This document shows positions 1 through 64,000 of a stretch of 64,000 nt of DNA, one piece after another; within the stretch, counting starts at the first letter, position 1; the number at the start of each line of letters is the position of its first letter. Source of the DNA: an uncultured Thermodesulfobacteriota bacterium (GTDB lineage Bacteria; Desulfobacterota; JBBIRW01). The notes beneath the pieces were generated by a model that saw only the letters and a list, made by a program, of their open reading frames with translations, did not search any database and had not been told where the DNA came from. The translations under genes and the position numbers were made by a program. The DNA lies in contig CAZDGM010000002.1 in NCBI GenBank assembly GCA_964505185.1, positions 72,597 through 136,596 on the forward strand, given 5' to 3'.

Positions 1-330
1 TTTTCTTACTTCTATCACATTTTGTGAATTTATTACAATCCTGATCCCTTCGGATGCATAAGTTTCACAGCTTTTCAGGATTTCTCCCGTTTCCTCATTC
101 TCCACCACACAGAGCCCGCACCCTTCATATACCTCTCCTGCTTTTCCCTCTACCTTTCTTTCACCCTGATAAACAAATGCATCGGAGCGTATTTTTGATG
201 ACGGGGGAAGATCAGGATGTGTGCATAAATGAGGAATGTAAAAACCTTCCCTGAGCGCAGATTTCAGGATTGTTTCACCATCTGTTGAGCTTACCTTCCT
301 TCCATTGATAAAAAAATTAACCCTCTCCAT
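1..330 (-). CDS. Partial CDS, N-terminus only: 2Fe-2S cluster-binding domain protein (NuoG/FdhA/[FeFe]-hydrogenase N-terminal-like). It continues beyond the window start.
   Basis: Manual translation of the minus strand from an ATG at 328-330: MERVNFFINGRKVSSTDGETILKSALREGFYIPHLCTHPDL...GCGLCVVE. This is the typical 2Fe-2S ferredoxin-like N-domain pattern (INGxxV..GxTIL.A....G..IP.LC.HP.L......C..C.VE). It is not in the ORF track because it is truncated by the window edge. Confidence 0.5.
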   Translation of the reverse strand, partial: MERVNFFINGRKVSSTDGETILKSALREGFYIPHLCTHPDLPPSSKIRSDAFVYQGERKVEGKAGEVYEGCGLCVVENEETGEILKSCETYASEGIRIVINSQNVIEVRK

Positions 331-333
331 ATT

Positions 334-615
334 TTACCAGCTGTGGGTAATTGCCTTTGGATAACATGCCTCAATGCAGGGAAGGCTAATCCACCCTTTT
401 GCAGGTTTACATGGTGCACACTCATATTTGAGCGATTTCCTGTATATCTCCTTTATTGCAACAACTTCATCATCATAATCATCGATGATCTTTTCAAACA
501 TACCTTTTGGACATGCTTGAATACACGGCTTATCTTTACATACTGCACACTTGTCTGTATCAATGGAGATAAAAAACTCTCCGGATCCATCCATATATCC
601 ATAATTTGCAATCAT
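334..615 (-). CDS. 2x[4Fe-4S] ferredoxin (BzdM/Fdx-like electron donor)
   Basis: 93 aa with two CxxCxxxC...CP-type cluster motifs (CAVCKDKPCIQACP and CAPCKP...CIEACYP). It is the last gene of the BCR-like operon, separated by 12 nt from the upstream ATPase gene. Confidence 0.75.
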   Translation of the reverse strand: MIANYGYMDGSGEFFISIDTDKCAVCKDKPCIQACPKGMFEKIIDDYDDEVVAIKEIYRKSLKYECAPCKPAKGWISLPCIEACYPKAITHSW

Positions 616-627
616 ATATTCTCCTTT

Positions 628-1503
628 TTAAGCAGCACTTCTTTCCTTCTTCACTATTGCAGTTGCAAAGAGTGCCGCGCCTAATGCCCCTGCAATCTGA
701 CTATCATAATCAGTCTTCATCGCCTCAATTCCAAGCAGTTTCTCTATCCTCTTTACAACCCCTATATTTTTTGCAATTCCACCTGTTATAAAAAATTCCC
801 TTTCAACTGTAACCCTTTCAAGGAGTGTAACAACCCTCTCAGCCATGGCCTGACAGTATGCAGCAAGGACCTTATTTTTACTCCACCCCTCCTTCATGAG
901 AGCCATTGCTTCCGATTTCGCAAAAACCACGCACACATTGCTTACAGCAGGAACATCCTCATCAACTTCCAGTGATCTCTGTCCTATCTCCTCAATAGGA
1001 ACAGCAAGGAGATCCGCTATAACCTCCATCCCCCTCCCTGTTCCGGCTGCACATTTGTCATTCATAAGGAAATTGATAACCTTGCCTTTTTCGTCGCATT
1101 TTATCGCCTTGCAATCCTGTCCACCCATATCCAGTATAGTCCTTACCTTTGGACCTCCCATGTAGTTTGCACCCCTTGCATGGCATGCAATCTCAGTGAT
1201 TGCTCTGTTAGCAAAGGGAATATTTACCCTTCCATAACCGGTTCCCACAATGTAGTGTATCTTATCCATTGTAAGGCCTGTTCCCTCAATGGCGCGGTCC
1301 ATCGCCTTCTTTGCACTATCAGGGCTATTTGATCCTGTTCTTATGTTGCTGTATGCATAGAGTTCTCCATCAAGCATAATAACTGCCTGTGAACTCACCG
1401 ATCCCACATCAATTCCAGCAGCAATAATTTCCGCCTTTCTCCAGTCCATATCGGGATTTCTCCAGTTATACTCTTTCCATCTCCAGAATTCCCTATCACG
1501 CAT
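628..1503 (-). CDS. Activator-type ATPase subunit (BadF/BadG/BcrA/BcrD ASKHA family) of a BCR-like enzyme
   Basis: 291 aa. Glycine-rich phosphate loop AAGIDVGS near the N-terminus and conserved FITGGIAKN and CAAGTGR motifs typical of CoA-substrate-specific enzyme activases. It sits next to a second, different ATPase gene. Confidence 0.8.
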   Translation of the reverse strand: MRDREFWRWKEYNWRNPDMDWRKAEIIAAGIDVGSVSSQAVIMLDGELYAYSNIRTGSNSPDSAKKAMDRAIEGTGLTMDKIHYIVGTGYGRVNIPFANRAITEIACHARGANYMGGPKVRTILDMGGQDCKAIKCDEKGKVINFLMNDKCAAGTGRGMEVIADLLAVPIEEIGQRSLEVDEDVPAVSNVCVVFAKSEAMALMKEGWSKNKVLAAYCQAMAERVVTLLERVTVEREFFITGGIAKNIGVVKRIEKLLGIEAMKTDYDSQIAGALGAALFATAIVKKERSAA

Positions 1504-1508
1504 CTCTT

Positions 1509-2294
1509 TTACTCCTCCCTGATTTTTCCCTCAGACCCTATTAATGCCGCACCTATTGCGCCAACAAAATCGGGCTCCTCGGGGATTATTATATTTTCTA
1601 TTCCCAGCGATCTTTTCAGCGATTGAACAAAACCTGGATTCTTTGCAACCCCTCCAATAAAGGCAAGCTCCCTCTCCACACCAACCCTTCTAACCATTGC
1701 AGTAACCCTGCTTGCCATTGCATCGTGCACAGCCTTTGATATATCCTCCTTACTCGTTCCTGAATGGATAAGGGATACAACCTCCGATTCTGCAAAAACT
1801 GCACACTGGGCATTCATCGGTATTTCCTTATTAGATTTAAGTGATGCTGCAGCAAACTCATCCAGTTCCATCTCAACTGCCCTTGCCATTGCCTCAACAA
1901 AAGAACCCGCTCCTGCTGCACACTTCTCATTAACAGCGAAATCGATAACCCTTCCTGATGCATCACATCTTATGGCCCTCCCTTCCTCAGCTCCAACATC
2001 AATAACAGTTCTTACAGAGGGATATAAAAACACTGTGCCCTTAGCATCAGCTGTAACATCTGTTACACTGAATGTTGCTATATCAACAAGCTTTCTCCCC
2101 ACACCTGTTGAAACCACAGCTCCAAGATCTTCAAATCCAACAGACAGCTGATCCAGTGCCTTTTTCAATGCCTCCCTTGCGCTTTCCTTTTCATCAAATC
2201 CACCGGTGATTTTGCTCTTTGCCACGATCTTTCCATCCTTTATCAGGATAACCTTTATCATCTTTGCTCCCATATCGATACCTGCAAAAATCAT
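1509..2294 (-). CDS. Second activator-type ATPase subunit (BadF/BadG/BcrA/BcrD family)
   Basis: 261 aa, MIFAGIDMGAK...CAAGAGSF...FIGGVAKN. It is a paralogue of the neighbouring ATPase. A heterodimeric ATPase pair is characteristic of class I benzoyl-CoA reductases. Confidence 0.8.
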   Translation of the reverse strand: MIFAGIDMGAKMIKVILIKDGKIVAKSKITGGFDEKESAREALKKALDQLSVGFEDLGAVVSTGVGRKLVDIATFSVTDVTADAKGTVFLYPSVRTVIDVGAEEGRAIRCDASGRVIDFAVNEKCAAGAGSFVEAMARAVEMELDEFAAASLKSNKEIPMNAQCAVFAESEVVSLIHSGTSKEDISKAVHDAMASRVTAMVRRVGVERELAFIGGVAKNPGFVQSLKRSLGIENIIIPEEPDFVGAIGAALIGSEGKIREE

Positions 2295-2308
2295 CCTTTC
2301 CTCCCTTG

Positions 2309-3613
2309 TTAAGCTATTTTTGAAAGCCCCAGTGTTTCCATAAAGGAGTCTATCCTTGCAATAACCCTTTTTTCGTCGAATTCGTTTTCATCGCCCATAT
2401 TGCCCTCGTAGGTCATAACAGGAATACCATGCTTGATGATTCCGAGCCTGTTTTCCATAATTCCCATTGTAAGTCCTTCACACCCTCTGTTGAGATGAAG
2501 AATAACACCATCAACCTTCCATTCCCTTATGATTCTCAACATCATCTCTGTTTTTAATTTCGGATCATAGAAATGCTGCCATTCCGGCTTTGAAAGGTTC
2601 CAGTCTGCATAGTAGCGGAGTGCCTCATCCCTGTTTCTCAATTTAATGCCAAGCTGTTCAGGTGTCTTTCTCGGTCCCCATGAACCATCTTCCTGATCAG
2701 CAAAGATACCCTGAAGTCCAAATGTATACAGAGATCCCACTGAAACAGCACCAAAACTCTCAAGGTACCTGTAGATCCTGAGAAATCCCCAGGGAGGTTG
2801 TGTATCCGTTATCAGGCGGCACCTTTCCGTAGGAACAGCTGCTATACTCCTCTCAACCCTGTCCTTAACCTCGTCTCTGAGCTCTCTGTAAAAAGAAGCA
2901 ACCTCCTTTGATGCCTTGTTAAGCGTTGCAAGGACATACAGTGAATACATGCTTTTTTCATCAAGTGGTGCTGGAATAGCCTTATTAAGTGTACATATTT
3001 CAGCCCAGAGTGATGTAACTTCAAATTCCGTATTTATTGCTTCGATGAGCTTTTCATCATCGAATTTTCTTCCCGTTACCTTCTCCAGCCATTCAATGGA
3101 TTCATGCATCTGATTTACAACATACATCAATCTGTTTTCATCAAGCTCATTGTATGAACCAACGCTGACATCAAAGATAAAAAGGGGAACATTTTCATAC
3201 TCTGCAATTGCCTGGTACCATTTTGAATGTGTGCAACATATCTGAATCTGAAAGCAAAAATCGGGTTTTGGAAACTCCCCTCCAAAAAGATACCTGTTAA
3301 GATACATGGAGCCCAGATAGCTCCTCATATAAGCACAGAGATCATGGGTCCATCCCCTTGCTTCCGCTGCTTGCTGGCATTCTTCGTTTAGCTTTCTTTC
3401 AAAGGCAACGGAGGCCCCATAAGGCTCACTTGTAAGCACATATACATCATCGCCAAGCCCGTACGGGATTGCGTGAAATGACCATGCAGAGCCTGAATAT
3501 CGGATTCCTCCCCTCTCGTGTGCTGTTGCATAATCCCTGTATATCTTTGTCCTCAGCTCCTTTGCCTTGTTCCAGCATTTAAGGGGTTCTGATCTATATC
3601 TCCTAATTTCCAT
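2309..3613 (-). CDS. BcrB/BzdO/HgdB-like large subunit (2-hydroxyacyl-CoA dehydratase/benzoyl-CoA reductase family)
   Basis: 434 aa with the Cys-rich pattern typical of the HGD-D/BcrB family. It lies between the BcrC-like gene and the ATPase genes. Confidence 0.75.
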
Positions 3614-3635
3614 TTCCTCCTCCCTTTAAAATTAA

Positions 3636-4796
3636 TTAAAACAATCCTTCATCAAACAGATCTATGCCCCCAAGCGTCTCAAGAAATGCCTCTACCCTTA
3701 CCCTGAATGGTCCCAATGGATTTATTGAATCAAATTCAAGAAGGATGGATGGGATACCGTTTTCCTGAAGGAAATTTTTGAGCACTGGATTGTCCCCCTC
3801 GTGAGGATCGCAGAATTTCTGCTGGATTATTATAGCCCCCTGAACATTGTAATCCTTTGCAAGTTTCAGTATATGCTGAAACCTGTTCCTTGCCGGATAA
3901 TCCTTTGTTGGACATGGGGGTCTATCGATATATCTGTCTGCAATTGATTGCATTATATCGTCTGAAATATCCACGGGGTTCCAGAAATACCTGCTCCCTG
4001 CACACTGCTCATCAATAACAATCGTCGCACCAAGGGATTCTATCATTTTAAGAAATTCGGCATCATCATTCTCGCTTCCAACAGTCATAAGCCTTATTCC
4101 CGTTTTTCTATCAATCCTCCTTTCCGGTAGAACCTTCAACACCTCCTCCAGGGCCCTGGTGTGCTCCTCTTTGTCGATAAACTGGCTTGTTATTGCCATA
4201 AACATACATTCAAGCCCTGTAACAGGTGGATGCTTCTCCTTTCTGAACTCATAGATCTTTCTTAAAAGATTGCGGTTTCTGTTCAAAAGCATGACGGCAT
4301 CCCGAAGCCTATCCCTTTCTATTTTCCTCCCCACCTCTTCCTCGATAAATCTTTTAAACCGCTCGAGCTCTCCCTTTAAATAGACCCTTGAAAATGGGGA
4401 TTGTACCTCATTGGGCATGGGAAGGTAGTAAGCATACTTTACAGGAATATGCGATCTCCATGTATTGAAGGTCTGCCGAAAATGCAGGCACGACTGGGCA
4501 ATGACAATACCATCGAGATATTCATATCTCCCTTTAAGGCCCTGTGCAAGTGCATCCCTGCAAAAGGGACAGAACATTCCAAAAATGAATGGCTCTGTAA
4601 CATCCTGAATCTCATGGCTTCCAAGGATGCGCACAGGAAGTATTCCGGCAGCATAAAGCATCTCTTCAGGTACATAAGTGCAAAAGGTTCCAAATATGGG
4701 CCTTCCTGTCCTCTCCTTCCACCTTTTCGCATATTCGTGCCGATTGTAATACCACTCATGGAATATATCCATCACATCTGAATGAAATATGCCCAT
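3636..4796 (-). CDS. BcrC/BzdN/HgdA-like large subunit (2-hydroxyacyl-CoA dehydratase/benzoyl-CoA reductase family)
   Basis: 386 aa with an FCDPH motif near the C-terminus, as in BcrC/BadD/HgdA family proteins. It is the first gene of the operon. Confidence 0.75.
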   Translation of the reverse strand: MGIFHSDVMDIFHEWYYNRHEYAKRWKERTGRPIFGTFCTYVPEEMLYAAGILPVRILGSHEIQDVTEPFIFGMFCPFCRDALAQGLKGRYEYLDGIVIAQSCLHFRQTFNTWRSHIPVKYAYYLPMPNEVQSPFSRVYLKGELERFKRFIEEEVGRKIERDRLRDAVMLLNRNRNLLRKIYEFRKEKHPPVTGLECMFMAITSQFIDKEEHTRALEEVLKVLPERRIDRKTGIRLMTVGSENDDAEFLKMIESLGATIVIDEQCAGSRYFWNPVDISDDIMQSIADRYIDRPPCPTKDYPARNRFQHILKLAKDYNVQGAIIIQQKFCDPHEGDNPVLKNFLQENGIPSILLEFDSINPLGPFRVRVEAFLETLGGIDLFDEGLF

Positions 4797-4836
4797 TTAA
4801 GATCCTCCTTTAATTTTTATCCCTTCATTGGCAGAA

Positions 4837-4852
4837 TGCAAATTCTATTCCA
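4837..4852 (-). promoter_or_regulatory. Candidate sigma-54 (-24/-12) promoter of the BCR-like operon
   Basis: Minus-strand sequence TGGAAT-AGAAT-TTGCAT has GG-N10-GC spacing matching TGGCAC-N5-TTGCW. It lies about 40 nt upstream of the start at 4796, and an NtrC-family activator gene is adjacent. Confidence 0.45.
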
Positions 4853-4961
4853 GAATGGAAAATTGTTTTATTTAATAAAATCTTGAAGAATATTGTATCC
4901 TATTAATTTTTCAAAATTTTCCGGATCCTTATCGATTCATAATCTCATGTCAAAGAATAGG

Positions 4962-4998
4962 TGATAAATTTTTATCATTTGAGGGATAAAAATTTTTC
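4962..4998. promoter_or_regulatory. Tandem imperfect palindromes, candidate enhancer (UAS) sites
   Basis: TGATAAA-TT-TTTATCA (4962-4977, a perfect 7-2-7 inverted repeat) and GATAAAAATTTTTC (4985-4998). Their centres are about 22 bp apart, roughly 110-150 bp upstream of the sigma-54 candidate. Confidence 0.3.
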
Positions 4999-5003
4999 GC
5001 TCC

Positions 5004-6380
5004 TCAATCAATGCGCAGCCTCTTTATGTGGTAGCAAAGGTTGGCCCTGTTTATCCCTAGTATTCTTGCGGCAAGTGCCTTATTCCCATTAGCCATCCTG
5101 AGCGCTTTCCTTATCGCACGGGCCATAACCTCATCAAGCAAAGAATTAATGTTAATACCGCCTGTCAAATCTATCTCACTTATAAACATATCCTTACCCT
5201 TATGCTCCCCAAGCATCTCCTTCGGGAGGTTAGCAACACCTATATAATCTATATCCTCAAGAATCATTATCCTTTCTATAGTATTCCTCAGCTCCCTTAC
5301 ATTCCCCCTCCAGGGATACCGGAGAAAGACCTCCTCGGCTTCCTTGGTAAGACCCTTTACTTTTCTATTAAACCTTTCGTTGAAAACCCCTATGAAATGC
5401 CTCGCAAGCGGAAGGATGTCTTCTTTTCTTTCCCTAAGTGGAGGAATATATATCGATATGACTTTCAGCCTGTAATACAGATCCTCGCGGAAAAGCCCCT
5501 CTTTTATGAGCTTTTCTAAATCCTTATTCGTTGCAGCGATAATTCTAACATCAAATGGAATGCTCTTAACACCGCCCACCCTTCTGAAGCTCTTCTCTTC
5601 AATCGCCCTTAACAACTTTGCCTGAAGCACCATATCCATGTCGCCAATCTCGTCAAGGAATATGGTTCCACCATCAGCCTCCTCAAAAAGCCCTCTCTTT
5701 GTTGTCTTTGCATCAGTAAATGCCCCCTTCTCGTATCCAAACAGCTCACTCTCAAGAAGATCCCTCGGAATCGCCGCACAGTTAATGCTTACAAAGGATT
5801 TACCAGCCCTTGGGCTTTCATAATGCAGGGCTCTTGCTATTAATTCCTTTCCTGTGCCACTCTCTCCATAGATAAGAACCGTAACATCGGATTTAGGTGC
5901 AACCTTACGAATGATATCGAATATCTCTCTCATGGCTGGACTTTCGCCTATGATATTCGGAATCCCATATCTCTTACTCTGCTCCTCAACAATCTTTTTC
6001 ATCTCCCTGTGAAGGGATCGGGTTTCAAGGGCAAGCTTAACAATTAATGATATTTCATTTGCCTTAAACGGTTTACTTATATAATCATATGCCCCGAGTT
6101 TTATCGCTTTAACTGCAGAACTTACCGTTCCATATGCCGTCATAATAATAATAAGAACATCAGATTGCATTTCTTTAAAATCTTTTAACAGCTCGAGCCC
6201 ATTCCCATCAGGAAGCCTCAGATCAAGAAGCACAAGACCGGGTGAATGAAGACTGAACTTCTCTCTCGCTTCATCTGCACTCCCGGCGAGATGAACTTCG
6301 TATCCCTTCTTTTCAAGTAGCTGCTTTAGAGATGTTCTTATAAGCTCTTCATCATCAACAATAAGAATCCTTTCACCCAT
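5004..6380 (-). CDS. Sigma-54-dependent response regulator (NtrC/AtoC family: REC + AAA+ + Fis-type HTH)
   Basis: 458 aa with an N-terminal receiver (IVDDEE...[11 protein letters not shown]), a GESGTGKE Walker A motif, a GAFTDA region and a C-terminal HTH. Confidence 0.9.
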
Positions 6381-6395
6381 AATTAACTCTGTTAA

Positions 6396-8003
6396 TTAAC
6401 TGTTTGCTTTTTTATATGCCGGAAGATATATAGTAAATACGCTTCCCTTGCCTTCCTCACTTTCAACATCTATCCATCCCCCATGTTCCTTTATAATTGA
6501 ATGCGCTATACTCAATCCAAGTCCTGTTCCACGCTGCTTGGTTGTGAAGAATGGATCGAATATCTGATCTCTGATAAATGGAGGAATCCCCTTTCCGGAA
6601 TCCCTTATCTCAACAGCAATGAAATCGTCTTTCCTATAGGTCTTTATCTCAATTCTTGATCCAGGCTTACCTGCTTCCATTGCATTTATGCATAGATTAA
6701 ATAGAACCTGTTTTATCCTATCAGCATCAACATAAACATTAGTATTGTCATCACTTTTTGTGATTATCATCATCTGCCCTTCCTTCTTTAACCTTTCCTC
6801 AAATATCTCGGCGAATTCTTCAATGATGGTATTAATATCGGCAGGCTTCCTCTCGGGCATGGAGGGTCTTGCAAAATCAAGGAGGGAATTGACTATCCCC
6901 TCGAGACGAATTATTTCATCAGATATCCTCTCTATTAATTTTGAAGACTCCTCATTCATTGGAATCTCATCCCTTATGATCTCGAGGGAAACACTTATCC
7001 CTGTAAGGGGATTTCTAATTTCATGAGCTATACCGGCTGCCAGATGACCCAGTGCTGCCAGGTGACTCATACGCCTTATCTGCTCATCCATTTTCATCTT
7101 TTCCGTGAGATCATGCAAAATAATAATAGCTCCTGAGGACTTATCATCCTTATCCTTCATGGGCGCCATGGAAATTGATAGATACATCTCTCCCTTTCCA
7201 TGAACATTCATTCTTGTTTCAAAATAATTAACTATTTGTGAATTATTTATTACTTCTCTGAATTTTTCTGAAAGTTCATGATTATATTCAAAATACCTCA
7301 GAAACTGTTTTCCAGGATAATCTTTTCCATCAAAACAGAAATTATCTTCCCACGATTTATTTCCTAATATTATATTCCCTGATGTATCAACGGCGACGAT
7401 GGCATTGGGTGATGATTGAAGGATTGTTTTAACAAGATTCCTTTCCCTCTTTACTGTTTCAAGGAGACGATTCATCTCTATTACAAGCCCCGCCTGATTT
7501 GCAAACATCTGCAGCAGCTCAATATCCTCGGCTGTGATATCTGTTTTGCTGAAACTTCTGTCAGCTGCTATGGTTCCTATGACCCTTTGTCTTGCAAGAA
7601 CAGGAACATGGACACAACAACTTCTCTGTAAAGCAAGATTTCTCTTTTTATCAAGTTCTGTCAGCAAATCATCATACAATCCATCCTTTATAAAATAAAC
7701 CTTCCCTGTTTTTATAACTTTTGTTTCAACGCAATCATCTTCAGGAATTCTGTATTTTATATTTTTGATACTCATTTTACATCCAATATTCATAACACCC
7801 TCAAGGGTTTTCCCATCTTCACTCAGCAGATACAGAGCAACCCTGTCATATTTAAGCCCATTTATAATACTTTCAAGGATACCGTTCAGAACCCCTTCTG
7901 GAGGCATTGGGCTTGCCATCAGGTTACTTATGCGGAGCAGGCTCGATAGGATTTCACGAACCCTCAAGAATTCTTTTCTTCCCACCTTCATAGCCCCCAG
8001 CAA
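6396..8003 (-). CDS. Soluble sensor histidine kinase (GAF-PAS-HisKA-HATPase_c)
   Basis: 535 aa with no TM segment. H-box HEIRNPLTGI and C-terminal G1/G2 ATPase motifs (DSGKGIP, GTGLGLSI). It sits 15 nt upstream of its cognate NtrC-type regulator gene. Confidence 0.85.
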   Translation of the reverse strand: MLGAMKVGRKEFLRVREILSSLLRISNLMASPMPPEGVLNGILESIINGLKYDRVALYLLSEDGKTLEGVMNIGCKMSIKNIKYRIPEDDCVETKVIKTGKVYFIKDGLYDDLLTELDKKRNLALQRSCCVHVPVLARQRVIGTIAADRSFSKTDITAEDIELLQMFANQAGLVIEMNRLLETVKRERNLVKTILQSSPNAIVAVDTSGNIILGNKSWEDNFCFDGKDYPGKQFLRYFEYNHELSEKFREVINNSQIVNYFETRMNVHGKGEMYLSISMAPMKDKDDKSSGAIIILHDLTEKMKMDEQIRRMSHLAALGHLAAGIAHEIRNPLTGISVSLEIIRDEIPMNEESSKLIERISDEIIRLEGIVNSLLDFARPSMPERKPADINTIIEEFAEIFEERLKKEGQMMIITKSDDNTNVYVDADRIKQVLFNLCINAMEAGKPGSRIEIKTYRKDDFIAVEIRDSGKGIPPFIRDQIFDPFFTTKQRGTGLGLSIAHSIIKEHGGWIDVESEEGKGSVFTIYLPAYKKANS

Positions 8004-8193
8004 TTAACTCTTATCTATATGATATAATATCCAAAAAAAGACGATATTTGAACTGGATATTTTAGAAATCAAAAATCCATCACCGGAAGAATTCTCATTA
8101 ATCTTAAAACAATTAGCAGAAGTTTACTTTTCTGCTTATCAGGAGGGAAAGAGGGAGTATTTCTGGCATACAAAGAAAAGGGTTCTTTCCTAT

Positions 8194-8553
8194 TTGAAAT
8201 GGTTATACAGGAAAGATTCATCGGGATTCTTTATAGCCTGGGAAGAAGGAGTAATCCAGGGCTTTGCATCCGTACATTATAACTGGATTGACCATGATGG
8301 AAGGGAAGTTGTTGAACTCCATGAGATCACTGTAAGGAAGGAGAGCCAGAGGAGAGGGATCGGGAGGGCACTCATGATGAGGATATTTGAAGAGACGGCA
8401 AAAAGGGGGAGGAATTCCATCGCCCTTTGGGTTGGTGAAGACAATATTAACGCAATAAAATTTTATGAAAAGCTGGGCTTTATTGCGGAAATGAAGCTGG
8501 GGGTATGGATGAAGATGGTAAAGAGGATGATCGGGATGAAAGAAGGGCCCTGA
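8194..8553 (+). CDS. GNAT family N-acetyltransferase. The tracked ORF starts at a TTG, and the conserved N-terminal region extends upstream to about 8029 without a canonical start.
   Basis: Motif A RRGIGRALM. The upstream in-frame translation (LEIKNPSPEEFSLILKQLAEVYFSAYQEGKREYFWH...) looks like the GNAT N-terminal beta-alpha region but contains no ATG, GTG or TTG. Confidence 0.7.
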   Translation: MKWLYRKDSSGFFIAWEEGVIQGFASVHYNWIDHDGREVVELHEITVRKESQRRGIGRALMMRIFEETAKRGRNSIALWVGEDNINAIKFYEKLGFIAEMKLGVWMKMVKRMIGMKEGP

Positions 8554-9286
8554 TCTCCCAATCTTCAAGAAATCTCATCCCTCCGGGTTTCAGGTTTCTG
8601 AGAGTAACAGGTCCAAAAGCGATCCTTTTTAATGATTTAACAGCGTGACCGAGGGCATAACACAATCTCCTTATCTCCCTCTTTTTCCCTTCAGTCATTA
8701 CAACTTCAAGGATTGACCAAGCCCTGCCCTTCTTCCTCACATAAACCTCTTTTACCCTTGCAAGACCATCATCCATCCTTATGCCCTTCCTCATTCTTTC
8801 GAGAACCTCCCTGGAAGGGCATCCTTCGACCTTAACAATGTATCTCTTTTCAATTCCAAACCGGGGATGTGTAATCCTTTCTGCAAGATTCCCGTCGTTG
8901 GTTAAAATTATTAACCCTTCAGAATCCTTATCCAGTCTTCCGGCATGAAAAAGACGCCATGGGAGATTTTTCACAAAATCACCTATGCATCTTCTCTTAA
9001 AAGGATCCTCCATGGCTGTTATCACACCACGAGGTTTGTAAAAGCCAATATAAATTTTTTCTTTATAAAGCCTTATGGGCTTTCCATCAATCTTTATTAT
9101 GGAAGTCAGCGGATTTACCTTTAGCGTAAGATCTCTTACAACTTTTCCATCAACATCAACTCTTCCCTCAAGGATAAGCCTTTCCGCTTTTCTTCTTGAT
9201 GCAATACCAGCCATTGCAATGATCTTATGAAGCCTTTCAAAAATAACCCTTTCTTTATTATCTTCTATAGTTATCATTGTTCTCAT
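8480..9286 (-). CDS. 23S rRNA pseudouridine synthase (RluB/RsuA family; S4 domain + PseudoU_synth_2)
   Basis: S4 domain GIASRRKAERLILEGRVDVDGKVV and catalytic region GRLDKDSEGLIILTNDG. The likely start is an internal Met (MRTMITIED) overlapping the end of scpB. The ORF track's upstream extension is doubtful. Confidence 0.8.
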   Translation of the reverse strand: MRTMITIEDNKERVIFERLHKIIAMAGIASRRKAERLILEGRVDVDGKVVRDLTLKVNPLTSIIKIDGKPIRLYKEKIYIGFYKPRGVITAMEDPFKRRCIGDFVKNLPWRLFHAGRLDKDSEGLIILTNDGNLAERITHPRFGIEKRYIVKVEGCPSREVLERMRKGIRMDDGLARVKEVYVRKKGRAWSILEVVMTEGKKREIRRLCYALGHAVKSLKRIAFGPVTLRNLKPGGMRFLEDWEIRALLSSRSSSLPSSSIPPASFPQ

Positions 9287-9863
9287 TCCTTTCCGGAACA
9301 ACCTGTTCCCTCTCCTCAATAAGAATTTCTGACTCGCCGTTAATTTCATCGAGATCCTTTAACGTTGGAAGGTCCTTTATATTGCTGAGACCAAATAACT
9401 CAAGAAATTCTCTTGTTGTGCCATATAGCAGGGGCCTTCCCGGAACGTCCTTTTTTCCAACAATCCTTATAAGTTTTCTCTCAAGAAGCGCCCTTAGAAT
9501 CCCTCCTGAATCAACACCTCTTATATATTCTATTTCACTTCTTGTTATAGGCTGTCTGTAGGCAATTATAGCAAGCGTCTCCATTGCCGGCCTGCTTAAT
9601 CTTGCAGGCTTCATCTGTAAAAAATTTTTTATGTATTCACTGAAGTCACTTTTTGTTCTCATCTGATATCCACCGGCAACCTCAACAATCTCTATACCTT
9701 TAGTGCTTGATTGATATTCTTCAATCATCTCATATAGAGCATCCCTGATCTTTGATTTTTCTTCACCGATTACCTCTTTAAACTTATCGAGATCTATCGG
9801 TTTGTCCGAAACAAAAAGAAGTGCTTCAATTATTGCTTTCAGGGTATCCCTCTCCAATTTCAT
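9258..9863 (-). CDS. scpB: Segregation and condensation protein B (ScpB)
   Basis: 201 aa with ScpB-type winged-helix repeats (IIEALLFVS..., RLSRPAMETLAIIAYRQPITRSEIE). It follows scpA with overlap. Confidence 0.85.
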   Translation of the reverse strand: MKLERDTLKAIIEALLFVSDKPIDLDKFKEVIGEEKSKIRDALYEMIEEYQSSTKGIEIVEVAGGYQMRTKSDFSEYIKNFLQMKPARLSRPAMETLAIIAYRQPITRSEIEYIRGVDSGGILRALLERKLIRIVGKKDVPGRPLLYGTTREFLELFGLSNIKDLPTLKDLDEINGESEILIEEREQVVPERNENNDNYRR

Positions 9864-10605
9864 CCCCCATTTCAGAAATTATCTTTTTGCAACTTTCAGC
9901 ACTAACGAGAAGAGTTATGTAAATAGGCCCGAACAGCTCAAACTGGTATATGTGAATGAGAGAAATTTTTGCAAGTTCAAGAATCGCAATGAAAGTTGCT
10001 ATAATATGTTGCTTTGTATAGCTGCTATCAAAAAGCTCATCAAATTGTTTTTTACCATTCTCCAATTTCTGAACAATGGACAGCATTACCTCTTTTATGT
10101 TTATTTTTTCACTAACAAATTCATAAATCTCGGAGAACCTGGATCTCTCTATAATTCTTCTGAATGCGTCAAGCAGATCAAAAAGCGAAACGTCAACATG
10201 CACTTCATCCTTGATGGTATTATGGGAAATTTCCCTTACAAAGACATCCCTGTTTACTAATTTCCTCTTTTCCAGTACTTCTGCCAGATCCTTGAATTTT
10301 TTATATTCGAGCAATCGCTCCACAAGTTCCTTTCTTGGATCCTCGATCACTTCCTCATCATCCTCCCTTTCTTCAGGAAGTAGCATCCTTGATTTCAGGT
10401 ATAAAAGGGTGGATGCCATAACCAGAAATTCACCCGCAATTTCAAGATTGAGAAATCTCATTAATTCAAGATACTCCATATACTGCTTTGTTATCATTGC
10501 CACGGGAATATCTCTGATATCAACTTCATTCTTTTTTATTAAATGGAGGAGAAGATCAAGGGGACCTTCAAATATTTCAAGTTTAATCTTCGGAACTGAA
10601 TTCAT
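9826..10605 (-). CDS. scpA: Segregation and condensation protein A (ScpA)
   Basis: 259 aa with the conserved N-terminus FEGPLDLLLHLI. It overlaps trpS by 4 nt. Confidence 0.85.
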   Translation of the reverse strand: MNSVPKIKLEIFEGPLDLLLHLIKKNEVDIRDIPVAMITKQYMEYLELMRFLNLEIAGEFLVMASTLLYLKSRMLLPEEREDDEEVIEDPRKELVERLLEYKKFKDLAEVLEKRKLVNRDVFVREISHNTIKDEVHVDVSLFDLLDAFRRIIERSRFSEIYEFVSEKINIKEVMLSIVQKLENGKKQFDELFDSSYTKQHIIATFIAILELAKISLIHIYQFELFGPIYITLLVSAESCKKIISEMGDEIGEGYPESNN

Positions 10606-11591
10606 CGTGTAGAACCGAAAACTGCTTCTCTGACTACTTCCATTGTTTTTTCTGCTACCTCTCTCGCCTTTCTGTTGCCTTCCTCAATAATCATGGGAAT
10701 TTCATCAATGTGTTTTTCAATCTCCATTCTCCTCTCCCTTATCGGCTCGATAAATCTTATAACGTTGTTAATTAAAACAGATTTACAATCAACACAGCCT
10801 ATGGAAGCTGTTCTACAACCACTGGCGAGATGTTGCCTTTTTTCATCATCTGTAAATATTTTATGCAGCCAGAAAACGGGGCAGACTTCCGGCTCACCCG
10901 GGTCAAATCTCCTTTTTCTATTTGGATCAGTAATCATATGCAGTATCTTCTTTTTTATCTCCTCGTCAGAATCTGTAAGGTATATTGCATTTCCATAGCT
11001 CTTGCTCATTTTTCTTCCATCCGTTCCCGGTACCTTTGGAACTTCTGTAAGAAGTGCATGGGGTTCTGTAAAAACATTGCCGTATAGATAATTAAATCTT
11101 CTCGCTATCTCCCTGGCAAGTTCTATATGTGGAACTTGATCAACACCAACGGGAACATAATCAGCATTGTATACTAATATATCAGCAGTCTGCAGAAGAG
11201 GATAACCAAGAAATCCATATGTGTTGAGATCTCTATCCTTCAGTTCCTGCTGGATTTCTTTGTAGCTTGGAACCCTTTCAAGCCATCCCAGTGGCGTTAT
11301 CATTGAAAGTAAAATATGGAGTTCGGCATGCTGTTTTATTTCTGATTGTATAAAGATTACACTCTTTTCCGGATCTATCCCAGCACTAAACCAATCAATA
11401 AACATCTCAAAGGTATTTTTCTTTATTGTCTCAGGATTTGCATATTCGGTTGTCAGTGCATGCCAGTCTGCAGCAAAAAAGAAACATCTATAGCTTTCCT
11501 GTAGCTTGACCCAGTTATCGAGGGCACCGAAAAGATGACCAAGATGAAGCCTTCCTGTTGGTCTGTTTCCGCTGAGAACAACTTTCTTCAT
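10602..11591 (-). CDS. trpS: Tryptophan--tRNA ligase
   Basis: 329 aa with class I HIGH-type motif (GRLHLGHLFG) and KMSKS. Confidence 0.9.
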   Translation of the reverse strand: MKKVVLSGNRPTGRLHLGHLFGALDNWVKLQESYRCFFFAADWHALTTEYANPETIKKNTFEMFIDWFSAGIDPEKSVIFIQSEIKQHAELHILLSMITPLGWLERVPSYKEIQQELKDRDLNTYGFLGYPLLQTADILVYNADYVPVGVDQVPHIELAREIARRFNYLYGNVFTEPHALLTEVPKVPGTDGRKMSKSYGNAIYLTDSDEEIKKKILHMITDPNRKRRFDPGEPEVCPVFWLHKIFTDDEKRQHLASGCRTASIGCVDCKSVLINNVIRFIEPIRERRMEIEKHIDEIPMIIEEGNRKAREVAEKTMEVVREAVFGSTR

Positions 11592-11619
11592 CTCTTTCCT
11601 CCTAAACCTATAAAATCTC

Positions 11620-12324
11620 CTAATACCGGAGGAGCAGTTTTTTAAATAGATCTATTGCTGGCCAGAATAATCTGTTCATAATCCCCAGTGGATTAAATAT
11701 AAGGATTGAAGCGATTAATATTATACCTATAGGTTCAACCTGTTCCAGAAGACGTGAGTATCTTTCCGGAAGGAGACCAACAAGAACCCTTCCTCCATCT
11801 ACAGGTGGAATTGGAATAAGGTTAAAGAATGCGAGCAGGATATTTATTTCTACAGAGACAACCATCATCAATAAAAGTGGAACAAGAAAGAGGTCGATCC
11901 ATCCGCCCTTATAATAAAGCATTCCTGGATGATTAACGAAGTAAATAAGCTCAGGATATAAATATGTAATAATATGAAACAAAAATGCGCTTACCAGTGC
12001 AAGCATGATGTTCGTTGCAGGACCTGCTCCTGAGACCCATATCATATCTCTCTTTGGATTTCTGAGATTATAAAAATTAACAGGAACAGGCTTTGCATAA
12101 CCAAAAACCACCCGGCCACCAGAAATGTAGTAAAGAAAAAATGGAAGAAGCACGGTGCCAAATATATCTATGTGATGTAATGGATTAAGTGTGAGTCTGC
12201 CCATCATCTTTGCTGTGGGATCACCAAGGATATAGGCAACATACCCGTGTGCCACTTCATGGAGCGTTATTGCAAGAAGAACAGGAACAATTGCTATTAA
12301 TATTTCCTGAAGCATGCTTTGCAT
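11620..12324 (-). CDS. Peptidase M50 / site-2 protease family membrane metalloprotease
   Basis: 234 aa, multi-TM, with the HEVAHG (HExxH) zinc motif in the first TM segment. Confidence 0.7.
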   Translation of the reverse strand: MQSMLQEILIAIVPVLLAITLHEVAHGYVAYILGDPTAKMMGRLTLNPLHHIDIFGTVLLPFFLYYISGGRVVFGYAKPVPVNFYNLRNPKRDMIWVSGAGPATNIMLALVSAFLFHIITYLYPELIYFVNHPGMLYYKGGWIDLFLVPLLLMMVVSVEINILLAFFNLIPIPPVDGGRVLVGLLPERYSRLLEQVEPIGIILIASILIFNPLGIMNRLFWPAIDLFKKLLLRY

Positions 12325-12351
12325 ATTCCATTTTTTCTATCAGAGCTTATT

Positions 12352-14967
12352 TTAACTGTCAACCCCGTAATATCTCCTTACATAATTCTCCTCATCACTT
12401 CTTGATAGGATCTCCCCATTCAATCGGGCCTCGAGAAGCTCCCTTAATATCTTTCCAATAACTGGCCCCTCACTGAATCCCATCCTTACCAGGTCCTTTC
12501 CTGTAAGCTCCGTCTTCAAATCCTTTAATCTCGTAAAGAAGTAGGATATAGCCCTTCTCACCTTTTCCTCTTTTGTTTTAGCGAGAATGAACAGTTGCCC
12601 CTCGAGACTGAGTGGCATCATAGCATTATATATCTCACTTCCCCTGATTTCCCCCTTTCCTTCAAGCTGAATCCTTTTTTCCTCAGCAGCGAGTTTCTCA
12701 TCAAAAAGATTCCTTCTGATACTACCCATGACCTCCAGCCGATCGAGCATCTCCCTCAGCTCATCTGCATTAAGAAAATTGGTCAGTGCATAGAAGCGAA
12801 TCTCTGGTTTATTTACAACTTCCTTTCTGTAAAGAAGTTCATACCATGAAATTACATTATCTATTGATTCAAAAAGCCTTTCCATCTCTTCATTAAATAT
12901 TAATTTTCTATGAAGGAAGTGAAGGGCATCGATCTGCTGCATTTTTTTTATGCATTCGACATATCCCTCTTCTTCAAGGATATGGAAGAGTTCCTGAAAT
13001 ATCCTTTTACCGGATACTTTCTCAAGGAGTTCAAGTTTTATGGCGTTTTTCATGAGATTCAGTGTATGTTTACTTATCTGGAAACCAAGCCTTTCCGAAA
13101 GCCTTACCGCTCTGAATATACGTGTGGGATCCTCAACAAAACTGAGATTATGTAATACTCTTATAACCCTTTCTTTCAGATCCTTTTGACCGCCAAAAAA
13201 ATCTATTATATTTCCCCATCCCTCGGGGTTCAACTTGATTGCAAGTGTATTAATTGTGAAATCCCTTCTGTAAAGATCAAGCCTTATTGAACCCCTTTCG
13301 ATTGTAGGAAGTGCACCTGGTGACTGATAATATTCAAGACGGGCTGTTGCAACATCCAGTGAAAAACCATCGGGCCAGATAACACGAGCCGTGCCGAATT
13401 TCATATGCGGCTTCATCCTTGCTCCGTAAGATTCTGCAAGATTTCTGGCAAAGGCAATCCCATCCCCCTCAACAACTATATCAATATCAAGGTTTTCAAC
13501 CCCCAGTAAAAGATCTCTTACAAATCCACCAACAACATATGCAGTAAAAGACATGGATTCTGCAATTGATCCAGCTCTTTTTAAAAGCTCAAGAATTCGA
13601 GATGGTAAAACCTTTTCAAGGGTTTGTGAAAGATCCCTTTTTAACCCATGGGATTCAGCATCAACATTGTTAAGAATCTCCATTTCCCCGTAAAATCTTA
13701 AAAGATCTGTCCTTGTTATAGCACCAACAATCCTCTTATCTTTTAGTACAGGCAGGAAACGTTGATTATTTTTTATGATTATTCTTGTGATTTCCTCAAT
13801 AGATGAGTCAGGGGATACAGTTTCAAATTCTGTAATCATATAATCCCTTACAGGAAGATTTTCCAACCCATGATGCCTTGCCCTTTCTATAATCTGTCTT
13901 GAAATAATCCCAACCACCTTATCGCCATCAACAACGGCAGTTGCATTTATATTGTATCTTGAAAGTATTTCGAATGCCTCATGCAGTGTTGCTTTGTAAT
14001 CAACAGTCTTAACAGGAAAAAACATCATATCCCTTGCCTTTTTACCGGTCCCTGTAAATTCCCTTAAATATCCAAGCAACCTTTCCTTTATCTCTTCAAC
14101 ATGTGCTGATTTTATTGAAGCAGAACCTGCTGTTGGATGACCACCTCCGCCTACGGTGCTCATAAGCTCACCTATGTTTATCCCCTTTTCTCTGCTCCTT
14201 CCAACAACAACAACCCTGTCCCCCATTCTTGCAATTGCAAGAAGTACATTTAAGTCTTCCATTGCCATCATCTTCTGAACAATTACAGCAAAGTCAGGAA
14301 TAAACTCGTCCGAGAAACATTCAGCAACAGTAACCTCTATACCTCCAAAATTATACTTCTCCATACTTTTAATCAATTGGTGCAATAGATCTATCTGCAC
14401 CGATGTAATCTCTTTTGCTAACATGCTTGAGACCACCGATAAATTTGCACCTTTTGAGAGTAAGTATGCGGCAGCTGTAAAATCTTCCTCCGTTGTAGAT
14501 GGAAATAGCAGTGAGCCTGTGTCTTCATATATACCAAGCATGAGTACTGTTGCCTCATCAGGTGTAATCTCAATCCCCTTCTCTTTAAGGATATGGGTGA
14601 GTATGGTTGTTGTTGAGCCAACAGGTTTTACCACTTCAAGATCACCTTTTATATCATCATCGTTTGATGGATGATGATCATAGATATGTATTTCAACATC
14701 CCCCCTATCCACAAGTTCTGAAAAAATGCCTATCCTGCTTTTCTGTCTCACATCCACAAGTATAAGTCTCCTAACTTTTTTAAGGTCTATGTTCTTTGCC
14801 TTTTCCAGATCTATCATATATCCAGCACTCTTTATTATGAAATCCCTTAGACTCCTGTCCTGTGATCCAGGAAATACAATCTTTGCATCAGGATAGAGCT
14901 TCTTCGCTGCAAGCATTGAGGCGAGGGTATCAAAGTCAGCATTTATATGCGTTGTGATAATCTGCAT
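12352..14967 (-). CDS. Multidomain tRNA nucleotidyltransferase/poly(A) polymerase with N-terminal DHH-DHHA1 phosphoesterase and tandem CBS domains
   Basis: 871 aa. DHH motif IYDHHP, GGGH (DHHA1), a CBS pair, then the PolyA_pol head domain GGFVRDLLLG...DIDI and an HD-like tail. Confidence 0.8.
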   Translation of the reverse strand: MQIITTHINADFDTLASMLAAKKLYPDAKIVFPGSQDRSLRDFIIKSAGYMIDLEKAKNIDLKKVRRLILVDVRQKSRIGIFSELVDRGDVEIHIYDHHPSNDDDIKGDLEVVKPVGSTTTILTHILKEKGIEITPDEATVLMLGIYEDTGSLLFPSTTEEDFTAAAYLLSKGANLSVVSSMLAKEITSVQIDLLHQLIKSMEKYNFGGIEVTVAECFSDEFIPDFAVIVQKMMAMEDLNVLLAIARMGDRVVVVGRSREKGINIGELMSTVGGGGHPTAGSASIKSAHVEEIKERLLGYLREFTGTGKKARDMMFFPVKTVDYKATLHEAFEILSRYNINATAVVDGDKVVGIISRQIIERARHHGLENLPVRDYMITEFETVSPDSSIEEITRIIIKNNQRFLPVLKDKRIVGAITRTDLLRFYGEMEILNNVDAESHGLKRDLSQTLEKVLPSRILELLKRAGSIAESMSFTAYVVGGFVRDLLLGVENLDIDIVVEGDGIAFARNLAESYGARMKPHMKFGTARVIWPDGFSLDVATARLEYYQSPGALPTIERGSIRLDLYRRDFTINTLAIKLNPEGWGNIIDFFGGQKDLKERVIRVLHNLSFVEDPTRIFRAVRLSERLGFQISKHTLNLMKNAIKLELLEKVSGKRIFQELFHILEEEGYVECIKKMQQIDALHFLHRKLIFNEEMERLFESIDNVISWYELLYRKEVVNKPEIRFYALTNFLNADELREMLDRLEVMGSIRRNLFDEKLAAEEKRIQLEGKGEIRGSEIYNAMMPLSLEGQLFILAKTKEEKVRRAISYFFTRLKDLKTELTGKDLVRMGFSEGPVIGKILRELLEARLNGEILSRSDEENYVRRYYGVDS

Positions 14968-14975
14968 TGAGAACT

Positions 14976-15872
14976 CTATGATCTTGGATGATATCTTTTA
15001 TGGATTTCCCTGAGTCTCTCCCTTGTAATATGTGTATAGATCTGGGTGGTTGATATATCAGTGTGACCGAGCATCATCTGTACAGATCTAAGATCCGCGC
15101 CTCCTTGCAGAAGGTGTGTGGCAAAGGAATGTCTTATCATATGGGGAGTAATTCTCCTGCTTATTCCAGCCCTCTTTGCATACATTTTCAATCTCATCCA
15201 GAAGGATTGTCTTGTTATTTTTCTCCCCCTCGATGTAATGAACAAGTAGGATGATTTCTTCCCGTTAAGGATTTTTCCCCTGAAATTTTGAATATAGTGT
15301 CTGATTTTCTCCAGCGCCTCATCCCCTATAGGAACTATCCTTTCCTTTGACCCCTTTCCCATAATCCTTATATACCCTAATTCCAAGTCTATCTGATTCA
15401 TTGTAAGTGTTACAAGCTCAGTTACCCTTAGACCTGATGCATACATCAGCTCGATCATTGCTGCATCTCTCGATCCAAGTGGGGAGGATATATCAGGAGA
15501 ATTAAGAATCCGTAAGACCTCGTCATAGGTAAGAACATCGGGAAGGTTCCTTTTAATCTTTGGCGAATCCACAACAACTGATGGATCTTTTTCCGAGAAT
15601 CCCTCCTTTAACATGTACCTGTGGAAATTTCTTATTACCGCAAGCTTCCTTGCAATTGATCGTTGCTCGATGCCGCGTCTGTTAAGTTCCATAAGATAGG
15701 ATCGGATAATAAAGTGGTCAATTTCGTCAGGTTCTACGATCCCTTTATCTTTCAAGAAACTGATGTACTGCCATATGTCGGATGAATATGCTATAATTGT
15801 ATTTCTGGAAAGTCCCTTTTCAACAAGAAGATACTGGATATATTTTTCATATATCTCTTCAAATTCCATCAA
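14976..15872 (-). CDS. Tyrosine site-specific recombinase XerC/XerD
   Basis: 298 aa with the R...HxxR...Y catalytic set (RHSFATHLL, GHTDISTTQIYTH). It has a chromosomal housekeeping context and no phage or IS genes nearby. Confidence 0.85.
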   Translation of the reverse strand: MMEFEEIYEKYIQYLLVEKGLSRNTIIAYSSDIWQYISFLKDKGIVEPDEIDHFIIRSYLMELNRRGIEQRSIARKLAVIRNFHRYMLKEGFSEKDPSVVVDSPKIKRNLPDVLTYDEVLRILNSPDISSPLGSRDAAMIELMYASGLRVTELVTLTMNQIDLELGYIRIMGKGSKERIVPIGDEALEKIRHYIQNFRGKILNGKKSSYLFITSRGRKITRQSFWMRLKMYAKRAGISRRITPHMIRHSFATHLLQGGADLRSVQMMLGHTDISTTQIYTHITRERLREIHKRYHPRS

Positions 15873-18543
15873 TTACCCGATACAACTCCTGCTTTATATC
15901 CTCTATCCTTCCCTGATCCATAATCTTCCATCCAAATTTATCCCTCACATAAAAAACATCTGCCACCTGATCAACCTTTGTAGAGATCTTTGCCACAAAT
16001 ATGTACAGTCCAAGTTTTGCCATAGTGCTCGTAATATCATATAACAAACCAACCCTGTCAACTGTATAAATATCAATTACCGTATATGCATCGGAGACGG
16101 TATTGTCTATCTCTATTCTGGTTGGCGTCTTCGGTGGCACCCTATCTTTAACAGATGAGGGTTTTCTTTTACGGGCAAGCAGTTCTTCAATTTTTATTCT
16201 TCCTTCAAGCGTGTCCAGAAGATCCTTTTCAAAAACCTTCCATTTCCTTTCATCTATAACTGCTTCCTTCAATGGACTGTTAACCTGAAAAACATCTATT
16301 ACCCTTCCATCCTTCCCAGTATATATCTGTGCCCCAAGGATATTGATTGAATTGGCTGCCATACAACCAGTGATAATAGAAAAAAGCCCCATTCGGTCAT
16401 CAGTTGAAATTATAACCTCTGAATATCCCTTATCAGGAAACGATTCTACTTCGGTAAGCAATGGATTGGAGCCTCTTTTTTTATCAGCAAGAAAATGTTT
16501 GCATATGGAGGAAGGAGTTGTTGAGATAAGATAAGAAGGAGACATGTTATCAAGAAATTCATCAATTTCTTCAATAGAGTAAGGAGGAGAAAGCAGTCTT
16601 TCAACCTCCCTTCTTGTCTCGAGACCTTTTTCTTCAAGCCTCTTCAATATATCCTCACCACTTTCGAGAATCTCATAAGCTTTAAGATACAGCTCCTGAA
16701 GCAGCATACCCTTCCACTCGTTCCATACCCTCGGCCCGACGGCTCTGAGATCTGAAAAGGTAAGGAGAAAGAGATATTTTAATCTTTCCACATCGCCTAT
16801 AGCTTTTGAAAACTGAAGCACAAGTTTTGGATCGTGAAGGTCCCTTCTCTGCGCAATCTCAGACATGTAAAGATGATTTCTCACAAGGAATTCAAGAAGC
16901 TCCGCTTTTTCCTCCGGCATATTCCATCTCCTTGCAAGATTCCTGACTATCGTGGCCCCCCTTTCAGAATGATTGTTACCTTCACCTTTTCCTATATCAT
17001 GCAACAGGCAGGAAAGAACAAGAACATCCTTCCATCTTATCTCCTTTCCTATCTGGGTTAACAGTGGAAATTCTGCCTCATATTCTCCATCAAGAACTTT
17101 TTTAATTTCACAAACAGTATAAATTGAATGTGTATCAATTGTATATACATGATAAAGATCATACTGCGCCTTGCAAAAAAGCTTTCCAAATTCCGGAATC
17201 ATCGCCTGAAGTATACCAAGCTTATTCATCTCTGAGAGCGTCTTGCCTGGATTCTTACCATTGATTATTTTAAAGAAAATATCCCTCGCACGGCTTGAAT
17301 TCATTATATCTTCATTAAAGAGATGGATCCTCTCTCTGATTATGTCAAGAGATTTACTTGATATCGGAATTCCATGAGAATCAGAGATATAGAAAGCATC
17401 AAGCATAATAAGTGGATCTTCATTAACATGTTCGTTAGAGATATGTATTTCATCATCAATCAAAAATATACCCCTACTTAAGGTCTTTTTGCTGGAGCAA
17501 GGGCGCTTTTTTTCCTTATGCTTATTTTCCTTCAGACATCTTTCTATAATTCTTCCTGTTATATAATGAATGTTGGATGCATGCCTGTAGTAATCACTTA
17601 TGAATTTCTCCACAGCCTTTGTTTTCTCATCATCAAAGTAACCCAGATTCCTGGCGATCTTCTCCTGGAATTCAAATATAAGCTGGTCATTTTTCCTTCC
17701 ACTGAGATAATGAATTTCGCATCGTAATTTCCTTACGAATTCCCATGCTTCCTCCAGTTCCCTCCTTTCCCTATCAAGCAGAAGGCCAGCCCTCTGAAGG
17801 TGCTGGGGCTTATCAGCACTATGTGTAAGTCTCGAGATCCAGATTGCGGCGTGTATATCCCTGAGACCGCCCTTTCCATCTTTTATATGAGGTTCGAGAA
17901 TATAAACTGTGTCGCCATATTTTCTGTGGCGCATTTCCATTGCTTTTATCTTATCTTCGATGAAAGCCCTCAACCTCTTTCGATATACAGCACTCATTAC
18001 ATCATCCTCAAATTTCCTATAAAGATCCCTATCACCTGCTAGGTATCTTGAATCAAGTAAGCTTGTCCTCACGGTAAAATCGGTGCTGCATTGTTTTATG
18101 CAGTTGCTTATTGTTTTTATGCTATATCCAACATCAAGACCCGAATCCCAAAGGATATAAAGTATGTCTTTCGCAATCTTCTCCAAGGTAGTATTGATCT
18201 TTTTTCTATGGATAAAAAGCAGATCAATGTCCGAATGGGGGTAAAGCTCCCCCCTTCCATAGCCCCCTGTGGCTATTAGGGTAATCCCCTCTGCTGAAGA
18301 TCCGGTTGATTCGCAACTATTCATACAGGATTTCTCGAAGATCTTTTTTATTGCACGATCAACAAGATAGGTGTGTGCCATTACAGTATCTGATCCGGAT
18401 GCACCCAAACGATGGTGTTTATATATTAGTTCGTATCCCTTTTTCAGGTATTCTTTTACACTCGTAATGAGCGATCCCTCTTTTCCTCCAATAATTGAGA
18501 TTAATCCATCTATATTTTTTCTTAGCTCGAAAGAATCATGCAT
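15859..18543 (-). CDS. glnD: [Protein-PII] uridylyltransferase/uridylyl-removing enzyme GlnD (NTase + HD + 2 ACT)
   Basis: 894 aa with the nucleotidyltransferase motif GGYGRGELYPHSDIDLLF, the HD motif CLLHDIGKG and two C-terminal ACT domains. Confidence 0.85.
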   Translation of the reverse strand: MHDSFELRKNIDGLISIIGGKEGSLITSVKEYLKKGYELIYKHHRLGASGSDTVMAHTYLVDRAIKKIFEKSCMNSCESTGSSAEGITLIATGGYGRGELYPHSDIDLLFIHRKKINTTLEKIAKDILYILWDSGLDVGYSIKTISNCIKQCSTDFTVRTSLLDSRYLAGDRDLYRKFEDDVMSAVYRKRLRAFIEDKIKAMEMRHRKYGDTVYILEPHIKDGKGGLRDIHAAIWISRLTHSADKPQHLQRAGLLLDRERRELEEAWEFVRKLRCEIHYLSGRKNDQLIFEFQEKIARNLGYFDDEKTKAVEKFISDYYRHASNIHYITGRIIERCLKENKHKEKKRPCSSKKTLSRGIFLIDDEIHISNEHVNEDPLIMLDAFYISDSHGIPISSKSLDIIRERIHLFNEDIMNSSRARDIFFKIINGKNPGKTLSEMNKLGILQAMIPEFGKLFCKAQYDLYHVYTIDTHSIYTVCEIKKVLDGEYEAEFPLLTQIGKEIRWKDVLVLSCLLHDIGKGEGNNHSERGATIVRNLARRWNMPEEKAELLEFLVRNHLYMSEIAQRRDLHDPKLVLQFSKAIGDVERLKYLFLLTFSDLRAVGPRVWNEWKGMLLQELYLKAYEILESGEDILKRLEEKGLETRREVERLLSPPYSIEEIDEFLDNMSPSYLISTTPSSICKHFLADKKRGSNPLLTEVESFPDKGYSEVIISTDDRMGLFSIITGCMAANSINILGAQIYTGKDGRVIDVFQVNSPLKEAVIDERKWKVFEKDLLDTLEGRIKIEELLARKRKPSSVKDRVPPKTPTRIEIDNTVSDAYTVIDIYTVDRVGLLYDITSTMAKLGLYIFVAKISTKVDQVADVFYVRDKFGWKIMDQGRIEDIKQELYRVIDGI

Positions 18544-18567
18544 TTCTAATTATTCCCGAGGATCTAT

Positions 18568-19848
18568 CTAATTTTTATTATACGCCATTTTTGTATCCTC
18601 AATATAATTTTTGATCCCCTCTAATATCCCCTTTGCAATCTTCCTCCTGTATTCCCTGCTCTTCAATCTTTTCCCCTCATAAGGATTGCTTATAAATGAA
18701 ACTTCAACAAGAACTGACGGCATCCTTGCCCCTATGAGAACATAAAAGGGTGCCTGCTTTACACCAAGGTCATTTACATCTGTGTATCTTCCATTGAGAT
18801 TGAGAATTATTGATTTTTGAATATATGAAGCAAGCTTGCTGCTTTCCTTTATCTTTGAATTAAACATAAGATCATTCAGAATAAGCTGCAAATCATCAAG
18901 TTTCTTTAAAGAAATAGCATTCTCCCTTGCTGCAACACGCATAGCTTCTGGATCCTTTGTAAGGCTCAGAAAATATGTTTCAACACCCTTTGTGTTTCTC
19001 CTGCGGCTTGAATTGGCATGAATTGAAATGAAAATATCAGCCTTTTGAATATTTGCTATAGCTGTTCTCTCTTCAAGGGAAAGATATCTATCATCATTTC
19101 TTGTCAGGATAGCTGAAATGCCCAGTTCCCTTTCTATCATTTCTTTAAGCATTAATGATATATCAAGGACAAGATCTTTCTCCATCAATCCATCAACCCC
19201 TATTGCGCCTGAATCCTTACCACCATGCCCTGGATCGATAACAATTTTTTTGATAACCGCTGATAGATGATCTGCATTACCTTTTCCTTTTTCTTTGGTC
19301 TCTTTTCCTTCCTTCTCAATAATTTCTTTTATCTCTCCCCCCCTCTTTTCACTTCCATATACATCTATAACAATTCTTAAAGGTTCTTCGAGTGTAAATA
19401 TTCTATAATTGTCTATGCTCTCAATATCCAGAACAATCCTCACAACTTCAGGTGTATGCTGTCCGGCCCTTATCCTCTTTAACAGATTATTTTCAATCAG
19501 GATCGGTTCCCTGATCGATGGGCTTATCCTTGCATTAATGAGATCAATATAAAGACGTGGTGGTAAATCAATATTTTTGTCTTTCTTTAGCAATCTGTAT
19601 CTAAATTCCAATCTTCCATCAATATCAACAACAACCCTTGTATAATTCTTATCAGACCAGTATCTTATTCCCTTTACTAAACATCTCTCCTTTTTTGTTC
19701 TTACTGCGATGTTGTTTCCTTTCAGTTCTTTTTCCAGTTTGCTTCCCTGATAGGTTTTTGAATAAACATCCATGGCAGTCGTAATAATTATTAAAACTAA
19801 ATAAACGAGGTTCCTAAGCTCTAAATTTAAGATCCGCTTCTTTTCCAT
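18568..19848 (-). CDS. N-acetylmuramoyl-L-alanine amidase (AmiC-like, AMIN + Amidase_3)
   Basis: 426 aa with a signal/TM N-terminus, the Amidase_3 motif VIDPGHGGKDSGA and ISIHANS. Confidence 0.85.
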   Translation of the reverse strand: MEKKRILNLELRNLVYLVLIIITTAMDVYSKTYQGSKLEKELKGNNIAVRTKKERCLVKGIRYWSDKNYTRVVVDIDGRLEFRYRLLKKDKNIDLPPRLYIDLINARISPSIREPILIENNLLKRIRAGQHTPEVVRIVLDIESIDNYRIFTLEEPLRIVIDVYGSEKRGGEIKEIIEKEGKETKEKGKGNADHLSAVIKKIVIDPGHGGKDSGAIGVDGLMEKDLVLDISLMLKEMIERELGISAILTRNDDRYLSLEERTAIANIQKADIFISIHANSSRRRNTKGVETYFLSLTKDPEAMRVAARENAISLKKLDDLQLILNDLMFNSKIKESSKLASYIQKSIILNLNGRYTDVNDLGVKQAPFYVLIGARMPSVLVEVSFISNPYEGKRLKSREYRRKIAKGILEGIKNYIEDTKMAYNKN

Positions 19849-19887
19849 AATGATTCATTTACCGCTTTGTGGTGTAACAATTAAATT

Positions 19888-20172
19888 CTAATTCGTTGTT
19901 CTCACTTTCTGTAACTCTTCTTCAAGCTCCTTTATCCTTCTGTCTTTCCTTCTTATTTCTATCCTGCCCTTTATCATAGCGGATAATGAATAGATGATTC
20001 CTGTTATGACTCCGATCAGAAAGGATGCAATGATTACAACATAAAGAGGAGTTTCTCTTGTTTCTATTCCGAAATAATATACTATCTTTACAAGCTGATT
20101 ATTTTTTATGGAAAAGGTTATTATGAAAATGGCAGGGATAATAATCAGGATGTTTCTGAGGATTTTTAACAT
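19888..20172 (-). CDS. Small two-TM membrane protein, LapA/DUF1049-like
   Basis: 94 aa with two hydrophobic helices followed by a basic coiled-coil tail (RRKDRRIKELEEELQK). Confidence 0.5.
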   Translation of the reverse strand: MLKILRNILIIIPAIFIITFSIKNNQLVKIVYYFGIETRETPLYVVIIASFLIGVITGIIYSLSAMIKGRIEIRRKDRRIKELEEELQKVRTTN

Positions 20173-20663
20173 TTTAATTTATCAAAATGGGGCTTTAGTC
20201 TCTCATATGTAACCTCAAGGAATTCAGGCATCACCTTGACATCCGCTAATACAGGCATAAAATTTGTGTCTCCACTCCACCTTGGAACGATATGAAAGTG
20301 GAGATGATCTTCAACACCAGCACCGGCTACCCTTCCCAGATTCATCCCTATATTAAAACCATCTGGATAGAATTCCTTTTTTAAAATGATAACACACTCC
20401 CTTATCATCTCGAAAAGCTCCCTCATCTCCTCCGCCTCAAGTCTCTCAAGACTACCTTCGTGTCTAAGGGGTGATACCATAAGATGACCATTTGTGTATG
20501 GATATCTGTTCATAATAACAAAAACTTTATTCCCTCTATAGAGAATAAGACTTTTCCTGTCATCTCCTTCACCAGGAAGCAGACAGAAAATGCACTCCCT
20601 TTTTCTTTCATCAAGAATATATTCCATTCTCCATGGAGCCCAGAGAATCTGCATATTTATCAC
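20166..20663 (-). CDS. HIT (histidine triad) family hydrolase
   Basis: 165 aa with the HLHFHIVPR histidine triad. Confidence 0.75.
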   Translation of the reverse strand: MINMQILWAPWRMEYILDERKRECIFCLLPGEGDDRKSLILYRGNKVFVIMNRYPYTNGHLMVSPLRHEGSLERLEAEEMRELFEMIRECVIILKKEFYPDGFNIGMNLGRVAGAGVEDHLHFHIVPRWSGDTNFMPVLADVKVMPEFLEVTYERLKPHFDKLKC

Positions 20664-20787
20664 GCCATCTTTTCAAATATTATAGATCCAACAGGCGAAA
20701 TTGCAAGAAGTTTGTATTGATAAATGATCGTTGCTAAAGTTACTAAATTTGTGATAAATTATCTATTAGTTAGAAAGGAGGGGCAAT

Positions 20788-21087
20788 ATGAAGGAAAAAA
20801 TCCTAAAGAAGAAATTGACATCAGACTTTGGAAAAATCCTATTTGAGAGGAGGAAGGAGCTCGGTTTGACCCAGAAGGATGTTGCTGATAAGGTAGGTGT
20901 AAAGGCTAACTATATAAGCTACCTCGAGAAGAATCTCCGCAGACCCAGCCCCAAGATTATAAAATCGCTTGCTGAATGCCTTAAGGTTCATCCAGGCTAC
21001 CTCTACATTGCAGCTTATCCATTTGTAAGGGAGATTCTGCCTATAAATGAAAAAGCACTCAAGAAACCAAAGGCGGTGAAAAAATAA
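20788..21087 (+). CDS. XRE-family helix-turn-helix transcriptional regulator
   Basis: 99 aa, LGLTQKDVADKVGVKANYISYLEKN (HTH_3). Confidence 0.75.
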   Translation: MKEKILKKKLTSDFGKILFERRKELGLTQKDVADKVGVKANYISYLEKNLRRPSPKIIKSLAECLKVHPGYLYIAAYPFVREILPINEKALKKPKAVKK

Positions 21088-21107
21088 CTATACTTTCCTG
21101 AATGTTT

Positions 21108-21455
21108 TTACCTGAGGTATCTATCGCTGCCGTCGATAAAATCCTTTCGGGGTGGGCAGAATACATCAAGTGCTATAAGACCTTCATCCAGAACCTTTAT
21201 CCCATGAGGCTTATTCAGTGGTATATAAACAATATCCCCCTCTTTCAGCTCCCTCTCAATCCCGTCGAGCTTGATCAAAGCCCTTCCCTTCAAAATCATG
21301 GTATACTGCTCACTCTCATGAGTATGTGTTCTGATCTCGACATGGGGGTCAATAATAAATCTGCATATCATTGCCTTCTCACCCCACAGCATCTGCCTTT
21401 CAATCCCCTGCGATAGTTTCTCCCTTGGAATTTCATGCCAGTTATAAAATTTCAT
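21108..21455 (-). CDS. Cupin domain protein
   Basis: 115 aa with cupin motifs (H.H...E...G and P.G..H). Confidence 0.6.
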   Translation of the reverse strand: MKFYNWHEIPREKLSQGIERQMLWGEKAMICRFIIDPHVEIRTHTHESEQYTMILKGRALIKLDGIERELKEGDIVYIPLNKPHGIKVLDEGLIALDVFCPPRKDFIDGSDRYLR

Positions 21456-21480
21456 AAATTTTTAACCATTCATCTTGCTT

Positions 21481-23103
21481 TTAATGTCTTGGATTCATAA
21501 CTGAACGAAAACCAGACCCGAACTTTTGAAAGCCATTCATGTTAGGGAATCTCTTCCCGTTAGAAAATCCTGATCCTCGGGTAATCCAGTTTCCTGAAAA
21601 ATTCTTTGATTCTATAAATCCTCCGAGGCTTTTGCCCTTTATAACCGGACTTTGCCAATTCCTTTTAGTATCATTTCCAAAATGATTACTGGGACTTATT
21701 GGATTTTTAATGCTTCTTTCAAATCTTCTATTTTCAATGTTTACTCTATGGAGATCCTGCCTTATGGGAAACCTATCTTTTGCTAAAGACTCACCCCTTT
21801 CCCTTGTTCCTACTATTCTTGATCCCTTCTGTCCTTCGGAATTCACTTCCACCCTCTTTAGTGAATTCTCCCTGAAATGACCCTGTCTGTGGACCTTAAT
21901 CTCTTCATTTCTTATATCATTCTTATGGAGAGGTGGGGATTGAACGATCCTGCCCCTCTTCAATGGATCAAAGGTTAATCTTATCGGTTTGACTACAATC
22001 CTGTTTTTTATAACTGCATGTTTCTCCACCACTACTACTCCCCCTGGAAATCCATAGTTTATAGGCTTCACAACATTAATTCTATCGAATAAAAAAACCT
22101 CTCCTGGAGCAAGTGGCCCCCATGCTATCCATCCCGGCCCATATATCCAATATACTGCACCAGGTATCCATAAACCCCATTCAGTTCCAGGAACCCAGCA
22201 CCACCCCCATGCGGGCATATAAACCCATCGTCCATAATGATATGGTAACCAACCCCATGGCTCATAGGAGATCCATATCCATCCTGCCCTTGAACGCCAG
22301 AGCCAGTATCCATTAACATATGGTGCCCACCCCCAGTAAGTATAGGGTCTCCAGATGTATCCATAAACAGGCACATATATCCATCTTCCATATGTTTCCA
22401 GCTCATATTGTCCAAATTGTCCTGGGGAATCTATATAATCTGTTGATCTAACCTCCCTTTCATTAAATTCAGTTATCCATCCACCATGAACAATCCCCGC
22501 CGCAATGCTTATTCTATTATCTCTTATTACTGCTGTCATTCCATCCTTAATTAACCTTATTCCCCAGTTGCCTTCAACACTGATATCGCCCCTTTTTACT
22601 GATATTTCTACAACTCCCTCCTCATCCCTCAAATGAAACAATACTGGTCCCTTTGATGTAACCCTGTAGTTTGGACCATCAATTATGAGTTGAAGATTGC
22701 CCATGGTTTTCATACCGATCCTTCCTGAATTAAACCGTATGAGGGGCAGGGAATACTCCTCCACTGGTGAATTCATGATGAATGAGGTTCTGGATGATGC
22801 CCTTATCCTTGTCCCATCAGCCATCTCAATCTCAACCCTGCTCATCTCTCCTATTGTAACAAGATCGCCAGGGAGAATCGGCATGTTAACCATTATCTTT
22901 ACCCTTTCCTCAAGATCTTCTGCCTTTACTTCAACATTACCTTCAACATATGAAACCCTTCCAAGGCTATTTGTTGGCAGTGGCTTTGAAAACGCATATC
23001 TGATATTAAGGGGAATGGATAAAGCTAAGATTATGATTAATGGCAAGCGTTTTATACCTTCTTTAATCATCCCTAAACACTCCTTACCCATTAGACGATA
23101 CAA
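21481..23103 (-). CDS. Secreted FecR-domain-like protein with a central Trp/Tyr/Gly/Pro-rich repeat block and a disordered basic C-terminal tail
   Basis: 540 aa with an N-terminal hydrophobic signal. Residues ~40-230 form a beta-rich FecR-like region. Residues 238-330 contain about 18 Trp and 12 Tyr in a repeating pattern (...YGRWIYVPVYGYIWRPYTYWGWAPY..., W-x-P-G repeats). The C-terminus is rich in R/N/G/S/F with FG-like repeats. Confidence 0.55.
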   Translation of the reverse strand: MYRLMGKECLGMIKEGIKRLPLIIILALSIPLNIRYAFSKPLPTNSLGRVSYVEGNVEVKAEDLEERVKIMVNMPILPGDLVTIGEMSRVEIEMADGTRIRASSRTSFIMNSPVEEYSLPLIRFNSGRIGMKTMGNLQLIIDGPNYRVTSKGPVLFHLRDEEGVVEISVKRGDISVEGNWGIRLIKDGMTAVIRDNRISIAAGIVHGGWITEFNEREVRSTDYIDSPGQFGQYELETYGRWIYVPVYGYIWRPYTYWGWAPYVNGYWLWRSRAGWIWISYEPWGWLPYHYGRWVYMPAWGWCWVPGTEWGLWIPGAVYWIYGPGWIAWGPLAPGEVFLFDRINVVKPINYGFPGGVVVVEKHAVIKNRIVVKPIRLTFDPLKRGRIVQSPPLHKNDIRNEEIKVHRQGHFRENSLKRVEVNSEGQKGSRIVGTRERGESLAKDRFPIRQDLHRVNIENRRFERSIKNPISPSNHFGNDTKRNWQSPVIKGKSLGGFIESKNFSGNWITRGSGFSNGKRFPNMNGFQKFGSGFRSVMNPRH

Positions 23104-23117
23104 GGAGGGATTAAATT

Positions 23118-23402
23118 TTAGCTATTTATTATCTCCCTTAATTCCTTGCCCACTTTGAAAAAGGGGATTCTCTTCTCGGGTATCTTTACAATTTCACCCG
23201 TCTTTGGATTCCTTCCCTCCTTTGCAGCCCTCCTCTTTATCTTGAAAGAGCCAAAGCCCCTTATTTCAATCTTTTCTCCCCTCATAAGTGCTTCCTTCAT
23301 CGAATCGAAAATGAGGTTTACAATCATCTCGCTATCCTTTTTTTGAAGATTTGGCATCCTTTGGATCAGTCTTTCAATTAATTCACTTTTTGTCATATCC
23401 AA
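23118..23402 (-). CDS. Integration host factor / HU family DNA-binding protein (IHF beta-like)
   Basis: 94 aa; MTKSELIERL...GFGSFKIKRRAAKEGRNPKTGEIVKIPEKRIPFFKVGKELR matches the bacterial DNA-binding protein family signature. Confidence 0.8.
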   Translation of the reverse strand: MDMTKSELIERLIQRMPNLQKKDSEMIVNLIFDSMKEALMRGEKIEIRGFGSFKIKRRAAKEGRNPKTGEIVKIPEKRIPFFKVGKELREIINS

Positions 23403-23408
23403 CCCCCT

Positions 23409-24320
23409 TTAATGTATGCCAAATGGCCGGCTAAGATAATACACATTTATAAATCCTGCTATCCCTGAATCCTTTAAATAATCACTAAAAGATGATTTTC
23501 TGAAGAATAGATCCAGTATTGAAAATTTCCTTGATGGGTATATAACGTATGGCTCACCCTTTATTCCCGCAAGGGAGCTGGCGATCTTTATTGCATCATT
23601 AAGATCCCCCAGATCATCAATCAGCCCAATCTCTTTTGCCCTTCTGCCCGAAAAAAACCTTCCGTCAGCTATTTCCATAACCTTTTCAAGTTCAATTTTT
23701 CTCGATTCAGAAACTGCAGCCACAAACTGGGAGTGGATATCATCAATGACCTCCTGAACAAGCTTCCTTTCATCCTCGGACATATCTCTGAAAGGGGAAC
23801 CAACATCCTTGTATCTTCCGCTTTTTATCACATAACCCTTGAGACCAAGTTTGTTAAGAAGTTCCTCAAAATTTATAAATTGTGCAATCACACCTATGCT
23901 TCCCGTTATAGTTCCAGGATTTGCAACAATTCTATCTGAAGCACATGCAATGTAATAACCCCCAGATGTTGCAACAGCGCCCATGGATGTAACGACCTTC
24001 TTATTTTTTTCCTTTAATTTAAGGATCGCATTATAAATCTCCTGAGCTGCCGCAACCCCTCCACCAGGAGACTCAATTCTCAATACGATTGCCTTAACAT
24101 AAGGATCGGATCCATACCTCTCCAGTTCCTTCATAATCTCCCTTGATGAAGCGATAATACCACTTATCTCCACAACAGCAACCCTGTCACGAAAAGTCGA
24201 TAATCCACCGATGGTGAAAAATGTTATTATGAAAACAATAATTAAGAATGAGAGTAGAACACCTAACATTATAAAAAATGCATTTTTAAGAAATTTATAT
24301 CTTTCCTCAACCATTCTCAT
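23409..24320 (-). CDS. sppA: Signal peptide peptidase SppA (36K type, S49)
   Basis: 303 aa with an N-terminal TM and S49 protease core (GGGVAAAQEI, GAVATSGGYYIA). Confidence 0.8.
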   Translation of the reverse strand: MRMVEERYKFLKNAFFIMLGVLLSFLIIVFIITFFTIGGLSTFRDRVAVVEISGIIASSREIMKELERYGSDPYVKAIVLRIESPGGGVAAAQEIYNAILKLKEKNKKVVTSMGAVATSGGYYIACASDRIVANPGTITGSIGVIAQFINFEELLNKLGLKGYVIKSGRYKDVGSPFRDMSEDERKLVQEVIDDIHSQFVAAVSESRKIELEKVMEIADGRFFSGRRAKEIGLIDDLGDLNDAIKIASSLAGIKGEPYVIYPSRKFSILDLFFRKSSFSDYLKDSGIAGFINVYYLSRPFGIH

Positions 24321-26038
24321 CAGCTTTTTCTTTTCTGCCTGGCCTTAATCAAATCACCAATAGTTATCTTTGGAAATTCCTGAGATCTCAAAAATTCCTC
24401 AATCTCTTCTCTTGTTATCTTTTCCTCAAGCGTCCTTATGCTTAAAGATATCTTCCTGTCCCGCTCATTAACAGATGTTACCACTGCTGCAATCTCCTCA
24501 TCAACTTTTAAAACATTTTCCTTCTGTAAGCCCCTTACTTTTCCGAACTCGGAAACATGAACAAGACCTTCAACTCCTGGTTCCAATTCAACAAATGCAC
24601 CAAATTCTGTTATACTCCTGACCCTTCCCCTAACAACAGAGTTTACAGGATACCTTTCCCTTATATTCTCCCAGGGATTTTTTTCAAGTTGCTTAATACC
24701 GAGCGATATCTTTTCATTTTCCCTTTCTATCTGGAGGACAACAGCCTCAACAACGTCTCCCTTTTTAAACATTTCTGATGGATGTTTGATCCTCTGTGTC
24801 CATGAAATATCCGATATATGAACAAGACCATCAATCCCATCCTCGATTTCGACAAATATACCAAAATCGGCAATCTTTCTGATCCTTCCTTTTATTTTTG
24901 AACCCGGCGGATATTTCTTCATTATTCTTATCCAGGGATCCGGTTGTGTTTGCTTTAATCCAAGGACCATTTTCCTTGACTCCCTGTTTATATCCATGAT
25001 AACAGGATTAATAATTTCACCCATCGATACTATCTGGAACGGATATTTAACCTTTTTTGTCCATGTTAAATCACTGATATGAATTTTTCCCTCAATACCA
25101 GACTCAATCTCAACGATTGCTGCATCATCACTGAAACCGATAACCCTTGCCTTTACCTGCATACCAACCCTGTACTTACTGTCAACACTTTCCCACGGAT
25201 CCTGCATAAGCTGTTTCATGCCCAGTGAAACCCTTCCTGATTTTCTATCATACTTTGTTACAATAACTTTAACACTATCCCCTATGGAAAGAATATCCGA
25301 TGGATGGGAGATTCTACCCCATGAGATATCACTGATGTGGAGAAGGCCGTCTACTCCCCCTATATCAATAAATGCACCATAGTCCGTTATATTCTTTACA
25401 ATTCCATCAACAATCAGCCCTTCCCTCAAGCTTTCAATTGTCCTTTTTCTTACTCTGTCTCTTTCTTCTTCAAGCAATGCCTTTCTTGAAACAATGATAT
25501 TTGTTTTCTTTCTGTTTGCCTTAAGTATTTTGAATTGAAAACTTTTCCCAACAAGGGAATCAAAATCTTTAATCGGTCTGATATCTGCCTGTGAGCCTGG
25601 CAGAAATGCTCTCGCACCAATATCAACAATGAATCCGCCCTTAACACGTTCTACAATCTTCCCTTCTATTGAACCATTCTCTTTAATAACCTTTTCAATA
25701 GTTTCCCATATCTTATATTTGCTTGCTTTTTGCTTTGAGAGAAGAACAAATCCATCCTCTGTTTCCTTCCTTTCCACAAACACATCGATTCTATCGCCCT
25801 CTTTTATCTGAATCTTTCCATCTTGATCAATAAATTCAAAGATAGGTACCTGACCCTCAGATTTATATCCGATATCTACAACCACATACTCTGGATTTAT
25901 CTTAATTACCGTTCCTTTTAGAACCTCACCTTCCTCAACCCTTTTTACACTCTTTGAAAAAAGCTCCTCAAAGGATTCCTCCTCAACCTCGCTATAAATA
26001 TCATGTTTTTCCTCATTCTTTGATCTATCAACCATCAC
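24320..26038 (-). CDS. rpsA: 30S ribosomal protein S1
   Basis: 572 aa with six S1-domain repeats (G.V..I.D.GAF...). Confidence 0.9.
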   Translation of the reverse strand: MMVDRSKNEEKHDIYSEVEEESFEELFSKSVKRVEEGEVLKGTVIKINPEYVVVDIGYKSEGQVPIFEFIDQDGKIQIKEGDRIDVFVERKETEDGFVLLSKQKASKYKIWETIEKVIKENGSIEGKIVERVKGGFIVDIGARAFLPGSQADIRPIKDFDSLVGKSFQFKILKANRKKTNIIVSRKALLEEERDRVRKRTIESLREGLIVDGIVKNITDYGAFIDIGGVDGLLHISDISWGRISHPSDILSIGDSVKVIVTKYDRKSGRVSLGMKQLMQDPWESVDSKYRVGMQVKARVIGFSDDAAIVEIESGIEGKIHISDLTWTKKVKYPFQIVSMGEIINPVIMDINRESRKMVLGLKQTQPDPWIRIMKKYPPGSKIKGRIRKIADFGIFVEIEDGIDGLVHISDISWTQRIKHPSEMFKKGDVVEAVVLQIERENEKISLGIKQLEKNPWENIRERYPVNSVVRGRVRSITEFGAFVELEPGVEGLVHVSEFGKVRGLQKENVLKVDEEIAAVVTSVNERDRKISLSIRTLEEKITREEIEEFLRSQEFPKITIGDLIKARQKRKS

Positions 26039-26045
26039 TCAACTC

Positions 26046-26900
26046 CTATTGAATTATTACTGTATCACCAAAACTTTTTATCCTTTCAACCACTTCGTTT
26101 ATTACCCAATCAGGCGTTGATGCACCTGCAGTGATACCGACGCTCTTTGCATTATAAAACCACTCCATTCTTAATTCGTCCGCAATTTCAACATGATATG
26201 TCTTTGGATTAATTTCGTGGCACATTTGTGCGATTCTCTTTGTATTGGCGCTGTTATAACCACCAACAACAATCATACAGTCAACATTCGATGCAATCCT
26301 GCATGAATTCTGCTGATTAATTAATGTTGCATTGCAAAGCGTATTCATATATCTCAATTCTTTAACCTTACCAATTAATTTTAACACAACTTCTTTAACT
26401 CTCTCAGGGGATTGTGTTGTTTGTGCAACAATTCCCACTCTATCCTTTTTTGTAAATTTATTTAGAAGATTCTCATCTGCTATGGCAATTCTTCCAGGAT
26501 AACCATAACTCATTATGCTTTTCACTTCGGGATGATCCTCATCACCAACCACAACGACGAAGTAACCTTCCCTTGAAAAAAGGGATGTATATTCTTGAAC
26601 CCTTTTTACAAAAGGGCATGTTGCATCTATAATCTTTAAACCTTTATCCTGGGCCTTCTTAAGCTCGGGATAGGTTATACCATGTGATCTTATAATAACC
26701 CTGCCTTCATCTATCTCATCAACGGATGCGATGCTTTTGAGACCCATTTCTTCCATCCTCTTTACCATCTGCGGATTATGTATTATGTCACCAAGGCTGA
26801 AAATTGGTGAGAAATCCTCCTCGATGGCTTTATAGGCTATGCTGATTGCCCTTTTAACGCCAAAACAAAAACCAGCACTTGGAGCAATGTATATCTCCAT
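26046..26900 (-). CDS. ispH: 4-hydroxy-3-methylbut-2-enyl diphosphate reductase (IspH/LytB)
   Basis: 284 aa, MEIYIAPSAGFCFGVKRAI..., with the conserved Cys triad of LytB. Confidence 0.9.
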   Translation of the reverse strand: MEIYIAPSAGFCFGVKRAISIAYKAIEEDFSPIFSLGDIIHNPQMVKRMEEMGLKSIASVDEIDEGRVIIRSHGITYPELKKAQDKGLKIIDATCPFVKRVQEYTSLFSREGYFVVVVGDEDHPEVKSIMSYGYPGRIAIADENLLNKFTKKDRVGIVAQTTQSPERVKEVVLKLIGKVKELRYMNTLCNATLINQQNSCRIASNVDCMIVVGGYNSANTKRIAQMCHEINPKTYHVEIADELRMEWFYNAKSVGITAGASTPDWVINEVVERIKSFGDTVIIQ

Positions 26901-26903
26901 TTA

Positions 26904-27596
26904 TTATTTTCCTCCAGTATGGGAAAGGAGTGGTTTTATATATTGTAACATCAATTCCACAACCTCGTCTATACTCATGAAGGTGGAATCTATACGGATA
27001 CTATCAGAAGGTGCACGAAGTGGCGAGATCTTTCTTGTGCTATCATAGGCATCCCTCTTCAATACCTCTCCCTCAACAACTTTCCTTTCAATCACCACCC
27101 CTTTTTCCTTGAGTTGCAACCACCTTCTTCGACCTCTTTCTTCGAGACTTGCATCAAGATAAAATTTTATTTCCGCATCAGGAACAACCTCGCTTCCCGT
27201 ATCCCTCCCTTCCAGAACCACACCCCCTCTTTCTGAAAGCTTTCTTTGCAATTGTGTAAGAACAACTCTTACCTTTTTAAATCCGGACACCTTTGAAGTT
27301 ATCATATCTATTTCTGGATCCCTTATCCTGTCAGTTACATCCTCACCATTACAGAGAACCCTTGTATCTTTCCCTTTTTGTATGAAATCTATCTCCACAT
27401 GATCCATAAATCTCTCCACTTCTTTCTCGTCTTCGAGATTGATGCCGCTCTTATATATGGAGTAAGCCACTGCCCGATACATGGCACCCGTGTCTATGTA
27501 GTTATACCCTAACCTTTCTGCAAGGATTCTACCCGCAGAGCTTTTCCCTGCCCCTGAAGGGCCATCAATAGTAATCACAATACCATTTCCCCTCAT
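26904..27596 (-). CDS. cmk: Cytidylate kinase
   Basis: 230 aa with P-loop ITIDGPSGAGKSS. It sits in the conserved aroA-cmk-rpsA arrangement. Confidence 0.9.
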   Translation of the reverse strand: MRGNGIVITIDGPSGAGKSSAGRILAERLGYNYIDTGAMYRAVAYSIYKSGINLEDEKEVERFMDHVEIDFIQKGKDTRVLCNGEDVTDRIRDPEIDMITSKVSGFKKVRVVLTQLQRKLSERGGVVLEGRDTGSEVVPDAEIKFYLDASLEERGRRRWLQLKEKGVVIERKVVEGEVLKRDAYDSTRKISPLRAPSDSIRIDSTFMSIDEVVELMLQYIKPLLSHTGGK

Positions 27597-28888
27597 GAAT
27601 TCCCGAAAATAACAGTATTCCTCAGGAGTTCAAAGAAAGAAGGGAATGAGGTCCTAATACACTCAATCCCCCTTACCTCTGACTCGCCCTCAGCAATAAG
27701 GGAGGCTATTATAAGTGCCATTGCAACGCGGTGGTCACCGTGGCTCTCAAAAACTGCGCTATCTATTCTCCCCTTTCCCTCAATGATCATCCCATCCTCA
27801 AGCTCCTCAACCTTTACACCCATCTTCATTAATTCACTGCACATCGACTTAATTCTGTCGGACTCCTTTACCCTCAGCTCAGAGGCATCCCTTATCTCCG
27901 TCTCTCCCTCTGCCATTGCAGCTGCAATACATAATACAGGTATTTCATCTATGAGCCTTGGAATCAGGGGGCCTGATATTTTAATCCCTTTGAGTCTACT
28001 TGCTTTTACATATAGATCGGCAACATCTTCCTCACAGATTTTTCTTAGATTCATTATTTCAATATTTCCACCCATCTGTTTCAGCACATCGATTATTCCA
28101 CTTCTTGTGTAATTCACTCCAACATTTTTAACCAGAAGTTCACTATTGTTCAGTAAAAGAGCTGCAACAATAAAAAATGATGCTGATGAAAGATCGCCTG
28201 GTATAAAAATCTCCCTCGCCTCTGGTTGCTGATGACCTTTTATACTTATCTTTAAATTATTTCTTGAGAGATTTACACCAAAATAGGAAAGCATCCTCTC
28301 GGTATGATCTCTTGATTGAATAGGTTCTTCTATTTCCGTGATTCCATCAGCATAAATTCCAGCAAAGAGGATGCATGACTTAACCTGAGCACTTGCAACG
28401 TTCATCTTGTATGATATTGCCTTTAGTCTTCCACCTTTTATCACAAGAGGTGCAAAGCCACCTTCTCGTGAAAGTACTTCTGCACCCATTAATCTCAATG
28501 GTTCCAATATTCTACCCATCGGTCTCCTTCTAAGAGATTCATCACCCGTAATCACAGAAAGGAAATCCTGTCCGCTGAGGATCCCTGATATCAGCCGCAT
28601 GGTTGTTCCTGAATTTCCCGCATCAATTACATCTGAAGGCTCCTTAAGACCGAAAAGCTCTCTCCCTTTTATTATCAGATCAGCATTTCTTTGCTCCACA
28701 TCCACCCCCATCATCTCGAATGCCTTCAATGTCCTGGTGTTATCTTCACCCTTTAAATAGCTGTAAATGCAGCTAACACCCCTTGCAACTGATGAGATCA
28801 TTATTGCCCGGTGCGTTATGGATTTGTCACCAGGAGGAACAATCTCTCCCTCAATCCTCCTTGCTCTTCCAAGCCTTACACTCTCCAT
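27593..28888 (-). CDS. aroA: 3-phosphoshikimate 1-carboxyvinyltransferase (EPSP synthase)
   Basis: 431 aa with EPSP synthase motifs (GDKSITHR, DxxNSGTTMRL). Confidence 0.9.
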   Translation of the reverse strand: MESVRLGRARRIEGEIVPPGDKSITHRAIMISSVARGVSCIYSYLKGEDNTRTLKAFEMMGVDVEQRNADLIIKGRELFGLKEPSDVIDAGNSGTTMRLISGILSGQDFLSVITGDESLRRRPMGRILEPLRLMGAEVLSREGGFAPLVIKGGRLKAISYKMNVASAQVKSCILFAGIYADGITEIEEPIQSRDHTERMLSYFGVNLSRNNLKISIKGHQQPEAREIFIPGDLSSASFFIVAALLLNNSELLVKNVGVNYTRSGIIDVLKQMGGNIEIMNLRKICEEDVADLYVKASRLKGIKISGPLIPRLIDEIPVLCIAAAMAEGETEIRDASELRVKESDRIKSMCSELMKMGVKVEELEDGMIIEGKGRIDSAVFESHGDHRVAMALIIASLIAEGESEVRGIECIRTSFPSFFELLRNTVIFGNS

Positions 28889-29765
28889 TTATTAAACCTC
28901 TAATAGTTGCATCTCTTGCCTTCTTTGAAGCCGCAAATGTTCTTCTCAGCAGTTCCCTATCACCCTCTCTGATAGCCCTTTTCATATTCTCTAATTCCTT
29001 TTCAAAAGATTCTATTGCATAAAGGATATTGTCCCTGTTAAGGATACATATATCTCTCCACATGATAGGATCGCTTGATGCGATCCTTGTAAAATCCCTG
29101 AAGCCTGCCCCTGTAAACCGGAAAAGTTCCCCGTAGTATTCCTCTGCATTGGCAACTGTATTTACTATCGTATATGCAAGAACATGTGGAAGATGGCTGA
29201 CCATTGCAAATATCCTGTCATGTTCAACAGGATCCATCTCAACAACAGAACTTCCAAGCCTCTTCCACATCTCCTTTACTATATTCAATGCATCAGGATT
29301 AGTTTTTTCAGTTGGTGTAAGGACACAGATCTTTCCATCAAACAGTGTGGAGAAGGATGCATCAAAGCCTGAAAATTCTGTTCCCGCCAGCGGGTGCCCA
29401 CCGATGAAACTTACATTGGATGAAATTTCGCATTCAACCTCCTCTACAATCTTTCTCTTTATGCTTCCAACATCGGTCAAAACAAATCCGGCGCTTGTTT
29501 TTCTTAAAACCTCCTTTGCAACCTTTGTTATCTGTTCAGGAGGTGTTGATAGAATCAGTAAATCGGTTTCATCAATTACGTCAAAAATATTATTTGTAAC
29601 CTTTTCTGCAATTCCTGCCTCTTCTATCTTTCTTAATGTCTCTCCGCTTATATCAACTGCGAATATTCTTCTGAAAATCTTTCTTTCGCTTGCAGCCTTT
29701 GCAATTGAACCTCCTATCAAGCCAAGTCCAACGATCGTTGCTGTATCAAGAATAAATTTATCCAT
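28851..29765 (-). CDS. tyrA: Prephenate dehydrogenase
   Basis: 304 aa with an N-terminal Rossmann fold (VGLGLIGGSIAKA) and a PDH core (GGHPLAG). Confidence 0.8.
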   Translation of the reverse strand: MDKFILDTATIVGLGLIGGSIAKAASERKIFRRIFAVDISGETLRKIEEAGIAEKVTNNIFDVIDETDLLILSTPPEQITKVAKEVLRKTSAGFVLTDVGSIKRKIVEEVECEISSNVSFIGGHPLAGTEFSGFDASFSTLFDGKICVLTPTEKTNPDALNIVKEMWKRLGSSVVEMDPVEHDRIFAMVSHLPHVLAYTIVNTVANAEEYYGELFRFTGAGFRDFTRIASSDPIMWRDICILNRDNILYAIESFEKELENMKRAIREGDRELLRRTFAASKKARDATIRGLINGECKAWKSKED

Positions 29766-30778
29766 TAAAGACCCCTTCCAACAACCTTCGCAATCTTCTT
29801 AATGGCCTTCATGAGCTCCAGAAATCTATCAGGTTTAAGTGCCTGTGGTCCATCACATAAAGCCTTTTCAGGTTGATTATGAACCTCAACCATCACACCA
29901 TCAGCACCTGCCGCAATTGCAGCCATAGCCATCGGTTCTATGAGGTCCCACCTTCCAACCCCATGGCTTGGATCTACAAATATTGGAAGGTGACTCAATT
30001 GTTTAACGACAGGGACAGCGCTTAGATCAAGTGTATTTCTTGTTGCTGTTTCAAAGGTTCTTATCCCCCTTTCACAGAGGATTACATTGTTATTTCCCTG
30101 AGAAACGATATACTCTGCAGACATAAGCCATTCTTGAATTGTTGCGCTCAATCCTCTCTTAAGCATTACTGGCATCTTCGTAAGACCGATCTCTTTCAAA
30201 AGCTTGAAGTTCTGCATATTTCTTGCTCCAATCTGAATTATATCTGCATATTCACAGACATCTTCTATATCCCTTGGATCCATTACCTCTGTAATAACAG
30301 GGATACCTGTAACCTTCTTTGCCTCACGGAGATATTTGAGCCCTTCAACACCAAGCCCCTGGAAGCTGTAAGGCGATGTTCTTGGTTTAAAAGCACCACC
30401 CCTCAATATTGTTGCACCCGCTTTTTTGACAAACTTTGCAATCTCTACAATCATCTCTTTGTTCTCGACCGCGCAAGGACCTGCAATTACATGAACCTTT
30501 TTTGAACCGATTCTTAACCCATTGACCCTTATCACAGTGGACTCTGATTTAAACTCTCTGCTTACGAGTTTGAATGGCTTAAGGATGGGAAGAACCTTTT
30601 CTACACCAGGCATCACCTCAAGGGGCTCGCCCTGCAAAATAGCTTCGTCCCCGACAGCTCCAACTATTGTCCTGAATTTCCCCTTTGAAATATGAGCTTT
30701 TAAACCAAGGCTTTCCAGTCGCTCAACTATCCTTTTTAGATCATCTTTTGTTGCGTCAGGTTTTAAAACAATTATCAT
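29765..30778 (-). CDS. 3-deoxy-7-phosphoheptulonate (DAHP) synthase, type I-beta with N-terminal regulatory domain
   Basis: 337 aa with a ferredoxin-like N-domain followed by a DAHPS/KDO8PS-type TIM barrel (GPCAVE, KPRTSPYSFQG). Confidence 0.8.
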   Translation of the reverse strand: MIIVLKPDATKDDLKRIVERLESLGLKAHISKGKFRTIVGAVGDEAILQGEPLEVMPGVEKVLPILKPFKLVSREFKSESTVIRVNGLRIGSKKVHVIAGPCAVENKEMIVEIAKFVKKAGATILRGGAFKPRTSPYSFQGLGVEGLKYLREAKKVTGIPVITEVMDPRDIEDVCEYADIIQIGARNMQNFKLLKEIGLTKMPVMLKRGLSATIQEWLMSAEYIVSQGNNNVILCERGIRTFETATRNTLDLSAVPVVKQLSHLPIFVDPSHGVGRWDLIEPMAMAAIAAGADGVMVEVHNQPEKALCDGPQALKPDRFLELMKAIKKIAKVVGRGL

Positions 30779-30805
30779 TTTATTATCCTCTGTTTTTGCT
30801 TTATG

Positions 30806-31903
30806 TTATTTGATCTCAGATAAAACTTTCTTCAGAGCCTTTATAAACTTCTCATTCTCCTGAGCCAATCCCACTGTAACCCTTATAAATTCCTTCAAAC
30901 CAAACCCTCCCATGGGTCTTACTATAACTCCTTCCTTCTGGAGCATCTTATATACAAGATGACCATCTCCTTTAACATTTATCAGGAAAAAATTTGCCTG
31001 GGTCTTTATATATTCAAGACCCATCTTATCCAGTTCGGAATAAAGATATTCAAGTCCTTTTCTATTAATTTCCTGCGATAAATGAACATGCTCATCATCA
31101 TCGAGTGCATAAAATGCACCTATCTGGGCAAGAGAATTAACATTAAAGGGTTGCCTTACCCTGTTCATATATTCAATTATCTCCGGTTTAGCAATCCCAT
31201 AACCGATTCTTAATCCAGCGAGTCCGTAAATTTTTGAAAATGTTCTTAACGTAACAAGATTTCTCTTTCCATTCTGGTAATGCAAGGAATCAGGGAATCC
31301 TGAATCAGTTACATATTCAGCATATGCTTCATCGATAACAGTTATGATGTCTTCGGGAACTGCTGAAAGAAATCTTTCGAACTCCTTCTTTCTGAAGATG
31401 GTCCCTGTTGGATTGTTAGGATTTGCAAGGAATATAATCCTTGTTTTATCGGTTACTGCCCCAAGTATTCCATCAAGATCTATACAAAAGTTCTTTAAAG
31501 GAACAGGCACTGAAATGCCATTTGCCGCCTTAACAATGAGTTTATAAACAACAAATGAAGGATCAGCCATAATAACTTGATCGTCCTTCTTCATAAAGGT
31601 TCTAACAATTAGTTCTATTATTTCATTCGAACCATTTCCAAAGATTATATTCTCCTCCTTAAATCCCAGCTTGGCTGCAAGCTTCCTCTTAAGATAATAG
31701 CAACCCCCGTCAGGATATCTGTTCAATTTATGGAGCTCTTTGATTATGCCCTCAATTGCTTTCCTTGAGGGTCCAACAGGATTTTCATTTGAAGCCAGTT
31801 TAACAGTTCCACTTATTCCAAGCTCACGCTCCAGCTCCTCTATTGGTTTCCCAGGTTGATATGGAATCAGTTCCTCGATATTTCTTTCAACAAGTTTTTT
31901 CAT
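30806..31903 (-). CDS. hisC: Histidinol-phosphate/aromatic aminotransferase (class II PLP)
   Basis: 365 aa; KLASNENPVGPS and the PLP lysine region (TFSKIYGLAGLRIGY). Confidence 0.8.
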   Translation of the reverse strand: MKKLVERNIEELIPYQPGKPIEELERELGISGTVKLASNENPVGPSRKAIEGIIKELHKLNRYPDGGCYYLKRKLAAKLGFKEENIIFGNGSNEIIELIVRTFMKKDDQVIMADPSFVVYKLIVKAANGISVPVPLKNFCIDLDGILGAVTDKTRIIFLANPNNPTGTIFRKKEFERFLSAVPEDIITVIDEAYAEYVTDSGFPDSLHYQNGKRNLVTLRTFSKIYGLAGLRIGYGIAKPEIIEYMNRVRQPFNVNSLAQIGAFYALDDDEHVHLSQEINRKGLEYLYSELDKMGLEYIKTQANFFLINVKGDGHLVYKMLQKEGVIVRPMGGFGLKEFIRVTVGLAQENEKFIKALKKVLSEIK

Positions 31904-31925
31904 TTAACCGCCTCCCTTAATCAGA

Positions 31926-33011
31926 TTACATAACCCTTGGATATGAACCAAGTATTTTTAAAAATGTGCACCTTTCTTTCAGTTCATCAACTGCCCTTTT
32001 AACTGTATCATCTTCAATATGTCCCTCAAGATCCAGAAAGAAAACATAATCCCAGGCTTTTGTCTTGTTTGGCCTTGATTCTATCTTTGTAAGATTTATG
32101 TTATTCTTTGCAAATGGCTCGAGCATTCTGTAAAGTGCTCCCACTTCATCCTTAACAGAAAAAAGTATCGATGTTTTATCCTTTCCTGTTCTTTCAGGAA
32201 TCTTTTTCCCAATCACTAGAAATCTTGTAAAATTGTTTATATTGTCTTCTATCTTCCTGTAAACAACACGTAGATCATATAAAAGAGCGGCAAATTCACT
32301 TGCTATTGCTGCACTCTTTAGGTCCTCAGATGCCATCTGTGCAGCTGCTGCAGTTGAAGCAACATCAATAACAGGTATATCAGGCATGTTGGTTTCAAGC
32401 CATTTCCTGCATTGAGCAATTGCATGTGGATGAGAATATATTCTTTTTATATCCTGTGGTCTGCCTGTTTTAGAAAGTAAATCATGAGAGACTTCAAGAA
32501 GAATCTCGCCACATATATTAATATTAGATTCAAGAAACATATCAAGCGTGTGGTTAACAACACCTTCCGTTGAATTCTCAACAGGAACAACACCAAAATC
32601 AGCACCACCCCTTTCCACAACATCAAATACTTCAGGAATCCCTCTTGCCATTATATATTCTGCAGAGAGGCCAAACCTATTTATGCAGGCAACATGTGTG
32701 AATGTAGCCTTTGGCCCCAGGAACGCAATTCTCAGCGGTTTCTCAAGTGAAAGTGATGCGGAAAGGATCTCTCTGTAAACGGATTTTATCGCCTCGCTTG
32801 GAAATGGACCTGTATTCCTATTCATAAGCCTTTCGTATATCTCCTGTTCCCTTGCCGGAACATAAAACTCCTGATTGTAATTTGTTTTTATCCTTCCGAT
32901 CTCGATAACGATCTCAGCCCTTTTATTAAGAAAATCGAGAATTGAATCATCAATCTCATCAATTTTTTTTCTCAATCTTTTTATCTCCTCATCTATCTGT
33001 ATTTCCTTCAT
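31926..33011 (-). CDS. pheA: Bifunctional chorismate mutase / prephenate dehydratase
   Basis: 361 aa with an N-terminal CM_2 helix domain, a PDT domain ([12 protein letters not shown]) and a C-terminal ACT domain. Confidence 0.85.
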
Positions 33012-33957
33012 AGAATGCCCCCATTGCTTTGTATTTTTTATATCTTAGAAGTGGAAGCTCATCAAAAGGAATTTCCATCAATTCGTTTAAATGTTTTTCT
33101 ATTGCCTTCTTTAGATTCCTTGCAGCATCTTCAGGATTTGAATGCGCGCCGCCAAGTGGTTCCTTCACGATCTCATCAATAACACCAAGCTCCATGAGAT
33201 CATGTGCTGTAATCTTCATTGCGCTTGCAGCCTCCGGTGCCTTGGCAGCATCCCTCCATAGAATTGATGCACATCCCTCAGGTGAAATAACAGAATAGAT
33301 CGCATACTCCATCATAAGCATCCTGTCACCAACACCTATTGCAAGCGCACCCCCGCTGCCTCCCTCACCTATTACAGCTATAATGATAGGAACCTTGAGT
33401 GAAGCCATCTCCCTTAGATTAATCGCAATTGCCTCTGCTTGCCCCCTCTCCTCAGCCCCTATACCTGGATAAGCACCTGGGGTGTCGATAAATGAAATAA
33501 TGGGTTTCCTAAAGCTTTCCGCCAGCTTCATCAATCTTAATGCCTTTCTATACCCCTCAGGATGAGCCATGCCGAAATTCCTATACAACTTTTCTTTTGT
33601 TGTTCTTCCCTTCTGATGACCTACCACCATAACTGTCTGGCCGTTAAACCTTGCAAGACCACCGACAATTGCAGGATCATCCCTAAAGAGTCTATCACCA
33701 TGAAGCTCAACAAATTCCTCAAAGAGCATCGCTATATAATCCATTGTATAGGGCCTGTTTGGGTGCCTGGAAAGCAGGGTTTTCTGCCACGGAGTAAGAT
33801 TGGAAAAGATCTCCTCCTGCAGCCTTACCATCTTCTTTCGAAGCTTTTCTATCTCCTTCCTTACCTGCTCTTCATCCTCTGAGGAAAACTGCCTCAATTC
33901 ATCTATTTTTCTTTCAATTTCCTCAATAGGCTTCTCAAATTCAAGATAAACCCTCAC
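32989..33957 (-). CDS. accA: Acetyl-CoA carboxylase carboxyltransferase subunit alpha
   Basis: 322 aa; [21 protein letters not shown]...[18 protein letters not shown] is the AccA signature. Confidence 0.9.
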
Positions 33958-33972
33958 ACAAACCCCCTTTCA

Positions 33973-34920
33973 TCAATGCCATAAGGCATCAATATTTTTT
34001 ATAACTTCGTCTTTATCATTAGGATAGAAAAACCACCTTATTTCCGGATCCCTCCTGAACCAGGTAAGCTGTCTCTTTGCATACCTTTTTGTATCCCTTT
34101 TAATCAATCTTACCGCCTCACCCAAGCTCAACTTACCCATGAGATGAAGATAAAGATGCCTGTATCCTATTGCTCTCATAGAATTATATGAAAGATTAAG
34201 ACCTCTCTGGACAAGACCCTTTACTTCTTCAAGAAACCCCATTTCCATCATCCTATCCACCCTCTCCTCAATCCTTTTGTAAAGAAGTGATCTCTCCATG
34301 AGAAGGCCAAATTTTACATATGGGAAAGGGAGTGGATCCTTTGATGGCATTAAAAATATCTCACTTGCAGGCAATCCGGCAATAAAGTAGATTTCTAAAG
34401 CCCTTATAATCCTCTGTTTATCATTTCTATGGATTCGCGAGGCTGAAACAGGATCAACCCTCGTTAGATCTTCATAGATGGAATCGGGGTTCTTTTTCCA
34501 GATATCGTTAAGTTCCATTCTCAATGCTGGTTTTCCCTGAGGGCATGGTGAAAGCCCTTCAAGGAGTGCCTTTATATACAATCCACATCCACAAACAACA
34601 ATAACCCTTTTCCCTCTATCAACAATATCCCTTATAGCTGCCCTTGCCATTGATGCGAATTTACCTGCATTGAAATCCTCATCAGGAGAAACAACATCTA
34701 TAAGATGATGCCTTACAACCTCCATCTCCCGTGGGGAGGGCTTTGCACTCCCTATGTCCATATACTTGTAAACCTGTTGAGAATCGCAATTAACAATTTC
34801 AGCATTAAACCTGATTGCAACCTCCATTGCAAGTTCCGATTTTCCAGTTGCAGTAGGGGCTATCAGGAAAATTATTGGGTGGCTGCTTCCATAAAATGGA
34901 AAAGCTTGATTTTTCTCCAT
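33973..34920 (-). CDS. miaA: tRNA dimethylallyltransferase
   Basis: 315 aa with P-loop APTATGKS and the conserved VGGTGLY-type motif. Confidence 0.9.
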   Translation of the reverse strand: MEKNQAFPFYGSSHPIIFLIAPTATGKSELAMEVAIRFNAEIVNCDSQQVYKYMDIGSAKPSPREMEVVRHHLIDVVSPDEDFNAGKFASMARAAIRDIVDRGKRVIVVCGCGLYIKALLEGLSPCPQGKPALRMELNDIWKKNPDSIYEDLTRVDPVSASRIHRNDKQRIIRALEIYFIAGLPASEIFLMPSKDPLPFPYVKFGLLMERSLLYKRIEERVDRMMEMGFLEEVKGLVQRGLNLSYNSMRAIGYRHLYLHLMGKLSLGEAVRLIKRDTKRYAKRQLTWFRRDPEIRWFFYPNDKDEVIKNIDALWH

Positions 34921-35152
34921 ATTCTGATTAATTATCTTATGAGATTATCAAAAAATCCTTCTGTTTTCAACTTATAGAATGCTCATGCACCCTTTCCACA
35001 GAATAATTCCAGTACTTATGTCGATCCTGTCCATACCTTTTTTAATACTCTGGGCAGCTGGATCAATCCTTTCCCGCATCTTCACAAATCCCTTCCCTCC
35101 CAAACTTATAGCTGTAAAGCACCCCATAGCTCCAAAAAGGTCAGAAAAAACA

Positions 35153-36163
35153 ATGGACGAGGTGATAAGTCTGCTCGAAGATATACCTTTAAAACCCCTT
35201 CCCATCTCCGGGATATTAAGCACAGCATTAAAGCATCTGCCTGACCTTATTCCATTTCTGATTTCAACAAAAAGATCTGTCTCCACATTTCTATATCCTT
35301 ATCCTAGGGAATTCAGGCATCTACTCCTTCAGGGTGAAGATGGATATCCATTTTCCTCGCTCTGCGCCCTCTATCCAGATAATATAAAAAGGCCTGCACT
35401 GTTAATACTCCATGGGCTTCTTTGCACAAAGAATTTTCAATATGTAAGGGATATAGCCCTGAGGGCATTCTATAAATGGGGATTTCATGTTATGGCTATC
35501 GATCTCAGGGATTTTGGCGATACCTTAAGGGTGAATATAAAACCGAGCAGTGTGGGATTGATGGAAAAAGGAGACATTGAGAGTGCTGCATCATTTCTCC
35601 TTAATACGGGCAAGGTAAGTTATGTGTGTCTTCTGGGCTTCAGTCTTGGCGGTCTTTATGTGTTAAATGCATCAAGAAACCCCGAACTTTTTAAGGGAGG
35701 GGCTATCGCCTTAAGCCCCCCGCTTGATGTAAGGAAATCCATTGAAAGAATCTCCACTAAACCCCCATGGTTTGATGGGTTTATATTTGCCTACTACCTT
35801 TACAGGATGGCCTTCAGATCAAAGATGAAAAGTGATGGAATATACCCGCCTTTTGATAATTTCAGGGACTACATCTTGAAACGAAGCTGTGTGCAATATT
35901 CCATATCCTTCGATGAACTTATCAAGAAGACGGATCCTTTCCATTTTATTGATGAGATAAAGGTACCTGTGCTTATTTTTCACAGCAAAGATGACCCTAT
36001 AATCCCTGTTGAGCAGGCATTCACTTTCAGAAACAGTGTTGGGGGAAATCCCATGATAAGGGTCTGGATTACAGAGAGGGGAGGACACTGTGCATTTTCA
36101 GTGGTTGCTTGCAAGTGGTTCTATAATGTTCTACTTCAATTTTACAGCTACTGGACCTCCTGA
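35153..36163 (+). CDS. Alpha/beta hydrolase (YheT/ABHD-like). The ORF is open from 34979, and the start is placed at an internal Met.
   Basis: The nucleophile elbow GFSLGG and the HSKDDPIIP region are followed by a GGH catalytic-triad His. Length from 35153 is about 336 aa, typical for the family. Confidence 0.65.
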   Translation: MDEVISLLEDIPLKPLPISGILSTALKHLPDLIPFLISTKRSVSTFLYPYPREFRHLLLQGEDGYPFSSLCALYPDNIKRPALLILHGLLCTKNFQYVRDIALRAFYKWGFHVMAIDLRDFGDTLRVNIKPSSVGLMEKGDIESAASFLLNTGKVSYVCLLGFSLGGLYVLNASRNPELFKGGAIALSPPLDVRKSIERISTKPPWFDGFIFAYYLYRMAFRSKMKSDGIYPPFDNFRDYILKRSCVQYSISFDELIKKTDPFHFIDEIKVPVLIFHSKDDPIIPVEQAFTFRNSVGGNPMIRVWITERGGHCAFSVVACKWFYNVLLQFYSYWTS

Positions 36164-36170
36164 ATGGATA

Positions 36171-36701
36171 CTAGGGTGTTTCAACTGTAAATTCAGGAAT
36201 ATCCATCCAGAATCCACTTTTTGTGATGCTATCAATTTCTGCCCTAATTAATCTGTAATGCCCATCCTCTATCTGTGCGAGCCTTTCAAAGGTATCCTTA
36301 AGATTCGGATCCATTGTCTTTTTTGACTCACCAAGATAGAATTCCCTTGCATTTTCTTCAAGCTTCAAAGCAAGATTTAATGCATCAAGATCCGTTATCT
36401 TTGACTTTTCACTCTTCGAAACTTCAGAGATTTTGGGGAAAAGCCTTTCTACAATTGATGACGATATCTCCGGCGATGAGAACTTCCCGTGCTCTGCATA
36501 TTTCTCCCTCAGTCCTTTTAGCAACAAATAGTGATCCAGTTCATCATTTGCAAGTATAACAAACATATTTTTGCCGGAAATATTCTCAGTTTCTCTTGCA
36601 AATCGGAGATAATTTTTTAAACCTGTTACCTCGAGATTCATCGCTGTTTCAAAAAGATCGACCATTTTTTTATTAACCTCCTTTTTTCTTCTCATTCCCA
36701 T
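36171..36701 (-). CDS. Ferritin-like / rubrerythrin-family diiron protein
   Basis: 176 aa with two Ex(n)EDxH-like helices (NDELDHY, QIEDGHY). Confidence 0.5.
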   Translation of the reverse strand: MGMRRKKEVNKKMVDLFETAMNLEVTGLKNYLRFARETENISGKNMFVILANDELDHYLLLKGLREKYAEHGKFSSPEISSSIVERLFPKISEVSKSEKSKITDLDALNLALKLEENAREFYLGESKKTMDPNLKDTFERLAQIEDGHYRLIRAEIDSITKSGFWMDIPEFTVETP

Positions 36702-36739
36702 CCTCTAACCTCCATAGAATATTCATATTGTAAATCCCA

Positions 36740-38161
36740 TTACTGTCTCTCTGTTACTGTCTTCCAAATATATATATCGCTTCTACCGGAGAGAAACAAG
36801 CCTAAATCATCCTTAATCGATTCATATCCCTTTTTTCCGCATAATGCATAAGTGTAAGTTTTGATCTGTTCAACGGATGGCTGGTCGAAAGGATTTACAT
36901 GGAGAAATTTTCCGGTAAGCATGGTTACAAATTCCATAAGATAGATCATCATCCCCATATTGAATGAACTGATTGATGAGAGCGTTATTGTGATATTTGG
37001 AACACCAGCTCTTGTTAAAGAAATCTCTGTTGCTTTCCTTTCATAATTGATCAGTTCACCAAGGCTTTTCCCCATGAGGTATTTTACCTCCTCATCATTA
37101 AAGGATTCGGGTAAATTTACATCGACTGGATAATTTTCAATTGCAAAGAAAAGAACCACCTTATCCTTAGGTCCTTCCAAATACAGCTGCAGCTGAGAAT
37201 GTTGATCCACCGTTCCAACTGCACGGATGGGTGTTTGACCTGTCCTCACCTCATCTCCCTTCTCATCAAACCTTTTCCCCAGACTTTCTGCCCATAGTTG
37301 TCTGAACCAATCTACAAACCCAATCAGTGCCTCACTGTAAGTCATGCAGATAAGTATGTTTTTGTTTTTTCTGGTTCCCAGAAGGTAAAGAAGCATAGAA
37401 AGAAGAAGCGCTGGATTATCCATGAACTCTTTTTTCCAGCACAAATCATCCATAAAGGCAGAGCCTTCAAGCAACTCCTCAACAGGTATCCCCATCATCA
37501 TCGCAGGCAGAAGCCCAACAGGGGTCAGCACAGAAAATCTTCCCCCAACATTCTTAGGTATTTCAAGCATCCGCAAATTTTCTTCAAATGCCTTCTTTCT
37601 CAGAAAACCCCTTTCTGGATGCGTTGTTATTATTACCCTCTGCCTCCATCCCTCCCCCAGATGTCTTTCAAGCAATTCCTTTATTATCATAAATTGGGCA
37701 AGTGTTTCCGTTGTTGCTCCAGATTTACTTATCACATTTACCGCAGCCTTTTCCCACCTGATCATTCTTAATCGGGAGGAAAATGTCCAGGGATCTATAT
37801 TATCAAGGAAGTAGACCTTTTTACACTGACCAGATGATTCCGTAAAGGTTGAATATTCTCTCATGGCATTCCACAGTGCAATCCCTCCAAGAGCTGACCC
37901 TCCTGTTCCAAGAACAACAAAATCATCTATATCAGCCCAGAGAGAGAGGGCTATATCCCTTACTTCGTCAACAATTTCCCTGCTGAAGGGTAGTGACAAA
38001 AACCCTATGTTTCCCTTTTCCCTTTTTATCTCTTCAAGGAATGACAATGATTCATCTTTCAGTTGATAAAGCTCACTTTCTGTGATTCCATTTTCCTCGC
38101 CTAAAAATCTTGCCATCGCAAAATTATAATCGATGCTCAGTTCATTTCTCACCTTATTCAC
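36740..38161 (-). CDS. pgi: Glucose-6-phosphate isomerase
   Basis: 473 aa with the PGI signatures SKSGATTET and GGRFSVLTPVG. Confidence 0.85.
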   Translation of the reverse strand: MNKVRNELSIDYNFAMARFLGEENGITESELYQLKDESLSFLEEIKREKGNIGFLSLPFSREIVDEVRDIALSLWADIDDFVVLGTGGSALGGIALWNAMREYSTFTESSGQCKKVYFLDNIDPWTFSSRLRMIRWEKAAVNVISKSGATTETLAQFMIIKELLERHLGEGWRQRVIITTHPERGFLRKKAFEENLRMLEIPKNVGGRFSVLTPVGLLPAMMMGIPVEELLEGSAFMDDLCWKKEFMDNPALLLSMLLYLLGTRKNKNILICMTYSEALIGFVDWFRQLWAESLGKRFDEKGDEVRTGQTPIRAVGTVDQHSQLQLYLEGPKDKVVLFFAIENYPVDVNLPESFNDEEVKYLMGKSLGELINYERKATEISLTRAGVPNITITLSSISSFNMGMMIYLMEFVTMLTGKFLHVNPFDQPSVEQIKTYTYALCGKKGYESIKDDLGLFLSGRSDIYIWKTVTERQ

Positions 38162-38927
38162 CCTTAATCCCTTTTACAGATCTCTTTACTTCATACATTA
38201 ACTTAGGCAGGATTTCACCGGCCTTTCCTTTAAGAAAATAATCGGATATGGAATCGGTTAACCCTGTTTTTTCAGGATTTATCTCGATTATCCTTGCACC
38301 CTTTGCCTTTGCAGCATATGGTATAGTACATGCGGGAAGAACAGATGCCGAGGTTCCAATTACAAATAAAAGATCGCACTTCGATATCTCCATCTCAGCC
38401 ATCTTCAATGCCTCATAAGGGATATTCTCACCAAAAAATATAACATCAGGTTTTAATATTCCACCGCAATGACATCGAGGTGGTATGTTATCAAGATCTA
38501 TCTCATAGAGCGTAAATAATCTTTTACATGAAAAGCAAACAACCCTTCTACCATTTCCATGAAATTCAATAACATTTCTGCTTCCAGCGAGCTGATGAAG
38601 TCCATCCACGTTCTGTGTTATTATAAAGTGAAGAAAAACCATTTTCTCAAGTTCAGCAAGGCAATAATGGGCAGGGTTTGGTTTTGCCTCTATGAGCTGT
38701 TTACTCATGTCTCTAAGCATAGTCCACACTTTTCCGGGATTGAAAATAAAGGCATCGATTGTTGCATACTCATCAGGATTATATTTTTCCCATAAGCCCT
38801 GTGATCCCCTGAATGCAGGAATACCGCTTTCAACAGATATCCCTGCACCTGTTAAGGCACCGCACCTTTTTGAATTAATAACAAGTGATGCAACCCTTGC
38901 TATAATCTCATCAGAAAAATAATCCAT
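38154..38927 (-). CDS. NAD-dependent protein deacylase (Sir2/CobB family)
   Basis: 257 aa; GAGISVESGIPAFRG, QNVDGLH and the Zn ribbon CxxC...C.C. Confidence 0.85.
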   Translation of the reverse strand: MDYFSDEIIARVASLVINSKRCGALTGAGISVESGIPAFRGSQGLWEKYNPDEYATIDAFIFNPGKVWTMLRDMSKQLIEAKPNPAHYCLAELEKMVFLHFIITQNVDGLHQLAGSRNVIEFHGNGRRVVCFSCKRLFTLYEIDLDNIPPRCHCGGILKPDVIFFGENIPYEALKMAEMEISKCDLLFVIGTSASVLPACTIPYAAKAKGARIIEINPEKTGLTDSISDYFLKGKAGEILPKLMYEVKRSVKGIKGE

Positions 38928-38932
38928 AACCT

Positions 38933-40090
38933 TCAGACTATTATCCTTTTTTCTTTAAGTCGGGTGATTTCATTGCCACTGAACCCGAGTTCCATCATTA
39001 TTGATTCCGTATCGGAGTAAGGACTGCAGGGTTTAAGTTGATCACCCTCCTCATGGGGAATAAATCTCAATGGAATCCCCAGAAATTTCTTCCCATCTGA
39101 TTCCTCTATTATTTCAGCAAAATTTGCTTTTATAAATTTGTATGCCTCATCCATAGAAAAAACAGGCTCCATACATGCGTCCACATCACGGAATATCTCC
39201 TCCCATTCTTTCCTCGTTTTTGTTGAGATAATCCGAGAAATTATAGTTCTTAACCCTTGCTGATCCTCGCAGTACTGGGCATCAATCAGATCCTCCCTCC
39301 CTACTGCCCTGCAAAAGTTATCCCAGAATTTCCTCTCAAGGGATCCCATAGATATAAATTTACCATCTTTTGTTTTGTATATATTGTAACATGCAAGCCC
39401 ACCTGACAGTGGAATCCCTTTCTCTGGAGACCATCCATAATTCAGAAATGCATAATAATAATTTTGCATGAGGGAGAGGATGGAGCCATACATGGAGAGA
39501 TCTATATACCTTCCCTTTCCGGATATCCTGGATTCCAGAAGAGATGCAAGAATAGCTATTGATGCCCAGAATCCTGCCGCAAGGTCAGCCATCTGGACCG
39601 GAGGAGGCGTTTCTTTATCGAAGGTTGAAAGGAAGAGATGGAGCATTCCAGAAAGTGCCATATAGTTTATATCATGGTCACCCCTCATAGAGTAATTTCC
39701 ACTCTGTCCGTATCCTGTAATGGAGCAGTAGACAAGGGCTAGATTCAAATCCTTCACCCTCTCATAATCAAACCCAAGTCTCTCCATAACACCTGGCCTG
39801 AATTGTTCAACAAGCACAGAGGCAGTTTTTATAAGCCTTATAAATATCTCCTTACCTTCCCTTTCCTTAAGATTGAGCCCGATGCTCCTCTTCCCCCTGT
39901 TCAGCGCACTGTAGAGTGTATCATCACCGTCATAAACCGGATTTATAAACTGCGAGATCTCTATCCCACCTATTTGCTCAACCCTTATAACATCAGCTCC
40001 AAGGTCTGAAAGAATCATTGTACAGAATGGACCAGGAATATATCTGGTGAGATCTATTACCTTTATTCCATGAAGAAGCTTTTCCTTCAT
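38933..40090 (-). CDS. Family III CoA-transferase (CaiB/BaiF/Frc family)
   Basis: 385 aa; N-terminal GIKVIDLTRYIPGPFCTMILSDLGADVIRVE is the CoA_transf_3 signature. Confidence 0.8.
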   Translation of the reverse strand: MKEKLLHGIKVIDLTRYIPGPFCTMILSDLGADVIRVEQIGGIEISQFINPVYDGDDTLYSALNRGKRSIGLNLKEREGKEIFIRLIKTASVLVEQFRPGVMERLGFDYERVKDLNLALVYCSITGYGQSGNYSMRGDHDINYMALSGMLHLFLSTFDKETPPPVQMADLAAGFWASIAILASLLESRISGKGRYIDLSMYGSILSLMQNYYYAFLNYGWSPEKGIPLSGGLACYNIYKTKDGKFISMGSLERKFWDNFCRAVGREDLIDAQYCEDQQGLRTIISRIISTKTRKEWEEIFRDVDACMEPVFSMDEAYKFIKANFAEIIEESDGKKFLGIPLRFIPHEEGDQLKPCSPYSDTESIMMELGFSGNEITRLKEKRIIV

Positions 40091-40094
40091 GAAC

Positions 40095-40430
40095 TCACCC
40101 CTTCATTGCAGAGATTATTTTTAATGCAAGAAGGATATCGCCCTCCACAATCAATTTCCCATTGAAAAATGCACTTTTATAGGAAAGCTCCCCTTTTAAG
40201 ATCTTCTCAAAATCTCCTGAATCAATACTGATTGTTACATCAGCATCATCAGCCTTATTCTTATATATTGCTGTATCCTCTCCATCTATTGAGATGGTAA
40301 ATGAATCCGCATTTTTACCTGTGATCATTATCTGGATCACTGCCTTGAGCTCTTTTATCAAATGGCCCTTTTCTTTGAATCTTTCCATCATCATTTTCTT
40401 TAATATATTGTATGTATTCCCTTCATCCAT
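40095..40430 (-). CDS. SCP2 sterol-carrier-like domain protein
   Basis: 111 aa ending ...FFNGKLIVEGDILLALKI, typical of SCP-2. Confidence 0.6.
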   Translation of the reverse strand: MDEGNTYNILKKMMMERFKEKGHLIKELKAVIQIMITGKNADSFTISIDGEDTAIYKNKADDADVTISIDSGDFEKILKGELSYKSAFFNGKLIVEGDILLALKIISAMKG

Positions 40431-40549
40431 TATCCATTCCTTAAAAATTTTAAATTATCCCCGATATTACACCATAATATCTCGTGATTAGCAATTGAAA
40501 AAAATCGGCAAAATGATAAAATTAATTAAAATAAGCCTGTTTTATTTTA

Positions 40550-42436
40550 ATGGCGAAGTTATTGCCCTTTCCTATAAAGAGCATAAGGTTCAAGGTCCTC
40601 TCTTCTGTAGTAATTGTGCTTACCATCGTAATGGGAATTATATTTTCCATACAGTACTACCAGTATCGCAAGGAACTTATAGAAAGGCTTGGCCTTTCAT
40701 CCACACCACTTAGCGATGTTATAAAGGGAAGTCTCAAGCATGCAATGCAAACAAGAAATATGGAAGCCCTGGAGCAGATTATAAGAAATGTGAGTATGCA
40801 AAAAGGGGTTGAAAAGGTATTTATATTTGACAAAAAAGGCGTGATAAAGGTCTCTCCGGATGAGCAGGACATAGGGAAAAGGGTCGAGATTAATGATAGA
40901 ACCTGCCAGATATGCCACAAGTATGAGCCGGATAATAGAAACAAGACTGTTATCTTTACGGTCTCAAAAAATAAAAGGATATTCAGAAATGTAAATCCTA
41001 TCCTAAATGAACAGGAGTGTCATCGCTGCCACAATCCTCTTGACAAAATAAATGGCGTTCTTATCAGTGATTTCTCAATGGCTGAGGTGGACAGGGAACT
41101 TTCCAGCAAAATGAGGCAGATGATTATCTCCCTCATAATAACACTGACATTAACGATAATAACAATTACCTTTCTGATGAACAGAATGGTAATTAACAAG
41201 CTTGAGAAAGTTGCCTTAGCAACAAAATTACTCAGTAAAGGGAATCTTGAATTCAAGGTTGAGATGAAGAGTGAAGATGAGATAGGGGAACTTGCGGATT
41301 CATTCAATCAGATGGTTGAAAATCTTAAGAAGATGAAAGAACTCAGAGAGAGAAAAGAGTTACTCGAAAATGTTTTATCAAATATAAAGGAATCAATAAT
41401 TATAATTGACCATGAAGGAAGGATTATTTCGATCAGCAAGACCGCTGAATCGATGTTTGGCTACAGATCAGATAACATACTTGGATCCCATTATACCGAA
41501 CTTGGCGAGGAAAGGATGAGGGCATGGGCAAAGGCCTCAAGAAAAATAACAGTTTGCGAAGAGGTCCAGATGAAAGCGGGGGAAAGATTCTTTCCCGTAT
41601 CCTTTACCCTTACACCACTAATGGATGAGCAAAACGAAATAGTGGGATTTATTGAAATAACCAGGGATCTCACGGAAGAAAAAACAAAAGAACTCCTTCA
41701 GAAACAGTTGATACACTCTGAGAGACTTGCTGCTATGGGAAGACTTGCCGCAGGTGTTGCTCATGAATTGAATAATCCACTTGGTAATGCACTTTTATAT
41801 GCGAGAATCCTTCTTGAAGAAATCACACCTGAAAGTCCATATTACAGAAATGCCCAGAAGATTGTTGATAATATCATGAGATGTAAAAAGATAGTTTCAA
41901 ACCTCCTTGATTACACACGTCAATCCGAAGTTCATATGGAATTGAACGATATAAACAGGATTATCAAAAAGGCTGTGAAGATGCTCTCCAATGAGCTTTC
42001 CATAAATAATATTGAATGTGAGCTTGTCCTTTCGGAAGATCTTCCTCCGGTGCTTTGTGATAGAAACCAGATTCAGCAGGTCTTCATAAATCTGATACAG
42101 AATGCAATTGAAGCCGTTGGAAATGATGGAAAAATAAAGATCTTTTCGGCAACCTCCGACAATGATAGTAAAACATTGCTATTTGGTGTATGGGACAATG
42201 GGCCAGGGATCGATCCCGATATTATTATAAGAATTTTTGAGCCTTTCTATACAACAAAAGAAAAGGGGACAGGACTTGGTCTATCCATATGTGAAGGAAT
42301 AATCAAGAGGCATGGAGGAAAGATACGGGTTGAAAGTCCTCCCTCTAAAAACCCGTTCAAGAATGGGATTATTCCTTCAGAAGGAACACTTTTTGTTGTG
42401 GAGCTTCCTTATGTTAAACATAATATGGTTTGCTAA
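40550..42436 (+). CDS. Sensor histidine kinase with periplasmic di-heme c-type sensor domain, HAMP, PAS, HisKA, HATPase_c
   Basis: 628 aa; TM1 around residues 16-36 and TM2 around 190-212. The periplasmic loop holds CQICH (40904-40918) and CHRCH (41018-41032). HAMP (LSKGNLEFKVEMKSEDEIGELADSFNQM), PAS, H-box AHELNNPLGN and C-terminal ATPase motifs follow. Confidence 0.8.
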   Translation: MAKLLPFPIKSIRFKVLSSVVIVLTIVMGIIFSIQYYQYRKELIERLGLSSTPLSDVIKGSLKHAMQTRNMEALEQIIRNVSMQKGVEKVFIFDKKGVIKVSPDEQDIGKRVEINDRTCQICHKYEPDNRNKTVIFTVSKNKRIFRNVNPILNEQECHRCHNPLDKINGVLISDFSMAEVDRELSSKMRQMIISLIITLTLTIITITFLMNRMVINKLEKVALATKLLSKGNLEFKVEMKSEDEIGELADSFNQMVENLKKMKELRERKELLENVLSNIKESIIIIDHEGRIISISKTAESMFGYRSDNILGSHYTELGEERMRAWAKASRKITVCEEVQMKAGERFFPVSFTLTPLMDEQNEIVGFIEITRDLTEEKTKELLQKQLIHSERLAAMGRLAAGVAHELNNPLGNALLYARILLEEITPESPYYRNAQKIVDNIMRCKKIVSNLLDYTRQSEVHMELNDINRIIKKAVKMLSNELSINNIECELVLSEDLPPVLCDRNQIQQVFINLIQNAIEAVGNDGKIKIFSATSDNDSKTLLFGVWDNGPGIDPDIIIRIFEPFYTTKEKGTGLGLSICEGIIKRHGGKIRVESPPSKNPFKNGIIPSEGTLFVVELPYVKHNMVC

Positions 42437-42467
42437 ATATGGATTAGAATAAACAAGGAGGGAAAGA

Positions 42468-43850
42468 TTGTCGGAGATCTTTCATGGAAGAAAAATTCTA
42501 ATCGTTGATGATGAAGAGGATACACTCGAGGCATGTTCCCATATACTGGGAAAACTTGGGATTCACGTGCAGACCGCAAATAATGCCACTCAAGCACTAC
42601 GACTGATTCGCGAAAATTCCTTTGACATTGTAATTGCTGACATAAAAATGCCCGGAATGGATGGTATTGAGCTTTTGAAGAATCTTAAAAAAATCGATCC
42701 ATTAACAAGGGTCATAATGATAACTGGATATGCGACCATTGAAAGCGCAGTTGAATCAATGAAGGCAGGTGCATTTGATTATATTTCCAAACCATTTACA
42801 ACAGATCAGCTAAGGGCTGCTGTAAAAAGGGCCCTAGAAAATCTGGATCTTATTACTGAGAACAGGGAGTTAAGGGAGAGACTCAGAGGGGTGGAAAGAG
42901 AGCTAACTTTTATTGCTTTCAGTGAATCCATGAAAAGGATTCAGGAGCTTATAAAAAAGGTTGCAGAAACAGATTCAACAGTTCTCATACTTGGAGAAAC
43001 GGGAACAGGGAAAGATCTCGTTGCAAAGCAGATCCATCGAATGAGCAACCGGGCAAATGAACCATTCATTACTGTCAACTGTGCAGCAATCCCTGCAACA
43101 CTTCTTGAAAGTGAGCTGTTCGGACATGAGAAGGGAGCTTTTACAGGCGCGAACAGAAAGAAAAAGGGGCTTTTTGAGCTTGCTGATGGCGGAACCATCT
43201 TTCTCGATGAGATAGGGGATCTCAGTATTGACCTTCAGGGAAAACTTCTCAGGGCTATTGAGGAAAAGGCCATCATGCCCCTTGGAAGCGAAAGAAAAAT
43301 ACATATTGATGTGAGGATAATTGCAGCAACAAACAGAAACCTTATTGATGCAATCAGGCAATCAAAATTCAGGGAAGATCTCTACTATCGACTCAATGTT
43401 TTTCCTATATATCTGCCTCCATTGAGAGAAAGAAGGGATGATATAATACCCCTGGCCTCACATTTCCTTGAGAGATATAACCGCAAGCATGGCAAGCAGA
43501 TATATGGGTTTAAGAAGGAAGCCCAGGAGGCTCTACTCTCTTATAGCTGGCCAGGCAATGTAAGGGAGCTTGAGAATTTTATCGAAAGGGCGGTTATACT
43601 TGAAGAATCTGAAACAATAGGTCTCGATTCATTGGGTGGTGATCTTATAAGATATATATCTTCCTCAAATCCCCCGTATCCACTTTCATATAGGGAAAGG
43701 GATATGGAGGAATGGCCTTCCCTCGATCATCTTGAAAAAACCTATATATTGGAGGTCCTCAAGGCAACAAAATGGAACAGGAAGAAGGCTTCAAGGATCC
43801 TTGGTGTAAGCACTGTAACCCTCTGGAGAAAGATCAGGGATAAAAAATAA
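42468..43850 (+). CDS. Sigma-54-dependent response regulator (NtrC family)
   Basis: 460 aa with REC (ILIVDDEED...IADIKMPGMDG), AAA+ (GETGTGKD, GAFTGA) and a C-terminal HTH. Confidence 0.9.
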   Translation: MSEIFHGRKILIVDDEEDTLEACSHILGKLGIHVQTANNATQALRLIRENSFDIVIADIKMPGMDGIELLKNLKKIDPLTRVIMITGYATIESAVESMKAGAFDYISKPFTTDQLRAAVKRALENLDLITENRELRERLRGVERELTFIAFSESMKRIQELIKKVAETDSTVLILGETGTGKDLVAKQIHRMSNRANEPFITVNCAAIPATLLESELFGHEKGAFTGANRKKKGLFELADGGTIFLDEIGDLSIDLQGKLLRAIEEKAIMPLGSERKIHIDVRIIAATNRNLIDAIRQSKFREDLYYRLNVFPIYLPPLRERRDDIIPLASHFLERYNRKHGKQIYGFKKEAQEALLSYSWPGNVRELENFIERAVILEESETIGLDSLGGDLIRYISSSNPPYPLSYRERDMEEWPSLDHLEKTYILEVLKATKWNRKKASRILGVSTVTLWRKIRDKK

Positions 43851-43991
43851 TTTCATTTTGTAATCAATCCTTCTTAATGATCCCTTTCAAAATGTAATCT
43901 AAAGGGGATCAATCATTGAACCCATAAAGGCCCGCATAAAATTTTCCCTAATATTTCAACAGAATAACATTTCAATTCTCATAAAAACCCA

Positions 43992-44007
43992 TGGCATGAA
44001 GATTGCG
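43992..44007 (+). promoter_or_regulatory. Sigma-54 promoter (-24/-12) for the cytochrome/molybdoenzyme operon
   Basis: TGGCAT-GAAGA-TTGCG has exact GG-N10-GC spacing and is a near-consensus match to TGGCAC-N5-TTGCA. It lies about 30-45 nt upstream of the first operon gene and right after an NtrC-family activator gene. Confidence 0.55.
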
Positions 44008-44037
44008 ATTCTTTCTGGTAAAACCCCTTTTTAATGG

Positions 44038-44415
44038 ATGCTTGTAAATATGAAAGTATTTGGAAGAAGGATAATGATAGTTGAGGATGTAGCGGAAAGA
44101 AGGGAATTAATCTGCAGATTCTTTACTTCCCACGGCTATGAGGTATACCCCACAGATAACGTTGTAAAAGCATTGATGGCATTCCTGGAGGAACCTTTTG
44201 ACATCATTGTTATCAAGGGAGATCTTCCGCTTCTCTCTGGTCCGGAGGCTGCCTTAATTATGAGAAAACTCCATCCAATGGCAAAAATTTTTCTAACGAT
44301 GGATGAGAATTCCGAAAAAGGTCTCATTGTTAAAAAGGAGGAAATCGAATACTTTCCATATGTCCCTGAACCCGTGGACATGAATTCTCTATCAAGCATT
44401 CTTGAGGAAATATAG
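44038..44415 (+). CDS. Receiver-domain-like protein, probable pseudo-receiver
   Basis: 125 aa with a CheY-like fold pattern (RIMIVEDV...FDIIVIKGDLPLLSG). A Lys sits at the position expected for the phospho-acceptor Asp. The start may instead be the ATG at 44050. Confidence 0.55.
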   Translation: MLVNMKVFGRRIMIVEDVAERRELICRFFTSHGYEVYPTDNVVKALMAFLEEPFDIIVIKGDLPLLSGPEAALIMRKLHPMAKIFLTMDENSEKGLIVKKEEIEYFPYVPEPVDMNSLSSILEEI

Positions 44416-44437
44416 GGGAAAAGAAAAGGAGAAATCT

Positions 44438-45571
44438 ATGAAGAAAGGAAAAATGTTAGCAATGGCAATTATTCTTGCATCATTATATACTTCGTCATCT
44501 CATGCCGGTAATAATTCATCAACTATTCCTGAATTCACAAATAGTTTTGAATGCGGAAAATGCCATATCGATGTTTATAGAAACTGGACTGTTTCCATGC
44601 ATGCACTATCTTTACAGAATCCTATCTTCAGGCTCGCTTATCAGGAAGCCTATACAAAAACATCGGGAAAAGCAAAATTCCTGTGCCTTGGGTGCCATTC
44701 ACCAACAGTTTCTATAACCGGTGATTTTGAACTGGTGAAAGAGATAAGCAGAGAAGGAGTGACATGTGATTTCTGCCATTCAATAAAGAATTATATAGGT
44801 AAAAAGAAGAGATATATCGTCGAGCCAGGGCCTGTCAAAAAGGCTCCCGTGAGAAGATCGTCTTCTGTATCTCATAAAGTTGAGTTTTCTCCGCTTCACA
44901 GTTCGTCAGAAATATGTGCGGGATGTCATGATGGAAAAAATCTAAAAGGCCTCCCTGTTAGAACTACATATACTGAATGGCTTAAATCCAGATATTCTAA
45001 AGACGGAATAACATGTCAGCACTGCCACATGAAGCGAACAATAGTTAAGTACAGAACTGCTTCAGATAGTAGATCTGCTTCAAAGGCTGTAAGAAGTCAT
45101 TATTTCCTAAGAACAATTGATGATATCAAGAAAGCTGCAATTGTCGAGATAAAAAACATAGAAAGGAAAGACAATAAGATGATTGTTTCAATTTCAATCG
45201 CAAACATCGGGGCCGGTCATTTCATTCCAACAGGAAGCCCTTCAAAAAAACTCATCCTGAGGGTCTCAGCAAAAAATCAGATGAATTATTATACCATCCA
45301 GGAAAAAACTTTTGGCATGAAGGTAATCGATGAAAAGGGAATAGAGCTCCATACGGAACCCGAGATTATGTTGAGAGGGTCAGCCATAAAAATTGATGAG
45401 AGAATACCTCCACAAGGAAAAGTTATTGAACTATTGGAATTCGATTTTCCAAAGGATCAATATGCTGTTGTCACTGCTCAGCTTATATATCTGTACAGAC
45501 CACTGATTCTGGATGAAACTTCAATGAGGGTGGAAATCGCATCTGACCAAAAAATTTCTCCAGCAAGGTAA
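44438..45571 (+). CDS. Periplasmic pentaheme c-type cytochrome
   Basis: An AAGGAG RBS precedes the ATG at 44438. Signal peptide MKKGKMLAMAIILASLYTSSSHA. Five CxxCH motifs (CGKCH, CLGCH, CDFCH, CAGCH, CQHCH). The C-terminal ~150 aa has no hemes and looks beta-rich. Confidence 0.75.
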   Translation: MKKGKMLAMAIILASLYTSSSHAGNNSSTIPEFTNSFECGKCHIDVYRNWTVSMHALSLQNPIFRLAYQEAYTKTSGKAKFLCLGCHSPTVSITGDFELVKEISREGVTCDFCHSIKNYIGKKKRYIVEPGPVKKAPVRRSSSVSHKVEFSPLHSSSEICAGCHDGKNLKGLPVRTTYTEWLKSRYSKDGITCQHCHMKRTIVKYRTASDSRSASKAVRSHYFLRTIDDIKKAAIVEIKNIERKDNKMIVSISIANIGAGHFIPTGSPSKKLILRVSAKNQMNYYTIQEKTFGMKVIDEKGIELHTEPEIMLRGSAIKIDERIPPQGKVIELLEFDFPKDQYAVVTAQLIYLYRPLILDETSMRVEIASDQKISPAR

Positions 45572-45575
45572 CCAG

Positions 45576-46160
45576 ATGAAAAAAGCAAAAAGATATGCAA
45601 TGCTCATCGATCTCAGAAGATGTATTGGCTGCCACAGCTGCTCAGTTTCATGCAAGGCAGAAAATCAGGTTCCATTGGGCGTATGGAGAACATGGGTAAA
45701 ACAGGTTGAAAAGGGAATTTATCCAAATGTAATCAGAATATTTCTTCCACTTCTATGTAATAATTGTGAACGTCCTGTTTGCAAAACTGTATGTCCTGTA
45801 AAGGCAACATATCAAAGGGAAGATGGCATTGTTATGATAGATCCCCATCGATGTATTGGGTGTAAATATTGTATGGCCGCATGCCCATATAATGTCAGAT
45901 ATGTTGATCCTATTAAGAAAATTGTCCAAAAGTGCACATGGTGCTATAGAAGGGTGGATGCTGGTGATCTTCCTGCATGCGTAAAAACATGCGTTGGAGG
46001 CGCGAGAATATTTGGTGACATAAACGATCCTGATAGCGAAATTTTCAGGCTTATCTCGATAAATTCGGTTCAGGTAATAAAACCCGAGAAGGGAACCTCA
46101 CCGATGGTCTTCTACATAGATCTCGATATTACCGCAGTAGAGGCGAGGGAGAATGTATGA
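45576..46160 (+). CDS. 4x[4Fe-4S] electron-transfer subunit of a molybdoenzyme complex (PsrB/NrfC/DmsB family)
   Basis: 194 aa with four Cys clusters: CIGCHSCSVSC, CNNCERPVCKTVCP, CIGCKYCMAACP and CTWCY...C. Confidence 0.85.
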   Translation: MKKAKRYAMLIDLRRCIGCHSCSVSCKAENQVPLGVWRTWVKQVEKGIYPNVIRIFLPLLCNNCERPVCKTVCPVKATYQREDGIVMIDPHRCIGCKYCMAACPYNVRYVDPIKKIVQKCTWCYRRVDAGDLPACVKTCVGGARIFGDINDPDSEIFRLISINSVQVIKPEKGTSPMVFYIDLDITAVEARENV

Positions 46161-47059
46161 ATGAAGCAGTAAGAGTTGTATACAATATTCATCATGAAAT
46201 TCCACTTGGAGTATTGATAGCAAACTATTTTTATTTTACCGGGTTGAGTGCCGGATCCTTTATTCTCTCAACCCTTGCATACGTATTCGGCATAAATAAA
46301 TACAAGCCTATAGCAAAAACAAGTGTAATACTTGCAACTTTACTTCTTATTCTTGCACCAATAAATCTCCTTATTGACCTTGAACAGCCATACAGGTTCT
46401 GGACACTCTTTTATTACATAAATCCGACATCGGCAATATCATGGGGCTCATTTTTACTAACCCTTTATCCATTGAATTGTATCATTTATGGATTTTTCAT
46501 GTTCAAGGGAAATGAAAAGATGACAAAATTATTTGGTATCCTGGGAATACCCCTTGCTATCTCTGTTCACGGATATACAGGATTTATACTTGCCCTTGCC
46601 AGAGCAAGAGATCTCTGGCATACACCCCTGATGCCAGTTCTTTTTCTCGTTTCAGCTATGGTATCAGGAATAGCGCTTACTATCCTCGTTATCTATGTTA
46701 AGGACAGATTCTTTAGCCCATTAATGAAAGCCAATGAAGAGTTAATCATAGATCTTGGAAAGATACTCGCTTTTTCAATAATCCTTGATCTTTCTCTTGT
46801 GTTTGCAGACATTATTGTTATGTTTAATTCAAATCCAGAGGCATTACAAATTGTTGATAGGGTTCTTTTCGGTAAATTTAAAAATCTATTTCTCGGCATC
46901 GAAATTACTCTTGGATCACTGATACCACTTCTCATACTTCTTTCACCATTAAGAAAAAATATAACGCTTGTAATAATTTCTTCACTTCTCGTTATGATTG
47001 GAATATTTGCCATGAGATATGTTGTTGTTGTTGGAGGACAGATCATTCCACAGATATAA
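46157..47059 (+). CDS. NrfD/PsrC-family integral membrane quinone-interacting subunit
   Basis: 300 aa with about 8 predicted TM helices. Its start overlaps the FeS gene stop (ATGA). Confidence 0.75.
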   Translation: MNEAVRVVYNIHHEIPLGVLIANYFYFTGLSAGSFILSTLAYVFGINKYKPIAKTSVILATLLLILAPINLLIDLEQPYRFWTLFYYINPTSAISWGSFLLTLYPLNCIIYGFFMFKGNEKMTKLFGILGIPLAISVHGYTGFILALARARDLWHTPLMPVLFLVSAMVSGIALTILVIYVKDRFFSPLMKANEELIIDLGKILAFSIILDLSLVFADIIVMFNSNPEALQIVDRVLFGKFKNLFLGIEITLGSLIPLLILLSPLRKNITLVIISSLLVMIGIFAMRYVVVVGGQIIPQI

Positions 47060-47071
47060 AGGAGGTAAAAT

Positions 47072-48019
47072 ATGAATGGATCAAAAAATATTTTTTATGA
47101 CTTTCAACTTAAAAAAACAAATCTCGGAACATTTCGAGGAAACCCCATTTCCATAGTTATTTTAATTGTCTGCATCAGTTTGAGTATTTTAACAGCTTTA
47201 AATTATAAATTCATACTTTCATCAGCTATTATAGTCATTGGTATACTTTCTCTTCTAAGTATCAAAATAGCAGCACACTGGGAAAGGGCTGTTGTTTTAA
47301 GGCTCGGCAGATTTATTGGATTCAGGGGGCCAGGTATCTTCTTCCTCATCCCCTTCATCGATACCATTCCATACTGGATTGATCTGAGGATTATAGCAAC
47401 ACCCTTTAAAGCAGAACAAACTTTAACCAAGGATAATGTTCCTGTTGATGTTGATGCCGTATGTTTCTGGAAGGTTGTGAATCCTGAAAAAGCAGCGCTC
47501 GAGGTTGCAGACTACCATGAAGTTATAAGCTGGGCTTCTCAAACTGCATTGAGGGATGTCATAGGTAAAAGTCTTCTTTCGGAAATGCTTGTTGGGAGGG
47601 AAATGATCGATCTACAGCTAAAAGAATTGATAAAGGAGAGAACAGAAATGTGGGGAATTTATGTTGATTCTGTTGAAATAAGGGATGTGAATATCCCAGT
47701 ACCTCTTCAGGATGCCATGTCCATACAGGCGCAGGCTGAAAGGGAAAGGCAGGCAAGACTTATCCTTGGTGAATCTGAAACACAGATTGCTCAGAAATTC
47801 GCAGAGGCTGCAAAGGCTTATATAAATAATCCCACAGCGTTGCATCTCAGGGCAATGAACATGCTTTACGAAGGTTTCAAAGATAAAGGAACACTTGTTA
47901 TCGTTCCAAGCACAGCCGTTGAAACAATGGGATTGGGTGCGATCCTTGGCGCCTCATCACTTACGAAAATATCGATACCATCTTCGGACACAGAACCTGT
48001 CTCAAAGGGTTCTCAGTAA
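47072..48019 (+). CDS. SPFH/band-7 (stomatin/prohibitin-like) membrane protein
   Basis: 315 aa with an N-terminal TM followed by an SPFH domain (ERAVVLRLGRFIGFRGPGIFFLIPFID...) and a coiled-coil region. Confidence 0.8.
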   Translation: MNGSKNIFYDFQLKKTNLGTFRGNPISIVILIVCISLSILTALNYKFILSSAIIVIGILSLLSIKIAAHWERAVVLRLGRFIGFRGPGIFFLIPFIDTIPYWIDLRIIATPFKAEQTLTKDNVPVDVDAVCFWKVVNPEKAALEVADYHEVISWASQTALRDVIGKSLLSEMLVGREMIDLQLKELIKERTEMWGIYVDSVEIRDVNIPVPLQDAMSIQAQAERERQARLILGESETQIAQKFAEAAKAYINNPTALHLRAMNMLYEGFKDKGTLVIVPSTAVETMGLGAILGASSLTKISIPSSDTEPVSKGSQ

Positions 48020-48037
48020 TAAAGGGAGTGTAATAAC

Positions 48038-50236
48038 ATGGCTGATATTACTCGAAGGGATTTCATCAAAGCTGGTTTGATATTCCTCTCCACATCAGCC
48101 CTAATTCCTCCCGTCTTTGCTCGTGCAACTGATAGTAAAAATTTAGACACTAACAAAGACAGTGGGACCTTGTTTGACACAGCAATACCGACAACCTGCC
48201 TTATTTGCGGAGCAGGCTGCGGAATCATAGCATATAAAAGGCATGGGAGGGTGGTAAAAATAGATGGAAACCCCTTGCACCCCACGAATAGAGGAAAGAT
48301 ATGTGGTAAGGGACATGCGGGGCTTAATATACTTTATGATCCTGAAAGGGTTCTTTCCCCGCTCATGAGAAAGGGACCAAGGGGATCTGGTAACTGGAGG
48401 GTCTGTACATGGAGCGAAATAATGGATGGGATATGTGAAAGGATTCAATCAGCGCTCAAAAATGGTGATGAGATTCTCTTTCTTCAAGGATCTGACAGAA
48501 TGGGAAACCTTGTGGAAGATATATCCAGGAAGCTCGGTAGAATTAAATTCCTCGCATCGAAAGAACAAAGGGGTATTAACAAAAGGATGGCATATCTGAC
48601 GACTTTTGATACAGATATTGTTATACCTGATATTGAGCAGAGTACCTTTATCTTAAACTTTGGCGCAAATCCATTTGAGGCAAATTATATGACTCCTCTG
48701 GCACAAAGAATTATCAATGCAAAAATAGAAAGAGGTGCAAGATTAATAACAATTGATCCGAGACTCTCAAACACAGCGGCGAAAAGTGATCTCTGGATTC
48801 CCATAAAACCCGGCACTGATGGAATTGTTTCTCTCTCAATGTCATTTATGATCATGAATAATGATCTTCATGACCGTGAATTTATAAGGAATTGCACTAA
48901 TTGCGATGAAAAGCATTTGCTGGCACATCTTTCCAAATACACACCAGAATTAGCTGAAAGGGTTTCCGGTGTTGATAGAAATCTAATCAGAAAAATTGCA
49001 TTTCAATTTGCAACTTCTGAATCACCAATTGCTATTTCAGGAAGGGGAGTTTATCAGCATCTAAATGGTATCGAAGCGGAGAGATCAGTCCTTCTTCTCA
49101 ACATAATCTGTGGAAGAATAAATAAAAAAGGAGGATTGTTTATTTTTGAAAGGAGCAGGAATAATAGAGAAACGATTTTTAGTAAAAAAGGTTCTTCCGG
49201 AAATGAATCATTTCTCGATATTATAGAGGATGCCAGAAGAAAAGGAAAAAAATATCCTGTTATTATAATCCATCACTCAAATCCAGTTTATTCCCAAAAT
49301 GAAATAAATTTAATTTCGGAAACACTCAGGGATGAGAAACTCTTCCCTTTCATCATTGTATCCGACACCCATATAACGGAAACAGCCATGTTTGCCGATG
49401 TAGTATTGCCCGATACATCATATCTTGAATGCTGGGGCATAACGGAGCGTCCGGTATTTGGTAAAGATCCATATATCTCATTATCACAGCCAGTTTCTGA
49501 TCCTCCTGGAGAGGCTATTCCATTTGAGGATGTTTTCATTCAGATTGCAAACAGGGTTGGTATCAGCACAGATTTTAAAGACTCAAGGGAATTTATCAAT
49601 AGAAAAATAGGGATGCTACTTAGAAATGAAAAGGCAAAGTCTGAATTGTATGAAAATGGATTTCTTTACTTAGCGAATAGGGAAAACCTGCTGAGAGTTT
49701 CAACTGTTTCGAAAAAAATAGAGATCCATTCAGAGAAAATGAAGGAGTTTGGTCTTGAACCATTTCCTTCATTTAAGTCACCTTCTGAAAAAAAACCGGG
49801 ATGGTTTTATCTTATTACATATAAGATAAACACACATTCACACTCAAGAACACAAAACTGTAAATGGCTATCTGAGATATTTCATACAAATCCGCTGCTT
49901 ATTAATCCATTGACCGCTGAAAAACTCGGAATAAAAGAGGGAGATACGGTTAAATTGAAAACAGAATTGGGCTCTGTATCGGTAAAAGTACAGTTTACAG
50001 AGGGCATCCATCCTGATGCCCTTGCTATTGCAATGCATGCAGGTCATTGGGCTTATGGAAGGGTCGCAAGGGCAATACCCTTCAAAAGCAACGACCCGGA
50101 TACCATGTTGATTTGGTGGACAGCAAAAGGAAATGGGATAAATCCCAATAGAATACTGCATTCAACGCATCCCTCAGGTGGTGAACATCCTTTCCTCGAT
50201 GCGCTTGTTTACCTGGATGTATCCAGCGGAGGATAA
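48038..50236 (+). CDS. Tat-exported molybdopterin (Mo/W-bisPGD) oxidoreductase catalytic subunit, Psr/Phs-size class
   Basis: 732 aa with twin-arginine signal MADITRRDFIKAG...VFA, the FS0 cluster motif CLICGAGCG...C(x27) and molybdopterin oxidoreductase and molydop_binding regions. Confidence 0.85.
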   Translation: MADITRRDFIKAGLIFLSTSALIPPVFARATDSKNLDTNKDSGTLFDTAIPTTCLICGAGCGIIAYKRHGRVVKIDGNPLHPTNRGKICGKGHAGLNILYDPERVLSPLMRKGPRGSGNWRVCTWSEIMDGICERIQSALKNGDEILFLQGSDRMGNLVEDISRKLGRIKFLASKEQRGINKRMAYLTTFDTDIVIPDIEQSTFILNFGANPFEANYMTPLAQRIINAKIERGARLITIDPRLSNTAAKSDLWIPIKPGTDGIVSLSMSFMIMNNDLHDREFIRNCTNCDEKHLLAHLSKYTPELAERVSGVDRNLIRKIAFQFATSESPIAISGRGVYQHLNGIEAERSVLLLNIICGRINKKGGLFIFERSRNNRETIFSKKGSSGNESFLDIIEDARRKGKKYPVIIIHHSNPVYSQNEINLISETLRDEKLFPFIIVSDTHITETAMFADVVLPDTSYLECWGITERPVFGKDPYISLSQPVSDPPGEAIPFEDVFIQIANRVGISTDFKDSREFINRKIGMLLRNEKAKSELYENGFLYLANRENLLRVSTVSKKIEIHSEKMKEFGLEPFPSFKSPSEKKPGWFYLITYKINTHSHSRTQNCKWLSEIFHTNPLLINPLTAEKLGIKEGDTVKLKTELGSVSVKVQFTEGIHPDALAIAMHAGHWAYGRVARAIPFKSNDPDTMLIWWTAKGNGINPNRILHSTHPSGGEHPFLDALVYLDVSSGG

Positions 50237-50237
50237 A

Positions 50238-50753
50238 ATGAGAAGGATCTTAGCCATACCCATCGAGATACTCCTTATGATATTTGTAGCCGGAATAGTA
50301 GTAGGATTTTACCCTTTTCTTGGGTTGATAAAATATTCAACATCCTCTTCCTCACAGTGTATGAAATGCCACAAAAGCGGATACCTCAGCATCCCCTCTC
50401 AATCAAATGCCCATTCTAATTCGGCAGATTGCATTTCATGTCATGCAACGAAAAATTCCATTATACCACTTGATTTTCCGAAGGCCTTTTCCGCTGACAA
50501 AAATATTGTTAGCAAAAATTGCACGAAATGCCACAGAAATTCTCCAGCTCTTATTGAGAAAAAAGAGAATGGAATACTTCTGAAAATACCTCATAAAAAA
50601 CATATCGAGTTCAGTGATGGACAATGCACACTTTGCCACCGCAGGATTGCACATAAATGGTCAGAAAAGCAAACCCATCGTCCAGATATGGGAGACTGTT
50701 TTTCCTGTCATTCGCGAAATGAAGACTGCACAACCTGCCATCCCAATGGATAA
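50238..50753 (+). CDS. Membrane-anchored hexaheme c-type cytochrome
   Basis: GGAGG lies 7 nt upstream of the ATG at 50238 (1 nt after the upstream stop). N-terminal TM helix and six CxxCH motifs in about 171 aa (CMKCH, CISCH, CTKCH, CTLCH, CFSCH, CTTCH). Confidence 0.75.
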   Translation: MRRILAIPIEILLMIFVAGIVVGFYPFLGLIKYSTSSSSQCMKCHKSGYLSIPSQSNAHSNSADCISCHATKNSIIPLDFPKAFSADKNIVSKNCTKCHRNSPALIEKKENGILLKIPHKKHIEFSDGQCTLCHRRIAHKWSEKQTHRPDMGDCFSCHSRNEDCTTCHPNG

Positions 50754-50757
50754 TAGA

Positions 50758-51861
50758 TTAAGCTCCTCTTATCTTAAATCGCTGATCAAGCTTTTTTAAC
50801 TTCTCCACTATACCTCCATATTCCAGCTCGCTGAATGGAAGCATTGATGGTCCTGAAAAGCCCTGTCTTCTCATCTCGATCGCTTTTTCAGCAACCTTTA
50901 TTCTTATATAATCCCAGAAAGGCTGATCGAAACAATCAGCAGGCTCGGAGAGCTTACCATTATGAACACAGAATGCAAGACAACTTACCACAGGCGGACC
51001 ATCAAAATATGAAACAGAGCTTTCTATTTTAACAGGCATAAGAGGTCCTGTATGACTCCCCCTCATAAATCCCGCAACATAATGACCTATTGCAAAGGGT
51101 GAAAGGACTTCACCTGTTGCTGGAAAAATACCTTGTGTCCTTACAATCATAACAGGGTCATCCTTGCCAACATATTTACCAGCAATGTTCCTCAGCCTCG
51201 TTGTGCTGACTGCAACAGCTGGCTCCTTTCCATCTTTTGTATATATCGCTTCAATAACATATCTCTCATTATCCCTTATAAGGGCAGCAATATCATAGAG
51301 CTCTTCAGGTGCATAGAGTTCTATTATTCTATCACCTTCCGTATGTTCAACATCCATTATTACGAATTTATAGCCATCTGTTTTCGGATTTAGAATCAAT
51401 CCAGAGCTAAACATGGGATCTGCAAATCCAAGATACAGTGGAAGATTGTATGCGCCCGGATCAGTTTTGTCCGCAGCAAACAATAGAAAAGGCTCGCTCG
51501 GTCTTTCCACAAATTCCATTTCGGCAACTGCCGGCCCCATCCCTTTTATATTCCCTGAAAAGGCATCCTTCAGTAAATCCTGACCCGCACCATAAAGTCC
51601 TTCCTCTTTCGCAGTCTCTGTTGCCTCACGAAATGCAAACCATGCGAGTTCATGAACTCTTTCACTACCTGTGCCATTGGTATGGGAAAAAAGGATGCAG
51701 ATATCATCACCTGTAAAGGTAACAAAATAGTCTATGATTATCCCGCGCGATGCTGATTGTATGTAATTTTCCACCCTCTTTAAAACCTTCTTGCTCGGTT
51801 TTATATGACCTCCTATACTTCCTATATCAGCCTTGATAACACTTAATGTTGTCTTCATATG
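50758..51861 (-). CDS. Bifunctional fructose-1,6-bisphosphate aldolase/phosphatase (archaeal-type class V FBPase)
   Basis: MKTTLSVIKADIGSIGGH..., the conserved N-terminus of FBP aldolase/phosphatase, about 367 aa. Start taken at an internal Met of the tracked ORF. Confidence 0.8.
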   Translation of the reverse strand, partial: HMKTTLSVIKADIGSIGGHIKPSKKVLKRVENYIQSASRGIIIDYFVTFTGDDICILFSHTNGTGSERVHELAWFAFREATETAKEEGLYGAGQDLLKDAFSGNIKGMGPAVAEMEFVERPSEPFLLFAADKTDPGAYNLPLYLGFADPMFSSGLILNPKTDGYKFVIMDVEHTEGDRIIELYAPEELYDIAALIRDNERYVIEAIYTKDGKEPAVAVSTTRLRNIAGKYVGKDDPVMIVRTQGIFPATGEVLSPFAIGHYVAGFMRGSHTGPLMPVKIESSVSYFDGPPVVSCLAFCVHNGKLSEPADCFDQPFWDYIRIKVAEKAIEMRRQGFSGPSMLPFSELEYGGIVEKLKKLDQRFKIRGA

Positions 51862-51874
51862 CACCTCCTCTTCC

Positions 51875-52828
51875 TTAAGAATGATATATTTCATTATACC
51901 ACTTAATGAACCTCTTTAAACCTTCTTCAATTGAAACTCTGGGTTTAAAGCCTATAAGTCTTTCGGCCTTCCTTATATCTGCATAGGTTATCTTCACATC
52001 CCCTCTCTGTTCAGGGTAATTAATTACCTTTGCCTTTTTTCCCAGTGCCTTCTCTATATATTTTATAAGATCAATTAATTTAACAGGATGTGAATTCCCG
52101 ATATTTAATATATTAACACCACCCCCTATCTTATCAATACATGATAGAACTCCTTCAACAACATCATCAATGTATGTATAGTCTCTCATGCTATTACCAT
52201 CACCATATACAGGAACATCCTCCCCTTCATCTATGAGACGGGTAAATTTATGAATGGCCATTTCCGGTCTCTGCCTTGGTCCATAAACAGTGAAGAACCT
52301 CAGGATGATAATGTCAAGTCCATATAATTTATTATAAAGTGAGCATATTATCTCTCCCGATAGTTTTGTACATCCATATGGAGATACAGGAAGAAGATTT
52401 TTTTCTTCCTCAGAAAATGGAAGCGCCGCATTCTCACCGTATACGGAGGATGAGGATGCAAATATGAATTTCTCAATGTTACTTTTTCTCGCAATCTCAA
52501 GTAAGTTTATCGTTCCTCCTATATTTACATCAGCATAAAGTGATGGGTTTTCAATAGAGGGTCTAACACCAGCCTTTGCTGCCATATGTATGACGTGCCT
52601 TATAGGGTATGTTTTAAATACCTCCTGAAGTATCTTTTGATCCCTTATATCTGCCTCTATAAAAAGGAAGTTTCTATTTGAAATTGCGCCCCGAATATTT
52701 TCAAGTTTCATATGCTTTGGGTAATAGGGATCGAGGTTATCAATACATATAACCTTTTCCCCTCTGTCCAGCAGTGCATCCACTATCTTTGATCCAATGA
52801 ATCCGGCACCACCTGTAACTAAAAACAT
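51875..52828 (-). CDS. NAD-dependent nucleotide-sugar epimerase/dehydratase (SDR, extended)
   Basis: 317 aa with TGGAGFIGS and YxxxK (YGCTK). Confidence 0.8.
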   Translation of the reverse strand: MFLVTGGAGFIGSKIVDALLDRGEKVICIDNLDPYYPKHMKLENIRGAISNRNFLFIEADIRDQKILQEVFKTYPIRHVIHMAAKAGVRPSIENPSLYADVNIGGTINLLEIARKSNIEKFIFASSSSVYGENAALPFSEEEKNLLPVSPYGCTKLSGEIICSLYNKLYGLDIIILRFFTVYGPRQRPEMAIHKFTRLIDEGEDVPVYGDGNSMRDYTYIDDVVEGVLSCIDKIGGGVNILNIGNSHPVKLIDLIKYIEKALGKKAKVINYPEQRGDVKITYADIRKAERLIGFKPRVSIEEGLKRFIKWYNEIYHS

Positions 52829-52966
52829 CCCGTACCCCCTGGAGTTATAATTCCTGGCTATTATATAAAATTCGTTATCCGATGAAAAGGAAATAGAAGA
52901 TATAAGGGACTGGAATAATATTTATCTTTGACAAAATCTTTTAAATTTTTTAATATTAAAAATCAG

Positions 52967-53038
52967 GCGGGAGTAGTTCAGGGGTAGAACACCACCTTGC
53001 CAAGGTGGGAGTCGCGGGTTCAAATCCCGTCTCCCGCT
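52967..53038 (+). tRNA. tRNA-Gly (anticodon GCC)
   Basis: Manual cloverleaf: acceptor GCGGGAG/CTCCCGC, D-arm GTTC-AGGGGTA-GAAC, anticodon arm CCACC-TTGCCAA-GGTGG, T-arm GCGGG-TTCAAAT-CCCGT, discriminator T. CCA is not encoded. Confidence 0.85.
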
Positions 53039-53063
53039 CTATTTTTTTACCCCTCCAGATCAT

Positions 53064-53135
53064 GGCGGCATAGCCAAGCGGAAAGGCAGAGGTCTGCAAA
53101 ACCTCCATTCCCCGGTTCGAATCCGGGTGCCGCCT
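53064..53135 (+). tRNA. tRNA-Cys (anticodon GCA)
   Basis: Acceptor GGCGGCA/TGCCGCC, anticodon loop CTGCAAA, T-loop TTCGAAT, discriminator T. It lies 25 nt after tRNA-Gly. Confidence 0.85.
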
Positions 53136-53267
53136 TTTCCACTAAAAATTTACTTAATGCTTGTGAATCTGGATCAGGCTTTCTCATTGACGCACAATCC
53201 AGAGACCCTCTATCATATACTATGCTTCAAAAGAAATTTCCAGCTCCGATTAATAACCGTTTGTTGA

Positions 53268-54884
53268 ATGGAGGGGTATATGGCAAAACTGCAATTTCGC
53301 ATAAAGCATACAAAGGATAGCAGGAAATCATCAATAGCATTCATAGGAACACTGATATTAATCATCATAATTTTATTTAACAAGGGTAGCCTTGCTGAAG
53401 AAAGCCTCCTTTTCCCTCCGCTCTCCATCTCTCTCAAGGAATGCATCATATATGCGATGGAAAACAATTTTGATCTCAAAGCCTTCTCACTTGACCCTAA
53501 AATTGCAAGGCATGAGATAAGAAAATCCCTGGGTATCTTCGATCCCCTATTTTTTTCAGATTTATCAACAAATAGGTCGGTGCTTCCCAATGCATTTTCA
53601 CTTTCCGGTGTTATGGAGACAATTGATGAGTCAAGAAAACTTAATTCAGGATTTAGAAAAAGATTTATAACGGGAACAGATGCAGAGCTCAGTATTTCAA
53701 TTAACAGACTTGAAACGAATTCACGTATTCAAATTTTCTCAAGCCAATATACTGATAACATCAGTTTTATCTTAAAACAGAACCTTCTTCGTAATGCAGG
53801 CCTCGAAATAAATAAGATTCCGGAGCTTCTTGCACGAAATAACTACCAGATTTCAAAATTCGAATTTGAAAGAAAGCTCATGGATCTGATGATCGAGATT
53901 CAGAAAACATACTGGGAGCTTGTAAAAAGTATAAAATCACTGCAGGTTAATAAGGAATCACTTAAACTTGCTGAGGATCTTCTACATCAAATTGAAATCC
54001 AGGTGAGGGTTGGAACACTACCTCCTATTGAGCTTATTCAGGCGGAAGCAGAAGTAGCATCAAGAAAGGAGGCTATTATTTCAGCAGAAGCACAGGTTAA
54101 AAATCTTGAAGACCAATTAAAAAGACTGATAAATATTGATGATCCCATATTCTGGGAGAGGACGATAATTCCCTCTGATGAACCATCTATTACGGAATTC
54201 AGGGTAGCTGAAGATGAAAGCATAGCTATCGCATTACAGAGGAGACCTGAGTATTTAACTGCAAAGATGGATGCGGAATCGAAGGGACTTATTCTCAAGC
54301 TATCAAAAAACAGTAGATATCCCCTTGTTGATCTCAAAGGCACATTCTCCCTTAATGGTCTTTCTGGAAAGATAAACCCGGGTCTTGTTACAATATCCGG
54401 GCCCTTTACATCCCCATTTGAAGGGGATCTTTATGACTCCATCGATACCCTCTCTTCAGGAAATTACTATAGCTGGCAGATTGGGATCTACTTTGAATAT
54501 CCCATTGGAAATAGACAGGCAGATGCAGCATACAGGCAAAGTATCCTTGAAAGGGAAAAAGCGCTCATAAATATAAAAAATTCAGAACAGAAAATATTTG
54601 TTGAGGTCAGGCAGACCATAAGGGATATAAATACAAATATGGAAAGGATCGAGGCTGCAAGAAAATCAAGGATACTTGCTGAGGAGAGATTAAGGGCTGA
54701 AGAGAAGAAATTTGCCGTTGGTCTTTCAACATCATACAATATTTTTCAGATGCAGAGGGATCTTATAGCGGCCAAGACTGAGGAAATAAAAGCAATAATT
54801 GATTATAATCTTTCTATATCAAGATGGAAGAGGGCAACAGGGTTAATCATTGACGAATTAAATTCCTTAAATTTTCTCAATTAA
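53268..54884 (+). CDS. TolC-family outer-membrane efflux protein
   Basis: 538 aa with a signal peptide and two OEP repeats with coiled-coil heptads. Confidence 0.8.
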   Translation: MEGYMAKLQFRIKHTKDSRKSSIAFIGTLILIIIILFNKGSLAEESLLFPPLSISLKECIIYAMENNFDLKAFSLDPKIARHEIRKSLGIFDPLFFSDLSTNRSVLPNAFSLSGVMETIDESRKLNSGFRKRFITGTDAELSISINRLETNSRIQIFSSQYTDNISFILKQNLLRNAGLEINKIPELLARNNYQISKFEFERKLMDLMIEIQKTYWELVKSIKSLQVNKESLKLAEDLLHQIEIQVRVGTLPPIELIQAEAEVASRKEAIISAEAQVKNLEDQLKRLINIDDPIFWERTIIPSDEPSITEFRVAEDESIAIALQRRPEYLTAKMDAESKGLILKLSKNSRYPLVDLKGTFSLNGLSGKINPGLVTISGPFTSPFEGDLYDSIDTLSSGNYYSWQIGIYFEYPIGNRQADAAYRQSILEREKALINIKNSEQKIFVEVRQTIRDINTNMERIEAARKSRILAEERLRAEEKKFAVGLSTSYNIFQMQRDLIAAKTEEIKAIIDYNLSISRWKRATGLIIDELNSLNFLN

Positions 54885-55340
54885 AAACTTCCAGTAATCA
54901 TTCAGACGAAAGCATCTCCAGCGGCCATTCATTCTTTTACATAATTGGGGGAGTGTATGCTTTGCGGAAACCTCATCATCTGTAATTACTGCAAGTATCA
55001 TTCTACTCTCCAACCCCTTAATCTCATCTATAACTTTCTTTTCAAGAAGTGGGCTAAAACTCCCCCTGAGATCCAGCGTTTTGTCCCCTCCCCTGAGTGC
55101 TGTTTTCTCTATCATTATCCTCCATAATCCCCATCCTTCATTTATTACCTCATATTTTAGACCCCTTCCTTCGCACAGACGGGGGAGGGTTTTATTTACG
55201 GATACCTGGTCATCAGTGAGAATCTCGAGAATCTCCCAATCCTTCATTATTTTAAGATATCTCTTCACTTCCAGTTCCACTTCAGGGCTATATTTTCCCA
55301 TCATATTCAGGAACTTATCGGATTTTTCAAAATCATCCAT
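54867..55340 (-). CDS. Hypothetical protein with internal tandem repeat
   Basis: 157 aa with two copies of a ~45-aa unit (ILTDDQVSVNKTLPRLC...WGLWRIMIEK and VITDDEVSAKHTLPQLC...YWKFLIEKI). No family recognised. Confidence 0.4.
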   Translation of the reverse strand: MDDFEKSDKFLNMMGKYSPEVELEVKRYLKIMKDWEILEILTDDQVSVNKTLPRLCEGRGLKYEVINEGWGLWRIMIEKTALRGGDKTLDLRGSFSPLLEKKVIDEIKGLESRMILAVITDDEVSAKHTLPQLCKRMNGRWRCFRLNDYWKFLIEKI

Positions 55341-55427
55341 CTTTATGGAACCGCCCTCTCCAAAATTGTGGAAATGTTTATCAAAAAAAATTATAATAAA
55401 AAATAACTAACTTGTCATTATATTTCT

Positions 55428-55512
55428 GCCTGGGTGGCGGAATAGGCAGACGCAAGGGACTTAAAATCCCTTGGAGGTTCCCTCCGTGCGGGTTCGATTC
55501 CCGCCCCAGGCA
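55428..55512 (+). tRNA. tRNA-Leu (anticodon TAA)
   Basis: 85 nt. Acceptor GCCTGGG/CCCAGGC, anticodon loop CTTAAAA, long variable arm GGAGG-TTC-CCTCC, T-loop TTCGATT, discriminator A. Confidence 0.85.
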
Positions 55513-55541
55513 TTAAAAATATTAAAACTGTTTACATTTAA

Positions 55542-57107
55542 TTACCCCTCCGGGGTTACTGGATGTTCATCTTCCGCTTTCGCCCTCCTGATGAATACCA
55601 AAAGGGGAAGAGTAAGAATCATAAATACACTTAACATATAAAAGGCATCATTGAATGCCAGCATAGATCCCTGCCTCAATAATTCCCTATAAATAGCACT
55701 GAGACCCGCATAACCTGAACTGAAATTATCCCACCCTCTAAGAAATAGATACTGTGCAGCCTGTGATGCCGCTTGCTGGTACTCATGATCAAATGGAGAC
55801 ATATGTTCAACCAGGTGAAGATGGTGCATCTGTGCACGCCTTGAGATCATTGTTGTAGCGATTGCTACTCCGAAACTACCTCCAAGATTCCTTAATGTAT
55901 TAAATATGGCTGTTGCATTACCCATCTCTTCCTTTCTTATGTTTGAAAGGGTTAATGTCATCAATGGAATAACAGTGAAACCCATACCGAATCCAAGAAC
56001 TATTCTTGGCCATGCAATAGAAACAAAATCTGCCTGAAGATTGAAACCCGACATAAGATATGTTGAATAGGAACATATCAATATCCCGATGGCGAGGATC
56101 AATTTTGGATTAACAATGTTAATAAATCTTCCAACCGCAGGCATTGTAATCATTGTTGCTATACCGCCCGGTGCAAGAACAAGTCCTGCAAGGGTTGCAG
56201 TATACCCCATCAGTGTTTGCACATAAATCGGAAGAAGGGTAATGCTTCCAAAGAGATTAAAAAAAGTAAAGAACATTACAATATTTCCCATTGTGAATGA
56301 GATTTTCTTAAAAAGTGTCAGATTAACAACAGGATGTTCCGCAAAAAGCAATTCAACAACAACAAAAAATGTTAGAGCTGTTAAGCTAACAATTGCGAGC
56401 CAGAAAATCAGATCAGATGCAAACCAGTCATGCCTTTCTCCCCTATCGAGAATAAACTGAAGACAACCGATACCCACAGCAAGCAGAAGAATCCCCATAA
56501 AATCTATCTTCATCCTCACGGCCCTCATATAGCCGGGATCAACAATGAAAAATATTGCCATAATTATTGATACTATCCCGATCGGTATATTTATATAAAA
56601 GATCCATGGCCATGACCAGTTATCCGTGATCCAGCCTCCAAGAAGTGGTCCTATTATGGGTCCGAACATTATACCTATCCCGTAGATAGCCATTGCAATC
56701 CCATGCTGTTCAACAGGGAAGGTTTCCAGAAGTATTGCCTGAGCAAGAGGTTGCAGACCTCCTCCTGCGATACCCTGGAGAATTCTAAAAAAGATGAGTA
56801 TATTCAGGGTTCTTGATGAGCCACACATAAAAGAACTTATTGTAAATAGAGCTACCGATGAAATAAGGTATCTTTTTCTTCCTATCAACCTGCTTAACCA
56901 TCCGGACATCGGTATTATTACTGCATTTGACACAAGATATGATGTTATTATCCATGTTGATTCATCAACCCCTGCTGATAGACTCCCTCTTATATGCCCG
57001 AGAGATACAATAACAATGGACATATCAATGATTTCAATAAGTGTCGGTAACATTACAGTAATTGCAACAAGCCATTTATTGACAGGCATTTCGTCAATCC
57101 TCAACAA
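55542..57107 (-). CDS. MFS transporter, DHA2 (EmrB/QacA) 14-TMS drug efflux family
   Basis: 521 aa with about 14 TM helices. It is 3'-adjacent to and overlapping an HlyD-family gene. Confidence 0.85.
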   Translation of the reverse strand: MLRIDEMPVNKWLVAITVMLPTLIEIIDMSIVIVSLGHIRGSLSAGVDESTWIITSYLVSNAVIIPMSGWLSRLIGRKRYLISSVALFTISSFMCGSSRTLNILIFFRILQGIAGGGLQPLAQAILLETFPVEQHGIAMAIYGIGIMFGPIIGPLLGGWITDNWSWPWIFYINIPIGIVSIIMAIFFIVDPGYMRAVRMKIDFMGILLLAVGIGCLQFILDRGERHDWFASDLIFWLAIVSLTALTFFVVVELLFAEHPVVNLTLFKKISFTMGNIVMFFTFFNLFGSITLLPIYVQTLMGYTATLAGLVLAPGGIATMITMPAVGRFINIVNPKLILAIGILICSYSTYLMSGFNLQADFVSIAWPRIVLGFGMGFTVIPLMTLTLSNIRKEEMGNATAIFNTLRNLGGSFGVAIATTMISRRAQMHHLHLVEHMSPFDHEYQQAASQAAQYLFLRGWDNFSSGYAGLSAIYRELLRQGSMLAFNDAFYMLSVFMILTLPLLVFIRRAKAEDEHPVTPEG

Positions 57108-58179
57108 TAATTGTTGGAATAACAGACATGCCTATCCTCAGAATGTATTTCTGGTCCGGCTCCTCATCAAATACGATCTTTACCGGGATTCTCTGAACAA
57201 CCTTTACATATGTCCCGGTGGCATTTTCGGGGGGAAATAAGGAGAAAACAGAGCCTGTTCCTGCCATAATACTATCAACCCTTCCACTGAATACTTTCCC
57301 CGGATATGTATCAACCCTTATCTGAACTCTCTGATCCGGTCTTACCCTCCCAAGTTGAGTTTCCTTGTAGTTAGCAACAACCCATATTTCATCAAGAGGT
57401 ACTATTGCCATAATAGGCTGTCCTGCATGAACATAATTTCCTTTCTCAACTGCTTTGCGCGTTATATATCCATTTGATGGGGCATAAATGTTTGTATAGC
57501 TTCTGTTTAACTCAGCCTCCTTAAGAAAAGCCTCTTTAAATTTTATTAACGCCTTCTGCGATTCAACGGCAACTTCTGCCTGCTTTGTATTTACAATCTG
57601 TGTGCTTATGGATGCCTCTATTTGCTTTATCTGTTCCTCTGTAGCCTTTACCTGGGCAACTGCTATGTCATAGGCGGTCTTCGCCCTGTCATATTTCTCC
57701 TTTGGAATTACTTCCTCCCTGAGAAGTCCCTCCGCTCTTTCCAGATCTATCCTCGCCTGCCTCATATTTGCTTCTTGAAGTTCAAGATTAGCCTTCGCTG
57801 CCCTGAGTGCTGCCCTGAACTCTTCCAGCTTCTTCCAGGATGATTCGAGATTATAATTTAATTCCAATAACTTCTTCCTCTCTGCTTCCAGCCCGGCCAT
57901 GGCTTTTTTTACCTCCACATCAAAATCCTCCCGCTCTATTTCAACCAATAGATCCCCTTTCTTTACGAATTGATTATCCTCTACATGGACCGCCATAACC
58001 GTACCCGATATCTTTGGGCTGATCCTGTAGATTCGACCCTCTATGAAGGCATCATCCGTTGTAATATGAGTAGCCCTGTATCTAAGATAGAAGAAAATGC
58101 TTATAAACCCTATAAGGAGTAAAAAGCCGAGCGTTGATACTACAACTATCTTCCTTTTTTTATTTTTCTGAATCTCCAT
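57094..58179 (-). CDS. HlyD/EmrA-family membrane fusion protein
   Basis: 361 aa with an N-terminal TM, long coiled-coil and beta-barrel domain. Confidence 0.85.
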   Translation of the reverse strand: MEIQKNKKRKIVVVSTLGFLLLIGFISIFFYLRYRATHITTDDAFIEGRIYRISPKISGTVMAVHVEDNQFVKKGDLLVEIEREDFDVEVKKAMAGLEAERKKLLELNYNLESSWKKLEEFRAALRAAKANLELQEANMRQARIDLERAEGLLREEVIPKEKYDRAKTAYDIAVAQVKATEEQIKQIEASISTQIVNTKQAEVAVESQKALIKFKEAFLKEAELNRSYTNIYAPSNGYITRKAVEKGNYVHAGQPIMAIVPLDEIWVVANYKETQLGRVRPDQRVQIRVDTYPGKVFSGRVDSIMAGTGSVFSLFPPENATGTYVKVVQRIPVKIVFDEEPDQKYILRIGMSVIPTIIVED

Positions 58180-58290
58180 ATAATCTCACCCCTCTTATCA
58201 ACCGTGTATTCATCAATAAAATGTTATTTTAATTGAATCGACAGATTCAAGCAAAGATCATGTTCAATTACAAATCAGAAAACAGAGGTT

Positions 58291-59085
58291 TCAAAGAGGA
58301 TCGTCAGGTTGATGGTATTTTCGGATAATCTGCAAAAATTTCACTATTTCCCTCTGGCTTTTAATATAGTAATCTGCAAATGTTTGTTTTGATCTTCCCA
58401 CGCAAACAGTTATCCCTCTGTCGCGAAGCGCACTGAAGGCACCCTCATCTGTTATATCATCACCTATATATATGGGGAAAAACTCACCATTTAATTTAGA
58501 AAGAAGCCAGAGGGCTGCTCTACCCTTATTCCATGAAGTGGACGGAAATATTTCCAGAACACTTTTCCCTTTTATTATATCCAATCCATATTCCTTGATC
58601 AGTTCACCAGTTGTCTTATAAAATAAACTCAATATGGACGAAACTTTCTCCCTTCCTGCAGCTCTGTAATGTAGGGTTAGCGAATATTTTTTATCTTCAA
58701 TAAACACGCCATCGATATCTCTGAATTTTGTATTAAGTTGTCTTTTAATACGCCTTAGAATCCCTCTTGCCCTTTCAGCATCAGGATGTATGAATCTTAT
58801 ATCTGGTCCGCAGATATCAACACCATGATTTCCTCCGTAATAAATATTTTTGATCCCAACCCTTCTTTTGATATCAGAAAGCGATCTTCCCGTTAAAATT
58901 ATGATTCGAATGCTGGGGAAACAAAGCAGTGCCTTTAGCTCTCTTTTGACATCATCAGTTAGATAACATAAGTCAGGTTCTTTTTTTATTGGAACAAGGG
59001 TACCGTCAAAATCCAGGAATAGTGCTATCTTTCGAATCCTATCAATTCTTGGCGGGCAGTTTTGATGAAAGAAATACAATGCCAT
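58291..59085 (-). CDS. otsB: Trehalose-6-phosphate phosphatase (HAD-IIB)
   Basis: 264 aa with the HAD motif I FLDFDGTL, motifs II/III and a GDDITDE motif IV. Confidence 0.8.
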   Translation of the reverse strand: MALYFFHQNCPPRIDRIRKIALFLDFDGTLVPIKKEPDLCYLTDDVKRELKALLCFPSIRIIILTGRSLSDIKRRVGIKNIYYGGNHGVDICGPDIRFIHPDAERARGILRRIKRQLNTKFRDIDGVFIEDKKYSLTLHYRAAGREKVSSILSLFYKTTGELIKEYGLDIIKGKSVLEIFPSTSWNKGRAALWLLSKLNGEFFPIYIGDDITDEGAFSALRDRGITVCVGRSKQTFADYYIKSQREIVKFLQIIRKYHQPDDPL

Positions 59086-59116
59086 TTCCTACTATTGATT
59101 CCCTTGCAAAAAATAA

Positions 59117-61356
59117 TCATGAAATACGCAACCTTACCAGTGTTTCTATCAGTTTACCTGCCCAACGGTAAATATTATGCTCTCGGAGAACCATCCTCAT
59201 CCTCCTCATCCTTTCCCGCCTCTCTTCAACCTCCATTGTAAGGGCAATCTTAATAGCATCTGCCATCTCCTCGATATTATATGGATTAACAATAAGAGCA
59301 TCCCTCAACTCCCGCGCAGCACCGGTAAACTGACTCAAAATCAGCACACCATCCTCATCAACACGTGTTGCCACAAACTCCTTTGCAACAAGATTCATCC
59401 CATCATGAAGCGATGTCACCATGCATAGATCTGCTATTCTATAAAATTTGTAGATTTCCTCATGACTGTGATGTCCCTTAAGAAATATTATGGGTTTCCA
59501 TACCTTCGATTGAAAGCGCCAGTTGATCCTGTCTACCATCTCCTCAACCTCTGTGATAAGTTCACGGTAACGCCTTATGTGTATGCGGCTTGGTGCACCG
59601 AGCTCTATGAATGTAAAGTTCCCTATATATTCCGGATATTTCTCAAAAAACGCTCAATGGTGCGGAATCTTTCAGGGATCCCCTTTGTATAGTCAATTCG
59701 ATCAACGCCGACACCGATATATTTTGAATGAACATTCATCTCTTTAAGTAGCATTTCCCTGAGCTCCTTTATATCAGAGAACGTTCCCATATCCCTCGAT
59801 AAATCTTCAAAACTAACACTTATGGGAAATGGCCTTATCAGCGTGGAATGTCCTCCCCTCTCTATAAGAAAATGCTCCCAATCAATACGCGATTCAAGAA
59901 ATCTATTAATAGTATCCATAAAATTGTTGCAGAAGAACTGTATGTGAAATCCAATAAGGTCAGCTCCAAGCATTCCTATAAGGATCTCCTCCCTCCACGG
60001 ACATATTCCGAATGATTCAGGGTTTGGCCATGGTATATGCCAGAAGAGCGCAATCCTCGCATCTGGTCGTCTTTTTTTGATCAAAAAAGGAAGAAGTGCA
60101 AAATGATAATCCTGAATAAGAACAATGGGTGATTCCTCATTGGCAACTTCCTTAAGTACTGCCTCCGCAAACTTCTCATTTACCTTCTGATACTGGATCC
60201 AATCCTCCAGTCGAAATATGGGGCGTGTATGGGTAATATGACATAAAGGCCATAGCCCCTCATTGGAAAATCCATAGTAGTAGCCGTCCTCTTCCTCCTT
60301 TGTAAGCCATATCCTCTTCAATGTGTAGGATTCTTCATTGGGTGGAACCCTTATCTTATCATCTCCATCAACTATTTCTCGATCAGCATCTCCGCTTCCG
60401 TGCGCTATCCATACTCCATTGCAAACGCGCATAACTGGATCCAGAGCTGTTACAAGCCCACCCGCAGGGGTGATGCATCTGATCGTCCTTCCATCCCTCA
60501 CATGCATATAAGGTTCTTTGTTTGATATAAGATAGAGTTTCTTATCGCCAAGCTGGGCTTTCATATATTCCTTCAGTCGTGAGGCTGTCCAAAGGGTTTC
60601 CGCCTGCAGACGCAGCATAGCCTCCTCTTCCGCTCTTGCCCGTGCTATAGAAAGACTTTTTGCGAGATGTGTTACCTCCGATATAAGGGGTGACAGGACA
60701 TTGCCCCTCAGATTTTCAGGCTCCATTATGCTCCTCTTACCCATGCGGAGCTCCCTTATCCATTCTGCTATCTGCGCAATAGGACCTGTGATACTCCACC
60801 GGATTACAAATACTGTTGCGACCATGATAAGCACCGATAAGAGAAGGAAACGGATGAAGTTGTATTTCCATATACTGAGAAGCCTTACATCGATATATGA
60901 GGCATCTTGAAAGAGTGCAATAGTCCCTATGAACTCCTCCTCTCTTCTGATGGGAAGTATATATATGTAGAGCTTTTTATCATCAAAATTCACAAATTCA
61001 CCCTTTGGTTTTTTCTCGGTGATGGAATCCACAATATGGGGATAGATTTTATCGATCCTTGTCCTGAGCTCTGATGTTGCAGCTATTATATTTCCATTTC
61101 TATCATAAACAGCTATTCCCTTTAGCCTTTCACGATTTCCAAATTTTTCAACAAATCTGGTCAACCGCTAAATCGAACTAGAACTTATCAGTGTAACAAC
61201 AGACTCCTGAAGACTTTCACCAAGTATTATACTTCTGCGTTCGAGTTCACCGATAAGATGGGCTTTCTCCTCTCTTACTCCATAGAGTGAAAATGCGAGG
61301 GCAGAAAGACCAACGATAAGAATAAGTGATACGACTAGATGCAGGGTTATCTTCAT
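59117..61356 (-). pseudogene. otsA: Transmembrane-sensor-HAMP-OtsA (GT20 trehalose-6-phosphate synthase) fusion, interrupted by an in-frame TAG and a -1 frameshift
   Basis: ORFs 61168-61356 (TM1 + start of the periplasmic domain) and 59623-61164 (rest of the periplasmic domain, TM2, HAMP-like linker, GT20 N-half KLYLISNKEP...GGLVTALDP...) share one frame split only by a TAG at 61168-61170. The GT20 C-half (59117-59539 ORF, ...DGMNLVAKEFVA...LIVNPY...) continues in the -1 frame; translation shows the junction IERFL|EKYPEYIGNFTFIELGAPSRIHIRRYRELITEVEEMVDRINWRF at an A6 run (59645-59650). Confidence 0.6.
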
Positions 61357-61466
61357 CTTTTAAACCGCAAAATCTATTAGCTTCAGAAACAGTCAATGAA
61401 AAAAGGTATTAGAAAGTAAAATAATTCCGACAAAGATAAGAGGATTTTTTGATATTATAGCAAAGA

Positions 61467-62729
61467 TTAAAGAAAAATTTCATCAGAATTGTGGTAGAGG
61501 AATATAAACAGCAGCAGATAGTCTCTCAAATGTCGAGTAATTAAGAAGTTCTGACGAACATGCTCTTTTCCATTCTCACCAAGAAATAGGGCATACTCAG
61601 GATTCCCAAGGAGAAGTTTTATTGCATAGGCTGCACCCTCAATACTGTGACACAGCAGACCCGTAATCCTATTCTTTACCTGAAGAGGGATACCACCTAC
61701 AGCAGATGCAACAATAGGTTTCCCCTTCCAGAGTGCCTCAGTTACTGTAAGACCAAACCCCTCCCTTATTGATTTCTGCACAATAATGGTGGATGCCCTT
61801 TGAAGGGCGTTAATCTCTGTGTCGCTATCCGGTGGAAGAAGCAGCACATGTATATCGGGATTAGAAGATGCCTTCTCTCTGACCTCCTTGAGAACCTTTT
61901 CAGATTCTGGATCATCTGCAGCAGGCCCTCCCGCAAGGACAAGCTGGCAGTTTACGCTCTTCCTCACCATCTCAAATGCCTTAATAACCCCTATCGGGTC
62001 CTTAAGGTAGTCAAAACGTGATATTTGCGTAATTATTGGTCTTTCCCTATCTATACCAAATCTTTTTAACACCGAATCGATGATCTCATCAGGAAGCTCC
62101 ATGTTTTTCCTGCTTAATGGGTCAATAGATGGTGAAATCATGAACTGCCTTATTGGAAGCTCCTGAGCAAAATTCGGTGCTGAAAAAACAGCAGCATCAT
62201 ATTCAACAACAAATCTTCTCAAAAATTCCCATACCCTCCTGTCGGGATTTGATACATCTATGTGGCATCTCCAGATCCACTTTTTACCAATCTCCTTCTT
62301 TTTTTCTACAAGTGCAGCTGGCTGAGGATCATGAATAAAAAAGATATCGCCCTGAAAGTTGATCTCTTCCATATTCCTTTTGTTCACCTCGAGGAATAGA
62401 TCAAACTCCTCAGGGGCAATCTCCTCCTTCCTACCATGTAAGGCGTTGTGAAATCTTTTTGTTAAATTGAAAAACTCCTCACTCCCAGTAATTGTAGTCC
62501 ACCTCGCATCAACCCCAAGCTGCCTCAACAGAGGAATCATTCGTCTTAATATCTCAGCAACACCCCCTCCTATGTATGTGGAATTTATATTCTGAACCAC
62601 CTTTCCGGATAACTTCTCAGCAAGCATCATTAACTCCTCGATGGTGCTTCTCCCAACAATAGGTATATAGTCCTGGATTCTTGGCGATGATTGATAATAA
62701 AACTCCTTCCCCATGGTTTCCTCACGCAA
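61467..62729 (-). CDS. treT: GT4 glycosyltransferase, trehalose synthase TreT-like
   Basis: About 415 aa, YYQSSPRIQDYIP...NSTYIGGGVAEIL..., a GT4 fold resembling trehalose glycosyltransferring synthase. It is adjacent to otsBA. Confidence 0.65.
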   Translation of the reverse strand: MREETMGKEFYYQSSPRIQDYIPIVGRSTIEELMMLAEKLSGKVVQNINSTYIGGGVAEILRRMIPLLRQLGVDARWTTITGSEEFFNLTKRFHNALHGRKEEIAPEEFDLFLEVNKRNMEEINFQGDIFFIHDPQPAALVEKKKEIGKKWIWRCHIDVSNPDRRVWEFLRRFVVEYDAAVFSAPNFAQELPIRQFMISPSIDPLSRKNMELPDEIIDSVLKRFGIDRERPIITQISRFDYLKDPIGVIKAFEMVRKSVNCQLVLAGGPAADDPESEKVLKEVREKASSNPDIHVLLLPPDSDTEINALQRASTIIVQKSIREGFGLTVTEALWKGKPIVASAVGGIPLQVKNRITGLLCHSIEGAAYAIKLLLGNPEYALFLGENGKEHVRQNFLITRHLRDYLLLFIFLYHNSDEIFL

Positions 62730-64000
62730 TGTAAGGCTCTATAATCTTAATTATGACCGACCTCAATCCCTCAAGCGTGTAGCTGTAGGGATCAAGATAG
62801 GCAATCTTTTCTGCAAGTTCCTTCTCATCAAGAGAATCCTCGATCCAGATGGAAAAATCATTAACTAGTCTGTGAAGCCTTAATCTTGACTCAAAGATGT
62901 GAAAATAGAGCGAATGAACACTGATCTTCTTCAGACACTCTACAAACTCCCTCAGATCGTGAGCAACATAGGGAGTGGGCATAATAACACTCACAGATTT
63001 TATAAAGCGGAATTCTCTCCCGGGAGGTGCACCTCTCCCATCCCCGCGGGTTGATAATTCCTCATTTAAAACAGCTATAATCCGTTCCCTTAATTCACCA
63101 ATTGTGGAAAATTCGAAAGTATCTATGCTGGAAAGCCTTTCCGCAAGAACCTCATTCCCGAGCACATCACCAATCCAGAGGGTAAAATCGTTGGGAGGTT
63201 GGGGTGTTAGATAGTGATGTTCTTCCACAAACCTGTGGGTATGGTAATATATTACTGATTCAGGAGCCTCCTTCAAGATATTCACAAGTTCCGATAAGTT
63301 TTTTGCCCTCAATCCCGTGAGCTCTTTTAGATGAAGCCTTGTGCAGAAACGGAAAGGTTGCTCTGCCTTTTTAAGTGATTTCCTGTAAATTGTAACAGTT
63401 GATCTGCAAAATTTGCTATTAGGCACAATGAGTATCATACCATCAGGAGACTTGATCTCGGTCCTCCTCAGCATGATGCGGGTAACATATCCTTCTTCAC
63501 CCGATTCAAGCTTTATATAATCACCTGTTCTTATCGAGCGGGTTCGGGCAATATCAAAACCTGAAAAAACACTCTGAAGTTTTTCACGAAAAATAAGAAT
63601 AATAGCAACAAAGCCCGCCCCAAGGAAAAAATAAGGGGAGTTATTGAAATCCCCAGAACGCTGAGTAAGAAAAGAGCCCCTATAGCGCCGATAACTATTT
63701 TGAGGGCATTCGTGATAACGTATGGTGAAAATAAGGGAGGAAATTTGAGCCCTTCTCTGTAGATATTGAGCAATCTTTCAGAAAGTGCTATGGATGTCCA
63801 TGTAAGCGATATGATAAAAAGGCCCAAAACGACCCTTCCCGCCATTAGCTTAGTTTCCGGTGGAAAATTTATAAATTGAATAGCTATATAGACGCCAAAT
63901 ATCAATGACCAGTGAAAAATCGGCTCACGTATGCTCTCAGAAATTATGCGCCATCCTTCCCATCCACCATTGGAAAAGAGGGCTTCAAAATATACAGGCA
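62722..64000 (-). CDS. MscS-family mechanosensitive channel (5'-partial at window end) with an apparent frameshift and an extended C-terminal tandem-duplicated domain
   Basis: The TM region is in the frame of ORF 63531-63905 and is open upstream to the window edge. The MscS core (RSIRTGDYIKLESGEEGYVTRIMLRRTEIKSPDGMILIVPNSKF) is in the -1 frame continuing into ORF 62722-63474. The frames meet at SLG|AGFVAIILIF near an A6/C4 homopolymer (63618-63631). Confidence 0.55.

Follow-up and report, generated by a model that had tools for sequence, protein, structure and literature searches.

The 64,000-nt stretch of DNA analyzed here (the window), from an uncultured Thermodesulfobacteriota bacterium, opens with five closely packed minus-strand genes (334–4796) and the 5′ part of a sixth (1–330), which raise the question of which enzyme they encode and on what substrate it acts. 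Benzoyl-CoA reductases of the type considered here carry out an ATP-driven, oxygen-independent loss of the aromaticity of benzoyl-CoA, and the host is an uncultivated deltaproteobacterium. In other Deltaproteobacteria, 5,6,7,8-tetrahydro-2-naphthoyl-CoA is the proposed substrate of a Bzd-type reductase whose genes are in an identical order (PMC12016498), and the family name alone therefore leaves the substrate unfixed. We read positions 1–4796, with a probability of about 0.85, as the promoter-proximal portion of a catabolic operon that encodes a class I benzoyl-CoA reductase of the Bzd (Azoarcus/Aromatoleum) type.

Gene content and conserved residues

The features of the locus are as follows.

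3636–4796, minus strand: bzdN (386 aa), [8Fe-9S] double-cubane subunit of class I benzoyl-CoA reductase (TIGR03190, 8s02_B)
2309–3613, minus strand: bzdO (434 aa), catalytic subunit with the aqua-[4Fe-4S] cluster and the benzoyl-CoA site (TIGR03191, 8s02_A)
1509–2294, minus strand: bzdP (261 aa), first ATPase of the electron-activating module (PF01869, TIGR00241, synteny)
628–1503, minus strand: bzdQ (291 aa), second ATPase subunit (TIGR03192)
334–615, minus strand: bzdM (93 aa), low-potential eight-cysteine ferredoxin, predicted electron donor to the reductase (identity to the bzdM-position ORF of locus L058)
1–330, minus strand: 5′ end (110 codons, [2Fe-2S] domain) of a gene for a bzdV-type iron-sulfur flavoprotein, cut by the window edge
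4838–4852, minus strand: candidate sigma-54 (-24/-12) promoter, TGGAAT-N5-TTTGCA, 42 nt 5′ of the bzdN ATG
4969–4992, no strand: palindrome TTTTTATC-N8-GATAAAAA, candidate sigma-54 activator site
5004–6380, minus strand: NtrC/AtoC-type sigma-54-dependent response regulator (Response_reg, Sigma54_activat, HTH_8)
6396–8003, minus strand: GAF-PAS sensor histidine kinase (GAF, PAS, HisKA, HATPase_c)

Successive genes from bzdN to the 1–330 frame are separated by 22, 14, 5, 12, and 3 nt. A first-pass annotation had described five tightly spaced minus-strand genes and a partial sixth, ordered gamma, beta, two ATPases, and ferredoxin as in bzdNOPQM; the reading frames and their order, bzdN-O-P-Q and then bzdM, were found as described.

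Pfam searches placed HGD-D (PF06050) in both large proteins (E 2e-90 and 2e-48) and BcrAD_BadFG (PF01869) in both ATPases (E 1e-46 and 1e-54). Scores above the NCBIfam equivalog thresholds were obtained for BzdN (TIGR03190, 552.5 bits, cut-off 453.8), BzdO (TIGR03191, 693.7 bits, cut-off 448.6), and BzdQ (TIGR03192, 465.8 bits, cut-off 380.2). The two large subunits matched their Aromatoleum counterparts in the PDB, with 58% identity for BzdN (8s02_B, E 6e-160) and 64% for BzdO (8s02_A, E 1e-195).

In strain CIB, the [8Fe-9S] double cubane of BzdN is held by Cys36, 73, 100, 263, 293, and 327, and BzdO has a three-cysteine aqua-[4Fe-4S] site with Glu65, His131, and Trp46 and a pocket of Tyr97, Tyr298, Gln274, Leu302, and Leu383 (PMC11971306). 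Alignment to 8s02 revealed that all six double-cubane cysteines are kept in the window BzdN (C39, C76, C103, C265, C295, and C329), as are R56, R269, R292, and H332 around the cluster; the FCDPH motif reported earlier in the 386-aa protein is indeed present and includes C329 and H332. The same alignment showed that BzdO keeps C93, C126, C378, E63, H129, W44, S42, and Q122, together with the pocket residues L300, L381, Y95, Y296, and Q272. None of the cluster ligands, catalytic residues, or benzoyl-pocket residues listed for the BzdNO structure (PMC11971306) is replaced in the window proteins.

The best solved match of BzdQ is MbdQ (9gai_D, E 9e-61, 209 bits). BzdP matched the TIGR00241 domain model (217 bits); because no BzdP-specific model is among the NCBIfam matches of this 261-aa protein, it was assigned by synteny and by its 52–56% identity to the bzdP-position ORF of Rhodocyclales loci. 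BzdP and BzdQ are 36% identical over 235 residues, and at this level of sequence identity they are read as old paralogues without recent duplication, which contradicts the possibility, raised in the first-pass annotation, of two recent copies of one activator. Both cluster cysteines of each ATPase align with cysteines of HgdC, HadI, and MbdQ, and, from what is known of HgdC (1HUX), we take these two cysteines per subunit to be ligands of the bridging [4Fe-4S] cluster.

The eight cysteines of BzdM fall into two non-canonical groups (C-x2-C-x4-C-x3-CP and C-x2-C-x10-C-x3-C), and the protein matches Fer4 weakly (E about 1e-3). Full-length alignment with the ORF that occupies the bzdM position in the betaproteobacterial locus L058 gives 65% identity, and a ferredoxin lies directly 3′ of bzdQ in most of 80 related loci. 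The region 1–330 has an ATG start and stays open to the window edge. Its 110-aa product matches the N-termini of NuoG, HoxU, HydA, and GltD-fusion proteins and is 88% identical to the N-terminus of an 826-aa ORF of a related locus (L002:13285-15765) with Fer2_4, NuoG-type 4Fe-4S, Fer4_20, and Pyr_redox_2 domains; this ORF can be aligned over its entire length with the ORF in the bzdV position of L058 (43% identity). The gene at 1–330 is thus predicted to be the start of a BzdV orthologue, 826 aa long as in L002. The partial 2Fe-2S gene had been proposed to encode the ferredoxin-reducing partner, a proposal that agrees with the BzdV type suggested by the 88% identity; the enzymatic function of BzdV itself is called only “putative” in the literature (PMC5658619).

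Substrate, alternative identities, and proposed mechanism

Genes past position 1 were read not in the window's own genome but in close relatives colinear with the window: L082 (95.7% nucleotide identity), L002 (93.8%), and L083/L084 (80%). After bzdM, each relative encodes the 826-aa BzdV, followed by a small ORF, a 353-aa crotonase, a 346-aa Zn-ADH, and a 256-aa crotonase. The best NCBIfam matches of the first crotonase and the Zn-ADH are TIGR03200 (Oah; 190 bits, cut-off 464) and TIGR03201 (Had; 266 bits, cut-off 339), and the second crotonase has a Dch-like match to TIGR03189 (153 bits, cut-off 292). The three proteins are only 31–50% identical to Rhodocyclales BzdY, BzdX, and BzdW. The cluster stops after this trio; the next genes encode a cytochrome c and efflux proteins.

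The earlier remark that no ring-hydrolysing or hydratase genes lie within 8 kb is correct inside the window but describes an edge effect and not the biology, because such genes directly follow beyond position 1 in the closest relatives; those of the window are therefore expected just beyond position 1. A search of the 64-kb window for an aryl-CoA ligase found none. The oah-, had-, and dch-like genes just past the window edge in relatives, together with the conserved benzoyl-binding residues, make benzoyl-CoA the likely substrate, a point that the first-pass annotation had left open.

A Bzd-type class I aryl-CoA reductase with another substrate, either 5,6,7,8-tetrahydro-2-naphthoyl-CoA (ThnBCDE-like) or a methyl-, hydroxy-, or halo-benzoyl-CoA, is unlikely. 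In the deltaproteobacterial cultures N47 and NaphS2, the BzdNOPQ homologue ThnBCDE is encoded ahead of the ferredoxin gene thnF, with the oxidoreductase gene thnG next in N47 (PMC12016498; PMC6849830). The window's host is also labelled Deltaproteobacteria, and the relatives' oah-, had-, and dch-like proteins stay under their equivalog cut-offs, which would likewise suit another substrate. However, the thn operon, compared here by description, comprises 22 genes including MaoC dehydratases, thiolases, and more beta-oxidation enzymes, whereas the clusters of the relatives end after the Oah/Had/Dch-family trio. Moreover, the five residues that line the benzoyl ring or bind the thioester oxygen, and the residue equivalent to Trp46, are identical to those of the benzoyl-CoA-bound structure, and MbdN and MbdO match the large subunits with 119 and 52 bits compared with 535 and 654 bits for BzdN and BzdO.

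Far less probable still is a 2-hydroxyacyl-CoA dehydratase (HgdAB, HadBC, or FldBC type) with activator ATPases, which has the Pfam families PF06050 and PF01869 in common with the window proteins; the ATPase in the BzdP position even scores slightly higher with the HadI activator (185 bits) than with MbdQ (179 bits). Against this identity, the HadB and HadC equivalog models reach 147 and 162 bits (cut-offs 750 and 700), there are two distinct ATPase genes instead of one homodimeric activator, the N subunit has the six cysteines for a double cubane, the position of BzdO His129 is Ala in HadB (PMC11971306), and the surrounding genes, as seen in relatives, are those of a benzoyl-CoA pathway. Taken together, these observations effectively refute a dehydratase, and the first-pass preference for an aryl-CoA reductase, argued from two non-identical ATPases, is strengthened by N, O, and Q subunits that pass the Bzd equivalogs. 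An ATP-dependent small-molecule reductase of the double-cubane cluster protein (DCCP) type, outside aromatic catabolism, is the least credible identity and is effectively refuted by equivalog scores and the conserved active site: the N subunit does match NF040772 (double_cubane) and has 7yyl/6eno DCCP chains among its PDB matches, but its 195.5 bits fall below the cut-off of 350, and DCCP works as a homodimer served by a single activase, whereas this locus encodes two distinct large subunits, two distinct ATPases, and a full benzoyl-CoA site in BzdO.

For the benzoyl-CoA reductase, an electron path can be proposed by homology. The BzdV-type flavoprotein would pass electrons from NAD(P)H to the ferredoxin BzdM, which would deliver them to the [4Fe-4S] cluster between the two ATPases of the BzdP-BzdQ heterodimer. 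Each electron might then be driven by ATP hydrolysis to a lower potential and travel via the BzdN [8Fe-9S] double cubane to the BzdO aqua-[4Fe-4S] cluster, where benzoyl-CoA would be converted to cyclohexa-1,5-diene-1-carbonyl-CoA. This reduction would proceed by hydrogen-atom transfer from the water bound to the BzdO cluster, and Glu63 and His129 would probably act as acid/base groups. The products of the oah-, had-, and dch-like genes, as carried by the closest relatives, may convert the dienoyl-CoA to 3-hydroxypimelyl-CoA.

Upstream regulators and candidate promoter

Transcription of the operon probably depends on the GAF-PAS kinase and the sigma-54 activator encoded upstream. The response regulator (5004–6380), whose gene is syntenic in L002, L082, and L083, has AtoC as its best NCBIfam match, under the cut-off of that model, and is likely the activator of the operon. 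The histidine kinase (6396–8003) is AtoS-like, also under the NCBIfam cut-off; its gene is syntenic in close relatives, and it is likely the partner of this regulator. The -24/-12-like motif is kept in L083, a locus 80% identical overall, in which the flanking bases have changed. Over the whole window, the count of such motifs is not above chance, and the sigma-54 promoter is therefore no more than a candidate. About 120–150 nt 5′ of this motif, a palindrome was read directly from the sequence; its arms are retained in L083 and its spacer is altered. Because the region is AT-rich, the palindrome is considered a putative activator site.

Comparison with known systems

The closest counterpart is BzdNOPQ-BzdM-BzdV of Aromatoleum (Azoarcus) sp. 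CIB and A. evansii, which shares the N-O-P-Q-ferredoxin order, with N, O, and Q at equivalog level. The Aromatoleum bzd cluster similarly unites a BzdV-type protein of ~830 aa and dch/had/oah-family genes, seen here via close relatives. Several details differ. The window BzdP is shorter (261 aa) because a stretch of about 27 residues inserted in Rhodocyclales BzdP is missing from it, and the BzdV-type protein has a 17-residue insertion in its [2Fe-2S] domain. In the relatives, BzdV directly follows the ferredoxin, the lower pathway runs oah-had-dch and not dch-had-oah, and the Oah- and Had-like proteins are divergent, with 31–40% identity to Rhodocyclales proteins. The adjoining regulators form a two-component sigma-54 system in place of BzdR.

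BcrCBAD-Fdx of Thauera aromatica and BadDEFG of Rhodopseudomonas palustris share the architecture, the overall mechanism, and a ferredoxin gene after the structural genes. The first-pass annotation had likened the gene order to both the Azoarcus bzd and the Thauera bcr operons; the likeness holds specifically for the Azoarcus/Aromatoleum Bzd type and not for Thauera Bcr, whose BcrC, BcrB, BcrA, and BcrD equivalogs were not matched (135/421, 64/487, 145/578, and 125/313 bits, score/cut-off), and the long BcrA-type ATPase of the Thauera type is absent here. The 3-methylbenzoyl-CoA reductase MbdONQP (PDB 9g87, 9gai) is likewise a class I heterotetramer with two short ATPases, and its MbdN and MbdO match the window large subunits weakly. 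ThnBCDE resembles this locus as a Bzd-type class I system of Deltaproteobacteria with four subunits, a ferredoxin, and an oxidoreductase, and differs in the operon content described above.

Bzd-type clusters have also been reported in uncultivated Chloroflexi and Asgard archaea (PMC5736913, PMC8163825), with the same gene set (bzdNOPQ, ferredoxin, bzdV, and dch/had/oah) in lineages outside the classical facultative denitrifiers; the present locus differs from them in its host lineage and in the adjoining sigma-54 two-component regulators. Among the 80 related loci, which come from many phyla, about 50 show the N-O-P-Q-Fdx-V order, Rhodocyclales loci among them. The gene layout has already been described in MAGs, and the locus is of a known kind: an ordinary and complete Bzd system with BzdNOPQ, a ferredoxin, and a ferredoxin-reducing partner whose gene is cut by the window edge.

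The bzd operon and the substrate of its reductase

The minus-strand genes at the start of the window are supported as an operon for a Bzd-type class I benzoyl-CoA reductase (bzdNOPQ-bzdM-bzdV...). Its six reading frames lie exactly where the first-pass annotation had placed them:

3636-4796, minus strand: bzdN, 386 aa, PF06050 (HGD-D)
2309-3613, minus strand: bzdO, 434 aa, PF06050 (HGD-D)
1509-2294, minus strand: bzdP, 261 aa, PF01869 (BcrAD_BadFG)
628-1503, minus strand: bzdQ, 291 aa, PF01869 (BcrAD_BadFG)
334-615, minus strand: bzdM, 93 aa, ferredoxin with weak Fer4 matches
1-330, minus strand: 5′ end of bzdV, ATG start and 110 open codons, cut by the window edge

The profile check that had been proposed found PF06050 on both large proteins and PF01869 on both ATPases. 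Intergenic gaps of 22, 14, 5, 12, and 3 nt, in operon order, fit a single operon. In a scan of positions 1-8300, terminator-like sites were about twice as frequent as the shuffled mean (15 versus 6.9) and none fell in the intergenic gaps of the operon, while the number of sigma-70 promoter matches was not above chance. Rfam and tRNA scans returned three tRNAs only, all distant from the operon.

At the level of sequence models, NCBIfam equivalogs settle the predicted family branch as Bzd type. The 386-aa protein scored 552.5 bits against BzdN (cut-off 453.8) and the 434-aa protein 693.7 bits against BzdO (cut-off 448.6), both above cut-off. The gene order had initially been likened to both the Bzd and the Thauera Bcr operons; the type is specifically Bzd, and the models for BcrC (135/421 bits, 386-aa protein), BcrB (64/487, 434-aa protein), BcrA (145/578, 291-aa ATPase), and BcrD (125/313, 261-aa ATPase) all scored below cut-off. 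Among solved structures, BzdNO of Aromatoleum sp. CIB (8s02) was the top match by a wide margin, with E 6e-160 and 58% identity between the 386-aa protein and BzdN, and E 1e-195 and 64% identity between the 434-aa protein and BzdO; the HadBC dehydratase and MbdN/MbdO of 3-methylbenzoyl-CoA reductase followed at 52-156 bits.

Functional residues as named for that structure (PMC11971306) were mapped onto the window proteins. BzdN keeps the six cysteines of the [8Fe-9S] double-cubane cluster (C39, C76, C103, C265, C295, and C329), and its R56, R269, R292, and H332 correspond to Arg53, Arg267, Arg290, and His330 of the structure. BzdO keeps the three cysteines of the aqua-[4Fe-4S] cluster (C93, C126, and C378); its E63 and H129 correspond to the catalytic Glu65 and His131, and Trp46, Ser44, and Gln124 are likewise kept. 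Around the benzoyl ring and the thioester oxygen it is identical at Tyr97, Tyr298, Gln274, Leu302, and Leu383 (structure numbering). His131 is among the residues that set BzdO apart from the dehydratase HadB, which has alanine there (PMC11971306).

The one record of the exact window BzdO sequence is a 4.1-kb contig whose end falls in the ferredoxin gene, so the genes past position 1 were read in close relatives (L002, L082, and L083/L084) and not in this genome. Three independent close relatives are colinear with the window over 10-13.6 kb, with nucleotide identities of 95.7% (L082), 93.8% (L002, a “Deltaproteobacteria bacterium” MAG), and 80% (L083 and L084). In all of them bzdM is followed by an 826-aa bzdV, a small ORF (77-93 aa), and three genes resembling those for ring hydrolase (Oah), 6-hydroxyacyl-CoA dehydrogenase (Had), and dienoyl-CoA hydratase (Dch):

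After the small ORF: Oah-like, crotonase family, ~353 aa, TIGR03200 the best NCBIfam match (190/464 bits)
After the Oah-like gene: Had-like, Zn-dependent dehydrogenase, ~346 aa, TIGR03201 the best match (266/339 bits)
After the Had-like gene: Dch-like, crotonase, ~256 aa, TIGR03189 among generic enoyl-CoA hydratase matches (153/292 bits)

Assignment of these proteins to Oah, Had, and Dch is probable but not proven, as all three score under the equivalog cut-offs, and they are only 31-50% identical to BzdY, BzdX, and BzdW of Rhodocyclales. A cytochrome c gene and metal-efflux genes lie 3′ of the Dch-like gene. The earlier remark that no hydratase or hydrolase genes occur within 8 kb is correct inside the window, but genes resembling them follow bzdV in the relatives, and their absence is probably a window-edge effect.

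These downstream genes also bear on the serious alternative, namely a Bzd-type enzyme with a substrate other than benzoyl-CoA. The tetrahydro-2-naphthoyl-CoA reductase ThnBCDE of N47 and NaphS2 is also of Bzd type, and its genes are followed by a ferredoxin gene and, in N47, then by an oxidoreductase gene (PMC12016498, PMC6849830). The thn module, however, belongs to an operon of 22 genes with many MaoC dehydratases and thiolases and is set apart here by gene content, whereas the genes downstream in the window’s relatives represent three benzoyl-CoA-pathway families. Together with the unchanged benzoyl pocket of window BzdO, this makes a different substrate unlikely. Readings as a 2-hydroxyacyl-CoA dehydratase or a double-cubane cluster protein are rejected, since the HadC (162/700 bits) and double-cubane (195/350 bits) scores of the 386-aa protein and the HadB score (147/750 bits) of the 434-aa protein are below cut-off; the call of an aryl-CoA reductase in bzdNOPQM order, made from sequence alone, is thereby upheld.

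ATPase subunits and electron supply

The 291-aa ATPase exceeded the cut-off of the BzdQ model (465.8/380.2 bits). The 261-aa ATPase stayed below it (161/380.2 bits) and passed that of the activase domain TIGR00241 (217/125 bits); no BzdP-specific model was among its NCBIfam matches, and it is 52-56% identical to the bzdP-position ORF of Rhodocyclales loci. That the ATPases are two non-identical proteins is borne out by their mutual identity of 36%, which marks them as old paralogues rather than a recent duplication of one HgdC-type activator. Each keeps two cysteines aligning with the cluster cysteines of HgdC, HadI, and MbdQ. The phosphate-1 motif of window BzdP is GIDMGAK, versus GIDVGST in HgdC-type activators. 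We rejected the idea that this organism has a degenerate ATP site of its own, because GxDxG(A/S)(K/R) is the family-wide form in the window and 75 related loci, including Rhodocyclales (GIDMGSR). Rhodocyclales BzdP differs in an N-terminal insertion of ~27 residues that is absent from most other lineages, which explains the shorter window protein. The comparison of BzdP motif and insertion suggests that Bzd-type reductases have two non-equivalent ATP sites.

The 93-aa protein has eight cysteines in two non-canonical groups and is identified as BzdM by 65% full-length identity to the ORF after bzdQ in the betaproteobacterial bzd locus L058. The 110-codon fragment is 88% identical to the N-terminus of the 826-aa protein of L002, which comprises [2Fe-2S], NuoG/HydA-type 4Fe-4S, and Fer4_20 plus Pyr_redox_2 (GltD/NfnB-like) core parts and aligns end to end with the bzdV-position ORF of L058 (43% identity). 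By these matches, the truncated 2Fe-2S gene proposed as a putative ferredoxin-reducing partner is of BzdV type. Relative to the betaproteobacterial BzdV-position protein, its [2Fe-2S] domain carries a 17-residue insertion (…SSKIRSDAFVYQGERKV…) at fragment residues ~44-60.

BzdM and the ~826-aa BzdV-type protein, joined in 40 of 80 loci by a CxxC protein of ~80 aa, form a donor module conserved across many phyla. In the literature BzdV figures only as a “putative” NADPH:ferredoxin oxidoreductase (PMC5658619). By sequence, the solved structures closest to the core of the 826-aa protein are the large chains 9bov_A, 9n5u_A (“NfnA”), and 8oh5_C, followed by the bifurcating NfnI (5jca_L), GltD, and dihydropyrimidine dehydrogenase. 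We take 8oh5 to be the electron-bifurcating StnABC transhydrogenase and its chain 8oh5_C to be StnC, an NfnB-like module. Genetic evidence supports the Nfn-like AadN as electron donor for the benzoyl-CoA reductase of R. palustris (PMC9973337). That the donor module might be a flavin-based electron-bifurcating enzyme and not a simple NADPH:ferredoxin oxidoreductase is a speculative reading that we consider rather doubtful; if true, bifurcation would account for how Bzd-type organisms use pyridine nucleotides to reduce a ferredoxin of very low potential.

The small ORF 3′ of bzdV lies at L002:15786-16034, L082:12653-12934, and L083:15779-16012. Its product, without Pfam or NCBIfam match, has the motif GW..(R/Q)......PRL.E..E.Y...G.EV ... 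CxxC ... (I/V)(Y/F)TR and occurs in 40 of 80 bzd loci; in Rhodocyclales the ORF directly follows bzdM instead of bzdV. The ferredoxin/BzdV module may have an uncharacterised partner in this CxxC protein. The biological question that the operon touches is how BzdV reduces ferredoxin, with BzdV (110 codons of it in the window) and the small CxxC protein as targets.

Proposed regulation and the remainder of the window

Two regulatory genes, both syntenic in close relatives, and two spacer elements precede the operon:

6396-8003, minus strand: GAF-PAS histidine kinase, upstream of the operon
5004-6380, minus strand: NtrC/AtoC-type sigma-54 activator, directly upstream of the bzdN spacer
4838-4852: candidate -24/-12 motif TGGAAT-N5-TTTGCA, 42 nt before the bzdN ATG in the 207-nt spacer
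4969-4992: palindrome TTTTTATC-N8-GATAAAAA, in the same spacer

Sigma-54 two-component control of the operon from this candidate promoter is a reasonable hypothesis. Across the whole window the sigma-54 consensus gave 31 matches versus ~37.5 expected, no excess over chance, so the motif carries no statistical weight by itself and the promoter is hypothetical; it was retained for its position and its conservation in L083, where both motif and palindrome are kept while the rest of the spacer has diverged. The canonical Azoarcus regulator BzdR, by contrast, is not adjacent to the window operon.

The rest of the window holds mostly housekeeping genes, and neither an AMP-forming aryl-CoA ligase nor any class II bam gene was seen among those of its ORFs that span 120 aa or more and were taken as real genes. 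Other features are as follows:

26046-33011, minus strand: aromatic amino acid biosynthesis block (EPSP synthase, prephenate dehydrogenase, DAHP synthase, aminotransferase, chorismate mutase/prephenate dehydratase), with ispH (LytB), cmk, and ribosomal protein S1 genes
38933-40090, minus strand: family III CoA-transferase; best NCBIfam matches oxalate, mesaconate, and glutarate CoA-transferases, all below cut-offs
40550-50753, plus strand: respiratory-type cluster with HAMP-PAS histidine kinase, sigma-54 response regulator, single-domain receiver, ExtKL-like multihaem cytochrome, 4Fe-4S protein, NrfD membrane subunit, Band 7 protein, PhsA/QrcB-like molybdopterin oxidoreductase, and cytochrome c7-like protein
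50758-51894, minus strand: bifunctional fructose-1,6-bisphosphate aldolase/phosphatase (NF041126, 543 bits, cut-off 520)
58291-63474, minus strand: trehalose phosphatase, GT20 glycosyltransferase, and TreT-like synthase, with an adjoining DUF5752 protein

The CoA-transferase could in principle activate benzoate, but it lies 34 kb from the operon with nothing linking the two. The plus-strand cluster probably encodes a respiratory or quinone-linked redox complex. Fructose-1,6-bisphosphate aldolase/phosphatase is characteristic of archaea and of bacteria that are deep-branching or thermophilic, and its presence hints at the host lineage. GC skew is strongly negative (-0.1 to -0.37) over the minus-strand genes at 1-40000 and positive from ~40 kb, at the switch in gene orientation (40000-50000); it appears to track the coding strand.

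Distribution and relation to known systems

BzdO relatives were encoded in 483 stretches of the genome collection, and at E <= 1e-30 BzdO had matches in 1,831 protein clusters, many of which already bear the name “benzoyl-CoA reductase, bzd-type, subunit O”; among the matched clusters, no relative above 74% identity came from outside the window’s own lineage. Beside the bzd operon, loci from Zixibacteria, Bacteroidetes, and Ignavibacteriales (L018, L070, and L073) carry a second, distant HGD-D and activase set (23-40% identity to O, N, P, or Q), which may encode another aryl-CoA reductase or a dehydratase.

Class I reductases are mostly associated with facultative anaerobes; in obligate anaerobes the ATP-independent class II enzyme is the typical one. 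The uncultivated host “Deltaproteobacteria” lineage is likely an anaerobic degrader of benzoate and other monoaromatics by the ATP-consuming class I route. The N-O-P-Q-ferredoxin-BzdV order occurs in about 50 of the best 80 loci, from Zixibacteria, Ignavibacteria, Calditrichaeota, Anaerolineae, Binatia, a Methanofastidiosia archaeon, and Rhodocyclales. Two earlier reports describe bzd clusters with bzdM, bzdV, and dch/had/oah in Chloroflexi single-cell genomes and Asgard MAGs (PMC5736913, PMC8163825). The uniform bzdNOPQ-M-V layout across phyla helps metagenome annotation, and the operon belongs to this known, widely distributed kind and is no new kind of system.

Follow-up and report, generated by a model that had tools for sequence, protein, structure and literature searches.

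Predicted two-heme Cache sensor kinase encoded beside a sigma-54-dependent molybdoenzyme operon in an uncultured Thermodesulfobacteriota bacterium

A sensor kinase with two heme-c motifs

A 64,000-nucleotide stretch of genome from an uncultured Thermodesulfobacteriota bacterium (hereafter the window) encodes a two-pass sensor histidine kinase whose periplasmic loop, on sequence evidence, very probably carries two covalently bound c-hemes. With its partner regulator this kinase most likely switches on an adjoining respiratory enzyme operon, as judged from promoter and gene order. The overall reading that we favor, with reasonable rather than high confidence, is that an sCache_heme domain bearing two c-hemes passes a redox-type signal through a sigma-54 activator to a molybdoenzyme operon. 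The features of the locus are collected in Table 1.

Table 1. Features of the kinase locus, numbered from the first nucleotide of the window
Feature	Position	Strand	Basis and details
Candidate sigma-70-type promoter of kinase/regulator pair	40495..40522	+	TTGAAA-16-TAAAAT with TG extension
Sensor histidine kinase gene	40550..42436	+	ORF, ATG start, 628 aa; translation and Pfam domains
TM1, uncleaved membrane anchor	40589..40657	+	about aa 14-36; Kyte-Doolittle 19-residue windows up to 2.75
Periplasmic sCache_heme-type sensor domain	40658..41116	+	aa 37-189
Met66 codon	40745..40747	+	predicted distal axial ligand of heme 2; helix continuous with TM1
Heme-c motif 1, CQICH	40904..40918	+	aa 119-123; additional site, absent from mono-heme relatives
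Heme-c motif 2, CHRCH	41018..41032	+	aa 157-161; canonical sCache_heme site
TM2	41117..41185	+	about aa 190-212; hydropathy up to 2.48; HAMP directly after
HAMP domain	41177..41329	+	aa 210-260; PF00672, E 2.4e-11
Cytoplasmic PAS domain	41357..41683	+	aa 270-378; PAS_9 E 1.2e-14, PAS_4 E 3.5e-12
Kinase core	41735..42412	+	HisKA aa 396-458 (phospho-acceptor His405), HATPase_c aa 504-621; Pfam
NtrC-type sigma-54-dependent response regulator	42468..43850	+	REC, AAA+, HTH_8; 32 nt after kinase gene
Inverted repeat, candidate activator binding site	43878..43911	.	TGATCCCTTT-N14-AAGGGGATCA; script search; about 100 nt upstream of sigma-54 promoter
Sigma-54 promoter	43992..44006	+	TGGCATGAAGATTGC; -24 TGGCAT / -12 TTGC
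Receiver-only protein, first gene of sigma-54 operon	44038..44415	+	Response_reg 36.9 bits
Periplasmic pentaheme c-type cytochrome	44438..45571	+	5 CXXCH, Sec-type signal; Cytochrome_C554 and ExtKL-like matches
Four-cluster Fe-S subunit (PsrB/TtrB/DsrO-like)	45576..46160	+	Fer4_11 E 5e-27
NrfD/PsrC-type integral membrane quinone-interacting subunit	46157..47059	+	PF03916, E 2.6e-50
SPFH/Band 7 membrane protein inside operon	47072..48019	+	PF01145, E 8.5e-33
Tat-exported molybdopterin oxidoreductase catalytic subunit (Psr/Phs-like)	48038..50236	+	Molybdop_Fe4S4, Molybdopterin, Molydop_binding domains
Membrane-anchored NrfH/NapC-like cytochrome	50178..50753	+	6 CXXCH, N-terminal hydrophobic anchor; Cytochrom_NNT and Cytochrome_C7 matches

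A hydropathy scan of the kinase protein gives exactly two strongly hydrophobic segments, and its N-terminus is positively charged, with 4 Lys/Arg among the first 15 residues. Since an ATP-using kinase is necessarily cytoplasmic and the HAMP domain comes straight after TM2, the loop between the two segments is periplasmic, in agreement with the initial annotation, which had also read HAMP, PAS and a complete kinase core after it. All of these were recovered as Pfam domains and the kinase boxes are intact: H-box HELNNP (His405), N-box NLIQNA (514), G1 DNGPG (549) and G2 GTGLG (573). A protein of a Deltaproteobacteria MAG, found both by exhaustive profile search and by a scan of genome contigs, is 97-98% identical to the kinase; the contig scan otherwise returned kinase-core matches only. 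The candidate sigma-70-type promoter of the pair lies 28 nt 5' of the kinase ATG and, matching 10 of the 12 consensus positions, is the best hit between 40000 and 51200; it is weak evidence because the scan as a whole was not enriched relative to shuffled sequences.

The loop is 153 aa long and its only Cys residues are the four of CQICH (motif 1) and CHRCH (motif 2), both of them at the exact positions first reported and both conserved. Given how often Cys and His occur in this protein, chance would place 0.0007 CXXCH motifs in the loop, and the probability of two or more is about 2e-7. C119, C122, H123, C157, C160 and H161 are invariant in an alignment of 56 sequences that share 25-61% identity. 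When 153 relatives were examined, both motifs were in register in 144, and the spacing of 38 residues recurred in 102 of the 138 two-motif relatives. The Met66 position is also strongly kept (Met in 144 of the 153), while His64 is retained in just 63. The same 153 relatives gave no conserved His or Met that could serve as sixth ligand for a heme on motif 1. No cytochrome c maturation genes occur among the ORFs of the window; the two adjoining genes for multiheme cytochromes imply that the organism makes c-type cytochromes.

Family assignment of the sensor loop

The loop has a single Cache (PDC) fold and, by profile comparison, can be assigned as an sCache_heme domain, a homolog of the Geobacter heme-c sensors GSU0582 and GSU0935. 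Against solved structures the kinase sequence on its own finds only noise-level matches (3b47 at E 0.71). A profile built from the 56 aligned sequences matches 3b47 at E 1.3e-10 and 3b42 at E 1.5e-10 across the whole domain, so that the comparison with known heme-c sensor domains suggested at the outset came out positive, at E about 1e-10. In the profile alignment, CHRCH falls residue for residue on the CQSCH of GSU0582 and GSU0935, the crystallographic heme site before the last strand, and Met66 falls on Met60 of GSU0935. CQICH aligns with a Cys-free stretch of both proteins; motif 1 is without structural precedent. An AlphaFold2 model, built without hemes, puts it in a short helix between beta2 and beta3.

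The relationship to existing Pfam families is less direct. On PF21563 the kinase protein alone scores 20.4 bits (E 6e-4), below the 27-bit gathering score. Of 82 relatives, 59 match the same family at E<=1e-3, the best at 4.7e-10, and 80 have a HAMP domain. PF11845 (Tll0287-like) does not match the kinase and matches only 3 of the 82 relatives. Judged from the PF21563 scores and from the profile matches to both solved structures, the kinase sensor is a divergent branch of PF21563 rather than a non-member. A word-indexed protein search returned 5-7 fragmentary matches and missed the 98%-identical protein, and exhaustive profile search was therefore used. At E<=1e-3 it found 1589 50%-identity clusters in this branch alone. 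The initial annotation had called covalent-heme sensor domains rare, a statement contradicted both by that figure and by the 5,000-20,000 sCache_heme sequences counted in a 2026 preprint (PMC12889525). As both motifs are in register in nearly all of the relatives examined, this is a large di-heme branch and not a rarity. Other family members have different outputs or neighbors, for example GGDEF domains, a NarL-type regulator or Hdr-like genes.

The partner regulator and the adjoining operon

Pairing of the kinase with a sigma-54 activator was confirmed: the next gene encodes an NtrC-type regulator (Sigma54_activat, E 1.4e-73; Response_reg, E 5e-34; HTH_8) with receiver Asp58 (DIKMP), a Walker A motif GETGTGK at 176 and GAFTGA at aa 223. 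Between this gene and the operon, 32 nt 5' of the first operon gene, lies a consensus sigma-54 promoter, with correctly spaced -24 GG and -12 GC elements (general pattern TGGCAC-N5-TTGC). Upstream of it is an inverted repeat whose arms are conserved in locus L001. The repeat is a candidate binding site for the activator; a terminator is improbable here because no T-run follows. An Rfam search found three tRNAs only, and no riboswitch before the operon.

The operon opens with a receiver-only protein that, when aligned with true receivers, has Lys at the position of the phospho-acceptor Asp and is thus a pseudo-receiver. The pentaheme cytochrome ORF that follows opens at a TTG (44402), but its probable start is the ATG at 44438, as taken from L001; the protein is 39% identical to the cytochrome of an Acidobacteriota cassette. 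Two multiheme cytochrome genes (5 and 6 CXXCH) bear out the earlier description of the operon as rich in such proteins, although it primarily encodes a Psr/Phs-like molybdopterin oxidoreductase. The Mo subunit carries RRDFIK as its twin-arginine signal, as well as a C-x2-C-x3-C motif, and among solved structures it is closest to Thermus PsrA (2vpw, E 8.6e-61). The Mo and Fe-S subunits gave no equivalog match that would assign a substrate: scores against cut-offs were 318 vs 694 for PhsA, 200 vs 440 for QrcB, 167 vs 1600 for ArrA and 248 vs 416 for TtrB, and the Fe-S subunit was under the cut-off for DsrO too, at 190 bits. Identity as Qrc or alternative complex III was ruled out, since the Mo subunit still has both the Fe4S4 motif and the Tat signal, and scores higher on PhsA/PsrA. 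A TusA-like gene lies near the locus.

Recurrence of the cassette in other lineages

The same layout, in which a di-heme kinase and a sigma-54 regulator are accompanied by the promoter and by cytochrome/Mo/FeS/NrfD genes, is found at loci L013, L014, L017 and L019; L018 has it in reversed order. These five are distant metagenomic lineages. The kinases of L013 and L014 are 31-33% identical to the one described here. The strict sigma-54 pattern, whose background frequency is 0.021 per kb, occurs at the equivalent site in all five cassettes that have the operon downstream, namely the present one and those of L013, L014, L017 and L019. The molybdoenzyme is only 25-29% identical to those of the other cassettes, which means that conservation of the regulated function is not strict; across the cassettes, this kind of sensor goes with two or more different molybdoenzyme types. 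Control of the adjoining operon by the kinase, as first suggested, is strengthened by the consensus promoter and by this recurrence.

Proposed signaling route and alternatives

Sequence and homology can be combined into the following scheme. Heme 2 (Cys157, Cys160, His161) would be the canonical heme of the family, with Met66 as its sixth ligand on the long N-terminal helix, which is continuous with TM1, and heme 1 (Cys119, Cys122, His123) would be an added heme in the beta2-beta3 segment. By analogy with the Geobacter homologs, reduction of the hemes or binding of a diatomic ligand may change the spin state and the Met66 ligation, which would displace the TM1-linked helix, the signal passing to TM2, HAMP, PAS and the kinase core. 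His405 would then phosphorylate Asp58 of the adjacent activator, which would open the sigma-54 promoter and turn on the operon for the periplasmic molybdoenzyme and the two multiheme cytochromes. The signal is most likely periplasmic redox poise, that is, electrons from the cytochrome pool, for which heme 1 may be the entry point or a second sensing site.

Could the kinase instead sense a gas or other small ligand (NO, CO, sulfide or polysulfide) that triggers it at an open or labile heme site? We regard this as the less probable reading. Binding would most likely take place at heme 1, which is without a conserved distal His or Met, or by displacement of Met66 on heme 2. GSU0582 and GSU0935 are reported to bind NO and CO through displacement of Met60 (PMC8396549). 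The signaling-type sCache_heme protein of P. azotoformans is described as an NO sensor, which favors ligand over redox sensing (PMC12889525). The Psr/Phs-like enzyme and the nearby TusA-like gene make a sulfur ligand conceivable. The regulated operons, however, contain no NO-detoxifying or denitrification genes, and the presence of one sensor type with at least two molybdoenzyme types means that a general redox cue fits better than a substrate-specific one.

It is improbable that heme is attached to motif 2 only, with CQICH binding a metal, forming a disulfide or playing a structural part in an otherwise ordinary mono-heme sCache_heme kinase. The crystallographic counterparts cover motif 2 alone, the confidence of the AlphaFold2 model is lowest around motif 1 (a dip to about 70), and a few relatives, among them P0052 and P0079, do without motif 1. 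Yet the motif is an exact heme-c signature in a periplasmic loop, its two Cys and its His are invariant in the 56-sequence alignment, it is in register in about 148 of the 153 relatives, and second motifs of this kind are counted as heme-binding in the literature (PMC3831638; PMC8396549). Finally, control of the operon is read from sequence and the inverted repeat differs from the TGACA-type palindromes of the other cassettes, but it is very improbable that the pair merely neighbors the operon and controls genes elsewhere, given the promoter in every cassette with an operon downstream, adjacency conserved in six lineages and minus-strand genes on either side of the ten-gene unit.

Implications

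To our knowledge, covalent-heme Cache sensors are among the few known means by which bacteria detect redox state or gases in the extracytoplasmic space. Our literature search found experimental studies of mono-heme sCache_heme members only, and none of the two-heme branch. The locus does not overturn current understanding; it offers a clean example of a two-heme sensor with a defined output, namely one sigma-54 promoter and one respiratory operon, in a wiring that recurs in Desulfobacterota-like and Acidobacteriota genomes and on other metagenomic contigs. If the two hemes differ in potential or role, it would show how anaerobes set the expression of alternative respiratory enzymes according to the electron pool of the periplasm, and would make a defined pair of regulator and promoter available for uncultured sulfur or metal respirers. 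A broader proposal can be put forward only tentatively: that di-heme sCache sensors are a distinct, widespread and uncharacterized class with a second heme in the Cache ligand pocket beside the Met-switching heme, and that the HAMP-PAS-HisKA/sigma-54 form is a dedicated regulator of quinone-linked molybdoenzyme-cytochrome modules across several phyla. Were this so, the second heme would be an electron-entry or second sensing site, and the kinase/sigma-54 system a periplasmic "electron-pool gauge" for anaerobic respiration.

Relation to known systems

NtrBC, AtoSC and ZraSR likewise combine a HAMP/PAS/HisKA kinase with a REC-AAA+(GAFTGA)-HTH_8 activator and a -24/-12 promoter. Their input domains and regulated genes are unlike those of the pair described here, for which NCBIfam equivalog scores are all far below the cut-offs. 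Like the polysulfide or thiosulfate reductases PsrABC/PhsABC (Thermus PsrABC, PDB 2VPW), the regulated enzyme joins a four-cluster Fe-S subunit and an NrfD membrane subunit to a Mo-bisPGD subunit that has an Fe4S4 domain and is exported by Tat. It differs in falling under every equivalog threshold, so that no substrate can be assigned, in its unusual gene order (cytochrome, Fe-S, NrfD, SPFH, Mo, NrfH-like) and in the addition of two multiheme cytochromes and a pseudo-receiver.

For the sCache_heme/Cache_heme family (Tll0287/DUF3365), to which the Cache_heme-HAMP NO receptor of P. azotoformans belongs, a single heme is described, and a search of the text of PMC12889525 gave no wording on a second heme or a second CXXCH. 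The P. azotoformans protein, of the signaling type, is reported there to bind NO with high affinity and to form no stable oxy-complex (PMC12889525).

The closest structural parallels are the Geobacter sulfurreducens chemoreceptors GSU0582 and GSU0935 (PDB 3B47, 3B42), which likewise have a Cache/PAS-like fold between two TM helices followed by HAMP, and whose canonical CXXCH and distal Met on the N-terminal helix are equivalent in position to those of the kinase. Met60 and His144 are given as their heme ligands, with redox-linked spin switching and, as noted above, NO and CO binding, in PMC8396549. They have one heme whereas the kinase has a second CXXCH 38 residues upstream, and they are chemoreceptors whereas the output here is a HisKA kinase, which has a cytoplasmic PAS domain in addition; identity is only about 20%. 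For GSU0599, GSU0591, Adeh_2011 and Adeh_3383, PMC3831638 and PMC8396549 list sensor domains like that of GSU0935 that bear one more heme-binding motif, GSU0599 being entered as a two-component system protein. To judge by these descriptions, the four probably share the architecture of the kinase, and we found no experimental characterization of them in the literature. Two-motif variants have thus already been noted in Geobacter and Anaeromyxobacter.

Tll0287 has Cys/His ligation, in contrast to the Met predicted for the kinase. The extracytoplasmic Cache (PDC) domains of WalK, CitA, DcuS and KinD have no cofactor and bind either small ligands or partner proteins, and in ordinary Cache domains the beta2-beta3 segment frames the small-molecule pocket. 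In the kinase, unlike these cofactor-free sensors, the pocket region bears a heme motif.

A predicted di-heme sensor domain of the Cache fold

ORF calling and translation confirmed the kinase gene, which encodes 628 residues. A hydropathy scan gave two strongly hydrophobic segments (TM1, about residues 14-36; TM2, about 190-212), and the 153-residue loop between them carries both heme-c motifs exactly where the initial annotation had placed them in a loop of about 150 residues; computed from the kinase's own composition, the chance of two CXXCH motifs in the loop is about 2e-7. Heme c is attached in the periplasm. The loop lies on that side, since an ATP-dependent kinase has to be cytoplasmic, and the positively charged N-terminus and the HAMP domain directly after TM2 point the same way. 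The HAMP, PAS and complete kinase core described earlier are all present as Pfam domains, with the H (His405), N, G1 and G2 boxes intact.

An AlphaFold2 model of residues 36-190, built without hemes, is confident (pLDDT 89.6) and shows two helices, of which the N-terminal one is long, and a sheet of five strands. This architecture, with Foldseek matches in the PDB to WalK, GSU0935 (3b42, 20% identity), CitA, KinD and DcuS, identifies a single Cache (PDC) domain. Comparison with known heme-c sensor domains was likewise positive: a profile of the sensor family matches, over the whole domain, the Geobacter sulfurreducens chemoreceptor sensor domains GSU0582 (3b47, E 1.3e-10) and GSU0935 (3b42, E 1.5e-10). 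CHRCH aligns exactly with CQSCH of both and, by counting residues, Met66 with Met60 of GSU0935; CQICH falls opposite a Cys-free stretch. The kinase alone scores 20.4 bits on their Pfam family, PF21563, under the 27-bit cut-off, but 59 of 82 relatives match it, and the domain is thus, judged by sequence, a divergent branch of that family.

In GSU0935 the heme is attached through Cys140 and Cys143, with His144 and Met60 as axial ligands (PMC8396549). Alignment with this site makes His161 (proximal) and Met66 (distal) well-founded predicted ligands of heme 2, at CHRCH. Heme 1, at CQICH, would be an extra one, its motif lying between strands β2 and β3. Since the relatives conserve no further His or Met (just 63 of 153 have His64), one of the two hemes, if both motifs are loaded as we infer, would have no conserved protein sixth ligand. 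No cytochrome c maturation genes were found in the 64-kb window; the multiheme cytochromes encoded next door point, indirectly, to the presence of a maturation system in this organism.

Distribution and conservation

Such sensor domains had been thought rare, a view that did not hold. An exhaustive profile search over 1.84 billion cluster representatives returned 1589 relatives at E<=1e-3 (773 at E<=1e-10), and a February 2026 preprint defines an sCache_heme family of 5,000-20,000 sequences that occurs in over half the genomes of phyla such as Desulfobacterota (PMC12889525). Among 153 relatives examined, 144 have both CXXCH motifs in register in the HMM alignment, the exceptions being mostly truncated fragments, and the spacing is mostly 38 residues. 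A 56-sequence alignment (25-61% identity) shows C119, C122, H123, C157, C160, H161 and G169 to be invariant and M66, R146, N153 and D174 nearly so. The 82 full-length relatives carry HAMP (80), a kinase ATPase domain (66), GGDEF (8) or HD (2); neighbours of those with other outputs include Hdr-like genes, a GGDEF output and a NarL-type regulator.

At one locus (L009, ENA NODE_51, protein P0013) a 630-residue di-heme relative lies among Hdr/Flx-like redox genes, with a 755-residue NapC/NirT-type multiheme cytochrome and a 1503-residue multi-domain flavo-Fe-S protein; its partner is a receiver-only protein, not a sigma-54 activator. P0157 (NCBI MEM7828255.1), from the 90%-identity cluster of the bacterial kinase P0006, carries the name 'Candidatus Aenigmatarchaeota archaeon'; its contig, of 3956 nt, was probably misbinned into that archaeal MAG.

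A recurrent regulatory cassette

The pairing of the kinase with a sigma-54 activator proved correct, and a consensus promoter precedes the operon. The ten-gene plus-strand unit is flanked on both sides by minus-strand housekeeping genes. Its description as rich in multiheme cytochromes stands for two products, but the operon is chiefly that of a molybdoenzyme. The molybdopterin subunit falls under all NCBIfam equivalog cut-offs.

Features of the window and palindromes at other loci
Feature	Position (strand)	Remarks
Kinase	40550-42436 (+)	HAMP 210-260; PAS 270-378; HisKA 396-458; HATPase_c 504-621 (aa)
CQICH	40904-40918	aa 119-123
CHRCH	41018-41032	aa 157-161
NtrC-type activator	42468-43850 (+)	32 nt after kinase gene; Asp58, Walker A, GAFTGA, HTH_8
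Sigma-54 promoter	43992-44006	TGGCATGAAGATTGC; consensus -24/-12, in 187-nt gap, 32 nt before next ATG
Operon	44038-50753 (+)
Receiver-only protein	44038-44415 (+)	first gene; acceptor Asp absent
Pentaheme cytochrome	(+)	secreted; 5 CXXCH
PsrB/TtrB-like Fe-S protein	(+)	four-cluster type
NrfD/PsrC membrane subunit	(+)	quinone-interacting
SPFH/Band 7 membrane protein	47072-48019 (+)	between NrfD and molybdopterin subunit genes
Molybdopterin subunit	(+)	Tat-exported; best solved relative Thermus PsrA, E 8.6e-61
NrfH-like cytochrome	(+)	membrane-anchored; 6 CXXCH
Second sigma-54 pair	6396-8003, 5004-6380 (-)	GAF-PAS kinase, activator
Region of second pair	628-8003 (-)	downstream: BcrAD_BadFG x2, HGD-D x2
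TusA-domain protein	54867-55340 (-)	two TusA sulfurtransferase domains
Trehalose-6-phosphate synthase	59117-61164 (-)	two ORFs
ORF 1	59623-61164 (-)	Glyco_transf_20 profile positions 3-304
ORF 2	59117-59539 (-)	profile positions 337-471
tRNA genes (three)	52967-53135, 55428-55512 (+)	only Rfam matches
Palindromes	L013 13285-13299; L014 13204-13260; L017 12235-12275; L019 3518-3560	upstream of sigma-54 promoters

A Deltaproteobacteria MAG has a near-identical locus (97% identity). Four further loci, L013 (FWWM01000606), L014 (an Acidobacteriota MAG) and the metagenomic contigs L017 and L019, share a layout of di-heme kinase, sigma-54 activator, multiheme cytochrome(s), Mo, Fe-S and NrfD subunits and further cytochromes; L018, also a metagenomic contig, has this gene set with the kinase gene downstream of the operon. 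The L013 and L014 kinases are 31-33% identical to that of the window. A strict promoter (TGGYAY-N5-YTGC; background 0.021 per kb over 758 kb) lies between activator gene and operon in all five loci with the operon downstream. The Mo subunits of the five other cassettes are 34-42% identical to one another and only 25-29% to the window's, so the type of sensor and regulator is conserved while the enzyme differs; the pentaheme cytochrome is common to the window and L014 (39% identity).

TGACA-N5-TGTCA-type palindromes (e.g. CTGACAATTTGTCAG and GACATAATGTCA) in the other cassettes probably mark a binding site that their activators have in common. In their place the window has the inverted repeat TGATCCCTTT-N14-AAGGGGATCA about 100 nt upstream of its promoter, a plausible candidate site.

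The window's receiver-only protein has Lys at the acceptor Asp position and Glu for the conserved Lys before Pro, and that of L013 (13564-13932) has Ser at the acceptor position; it looks like a pseudo-receiver kept in two distant cassettes. The SPFH/Band 7 protein is an unusual partner for such respiratory molybdoenzymes.

Proposed signalling

Control of the downstream operon by redox or ligand sensing at heme, as first proposed, gains support from the promoter and the recurrent cassette. The hemes of GSU0582 and GSU0935 are high-spin in the oxidised form and become low-spin on reduction, when Met60 binds; NO and CO displace Met60 (PMC8396549). Correspondingly, the redox state of the periplasm, or a ligand at the heme, would alter heme 2 in its spin and ligation via Met66, whose helix is continuous with TM1, and HAMP and PAS would relay the change to the kinase. 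The phosphorylated activator would then open the promoter of the respiratory operon. Electrons may enter at heme 1, or this heme may serve as a second sensing site with open coordination. That the signal is NO or another ligand is a serious rival, given this displacement and the NO binding of a signalling-type sCache_heme member (PMC12889525). We nevertheless favour redox sensing, because one sensor type controls different molybdoenzymes.

Other genes in the window

The split trehalose-6-phosphate synthase, which adjoins trehalose phosphatase and TreT-like genes, suggests a frameshift, pseudogene or sequencing error. Genes downstream of the second two-component pair are of the benzoyl-CoA reductase/2-hydroxyacyl-CoA dehydratase type. 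The TusA-domain protein, encoded some 4 kb away from the Psr/Phs-like operon, hints weakly at sulfur metabolism.

Comparison with known systems

This kind of domain is known and common, and its two-heme form has been noticed but is unstudied. The two-motif variant was in the literature, for Geobacter and Anaeromyxobacter, before the present analysis (PMC3831638, PMC8396549): GSU0591 and GSU0599 are listed as signal-transduction proteins bearing a pair of c-heme motifs (PMC8396549), although the literature found to mention GSU0599 holds no experimental characterisation of it, and a phrase search of the text of PMC12889525 gave no mention of a second heme or second CXXCH. The Geobacter and Anaeromyxobacter two-motif proteins resemble our kinase by their published description. 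The modest new insight is the recurrent regulatory cassette, whose sensor differs from GSU0582 and GSU0935, with their single CXXCH (CQSCH), by the extra motif CQICH.

Follow-up and report, generated by a model that had tools for sequence, protein, structure and literature searches.

The stretch at 43851-44049 of the window (the whole 64,000 nucleotides of DNA that were analyzed) lies between the gene for an NtrC-type regulator and a respiratory operon, and raises the question of whether this operon is transcribed from a sigma-54 (RpoN) promoter under the control of the neighboring regulator. We predict with good confidence that the stretch is a classic enhancer-type sigma-54 control region of the operon, run by the adjacent activator via two dyads.

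Two regulatory genes, preceded by a candidate promoter, are encoded upstream:

40495-40522, plus strand: sigma-70-like promoter, TTGAAA-16-TAAAAT with a TG extension (consensus match only)
40550-42436, plus strand: sensor histidine kinase, HAMP-PAS-HisKA-HATPase (domain search)
42468-43850, plus strand: NtrC-type sigma-54 activator with receiver, AAA+ and Fis-type HTH domains (domain search)

The sigma-70-like promoter ends 28 nt upstream of the kinase gene and likely drives a kinase-activator operon. The histidine kinase is the presumed partner of the activator, and its gene lies upstream of the activator gene in all orthologous loci. A reading made earlier from the letters of the window (hereafter the sequence-only reading) had placed an NtrC-type regulator directly upstream of the intergenic region, and the domain searches bear this out (Response_reg, 5e-34; Sigma54_activat, 1.4e-73; AAA_lid_14, 5e-27; HTH_8, 6.8e-12). 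The GAFTGA loop is intact (at 43134) and, based on alignment with CheY, the phospho-acceptor Asp is retained. The activator is an unnamed member of the group I NtrC-family response regulators, and scores below the NCBIfam equivalog cut-offs for AtoC (458 vs 714 bits), NtrC (427 vs 558.6 bits) and ZraR (396 vs 760 bits). Its HTH, 'ATKWNRKKAS.ILG[IV]ST.T.WRK', is common to the orthologs and differs in paralogs.

The region had been described as preceding a cytochrome/molybdoenzyme operon. The operon is there, as seven tightly packed genes at 44050-50753, but its first gene encodes a 121-aa pseudo-receiver, and the cytochrome and molybdoenzyme genes come later:

44050-44415, plus strand: single-domain pseudo-receiver, 121 aa (domain search, CheY alignment)
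44438-45571, plus strand: multihaem cytochrome c (c554/ExtKL-like) with signal peptide (domain search)
45576-46160, plus strand: 4Fe-4S ferredoxin subunit, TtrB/DsrO/PsrB-like (domain search)
46157-47059, plus strand: NrfD/PsrC-type integral membrane quinol-interacting subunit (domain search)
47072-48019, plus strand: SPFH/Band 7 protein (domain search)
48038-50236, plus strand: molybdopterin oxidoreductase catalytic subunit, Psr/Phs group (domain and structure-relative search)
50238-50753, plus strand: NrfH/NapC-like small multihaem cytochrome c, last gene of the operon (domain search)

No plus-strand terminator-like site was found in the intergenic gaps of the operon, and a convergent FBPase gene follows its end. 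Among solved structures, the molybdoenzyme is closest to Thermus PsrA (2VPW, E = 8.6e-61). Assignment of a substrate was rejected, as the protein scores below every NCBIfam equivalog cut-off. The Band 7 gene also occurs in the operons of L083, L090, L091, L095 and L098 (locus designations are those of the comparison below). It sits inside the Mo-enzyme/NrfD operon in several orthologous loci, of both gene orders, and is an unusual companion for a Psr-type complex.

The pseudo-receiver has K at the position of CheY D57 and E at that of CheY K109. A 96%-identical relative has a gene call of the same length (P0130, 121 aa). A start at 44038 was rejected, given that no such protein is on record and that the gene calls of relatives give either 121 aa, equivalent to a start at 44050, or 139 aa, which is an artefact. 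Orthologous small receivers are encoded in the compared loci (L083, 6522-6896; L084, 4756-5118; L085, 7889-8248; L089, 7660-8019; L090, 8612-8977; and others). All true members of the family have K, R or Q at the D57 position and E at the K109 position; L097 alone keeps D and K, both together, and the two positions look like a covarying charge swap. The family is rare, with 11 clusters at E <=1e-37 in 5.8 billion proteins in a word-limited search. Feedback of the pseudo-receiver on the kinase or the activator would be our guess.

The features predicted between the activator gene and the operon are:

43851-43863, no strand assigned: distal putative enhancer dyad, TTTCA-TTT-TGTAA (repeat search, ortholog comparison)
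43885-43897, no strand assigned: proximal putative enhancer dyad, TTTCA-AAA-TGTAA (repeat search, ortholog comparison)
43992-44007, plus strand: sigma-54 -24/-12 promoter element, TGGCATG-AAGA-TTGCG (consensus match, conservation)
44017-44019, plus strand: predicted transcription start (from standard sigma-54 geometry, 11-13 nt past the C of the -12 GC)

We identified related loci for comparison using both the activator and the receiver. A protein search with the activator recovered an identical protein, one 90% relative and about 55 proteins at 51-61% identity, the latter from MAGs labelled NC10, Rokubacteria, Methylomirabilota, Nitrospinae, Binatia and Acidobacteriota. A scan of genome contigs with the activator gave 80 loci, all of them paralogs at <=48% identity and none with the small receiver or the operon. 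A metagenome scan with the receiver alignment gave four loci, one of which was new (L091; L092 and L093 are fragments near-identical to it); the fourth, L094, is on a contig of 28,334 nt, as long as the L087 record. The compared set comprises nine independent loci (L083, L084, L085, L089, L090, L091, L095, L096 and L097) and the close relative L098/L099. The activators of the nine are 53-61% identical to that of the window, and their MAGs are labelled NC10, Rokubacteria and Nitrospinae. All nine and the close relative share the order kinase, activator, intergenic region, small receiver and cytochrome/FeS/NrfD operon. The Mo-enzyme gene is found in all loci except L097, where the operon stops after NrfD, and L091, where the contig ends first. 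The orthologous intergenic regions are 125-1213 nt long.

The longest, at 1.2 kb, belongs to L090 (7399-8611) and owes its expansion to several REP-like GC-clamped palindromes (e.g., GGGGAAACCTTTTAAAAAAGGTTCTTCCCC); the dyads and promoter of this locus survive in its final 250 nt.

Two direct repeats, TGTAATC at 43859-43865 and 43893-43899, had been proposed as sites for the regulator. They lie at these positions, and their role as regulator sites gains from conservation in orthologs, but what is conserved is a 13-bp dyad and not a 7-bp direct repeat. The TGTAATC copies are the right ends of two 15-nt repeats, TTTCATTTTGTAATC and TTTCAAAATGTAATC, and form the right halves of two dyads of the form TTNCA-N3-TGNAA. 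The distal dyad opens on the first base past the activator stop codon, with its center at about -161 from the predicted start, and the center of the proximal dyad is at about -127; they begin 141 and 107 nt upstream of the T in TGGCAT, inside the roughly 80-250 bp typical of NtrC-type enhancer sites, as do the dyads of the orthologs. The orthologs usually have two copies as well (e.g., TTGCAAAATGCAA, TTTCATTTTGCAA, TTACAAAATGTAA and TTTCATCCTGAAA, of which TTTCATTTTGCAA is the distal dyad of the close relative L098), the distal one beginning a few bases from the activator stop codon. Copies in L091 and L095 are weaker or degenerate. In six loci out of ten, counting the window, the distance from the start of the proximal dyad to the -24 T is 103-135 nt (the 107 nt of the window resembles the 103-113 nt of L084, L090, L095 and L096); L097 has a shorter distance, and L085 and L089 have longer ones. 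The centers are 34 bp apart in the window vs about 80 bp in most orthologs, and the spacing across loci ranges from 14 to 84 bp.

Exact matches to TTNCA-N3-TGNAA are concentrated in these regions. Two of the seven matches in the window sit inside the 199-nt intergenic region, and across the ten loci there are 11 in 3.9 kb of intergenic sequence vs 8 in the other 164 kb, a 58-fold enrichment (p = 6e-14). The same motif emerged when every 5-N(1-6)-5 palindrome in the nine loci other than the window was counted without prior bias and compared with 20 shuffles: TTTCA, TTGCA and TTACA at gap 3 ranked highest (in 5, 4 and 3 loci, respectively; shuffle maximum <=3). We infer that the adjacent activator is the protein that binds the dyads.

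The dyads could instead serve another regulator or belong to the 3' end of the activator gene, with the promoter real and the activator binding elsewhere or acting from solution. We consider this unlikely. It draws on the abutment of the distal dyad on the activator stop codon in nearly all loci, which possibly ties it to the end of the gene, as well as on the degenerate copies and variable spacing noted above. However, the dyads co-occur with the activator family and its distinctive HTH across phyla, and they lie 100-260 nt upstream of the -24 element, the usual range for enhancers. Furthermore, a 5-bp A/T-rich dyad is too weak for an RNA hairpin (the local RNA fold is unexceptional, z = -0.27), and arms of 5 bp with a 3-bp gap are typical of response-regulator sites, which are usually palindromic with arms of 4-6 bp around a gap of 3-8 bp (PMC3333781).

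The half-sites may vary along with the protein. In L083, L084 and L085 the HTH (at the activator C-terminus, window 43700-43850) reads 'STSTIW' and the dyads TTGCA..TGCAA, and in the remaining orthologs the HTH reads 'STVT[IL]W' and the half-sites are mostly TTTCA or TTACA. The pattern may reflect covarying protein and DNA recognition, but it is probably a single evolutionary event.

Two independent assemblies break at this location, L082 at window 43864 and L081 at about 43832. L082, which shows 2 mismatches over 11.4 kb and comes from the same population, stops inside the distal dyad, at the very place where the close relative differs (TGTAATC vs TGCAATT). Strain polymorphism in the putative enhancer may be the cause of the assembly-graph break.

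Other candidate features of the intergenic region were rejected. An 11-bp palindrome, TCAATCATTGA, had been suggested as a further regulator site near 43912-43922. It is located 3 nt to the left, at 43909-43919, and is at chance level, as 48% of shuffles of the region hold a perfect 5+(0/1)+5 palindrome. It also lacks the IHF consensus and a counterpart in distant orthologs, and was discarded both as a regulator site and as an IHF site. An IHF site or a bend between enhancer and promoter is frequent in such systems and not obligatory; no IHF-like site (WATCAANNNNTTR, <=1 mismatch) was found in 43851-44049. Inverted repeats at 43878-87/43902-11 and 43846-59/44047-60 are matched in 17% and 12% of shuffles, respectively, which is chance level, and were rejected as terminators given the unexceptional RNA fold and the lack of a T-run. 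An sRNA and a riboswitch (e.g., for Moco) were likewise dismissed, as Rfam gave no match to the leader or intergenic region of the window or of five orthologous loci. The Rfam matches in the window are three plus-strand tRNA genes only (52967-53038, 53064-53135 and 55428-55512).

The promoter element at 43992-44007 reads TGGCATGAAGATTGCG on the plus strand. The sequence-only reading had recognized TGGCAT-GAAGA-TTGCG with exact spacing here, and we confirm it: 10 nt separate the GG (43993-4) from the GC (44005-6), the canonical -24/-12 spacing. The element is co-oriented with the first operon gene and lies 43 nt upstream of its ATG at 44050. It is the sole exact TGGCAY-N5-TTGC on either strand of the 64 kb (0.20 expected). 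Against the strict equal-weight consensus TGGCACG-N4-TTGCW it scores 10/12, or 11/12 when Y is allowed at position 6, the deviations being a G in place of A/T at the end of the -12 region and a T in place of C at position -22. Shuffling of its own 199-nt intergenic region, coding strand only, gives p = 0.0005. By sequence alone the match is weak and short of window-wide significance, because about two sites of equal quality under the strict consensus are expected per window by chance. A 28-column PWM built from the nine orthologous promoters did not place the window site among its top hits; its spacer and flank columns were overfitted, and it was replaced by a core-consensus score with per-locus shuffles.

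The call is settled by context and conservation. The orthologous intergenic regions cannot be aligned outside the conserved elements, yet the best plus-strand GG-N10-GC is sigma-54-like in ten of ten (per-locus shuffle p 0.0005-0.055 with the window included and 0.001-0.055 in the other nine; Fisher combined p = 3e-11 without the window). Their distance to the downstream receiver start is 26-224 nt, and all are on the plus strand:

L083: promoter element TGGCATAAAATTTGCC
L084: promoter element TGGCATCAGATTTGCT
L085: promoter element AGGCACGCTATTTGCT
L089: promoter element TGGCATATTTTATGCT
L090: promoter element AGGCACTTTTCTTGCT
L091: promoter element TGGCACACAACCTGCA
L095: promoter element CGGCACCCTTTTTGCT
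L096: promoter element TGGCACGTAGTTTGCG
L097: promoter element CGGCGCCCTTCTTGCT

Comparison of this region in related genomes, which had been suggested as a check, thus finds the promoter kept in all nine distant loci and identical in L098/L099. The window and L098 differ by 17 substitutions in 290 nt, 10 of which fall in the 52-nt spacer 43921-43972 and none in 43973-44033; the latter stretch is invariant among the window, L098 and L099. In L083, L085, L089 and L095 a GC-rich hairpin with a T-run lies between the activator gene and the -24 element:

L083, about 6373-6404: terminator-like hairpin
L085, about 7594-7635: terminator-like hairpin
L089, about 7476-7514: terminator-like hairpin
L095, about 4574-4594: terminator-like hairpin

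In these four orthologs the upstream transcript would therefore end before the element, and the operon would need a promoter of its own. The hairpins fall between the proximal dyad and the -24 element, and the putative enhancer would therefore be part of the 3' UTR of that transcript. No such terminator was found in the window, and part of the expression of the operon may therefore come from read-through past the activator gene.

Were the -24/-12 match fortuitous, transcription would reach the operon from the kinase-activator operon by read-through, or would begin at an unrecognized sigma-70-type promoter. The frequency of equally good sites in 64 kb and the missing terminator would both allow this, as would a weak sigma-70-like match (9/12) at 43824-43851 and the lack of an RpoN box in the six-frame translation of the 64-kb window. 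We regard it as quite improbable, however, given that the element is kept in ten loci amid unalignable sequence, terminators precede it in four orthologs, and the close relative has no change in the promoter stretch. The window also encodes two sigma-54 activators, which would be functionless without sigma-54; the presence of sigma-54 in the genome is implied indirectly by these two genes. No competing good sigma-70-like promoter or terminator was seen in 43851-44049. We conclude that 43992-44007 is very probably a genuine sigma-54 promoter. The claim that an RpoN-type promoter is served by sites of the adjacent NtrC-type regulator likewise finds support in the nine distant loci and the close relative.

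It is hardly credible that the conserved stretch is instead coding, with the receiver starting at an ATG at 43996 inside the promoter, as in the 139-aa product annotated at the equivalent start in L098 and L099, because an in-frame TAA (44032-44034) lies between this ATG and the receiver in the window and the 96%-identical relative is called at 121 aa; in distant orthologs, moreover, the element lies upstream of the start (by the 26-224 nt given above) and the N-termini align with the 44050 start.

For an enhancer-type sigma-54 control region, we predict the following course of events. The kinase and activator would probably be expressed from their own sigma-70-like promoter, and the kinase would phosphorylate the activator upon a signal. 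The activator would then assemble on the dyads at 43851-43863 and 43885-43897 and, via DNA looping and ATP hydrolysis, could open the closed RNA polymerase-sigma-54 complex on TGGCATG-N4-TTGCG (43992-44007). Transcription would proceed from near 44018 through the seven-gene operon to 50753. The transcription start and the signal belong to the part of this model that we infer.

A second module of the same layout is encoded on the minus strand of the window:

6396-8003, minus strand: GAF-PAS kinase
5004-6380, minus strand: sigma-54 activator (GAFTDA loop)
4837-4852, minus strand: sigma-54-like site TGGAATAGAATTTGCA, after the activator gene
3636-4796, minus strand: first gene of a 2-hydroxyacyl-CoA dehydratase/BcrAD-type operon

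The site TGGAATAGAATTTGCA is 42 nt upstream of the ATG of this operon, and A/T-rich palindromes (TGATAAAAATTTATCA and TTTTTATC-N8-GATAAAAA) lie about 100-150 nt upstream. The second activator and its sigma-54-like site lend indirect support to a sigma-54 reading of 43992-44007.

The proposed mechanism is a textbook bacterial switch, unsurprising to a specialist, and in this case belongs to an uncultured lineage. Its value is that a sigma-54 promoter, a 13-bp motif (TTNCA-N3-TGNAA) and a target operon are defined for one activator family, and the motif and promoter allow regulons to be predicted genome-wide in related MAGs. An orphan Psr/Phs-like molybdoenzyme complex is tied to a specific sensor kinase, which provides a handle on its substrate, and the small pseudo-receiver is singled out as a candidate feedback component. 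Tentatively, and with more doubt than confidence, the promoter and dyads might control a conserved sensory module not described before, present in MAGs labelled NC10/Methylomirabilota, Rokubacteria and Nitrospinae, in which the kinase and sigma-54 activator switch on a Psr-like respiratory complex together with a rare, charge-swapped pseudo-receiver (D57 to K/R/Q, K109 to E) that gives phosphorylation-free feedback on the kinase or activator.

Among known systems, NtrB/NtrC-glnAp2 of enteric bacteria combines a GG-N10-GC promoter with two dyad enhancer sites, about 32-34 bp apart and over 100 bp upstream of it; the NtrC sites are at about -140 and -108. The locus described here resembles it in having a kinase, an activator with receiver, AAA+ and Fis-HTH domains, two dyads and a GG-N10-GC promoter, and in that no transcription is expected from the promoter unless the activator is present. 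Unlike in NtrB/NtrC-glnAp2, the operon under control is respiratory instead of serving nitrogen assimilation, and the regulator genes are directly upstream of it. The dyad is TTNCA-N3-TGNAA rather than the TGCACC-N5-GGTGCA of NtrC, and the activator, at 427 bits, is below the ntrC cut-off of 558.6.

Sigma-54-dependent response regulators of Desulfovibrio vulgaris have been mapped to adjacent operons with predicted sigma-54 promoters, and the 5-N3-5 dyad is similar to their mostly palindromic motifs, in which 3-8 bp separate arms of 4-6 bp (PMC3333781). That set concerns other organisms and regulators; the motif reported here is purely computationally derived. The enzyme complex is similar to PsrABC/PhsABC in that the Mo subunit is nearest to 2VPW and has FeS and NrfD-type partners; it differs in the extra multihaem cytochromes, Band 7 protein and pseudo-receiver of the operon, and the Mo subunit scores 318 bits against the PhsA equivalog cut-off of 694.

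AioX/AioS/AioR and RpoN control the arsenite oxidase operon aioBA, which has an RpoN site in its promoter whose disruption lowers expression (PMC7533571). As in AioXSR, a functional analogue only, a two-component sigma-54-dependent regulator is encoded beside the operon of a DMSO-reductase-superfamily molybdoenzyme (PMC7533571). Unlike Aio, the Mo subunit is Psr/Phs-like (TIGR02693, 34 bits vs a cut-off of 359), there is no gene for an AioX-type periplasmic binding protein beside the kinase gene, and the operon begins with a pseudo-receiver. The closest system in geometry is NtrBC-glnAp2 and the closest in logic is AioXSR-RpoN-aioBA; the locus is a member of neither, because its activator is below the equivalog cut-offs and its enzyme is not AioA.

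Follow-up and report, generated by a model that had tools for sequence, protein, structure and literature searches.

The seven genes at positions 44038 to 50753 of the analyzed window, a stretch of 64 kb of DNA, form a real and coherent respiratory operon, which is undescribed as far as our literature search reached. Its PsrA-like subunit A lacks a molybdenum-holding residue; the encoded complex is therefore probably a shuttle between quinones and periplasmic cytochromes rather than a reductase of sulfur or metal species. Among Qrc/ACIII-like quinone:cytochrome c oxidoreductases, we assign the operon, with roughly even confidence, to a third lineage that derives from Psr.

All seven open reading frames are encoded on the + strand, co-directional and tightly packed, and their positions and domains (Pfam and NCBIfam) agree with an initial annotation of this DNA. 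The first gene encodes a stand-alone pseudo-receiver (REC, 44038..44415), followed by a periplasmic pentaheme cytochrome c of the PHC family (44438..45571), the PsrB/NrfC-type four-cluster FeS subunit B (45576..46160) and the NrfD/PsrC-type membrane subunit C, which is predicted to interact with quinones (46157..47059). Downstream are genes for a stomatin-type SPFH protein (47072..48019), the Tat-exported subunit A with a Mo-bisPGD fold (MopB; 48038..50236; Pfam, NCBIfam) and a membrane-anchored hexaheme cytochrome c (50238..50753). Using the likely start codons, the gaps between successive genes are 22, 4, −4, 12, 18 and 1 nt. The cytochromes carry 5 and 6 CxxCH motifs, resulting in the 11 predicted c-hemes already annotated, and, again in agreement with that annotation, no Rieske or cytochrome b gene was found within the 64 kb window.

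The synteny search proposed by the initial annotation detected the full seven-gene order in two further loci, L001 and L002, and the core order B-C-A-hexaheme cytochrome in about 25 additional loci from several phyla, showing that the arrangement did not arise by chance. Identities between window and L001 are 95% for B, 90% for C, 93% for the stomatin and 72% for A; for L002 the corresponding values are 72, 65, 69 and 40%. The family is widespread, yet nearly all members detected in these searches are from uncultured bacteria. No published description of the seven-gene family was found in the literature searched, and every subunit stays below the equivalog cutoffs of NCBIfam. The operon was also assessed for membership in the Psr/Phs, Qrc, ACIII and MccSep systems and belongs to none of the four; with respect to membership, it is indeed distinct from the psrABC/phsABC, ttrBCA, arrAB, Qrc and ACIII layouts, as had been proposed.

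Subunit A (732 amino acids) had been termed catalytic, with Cys, Ser or Asp expected as molybdenum ligand. None of these, nor Sec, is present: in the alignment, Arg178 is found at the position of Cys173 of Thermus thermophilus PsrA, a column in which Escherichia coli NapA has Cys, DmsA has Ser and the cofactor-less NuoG has Ala. The term catalytic is therefore unsupported. In 84 related loci, the ligand Cys is absent from 47 proteins (47 of 87 when counted over relatives), and the residue at this column varies among them. Of the 144 columns that are at least 85% conserved in the Cys-bearing class, 14 are lost in the Cys-less class, including Cys178, His174, Arg152, Arg336, Arg465 and Arg604.

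Other parts of the cofactor site are retained. A contains the Tat motif TRRDFIK and the FS0 motif C54-x2-C57-x3-C61-x27-C89; the Tat motif and all four FS0 Cys are conserved, the latter being complete in 58 of 73 Cys-less representatives. The relay residue of the C-x-K/R-G motif and the DPR, PGTD and D454 motifs are likewise kept. Of 48 positions common to NapA, DmsA and the Cys class, a fraction of 0.94 is kept by the window protein, compared with 0.90 for the Cys-less class, 0.95 for the Cys class and 0.46 for NuoG, which served as a very distant control. The FS0 motif, the Tat signal and the 90-94% of universally conserved MopB positions kept make an active, ligand-free molybdenum site possible. 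Such sites have recognized precedents in the arsenite oxidase AioA and the iodate reductase IdrA, where they feed cytochromes (PMC10100899). A could accordingly still be an active Mo/W-bisPGD enzyme with a periplasmic substrate, its metal either held without a protein ligand or tuned by Asn181, while the cytochromes and the NrfD module provide two electron outlets or inlets; we regard this as possible but rather doubtful. Residues conserved specifically in the Cys-less class (N181, P212, S684 and T689) are in line with it. Asn181 is nearly invariant there and lies one helical turn past the ligand position; the AF2 model (pTM 0.82) places it where helix 180-190 begins, immediately behind the loop that normally bears the ligand. 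This suggests that Asn181 is a new functional site, contrary to simple decay. The model shows the full four-domain fold, and its top Foldseek matches are the cofactor-containing ArrA and PsrA (TM 0.78-0.80), with no ActB chain among the top 50. A has also kept the four FS0 Cys and the Tat motif, features that QrcB and ActB have lost. The retained FS0, Tat and MopB positions, the proximity of the model to ArrA and PsrA, Asn181 and the 8-helix NrfD subunit all speak against the quinone:cytochrome c oxidoreductase we prefer. Activity of A is disfavored, however, by the freely variable residue at the ligand position, by the loss, with no conserved substitutes, of several Arg and His residues that the Cys class conserves, and by a pLDDT below 50 for the stretch containing S684 and T689. 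Furthermore, unlike in the Aio and Idr enzymes, FS0 of A has four Cys ([4Fe-4S] type), and the window lacks a Rieske partner.

We compared the Cys-less and Cys-bearing classes with respect to their genomic context and sequence conservation. A multiheme cytochrome gene (at least three CxxCH motifs within 1.6 kb downstream, scored in loci with enough downstream sequence) directly follows A in 35 of 37 Cys-less loci, compared to 2 of 36 Cys-bearing loci (Fisher p = 5e-16, kinship ignored). The Cys-less class is thus defined by an obligatory pairing with the hexaheme cytochrome; several loci have a downstream cytochrome with 8-16 hemes. The evolutionary rates are inverted as well (kinship ignored here, too). 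In loci of the Cys class, A and B are conserved to about the same degree and far more strongly than C (mean identities 53, 59 and 30% for A, B and C at 55-65% FeS subunit identity), whereas the Cys-less loci show A far behind B and a higher value for C (40, 60 and 46%; at 75-90% FeS subunit identity 59, 79 and 77%). Only in the Cys-less class, therefore, does A evolve faster than B and C, which is a further point against an active enzyme.

The initial annotation interpreted the operon as a Psr/Phs/Ttr-type, quinol-dependent reductase (or an oxidase) of sulfur, selenium, arsenic or metal species, for instance of polysulfide, thiosulfate or tetrathionate, with accessory cytochromes. In support, the NCBIfam and PDB entries closest in sequence to A and B are PhsA, PsrA, PsrB and TtrB, the order B-C-A matches the one written for ttrBCA, and the family of the pentaheme cytochrome is tied to sulfur metabolism. 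B contains 16 Cys for four [4Fe-4S] clusters, has no signal peptide of its own, matches PsrB (2vpw_B, E = 2.5e-58) and is the most conserved subunit of the operon. C (300 amino acids, Pfam NrfD 172 bits), which in the Cys-less class is unusually well conserved compared with A, has about eight transmembrane helices by hydropathy, as in catalytic Psr-type enzymes, while QrcD and ActC have ten. Nevertheless, the scores are far below the curated cutoffs: A reaches 318 bits for PhsA (cutoff 694), 200 for QrcB (440) and 167 for ArrA (1600), and B reaches 248 for TtrB (416). The missing Cys ligand of PsrA, which is the ligand listed for sulfur, selenium and arsenic MopB enzymes (PMC10100899), contradicts such a reductase, and the cluster contains no rhodanese or sulfur-transfer genes. 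Taken together with the lost Arg and His residues, the fast evolution of A, the hexaheme pairing and a pentaheme cytochrome without the Sec and Cys of MccSep, this makes the originally proposed function very improbable.

The pentaheme cytochrome (open reading frame 44402-45571, likely start ATG 44438 as in the L001 homologue) is of the T. tepidum c552 / ExtKL-MccSep type and has a C-terminal non-heme domain; searches returned 5ze8_A (E = 3.9e-16) and MccSep (9wt8/9wt9, E about 4e-7) from the PDB and ExtKL from NCBIfam (79.8 bits, below the cutoff of 250). MccSep is a proven polysulfide reductase of the PHC family, whose gene adjoins a quinol-oxidizing membrane module (bioRxiv 10.1101/2025.11.18.688581; PMC5877670). 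Given this precedent, and since the PHC gene heads the structural genes and is predicted to be co-transcribed with them, the cytochrome itself might be the terminal, heme-based reductase and the remaining operon its dedicated quinol dehydrogenase. We consider this unlikely, because the cytochrome has neither residue that MccSep requires: Ser occupies the position of Sec325 (PTGSP) and there is no Cys239 (LPVRTTY), the two positions varying across the subfamily (S/S/T/I and R/R/R/M, respectively). In addition, there are five conserved His outside the heme motifs, with which each of the five hemes could be bis-His coordinated. The two missing residues and these His together fit a pure electron carrier. 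Most Cys-less loci have a different upstream cytochrome with 7 hemes or none, which argues for an exchangeable accessory. In Geobacter, the PHC gene extKL adjoins multiheme cytochromes and a Rieske/cytochrome b quinol module (PMC5877670); a parallel architecture is seen in L004, where a Rieske/cytochrome b pair is located directly upstream of a cyt-B-C-A-cyt-cyt cluster.

The hexaheme cytochrome (open reading frame from 50178, likely start ATG 50238, one nt past the A stop codon) has one N-terminal transmembrane helix and, according to the alignment, 6 CxxCH motifs and 4 further invariant His. When its profile is searched against the PDB, it resembles ActA of ACIII (8k9e_A, E = 2e-12; also 6lod_A, 6f0k_A and 6btm_A) and NrfH (2j7a_C, E = 1e-10), and Pfam Cytochrom_NNT matches 19 of 20 family members. 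The known complexes in which an NrfCD module and a penta- or hexaheme cytochrome accompany a MopB protein without cofactor are Qrc and ACIII (PMC6303296, PMC13059093). In function, these two are the closest analogues of the operon, although it is not a member of either.

In the preferred quinone:cytochrome c oxidoreductase, the complex would be membrane-bound, face the periplasm and work in the manner of Qrc or alternative complex III, unlike polysulfide reductase. The PsrB/PsrC-type (NrfCD) module would exchange electrons with the menaquinone pool, and these would pass the four FeS clusters of B, possibly also FS0 of A, to reach the membrane-anchored hexaheme and then the soluble pentaheme cytochrome, which may donate to or accept from a periplasmic or extracellular partner. 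A would be a remodeled, formerly catalytic subunit that has lost the Mo-ligating Cys and substrate-pocket residues and whose present role is mainly that of a Tat-export carrier, scaffold and docking platform. Points in favor of this reading are the missing ligand, the eroded active site, the inverted rates, the cytochrome pairing, the resemblance of the hexaheme cytochrome to ActA and NrfH, the carrier-like pentaheme cytochrome, the parallel architectures of Geobacter, L004 and the loci with 8-16-heme cytochromes, and a sigma-54 element shared by four loci (see below). The stomatin (Pfam Band_7, 114 bits; two N-terminal hydrophobic helices) matches human stomatin (9oh9, E = 6e-41), PH stomatin (3bk6) and QmcA (8z5g), and its gene is present in five Cys-less loci at three different cluster positions; its cage probably steadies or corrals the complex within the membrane.

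Upstream of the operon, a sensor histidine kinase (40550..42436, +) and, directly after it, an NtrC-type sigma-54-dependent response regulator (REC-AAA+-HTH_8; 42468..43850, +) are encoded. The kinase has HAMP-PAS-HisKA-HATPase domains (Pfam) behind a periplasmic domain with two heme motifs (CQICH and CHRCH at residues 119 and 157, between transmembrane helices 16-34 and 191-209); kinases with two CxxCH motifs also adjoin the clusters in L001, L005 and L013. The activator (Pfam Sigma54_activat 246.6 bits, Response_reg 117 bits, HTH_8) is 90% identical to its L001 counterpart. A candidate sigma-54 (−24/−12) promoter, TGGCATGAAGATTGC (43992..44006, +), is the sole one-mismatch match to TGGCAC-N5-TTGC in the window and precedes the first operon gene by 32 nt. 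A matching element precedes the REC gene in L001, L002 and L003, making it conserved in four loci, and is in register between window and L001 while the flanks have diverged. Control of the operon by the adjacent activator, as annotated initially together with the heme-c kinase, is thus plausible: the di-heme kinase and the activator would turn on this putative promoter, presumably upon a periplasmic redox signal. The REC gene is the first operon gene in L001, L002 and L003, too. Its product (Pfam Response_reg, 36.9 bits, cutoff 30.2) has Lys (window and L001) or Gln (L002) in place of the phospho-acceptor Asp, an adjacent Asp not being conserved, which confirms its description as a pseudo-receiver; it may act as a non-phosphorylatable modulator.

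The nine genes on the plus strand between 40550 and 50753 form an island in mostly minus-strand surroundings; the GC skew changes sign exactly over the cluster and its regulators (40000-51000), with GC content unchanged. ORF, Pfam and NCBIfam analyses bore out the seven operon genes together with the domains assigned to them in the initial annotation. The first gene (44038-44415, +) encodes a receiver of 125 aa identified by Pfam, and the second (ORF 44402-45571, +, probable start ATG 44438 as called in the related locus L001) a cytochrome with five CxxCH motifs. They are followed by B (45576-46160, +), an FeS protein of 194 aa whose 16 Cys are arranged as four [4Fe-4S] motifs, and by the NrfD protein C (46157-47059, +; 300 aa, about eight hydrophobic helices, NrfD Pfam score 172 bits). 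A Band_7/SPFH protein of 315 aa (47072-48019, +; Pfam 114 bits) precedes A (48038-50236, +), which has 732 aa, three molybdopterin-oxidoreductase Pfam domains, the Tat motif TRRDFIK and the FS0 motif of a [4Fe-4S] cluster in the form C-x2-C-x3-C-x27-C (C54, C57, C61 and C89). The last gene (probable start ATG 50238, +) encodes a cytochrome with six CxxCH motifs after one TM helix. Counted from these starts, the spacing between neighbouring genes is 22, 4, -4, 12, 18 and 1 nt. NCBIfam equivalog cutoffs were not reached by any operon subunit.

Upstream of the operon a histidine kinase and then an NtrC-type sigma-54 activator are encoded; the kinase carries two CxxCH motifs, both located between its two TM helices. 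A candidate sigma-54 promoter element, TGGCATGAAGATTGC, was found at 43992-44006 as the sole one-mismatch match in the window. It also precedes the receiver gene in the related loci L001, L002 and L003, and is in register with L001 while its flanks have diverged. An inverted repeat (TGATCCCTTT-N14-AAGGGGATCA, 43878-43911) lies 80-110 nt 5' of this element, at the spacing expected for an activator binding site; since it is not conserved in L001, it was dropped as an enhancer candidate and no such claim is made. Scans for sigma-70 promoters and terminators yielded counts at chance level and thus say nothing on internal promoters. The receiver fold is present (Pfam 36.9 bits, cutoff 30.2), and the acceptor Asp is replaced by Lys, Lys and Gln in the window, L001 and L002, respectively.

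The operon end is approached convergently by a gene for a bifunctional fructose-1,6-bisphosphate aldolase/phosphatase (50758-51894, -), which scores above its NCBIfam equivalog cutoff (543 against 520) and is the same neighbour in L001. Just downstream of the cluster lie a tandem of tRNA-Gly(GCC) and tRNA-Cys(GCA) genes (52967-53135, +) and a tRNA-Leu(UAA) gene (55427-55513, +).

The Mo ligand of T. thermophilus PsrA, Cys173 ('SVSLCTAPREVA'), aligns in the HMMER alignment with Arg178 of the window A subunit ('SKEQRGINKRMA'), and this column agrees in MAFFT alignments of 120 database and 87 genome-scan homologues. In the same alignment the ligand column holds Cys in PsrA and E. coli NapA, Ser in E. 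coli DmsA and Ala in the cofactor-less E. coli NuoG. These four controls validate the column. Of Cys, Ser and Asp, which the initial annotation named for the ligand position, none is present there in the window A. The genome-scan homologues fall into two classes. Forty of the 87 carry the Cys within the motif 'NH-TS[IV]CE-SSKK'; these are mostly 830-960 aa long and adjoined by B and C, and cytochromes are few. The remaining 47 are, like the window A, Cys-less proteins of 730-790 aa with a variable residue at the ligand position; 37 of them contain a class-specific Asn three residues further on (N181). In a neighbour-joining tree most Cys-less proteins form one block, with a small second block, the tree being too crude to tell one loss of the Cys from several. 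In five loci from Gamma- and Betaproteobacteria MAGs (L052, L054, L056, L057 and L061), the Cys-bearing sister class (about 877 aa, with the motif given above) is accompanied by B and C and by a kinase and a sigma-54 regulator that are transcribed divergently. No NCBIfam equivalog cutoff is reached by the representative scanned, from L054 (PhsA 361 against 694), and this sister class is a second uncharacterised Psr-like family.

Loss of the Cys goes together with the presence of cytochromes. A cytochrome gene (at least three CxxCH, at most 1.6 kb downstream, same strand) accompanies 35 of 37 Cys-less loci compared with 2 of 36 Cys loci (Fisher p=5e-16), counting those of the listed loci that have enough downstream sequence and treating them without phylogenetic correction. 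Upstream cytochromes were found in 14/33 Cys-less and 2/26 Cys loci (p=0.003, kinship ignored).

The two classes also differ in which subunit evolves fastest. Between the window and L001 the identities are 95% for B, 90% for C and 93% for the SPFH protein, and 72%, 73% and 71% for A, the pentaheme and the hexaheme cytochrome; the corresponding values for L002 are 72%, 65% and 69%, and 40%, 35% and 39%. Over all locus pairs of the Cys class with B identities of 55-65%, kinship being ignored, mean identities are 53% for A, 59% for B and 30% for C. There A is about equal to B and both are far above C, which is the pattern expected of a catalytic CISM enzyme. In the Cys-less class the order is inverted, with means of 40% (A), 60% (B) and 46% (C) in the same identity range, and of 59%, 79% and 77% where B identity is 75-90%. 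This inversion argues that the constrained core in the window's class is the FeS/NrfD dimer; for Qrc, the FeS/NrfD module was described as the functional heart by Pereira's group (PMC6303296, PMC13059093).

The nearest sequence relatives of A and B belong to PsrABC and PhsABC (T. thermophilus 2VPZ; A E=8.6e-61, B E=2.5e-58 to PsrB 2vpw_B), with which the complex shares Tat export, FS0, a four-cluster B and an eight-helix membrane anchor. Foldseek with the A model returned ArrA and PsrA on top (TM 0.78-0.80; PsrA 2vpw_A TM 0.78) and no ActB chain among the top 50 hits. The PhsA score of A is 318.5 bits, far from the cutoff of 694, and relatives of both classes reach 270-380 bits. The initial annotation had proposed a Psr/Phs-type reductase. 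This is contradicted by the missing Mo ligand, Arg178 taking the place of Cys and conserved Arg and His residues being gone; the gene order B-C-A, the obligatory pairing with multiheme cytochromes and an A that evolves faster than B and C set the operon further apart, and we regard such a reductase as very improbable.

To describe what A has retained, 144 columns conserved to at least 85% in the Cys class were scored in the Cys-less class. Ninety-five are kept, among them the Tat Arg pair, the four FS0 Cys, DPR-S-TA, PGTD and D454-LP-E464; 14 are lost, including Cys178, His174 and Arg 152, 336, 465 and 604; and N181, P212, S684 and T689 are gains specific to the Cys-less class. QrcB and ActB1 were compared via NCBIfam scores, with E. 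coli NuoG, NapA and DmsA as stand-in controls. Of 48 positions common to the Cys class, NapA and DmsA, the Cys class keeps a mean fraction of 0.95 and the Cys-less class 0.90; the window A keeps 0.94, and NuoG, a distant and hence weak negative control for cofactor loss, 0.46. The AF2 model of A (pTM 0.82) shows the full four-domain fold and places N181 where helix 180-190 begins, immediately behind the usual ligand loop. Residues 675-698 ('KSNDPDT...'), which hold S684 and T689, have a pLDDT below 50; judging from the model, this C-terminal stretch may be a partner-binding or active-site lid segment. With these positions and the fold kept, A has not decayed like QrcB, which contains no cofactors (PMC13059093), or ActB, which has lost Mo-bisPGD (PMC10100899). 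A may still bind the pterin, as could be surmised from the 94% of positions retained.

The retained pocket bears on the main rival explanation, according to which A has remained an enzyme whose Mo/W site is free of a protein ligand or tuned by the Asn. It has a precedent in AioA and IdrA, which Wells et al. list as Mo-bisPGD proteins without an amino-acid ligand that pass electrons to cytochromes (PMC10100899). A further, tentative proposal makes the Cys-less PsrA-like proteins, after Aio/Idr, a second and separate lineage of Mo/W-bisPGD enzymes that work with no Cys, Sec, Ser or Asp ligand; the Asn conserved in the first turn of the ligand helix would shape a new metal site, and a periplasmic redox reaction would run via the hexaheme cytochrome and NrfCD, widespread in uncultured anaerobes. 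AioA and IdrA themselves differ from the window protein in carrying a high-potential [3Fe-4S] cluster (PMC10100899) and in forming a clade beside Nap/Fdh, while the window A has four FS0 Cys, belongs to a Psr-like lineage and is partnered by PsrB- and PsrC-like subunits. AioA and IdrA have a Rieske partner subunit; no Rieske gene was found within the 64-kb window. Overall, we consider an enzymatic A possible but rather doubtful.

The best-supported reading, for which we see an evenly balanced case, is that the operon encodes a quinone:cytochrome c oxidoreductase which is derived from Psr and resembles Qrc and ACIII. Its NrfCD-type dimer would perform the quinone chemistry, the hexaheme and pentaheme cytochromes would carry electrons to or from a partner, and A would be a remodelled, formerly catalytic subunit, so that the complex as a whole would work most like Qrc and ACIII. 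These two complexes are the textbook cases of a molybdoenzyme catalytic subunit taken over, without its catalytic role, into a quinone:cytochrome c machine. If the best-supported reading is true, the operon represents a third lineage of such recruitment, this one derived from Psr. Since A retains FS0, its Tat signal and almost every position of the cofactor pocket, it may mark an evolutionary stage on the way from a true reductase to a coupling site of the Qrc/ACIII type.

The cytochromes were compared with known families. An alignment of 20 sequences of the hexaheme family contains six invariant CxxCH motifs and four further invariant His. The best PDB matches of its profile are ActA subunits of ACIII (8k9e_A 2e-12, 6lod_A 2e-10, 6f0k_A 7e-9, 6btm_A 1e-6), followed by the quinol dehydrogenase NrfH (2j7a_C, E=1e-10), with an alignment spanning the TM helix and the hemes. 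The Pfam family NapC/NirT (Cytochrom_NNT) is matched by the window hexaheme (25.3 bits, cutoff 24.1) and by 19 of the 20 family members. In NapC, NirT and NrfH, the TM helix leads directly to the first of four CxxCH motifs, whereas the window protein has six hemes and lacks the Met of the NrfH CxxCHxM motif.

The pentaheme cytochrome belongs to the PHC family, with T. tepidum c552 (5ze8_A, E=3.9e-16) and MccSep/ExtKL (9wt8/9wt9, E about 4e-7) as matches; its ExtKL score in NCBIfam is 79.8 against a cutoff of 250. It shares with T. tepidum c552 and MccSep/ExtKL the five-heme core and a C-terminal domain with the conserved 'AGH-x-IP-x-G-x-P' loop. Catalysis could therefore be sought in the pentaheme itself, as in MccSep, a heme-selenoenzyme described recently that reduces polysulfide and depends for its activity on Sec325 and on the heme ligand Cys239 (bioRxiv 10.1101/2025.11.18.688581). 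Both residues are absent: 'PTGSP' aligns with 'PDGUP' of MccSep and places Ser at Sec325, and 'LPVRTTY' aligns with 'PTQCCTSY', leaving no counterpart of Cys239. The four members of the subfamily have Ser, Ser, Thr and Ile at the Sec position and Arg, Arg, Arg and Met at the Cys239 position, and five His outside the motifs are conserved. The protein thus lacks the catalytic residues that define MccSep and looks like an electron carrier, which makes a catalytic pentaheme unlikely. In Geobacter, extKL is likewise clustered with a quinol-oxidising membrane module and multiheme cytochromes, the module there being Rieske/cytochrome b (PMC5877670) and that of the window NrfCD plus MopB. Geobacter extKL follows the same logic on a different membrane module, and one related locus, L004, has both modules.

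Qrc resembles the window complex in its membrane-associated hexaheme cytochrome c, ligand-free Tat-type MopB subunit, four-cluster FeS protein and NrfD subunit, and in facing the periplasm (PMC6303296, PMC13059093). QrcA and the window hexaheme, with its six CxxCH and N-terminal TM helix, were likened by description. In contrast to the window A, in which all four FS0 Cys are present and conserved in the family, QrcB is devoid of any redox cofactor (no Mo-bisPGD, no FS0). QrcD has ten TM helices (408-residue model) compared with about eight in the 300 aa of C, and NCBIfam scores are far under the cutoffs (QrcB 200 against 440, QrcC 109 against 400, QrcD 51 against 570). Furthermore, the Qrc order A-B-C-D differs from the window order cytochrome(5)-B-C-stomatin-A-cytochrome(6), and the window operon adds the pentaheme cytochrome, the stomatin and the pseudo-receiver. 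ACIII, too, is a quinol:cytochrome c oxidoreductase, the role proposed for the window complex; it comprises the multiheme ActA with its TM anchor, a MopB-like domain devoid of cofactors, an FeS module and a quinol site of the NrfD type. ActA has five hemes, the window hexaheme six. In ActB the MopB-like and FeS parts are fused, and a [3Fe-4S] cluster is present (PMC10100899), while the window has two genes, 16 Cys for four [4Fe-4S] clusters, and FS0 in addition. Two ten-helix NrfD proteins (ActC/F), ActD and the monoheme ActE complete ACIII; the window operon encodes one NrfD and none of the others. ActB matches window B weakly (E=5e-22 over 60 residues) and was grouped with ArrAB by Wells et al. 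(PMC10100899), whereas the window A scores best with PhsA/PsrA.

Clusters of NrfD, FeS protein and multiheme cytochromes in Methanoperedenaceae, MBNT15 and Melioribacter were proposed to encode menaquinol:cytochrome c oxidoreductases for extracellular electron transfer (PMC7327174, PMC9386147). There, too, an NrfCD-type module is hard-wired to multiheme cytochromes and predicted to deliver electrons of the quinol pool to periplasmic or extracellular acceptors, but a cytochrome replaces MopB, while the window keeps a MopB-fold subunit with FS0 as part of its conserved core. Taken together, the complex lacks features by which Psr/Phs, Qrc, ACIII, MccSep and Aio/Idr are defined, and is thus not to be filed under any of them; the view of the initial annotation that the layout departs from Psr/Phs, Qrc and ACIII holds.

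Further clusters were considered and rejected as counterparts: the MOLY cluster of sulfur disproportionators (MolyABC and a TorD chaperone, no cytochromes or NrfD), ACIII-like clusters of Planctomycetota/KSB1 (fused FeS-MopB with ActD and CcoP), psr-like clusters of Hg methylators (rhodanese, classic CISM architecture) and DEACI NrfD-Mo clusters, on which the source offers no detail.

The order cytochrome-B-C-SPFH-A-cytochrome, suggested earlier as a search pattern, does recur: the seven genes were found in this order in L001, with an identical nine-gene arrangement including the flanks, and in L002, despite an A that is only 40% identical. L001 contains the one relative that is 72% identical to the window A, the rest reaching at most about 42%. 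L003 has receiver-B-C-A-hexaheme. In L004 (JGI 3300031898, 1-16200) the order is Rieske-split cytochrome b-cytochrome (9 hemes)-B-C-A (Cys-less), followed by cytochromes with 10, 16 and 13 hemes and, downstream of these, a sigma-54 regulator and kinase. This much larger cytochrome wire on the same core suggests extracellular electron transfer. The core B-C-A-hexaheme (6 hemes, 180-220 aa) occurs in about 25 of the listed loci according to the ORF/phmmer table, often with a 5- or 7-heme cytochrome before it and sometimes with 8-16-heme cytochromes after it.

A scan of one genome per species gave at least 80 loci, nearly all in MAGs; the phyla of the listed loci are Desulfobacterota, Nitrospirota, Nitrospinota, Aminicenantes, Armatimonadota, Bacteroidota, Firmicutes-labelled bins, Planctomycetota and Proteobacteria. 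A HMMER scan of 1.84 billion 50%-identity representatives returned 4914 proteins at E<=1e-30. Among the best 130 full-length representatives of these the Cys is absent in 73, and 58 of the 73 keep all four FS0 Cys. A cultured carrier was sought with the hexaheme family profile, which matched metagenome proteins alone. The family is large and spread over many phyla, yet in these searches almost restricted to MAGs.

The SPFH protein, with its Band_7 domain and two N-terminal hydrophobic helices, matches human stomatin (E=6e-41), PH stomatin and QmcA and belongs to the stomatins. Among the listed loci, stomatin genes are present in five Cys-less loci and in no Cys-class locus; they take three kinds of position, between C and A, after A or before B (window, L005, L013, L014). 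The protein is among the slowest-evolving of the operon, with 69% identity to L002 where A has 40%. Through the stomatin gene embedded in the operon, an SPFH scaffold is linked genetically to one specific respiratory complex, which is rarely seen. A defence-system reading was rejected, with no PADLOC match for the stomatin and a marginal one for the receiver.

The finding is of practical weight, as these proteins receive the name 'thiosulfate/polysulfide reductase chain A' in the automatic annotation of metagenomes. Such labels probably make sulfur-cycling potential look larger than it is, and they probably conceal a path leading out of the quinone pool to cytochromes in the periplasm or outside the cell. 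In the literature searched, a B-C-A(Cys-less)-hexaheme complex was not described, an earlier mention being possible in Duarte et al., 2021 (BBA) and Venceslau et al., 2010 (JBC). The architecture was not found in the NrfD and MopB surveys PMC8076601, PMC10100899 and PMC6303296, and the MopB survey left out sequences lacking the expected ligand (PMC10100899).

Ribosomal protein S1 (24320-26038, -) is 84-95% identical to its counterparts in four metagenome records and at most 55% identical beyond these, where the matches are mostly labelled Thermodesulfobacteriota and the nearest named ones are Thermodesulfobacteriota MAGs; this gap indicates that the source is a deep uncultured lineage. Elsewhere in the window a DUF6600 protein of 540 aa is encoded at 21481-23103 (-). 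Two ATPases of the BcrAD/BadFG type (628-1503 and 1509-2294, -) and two HGD-D subunits (2309-3613 and 3636-4796, -) constitute a cluster of the benzoyl-CoA reductase / 2-hydroxyacyl-CoA dehydratase type, adjoined by genes for another sigma-54 response regulator (5004-6380, -) and for a histidine kinase with GAF and PAS domains (6396-8003, -).
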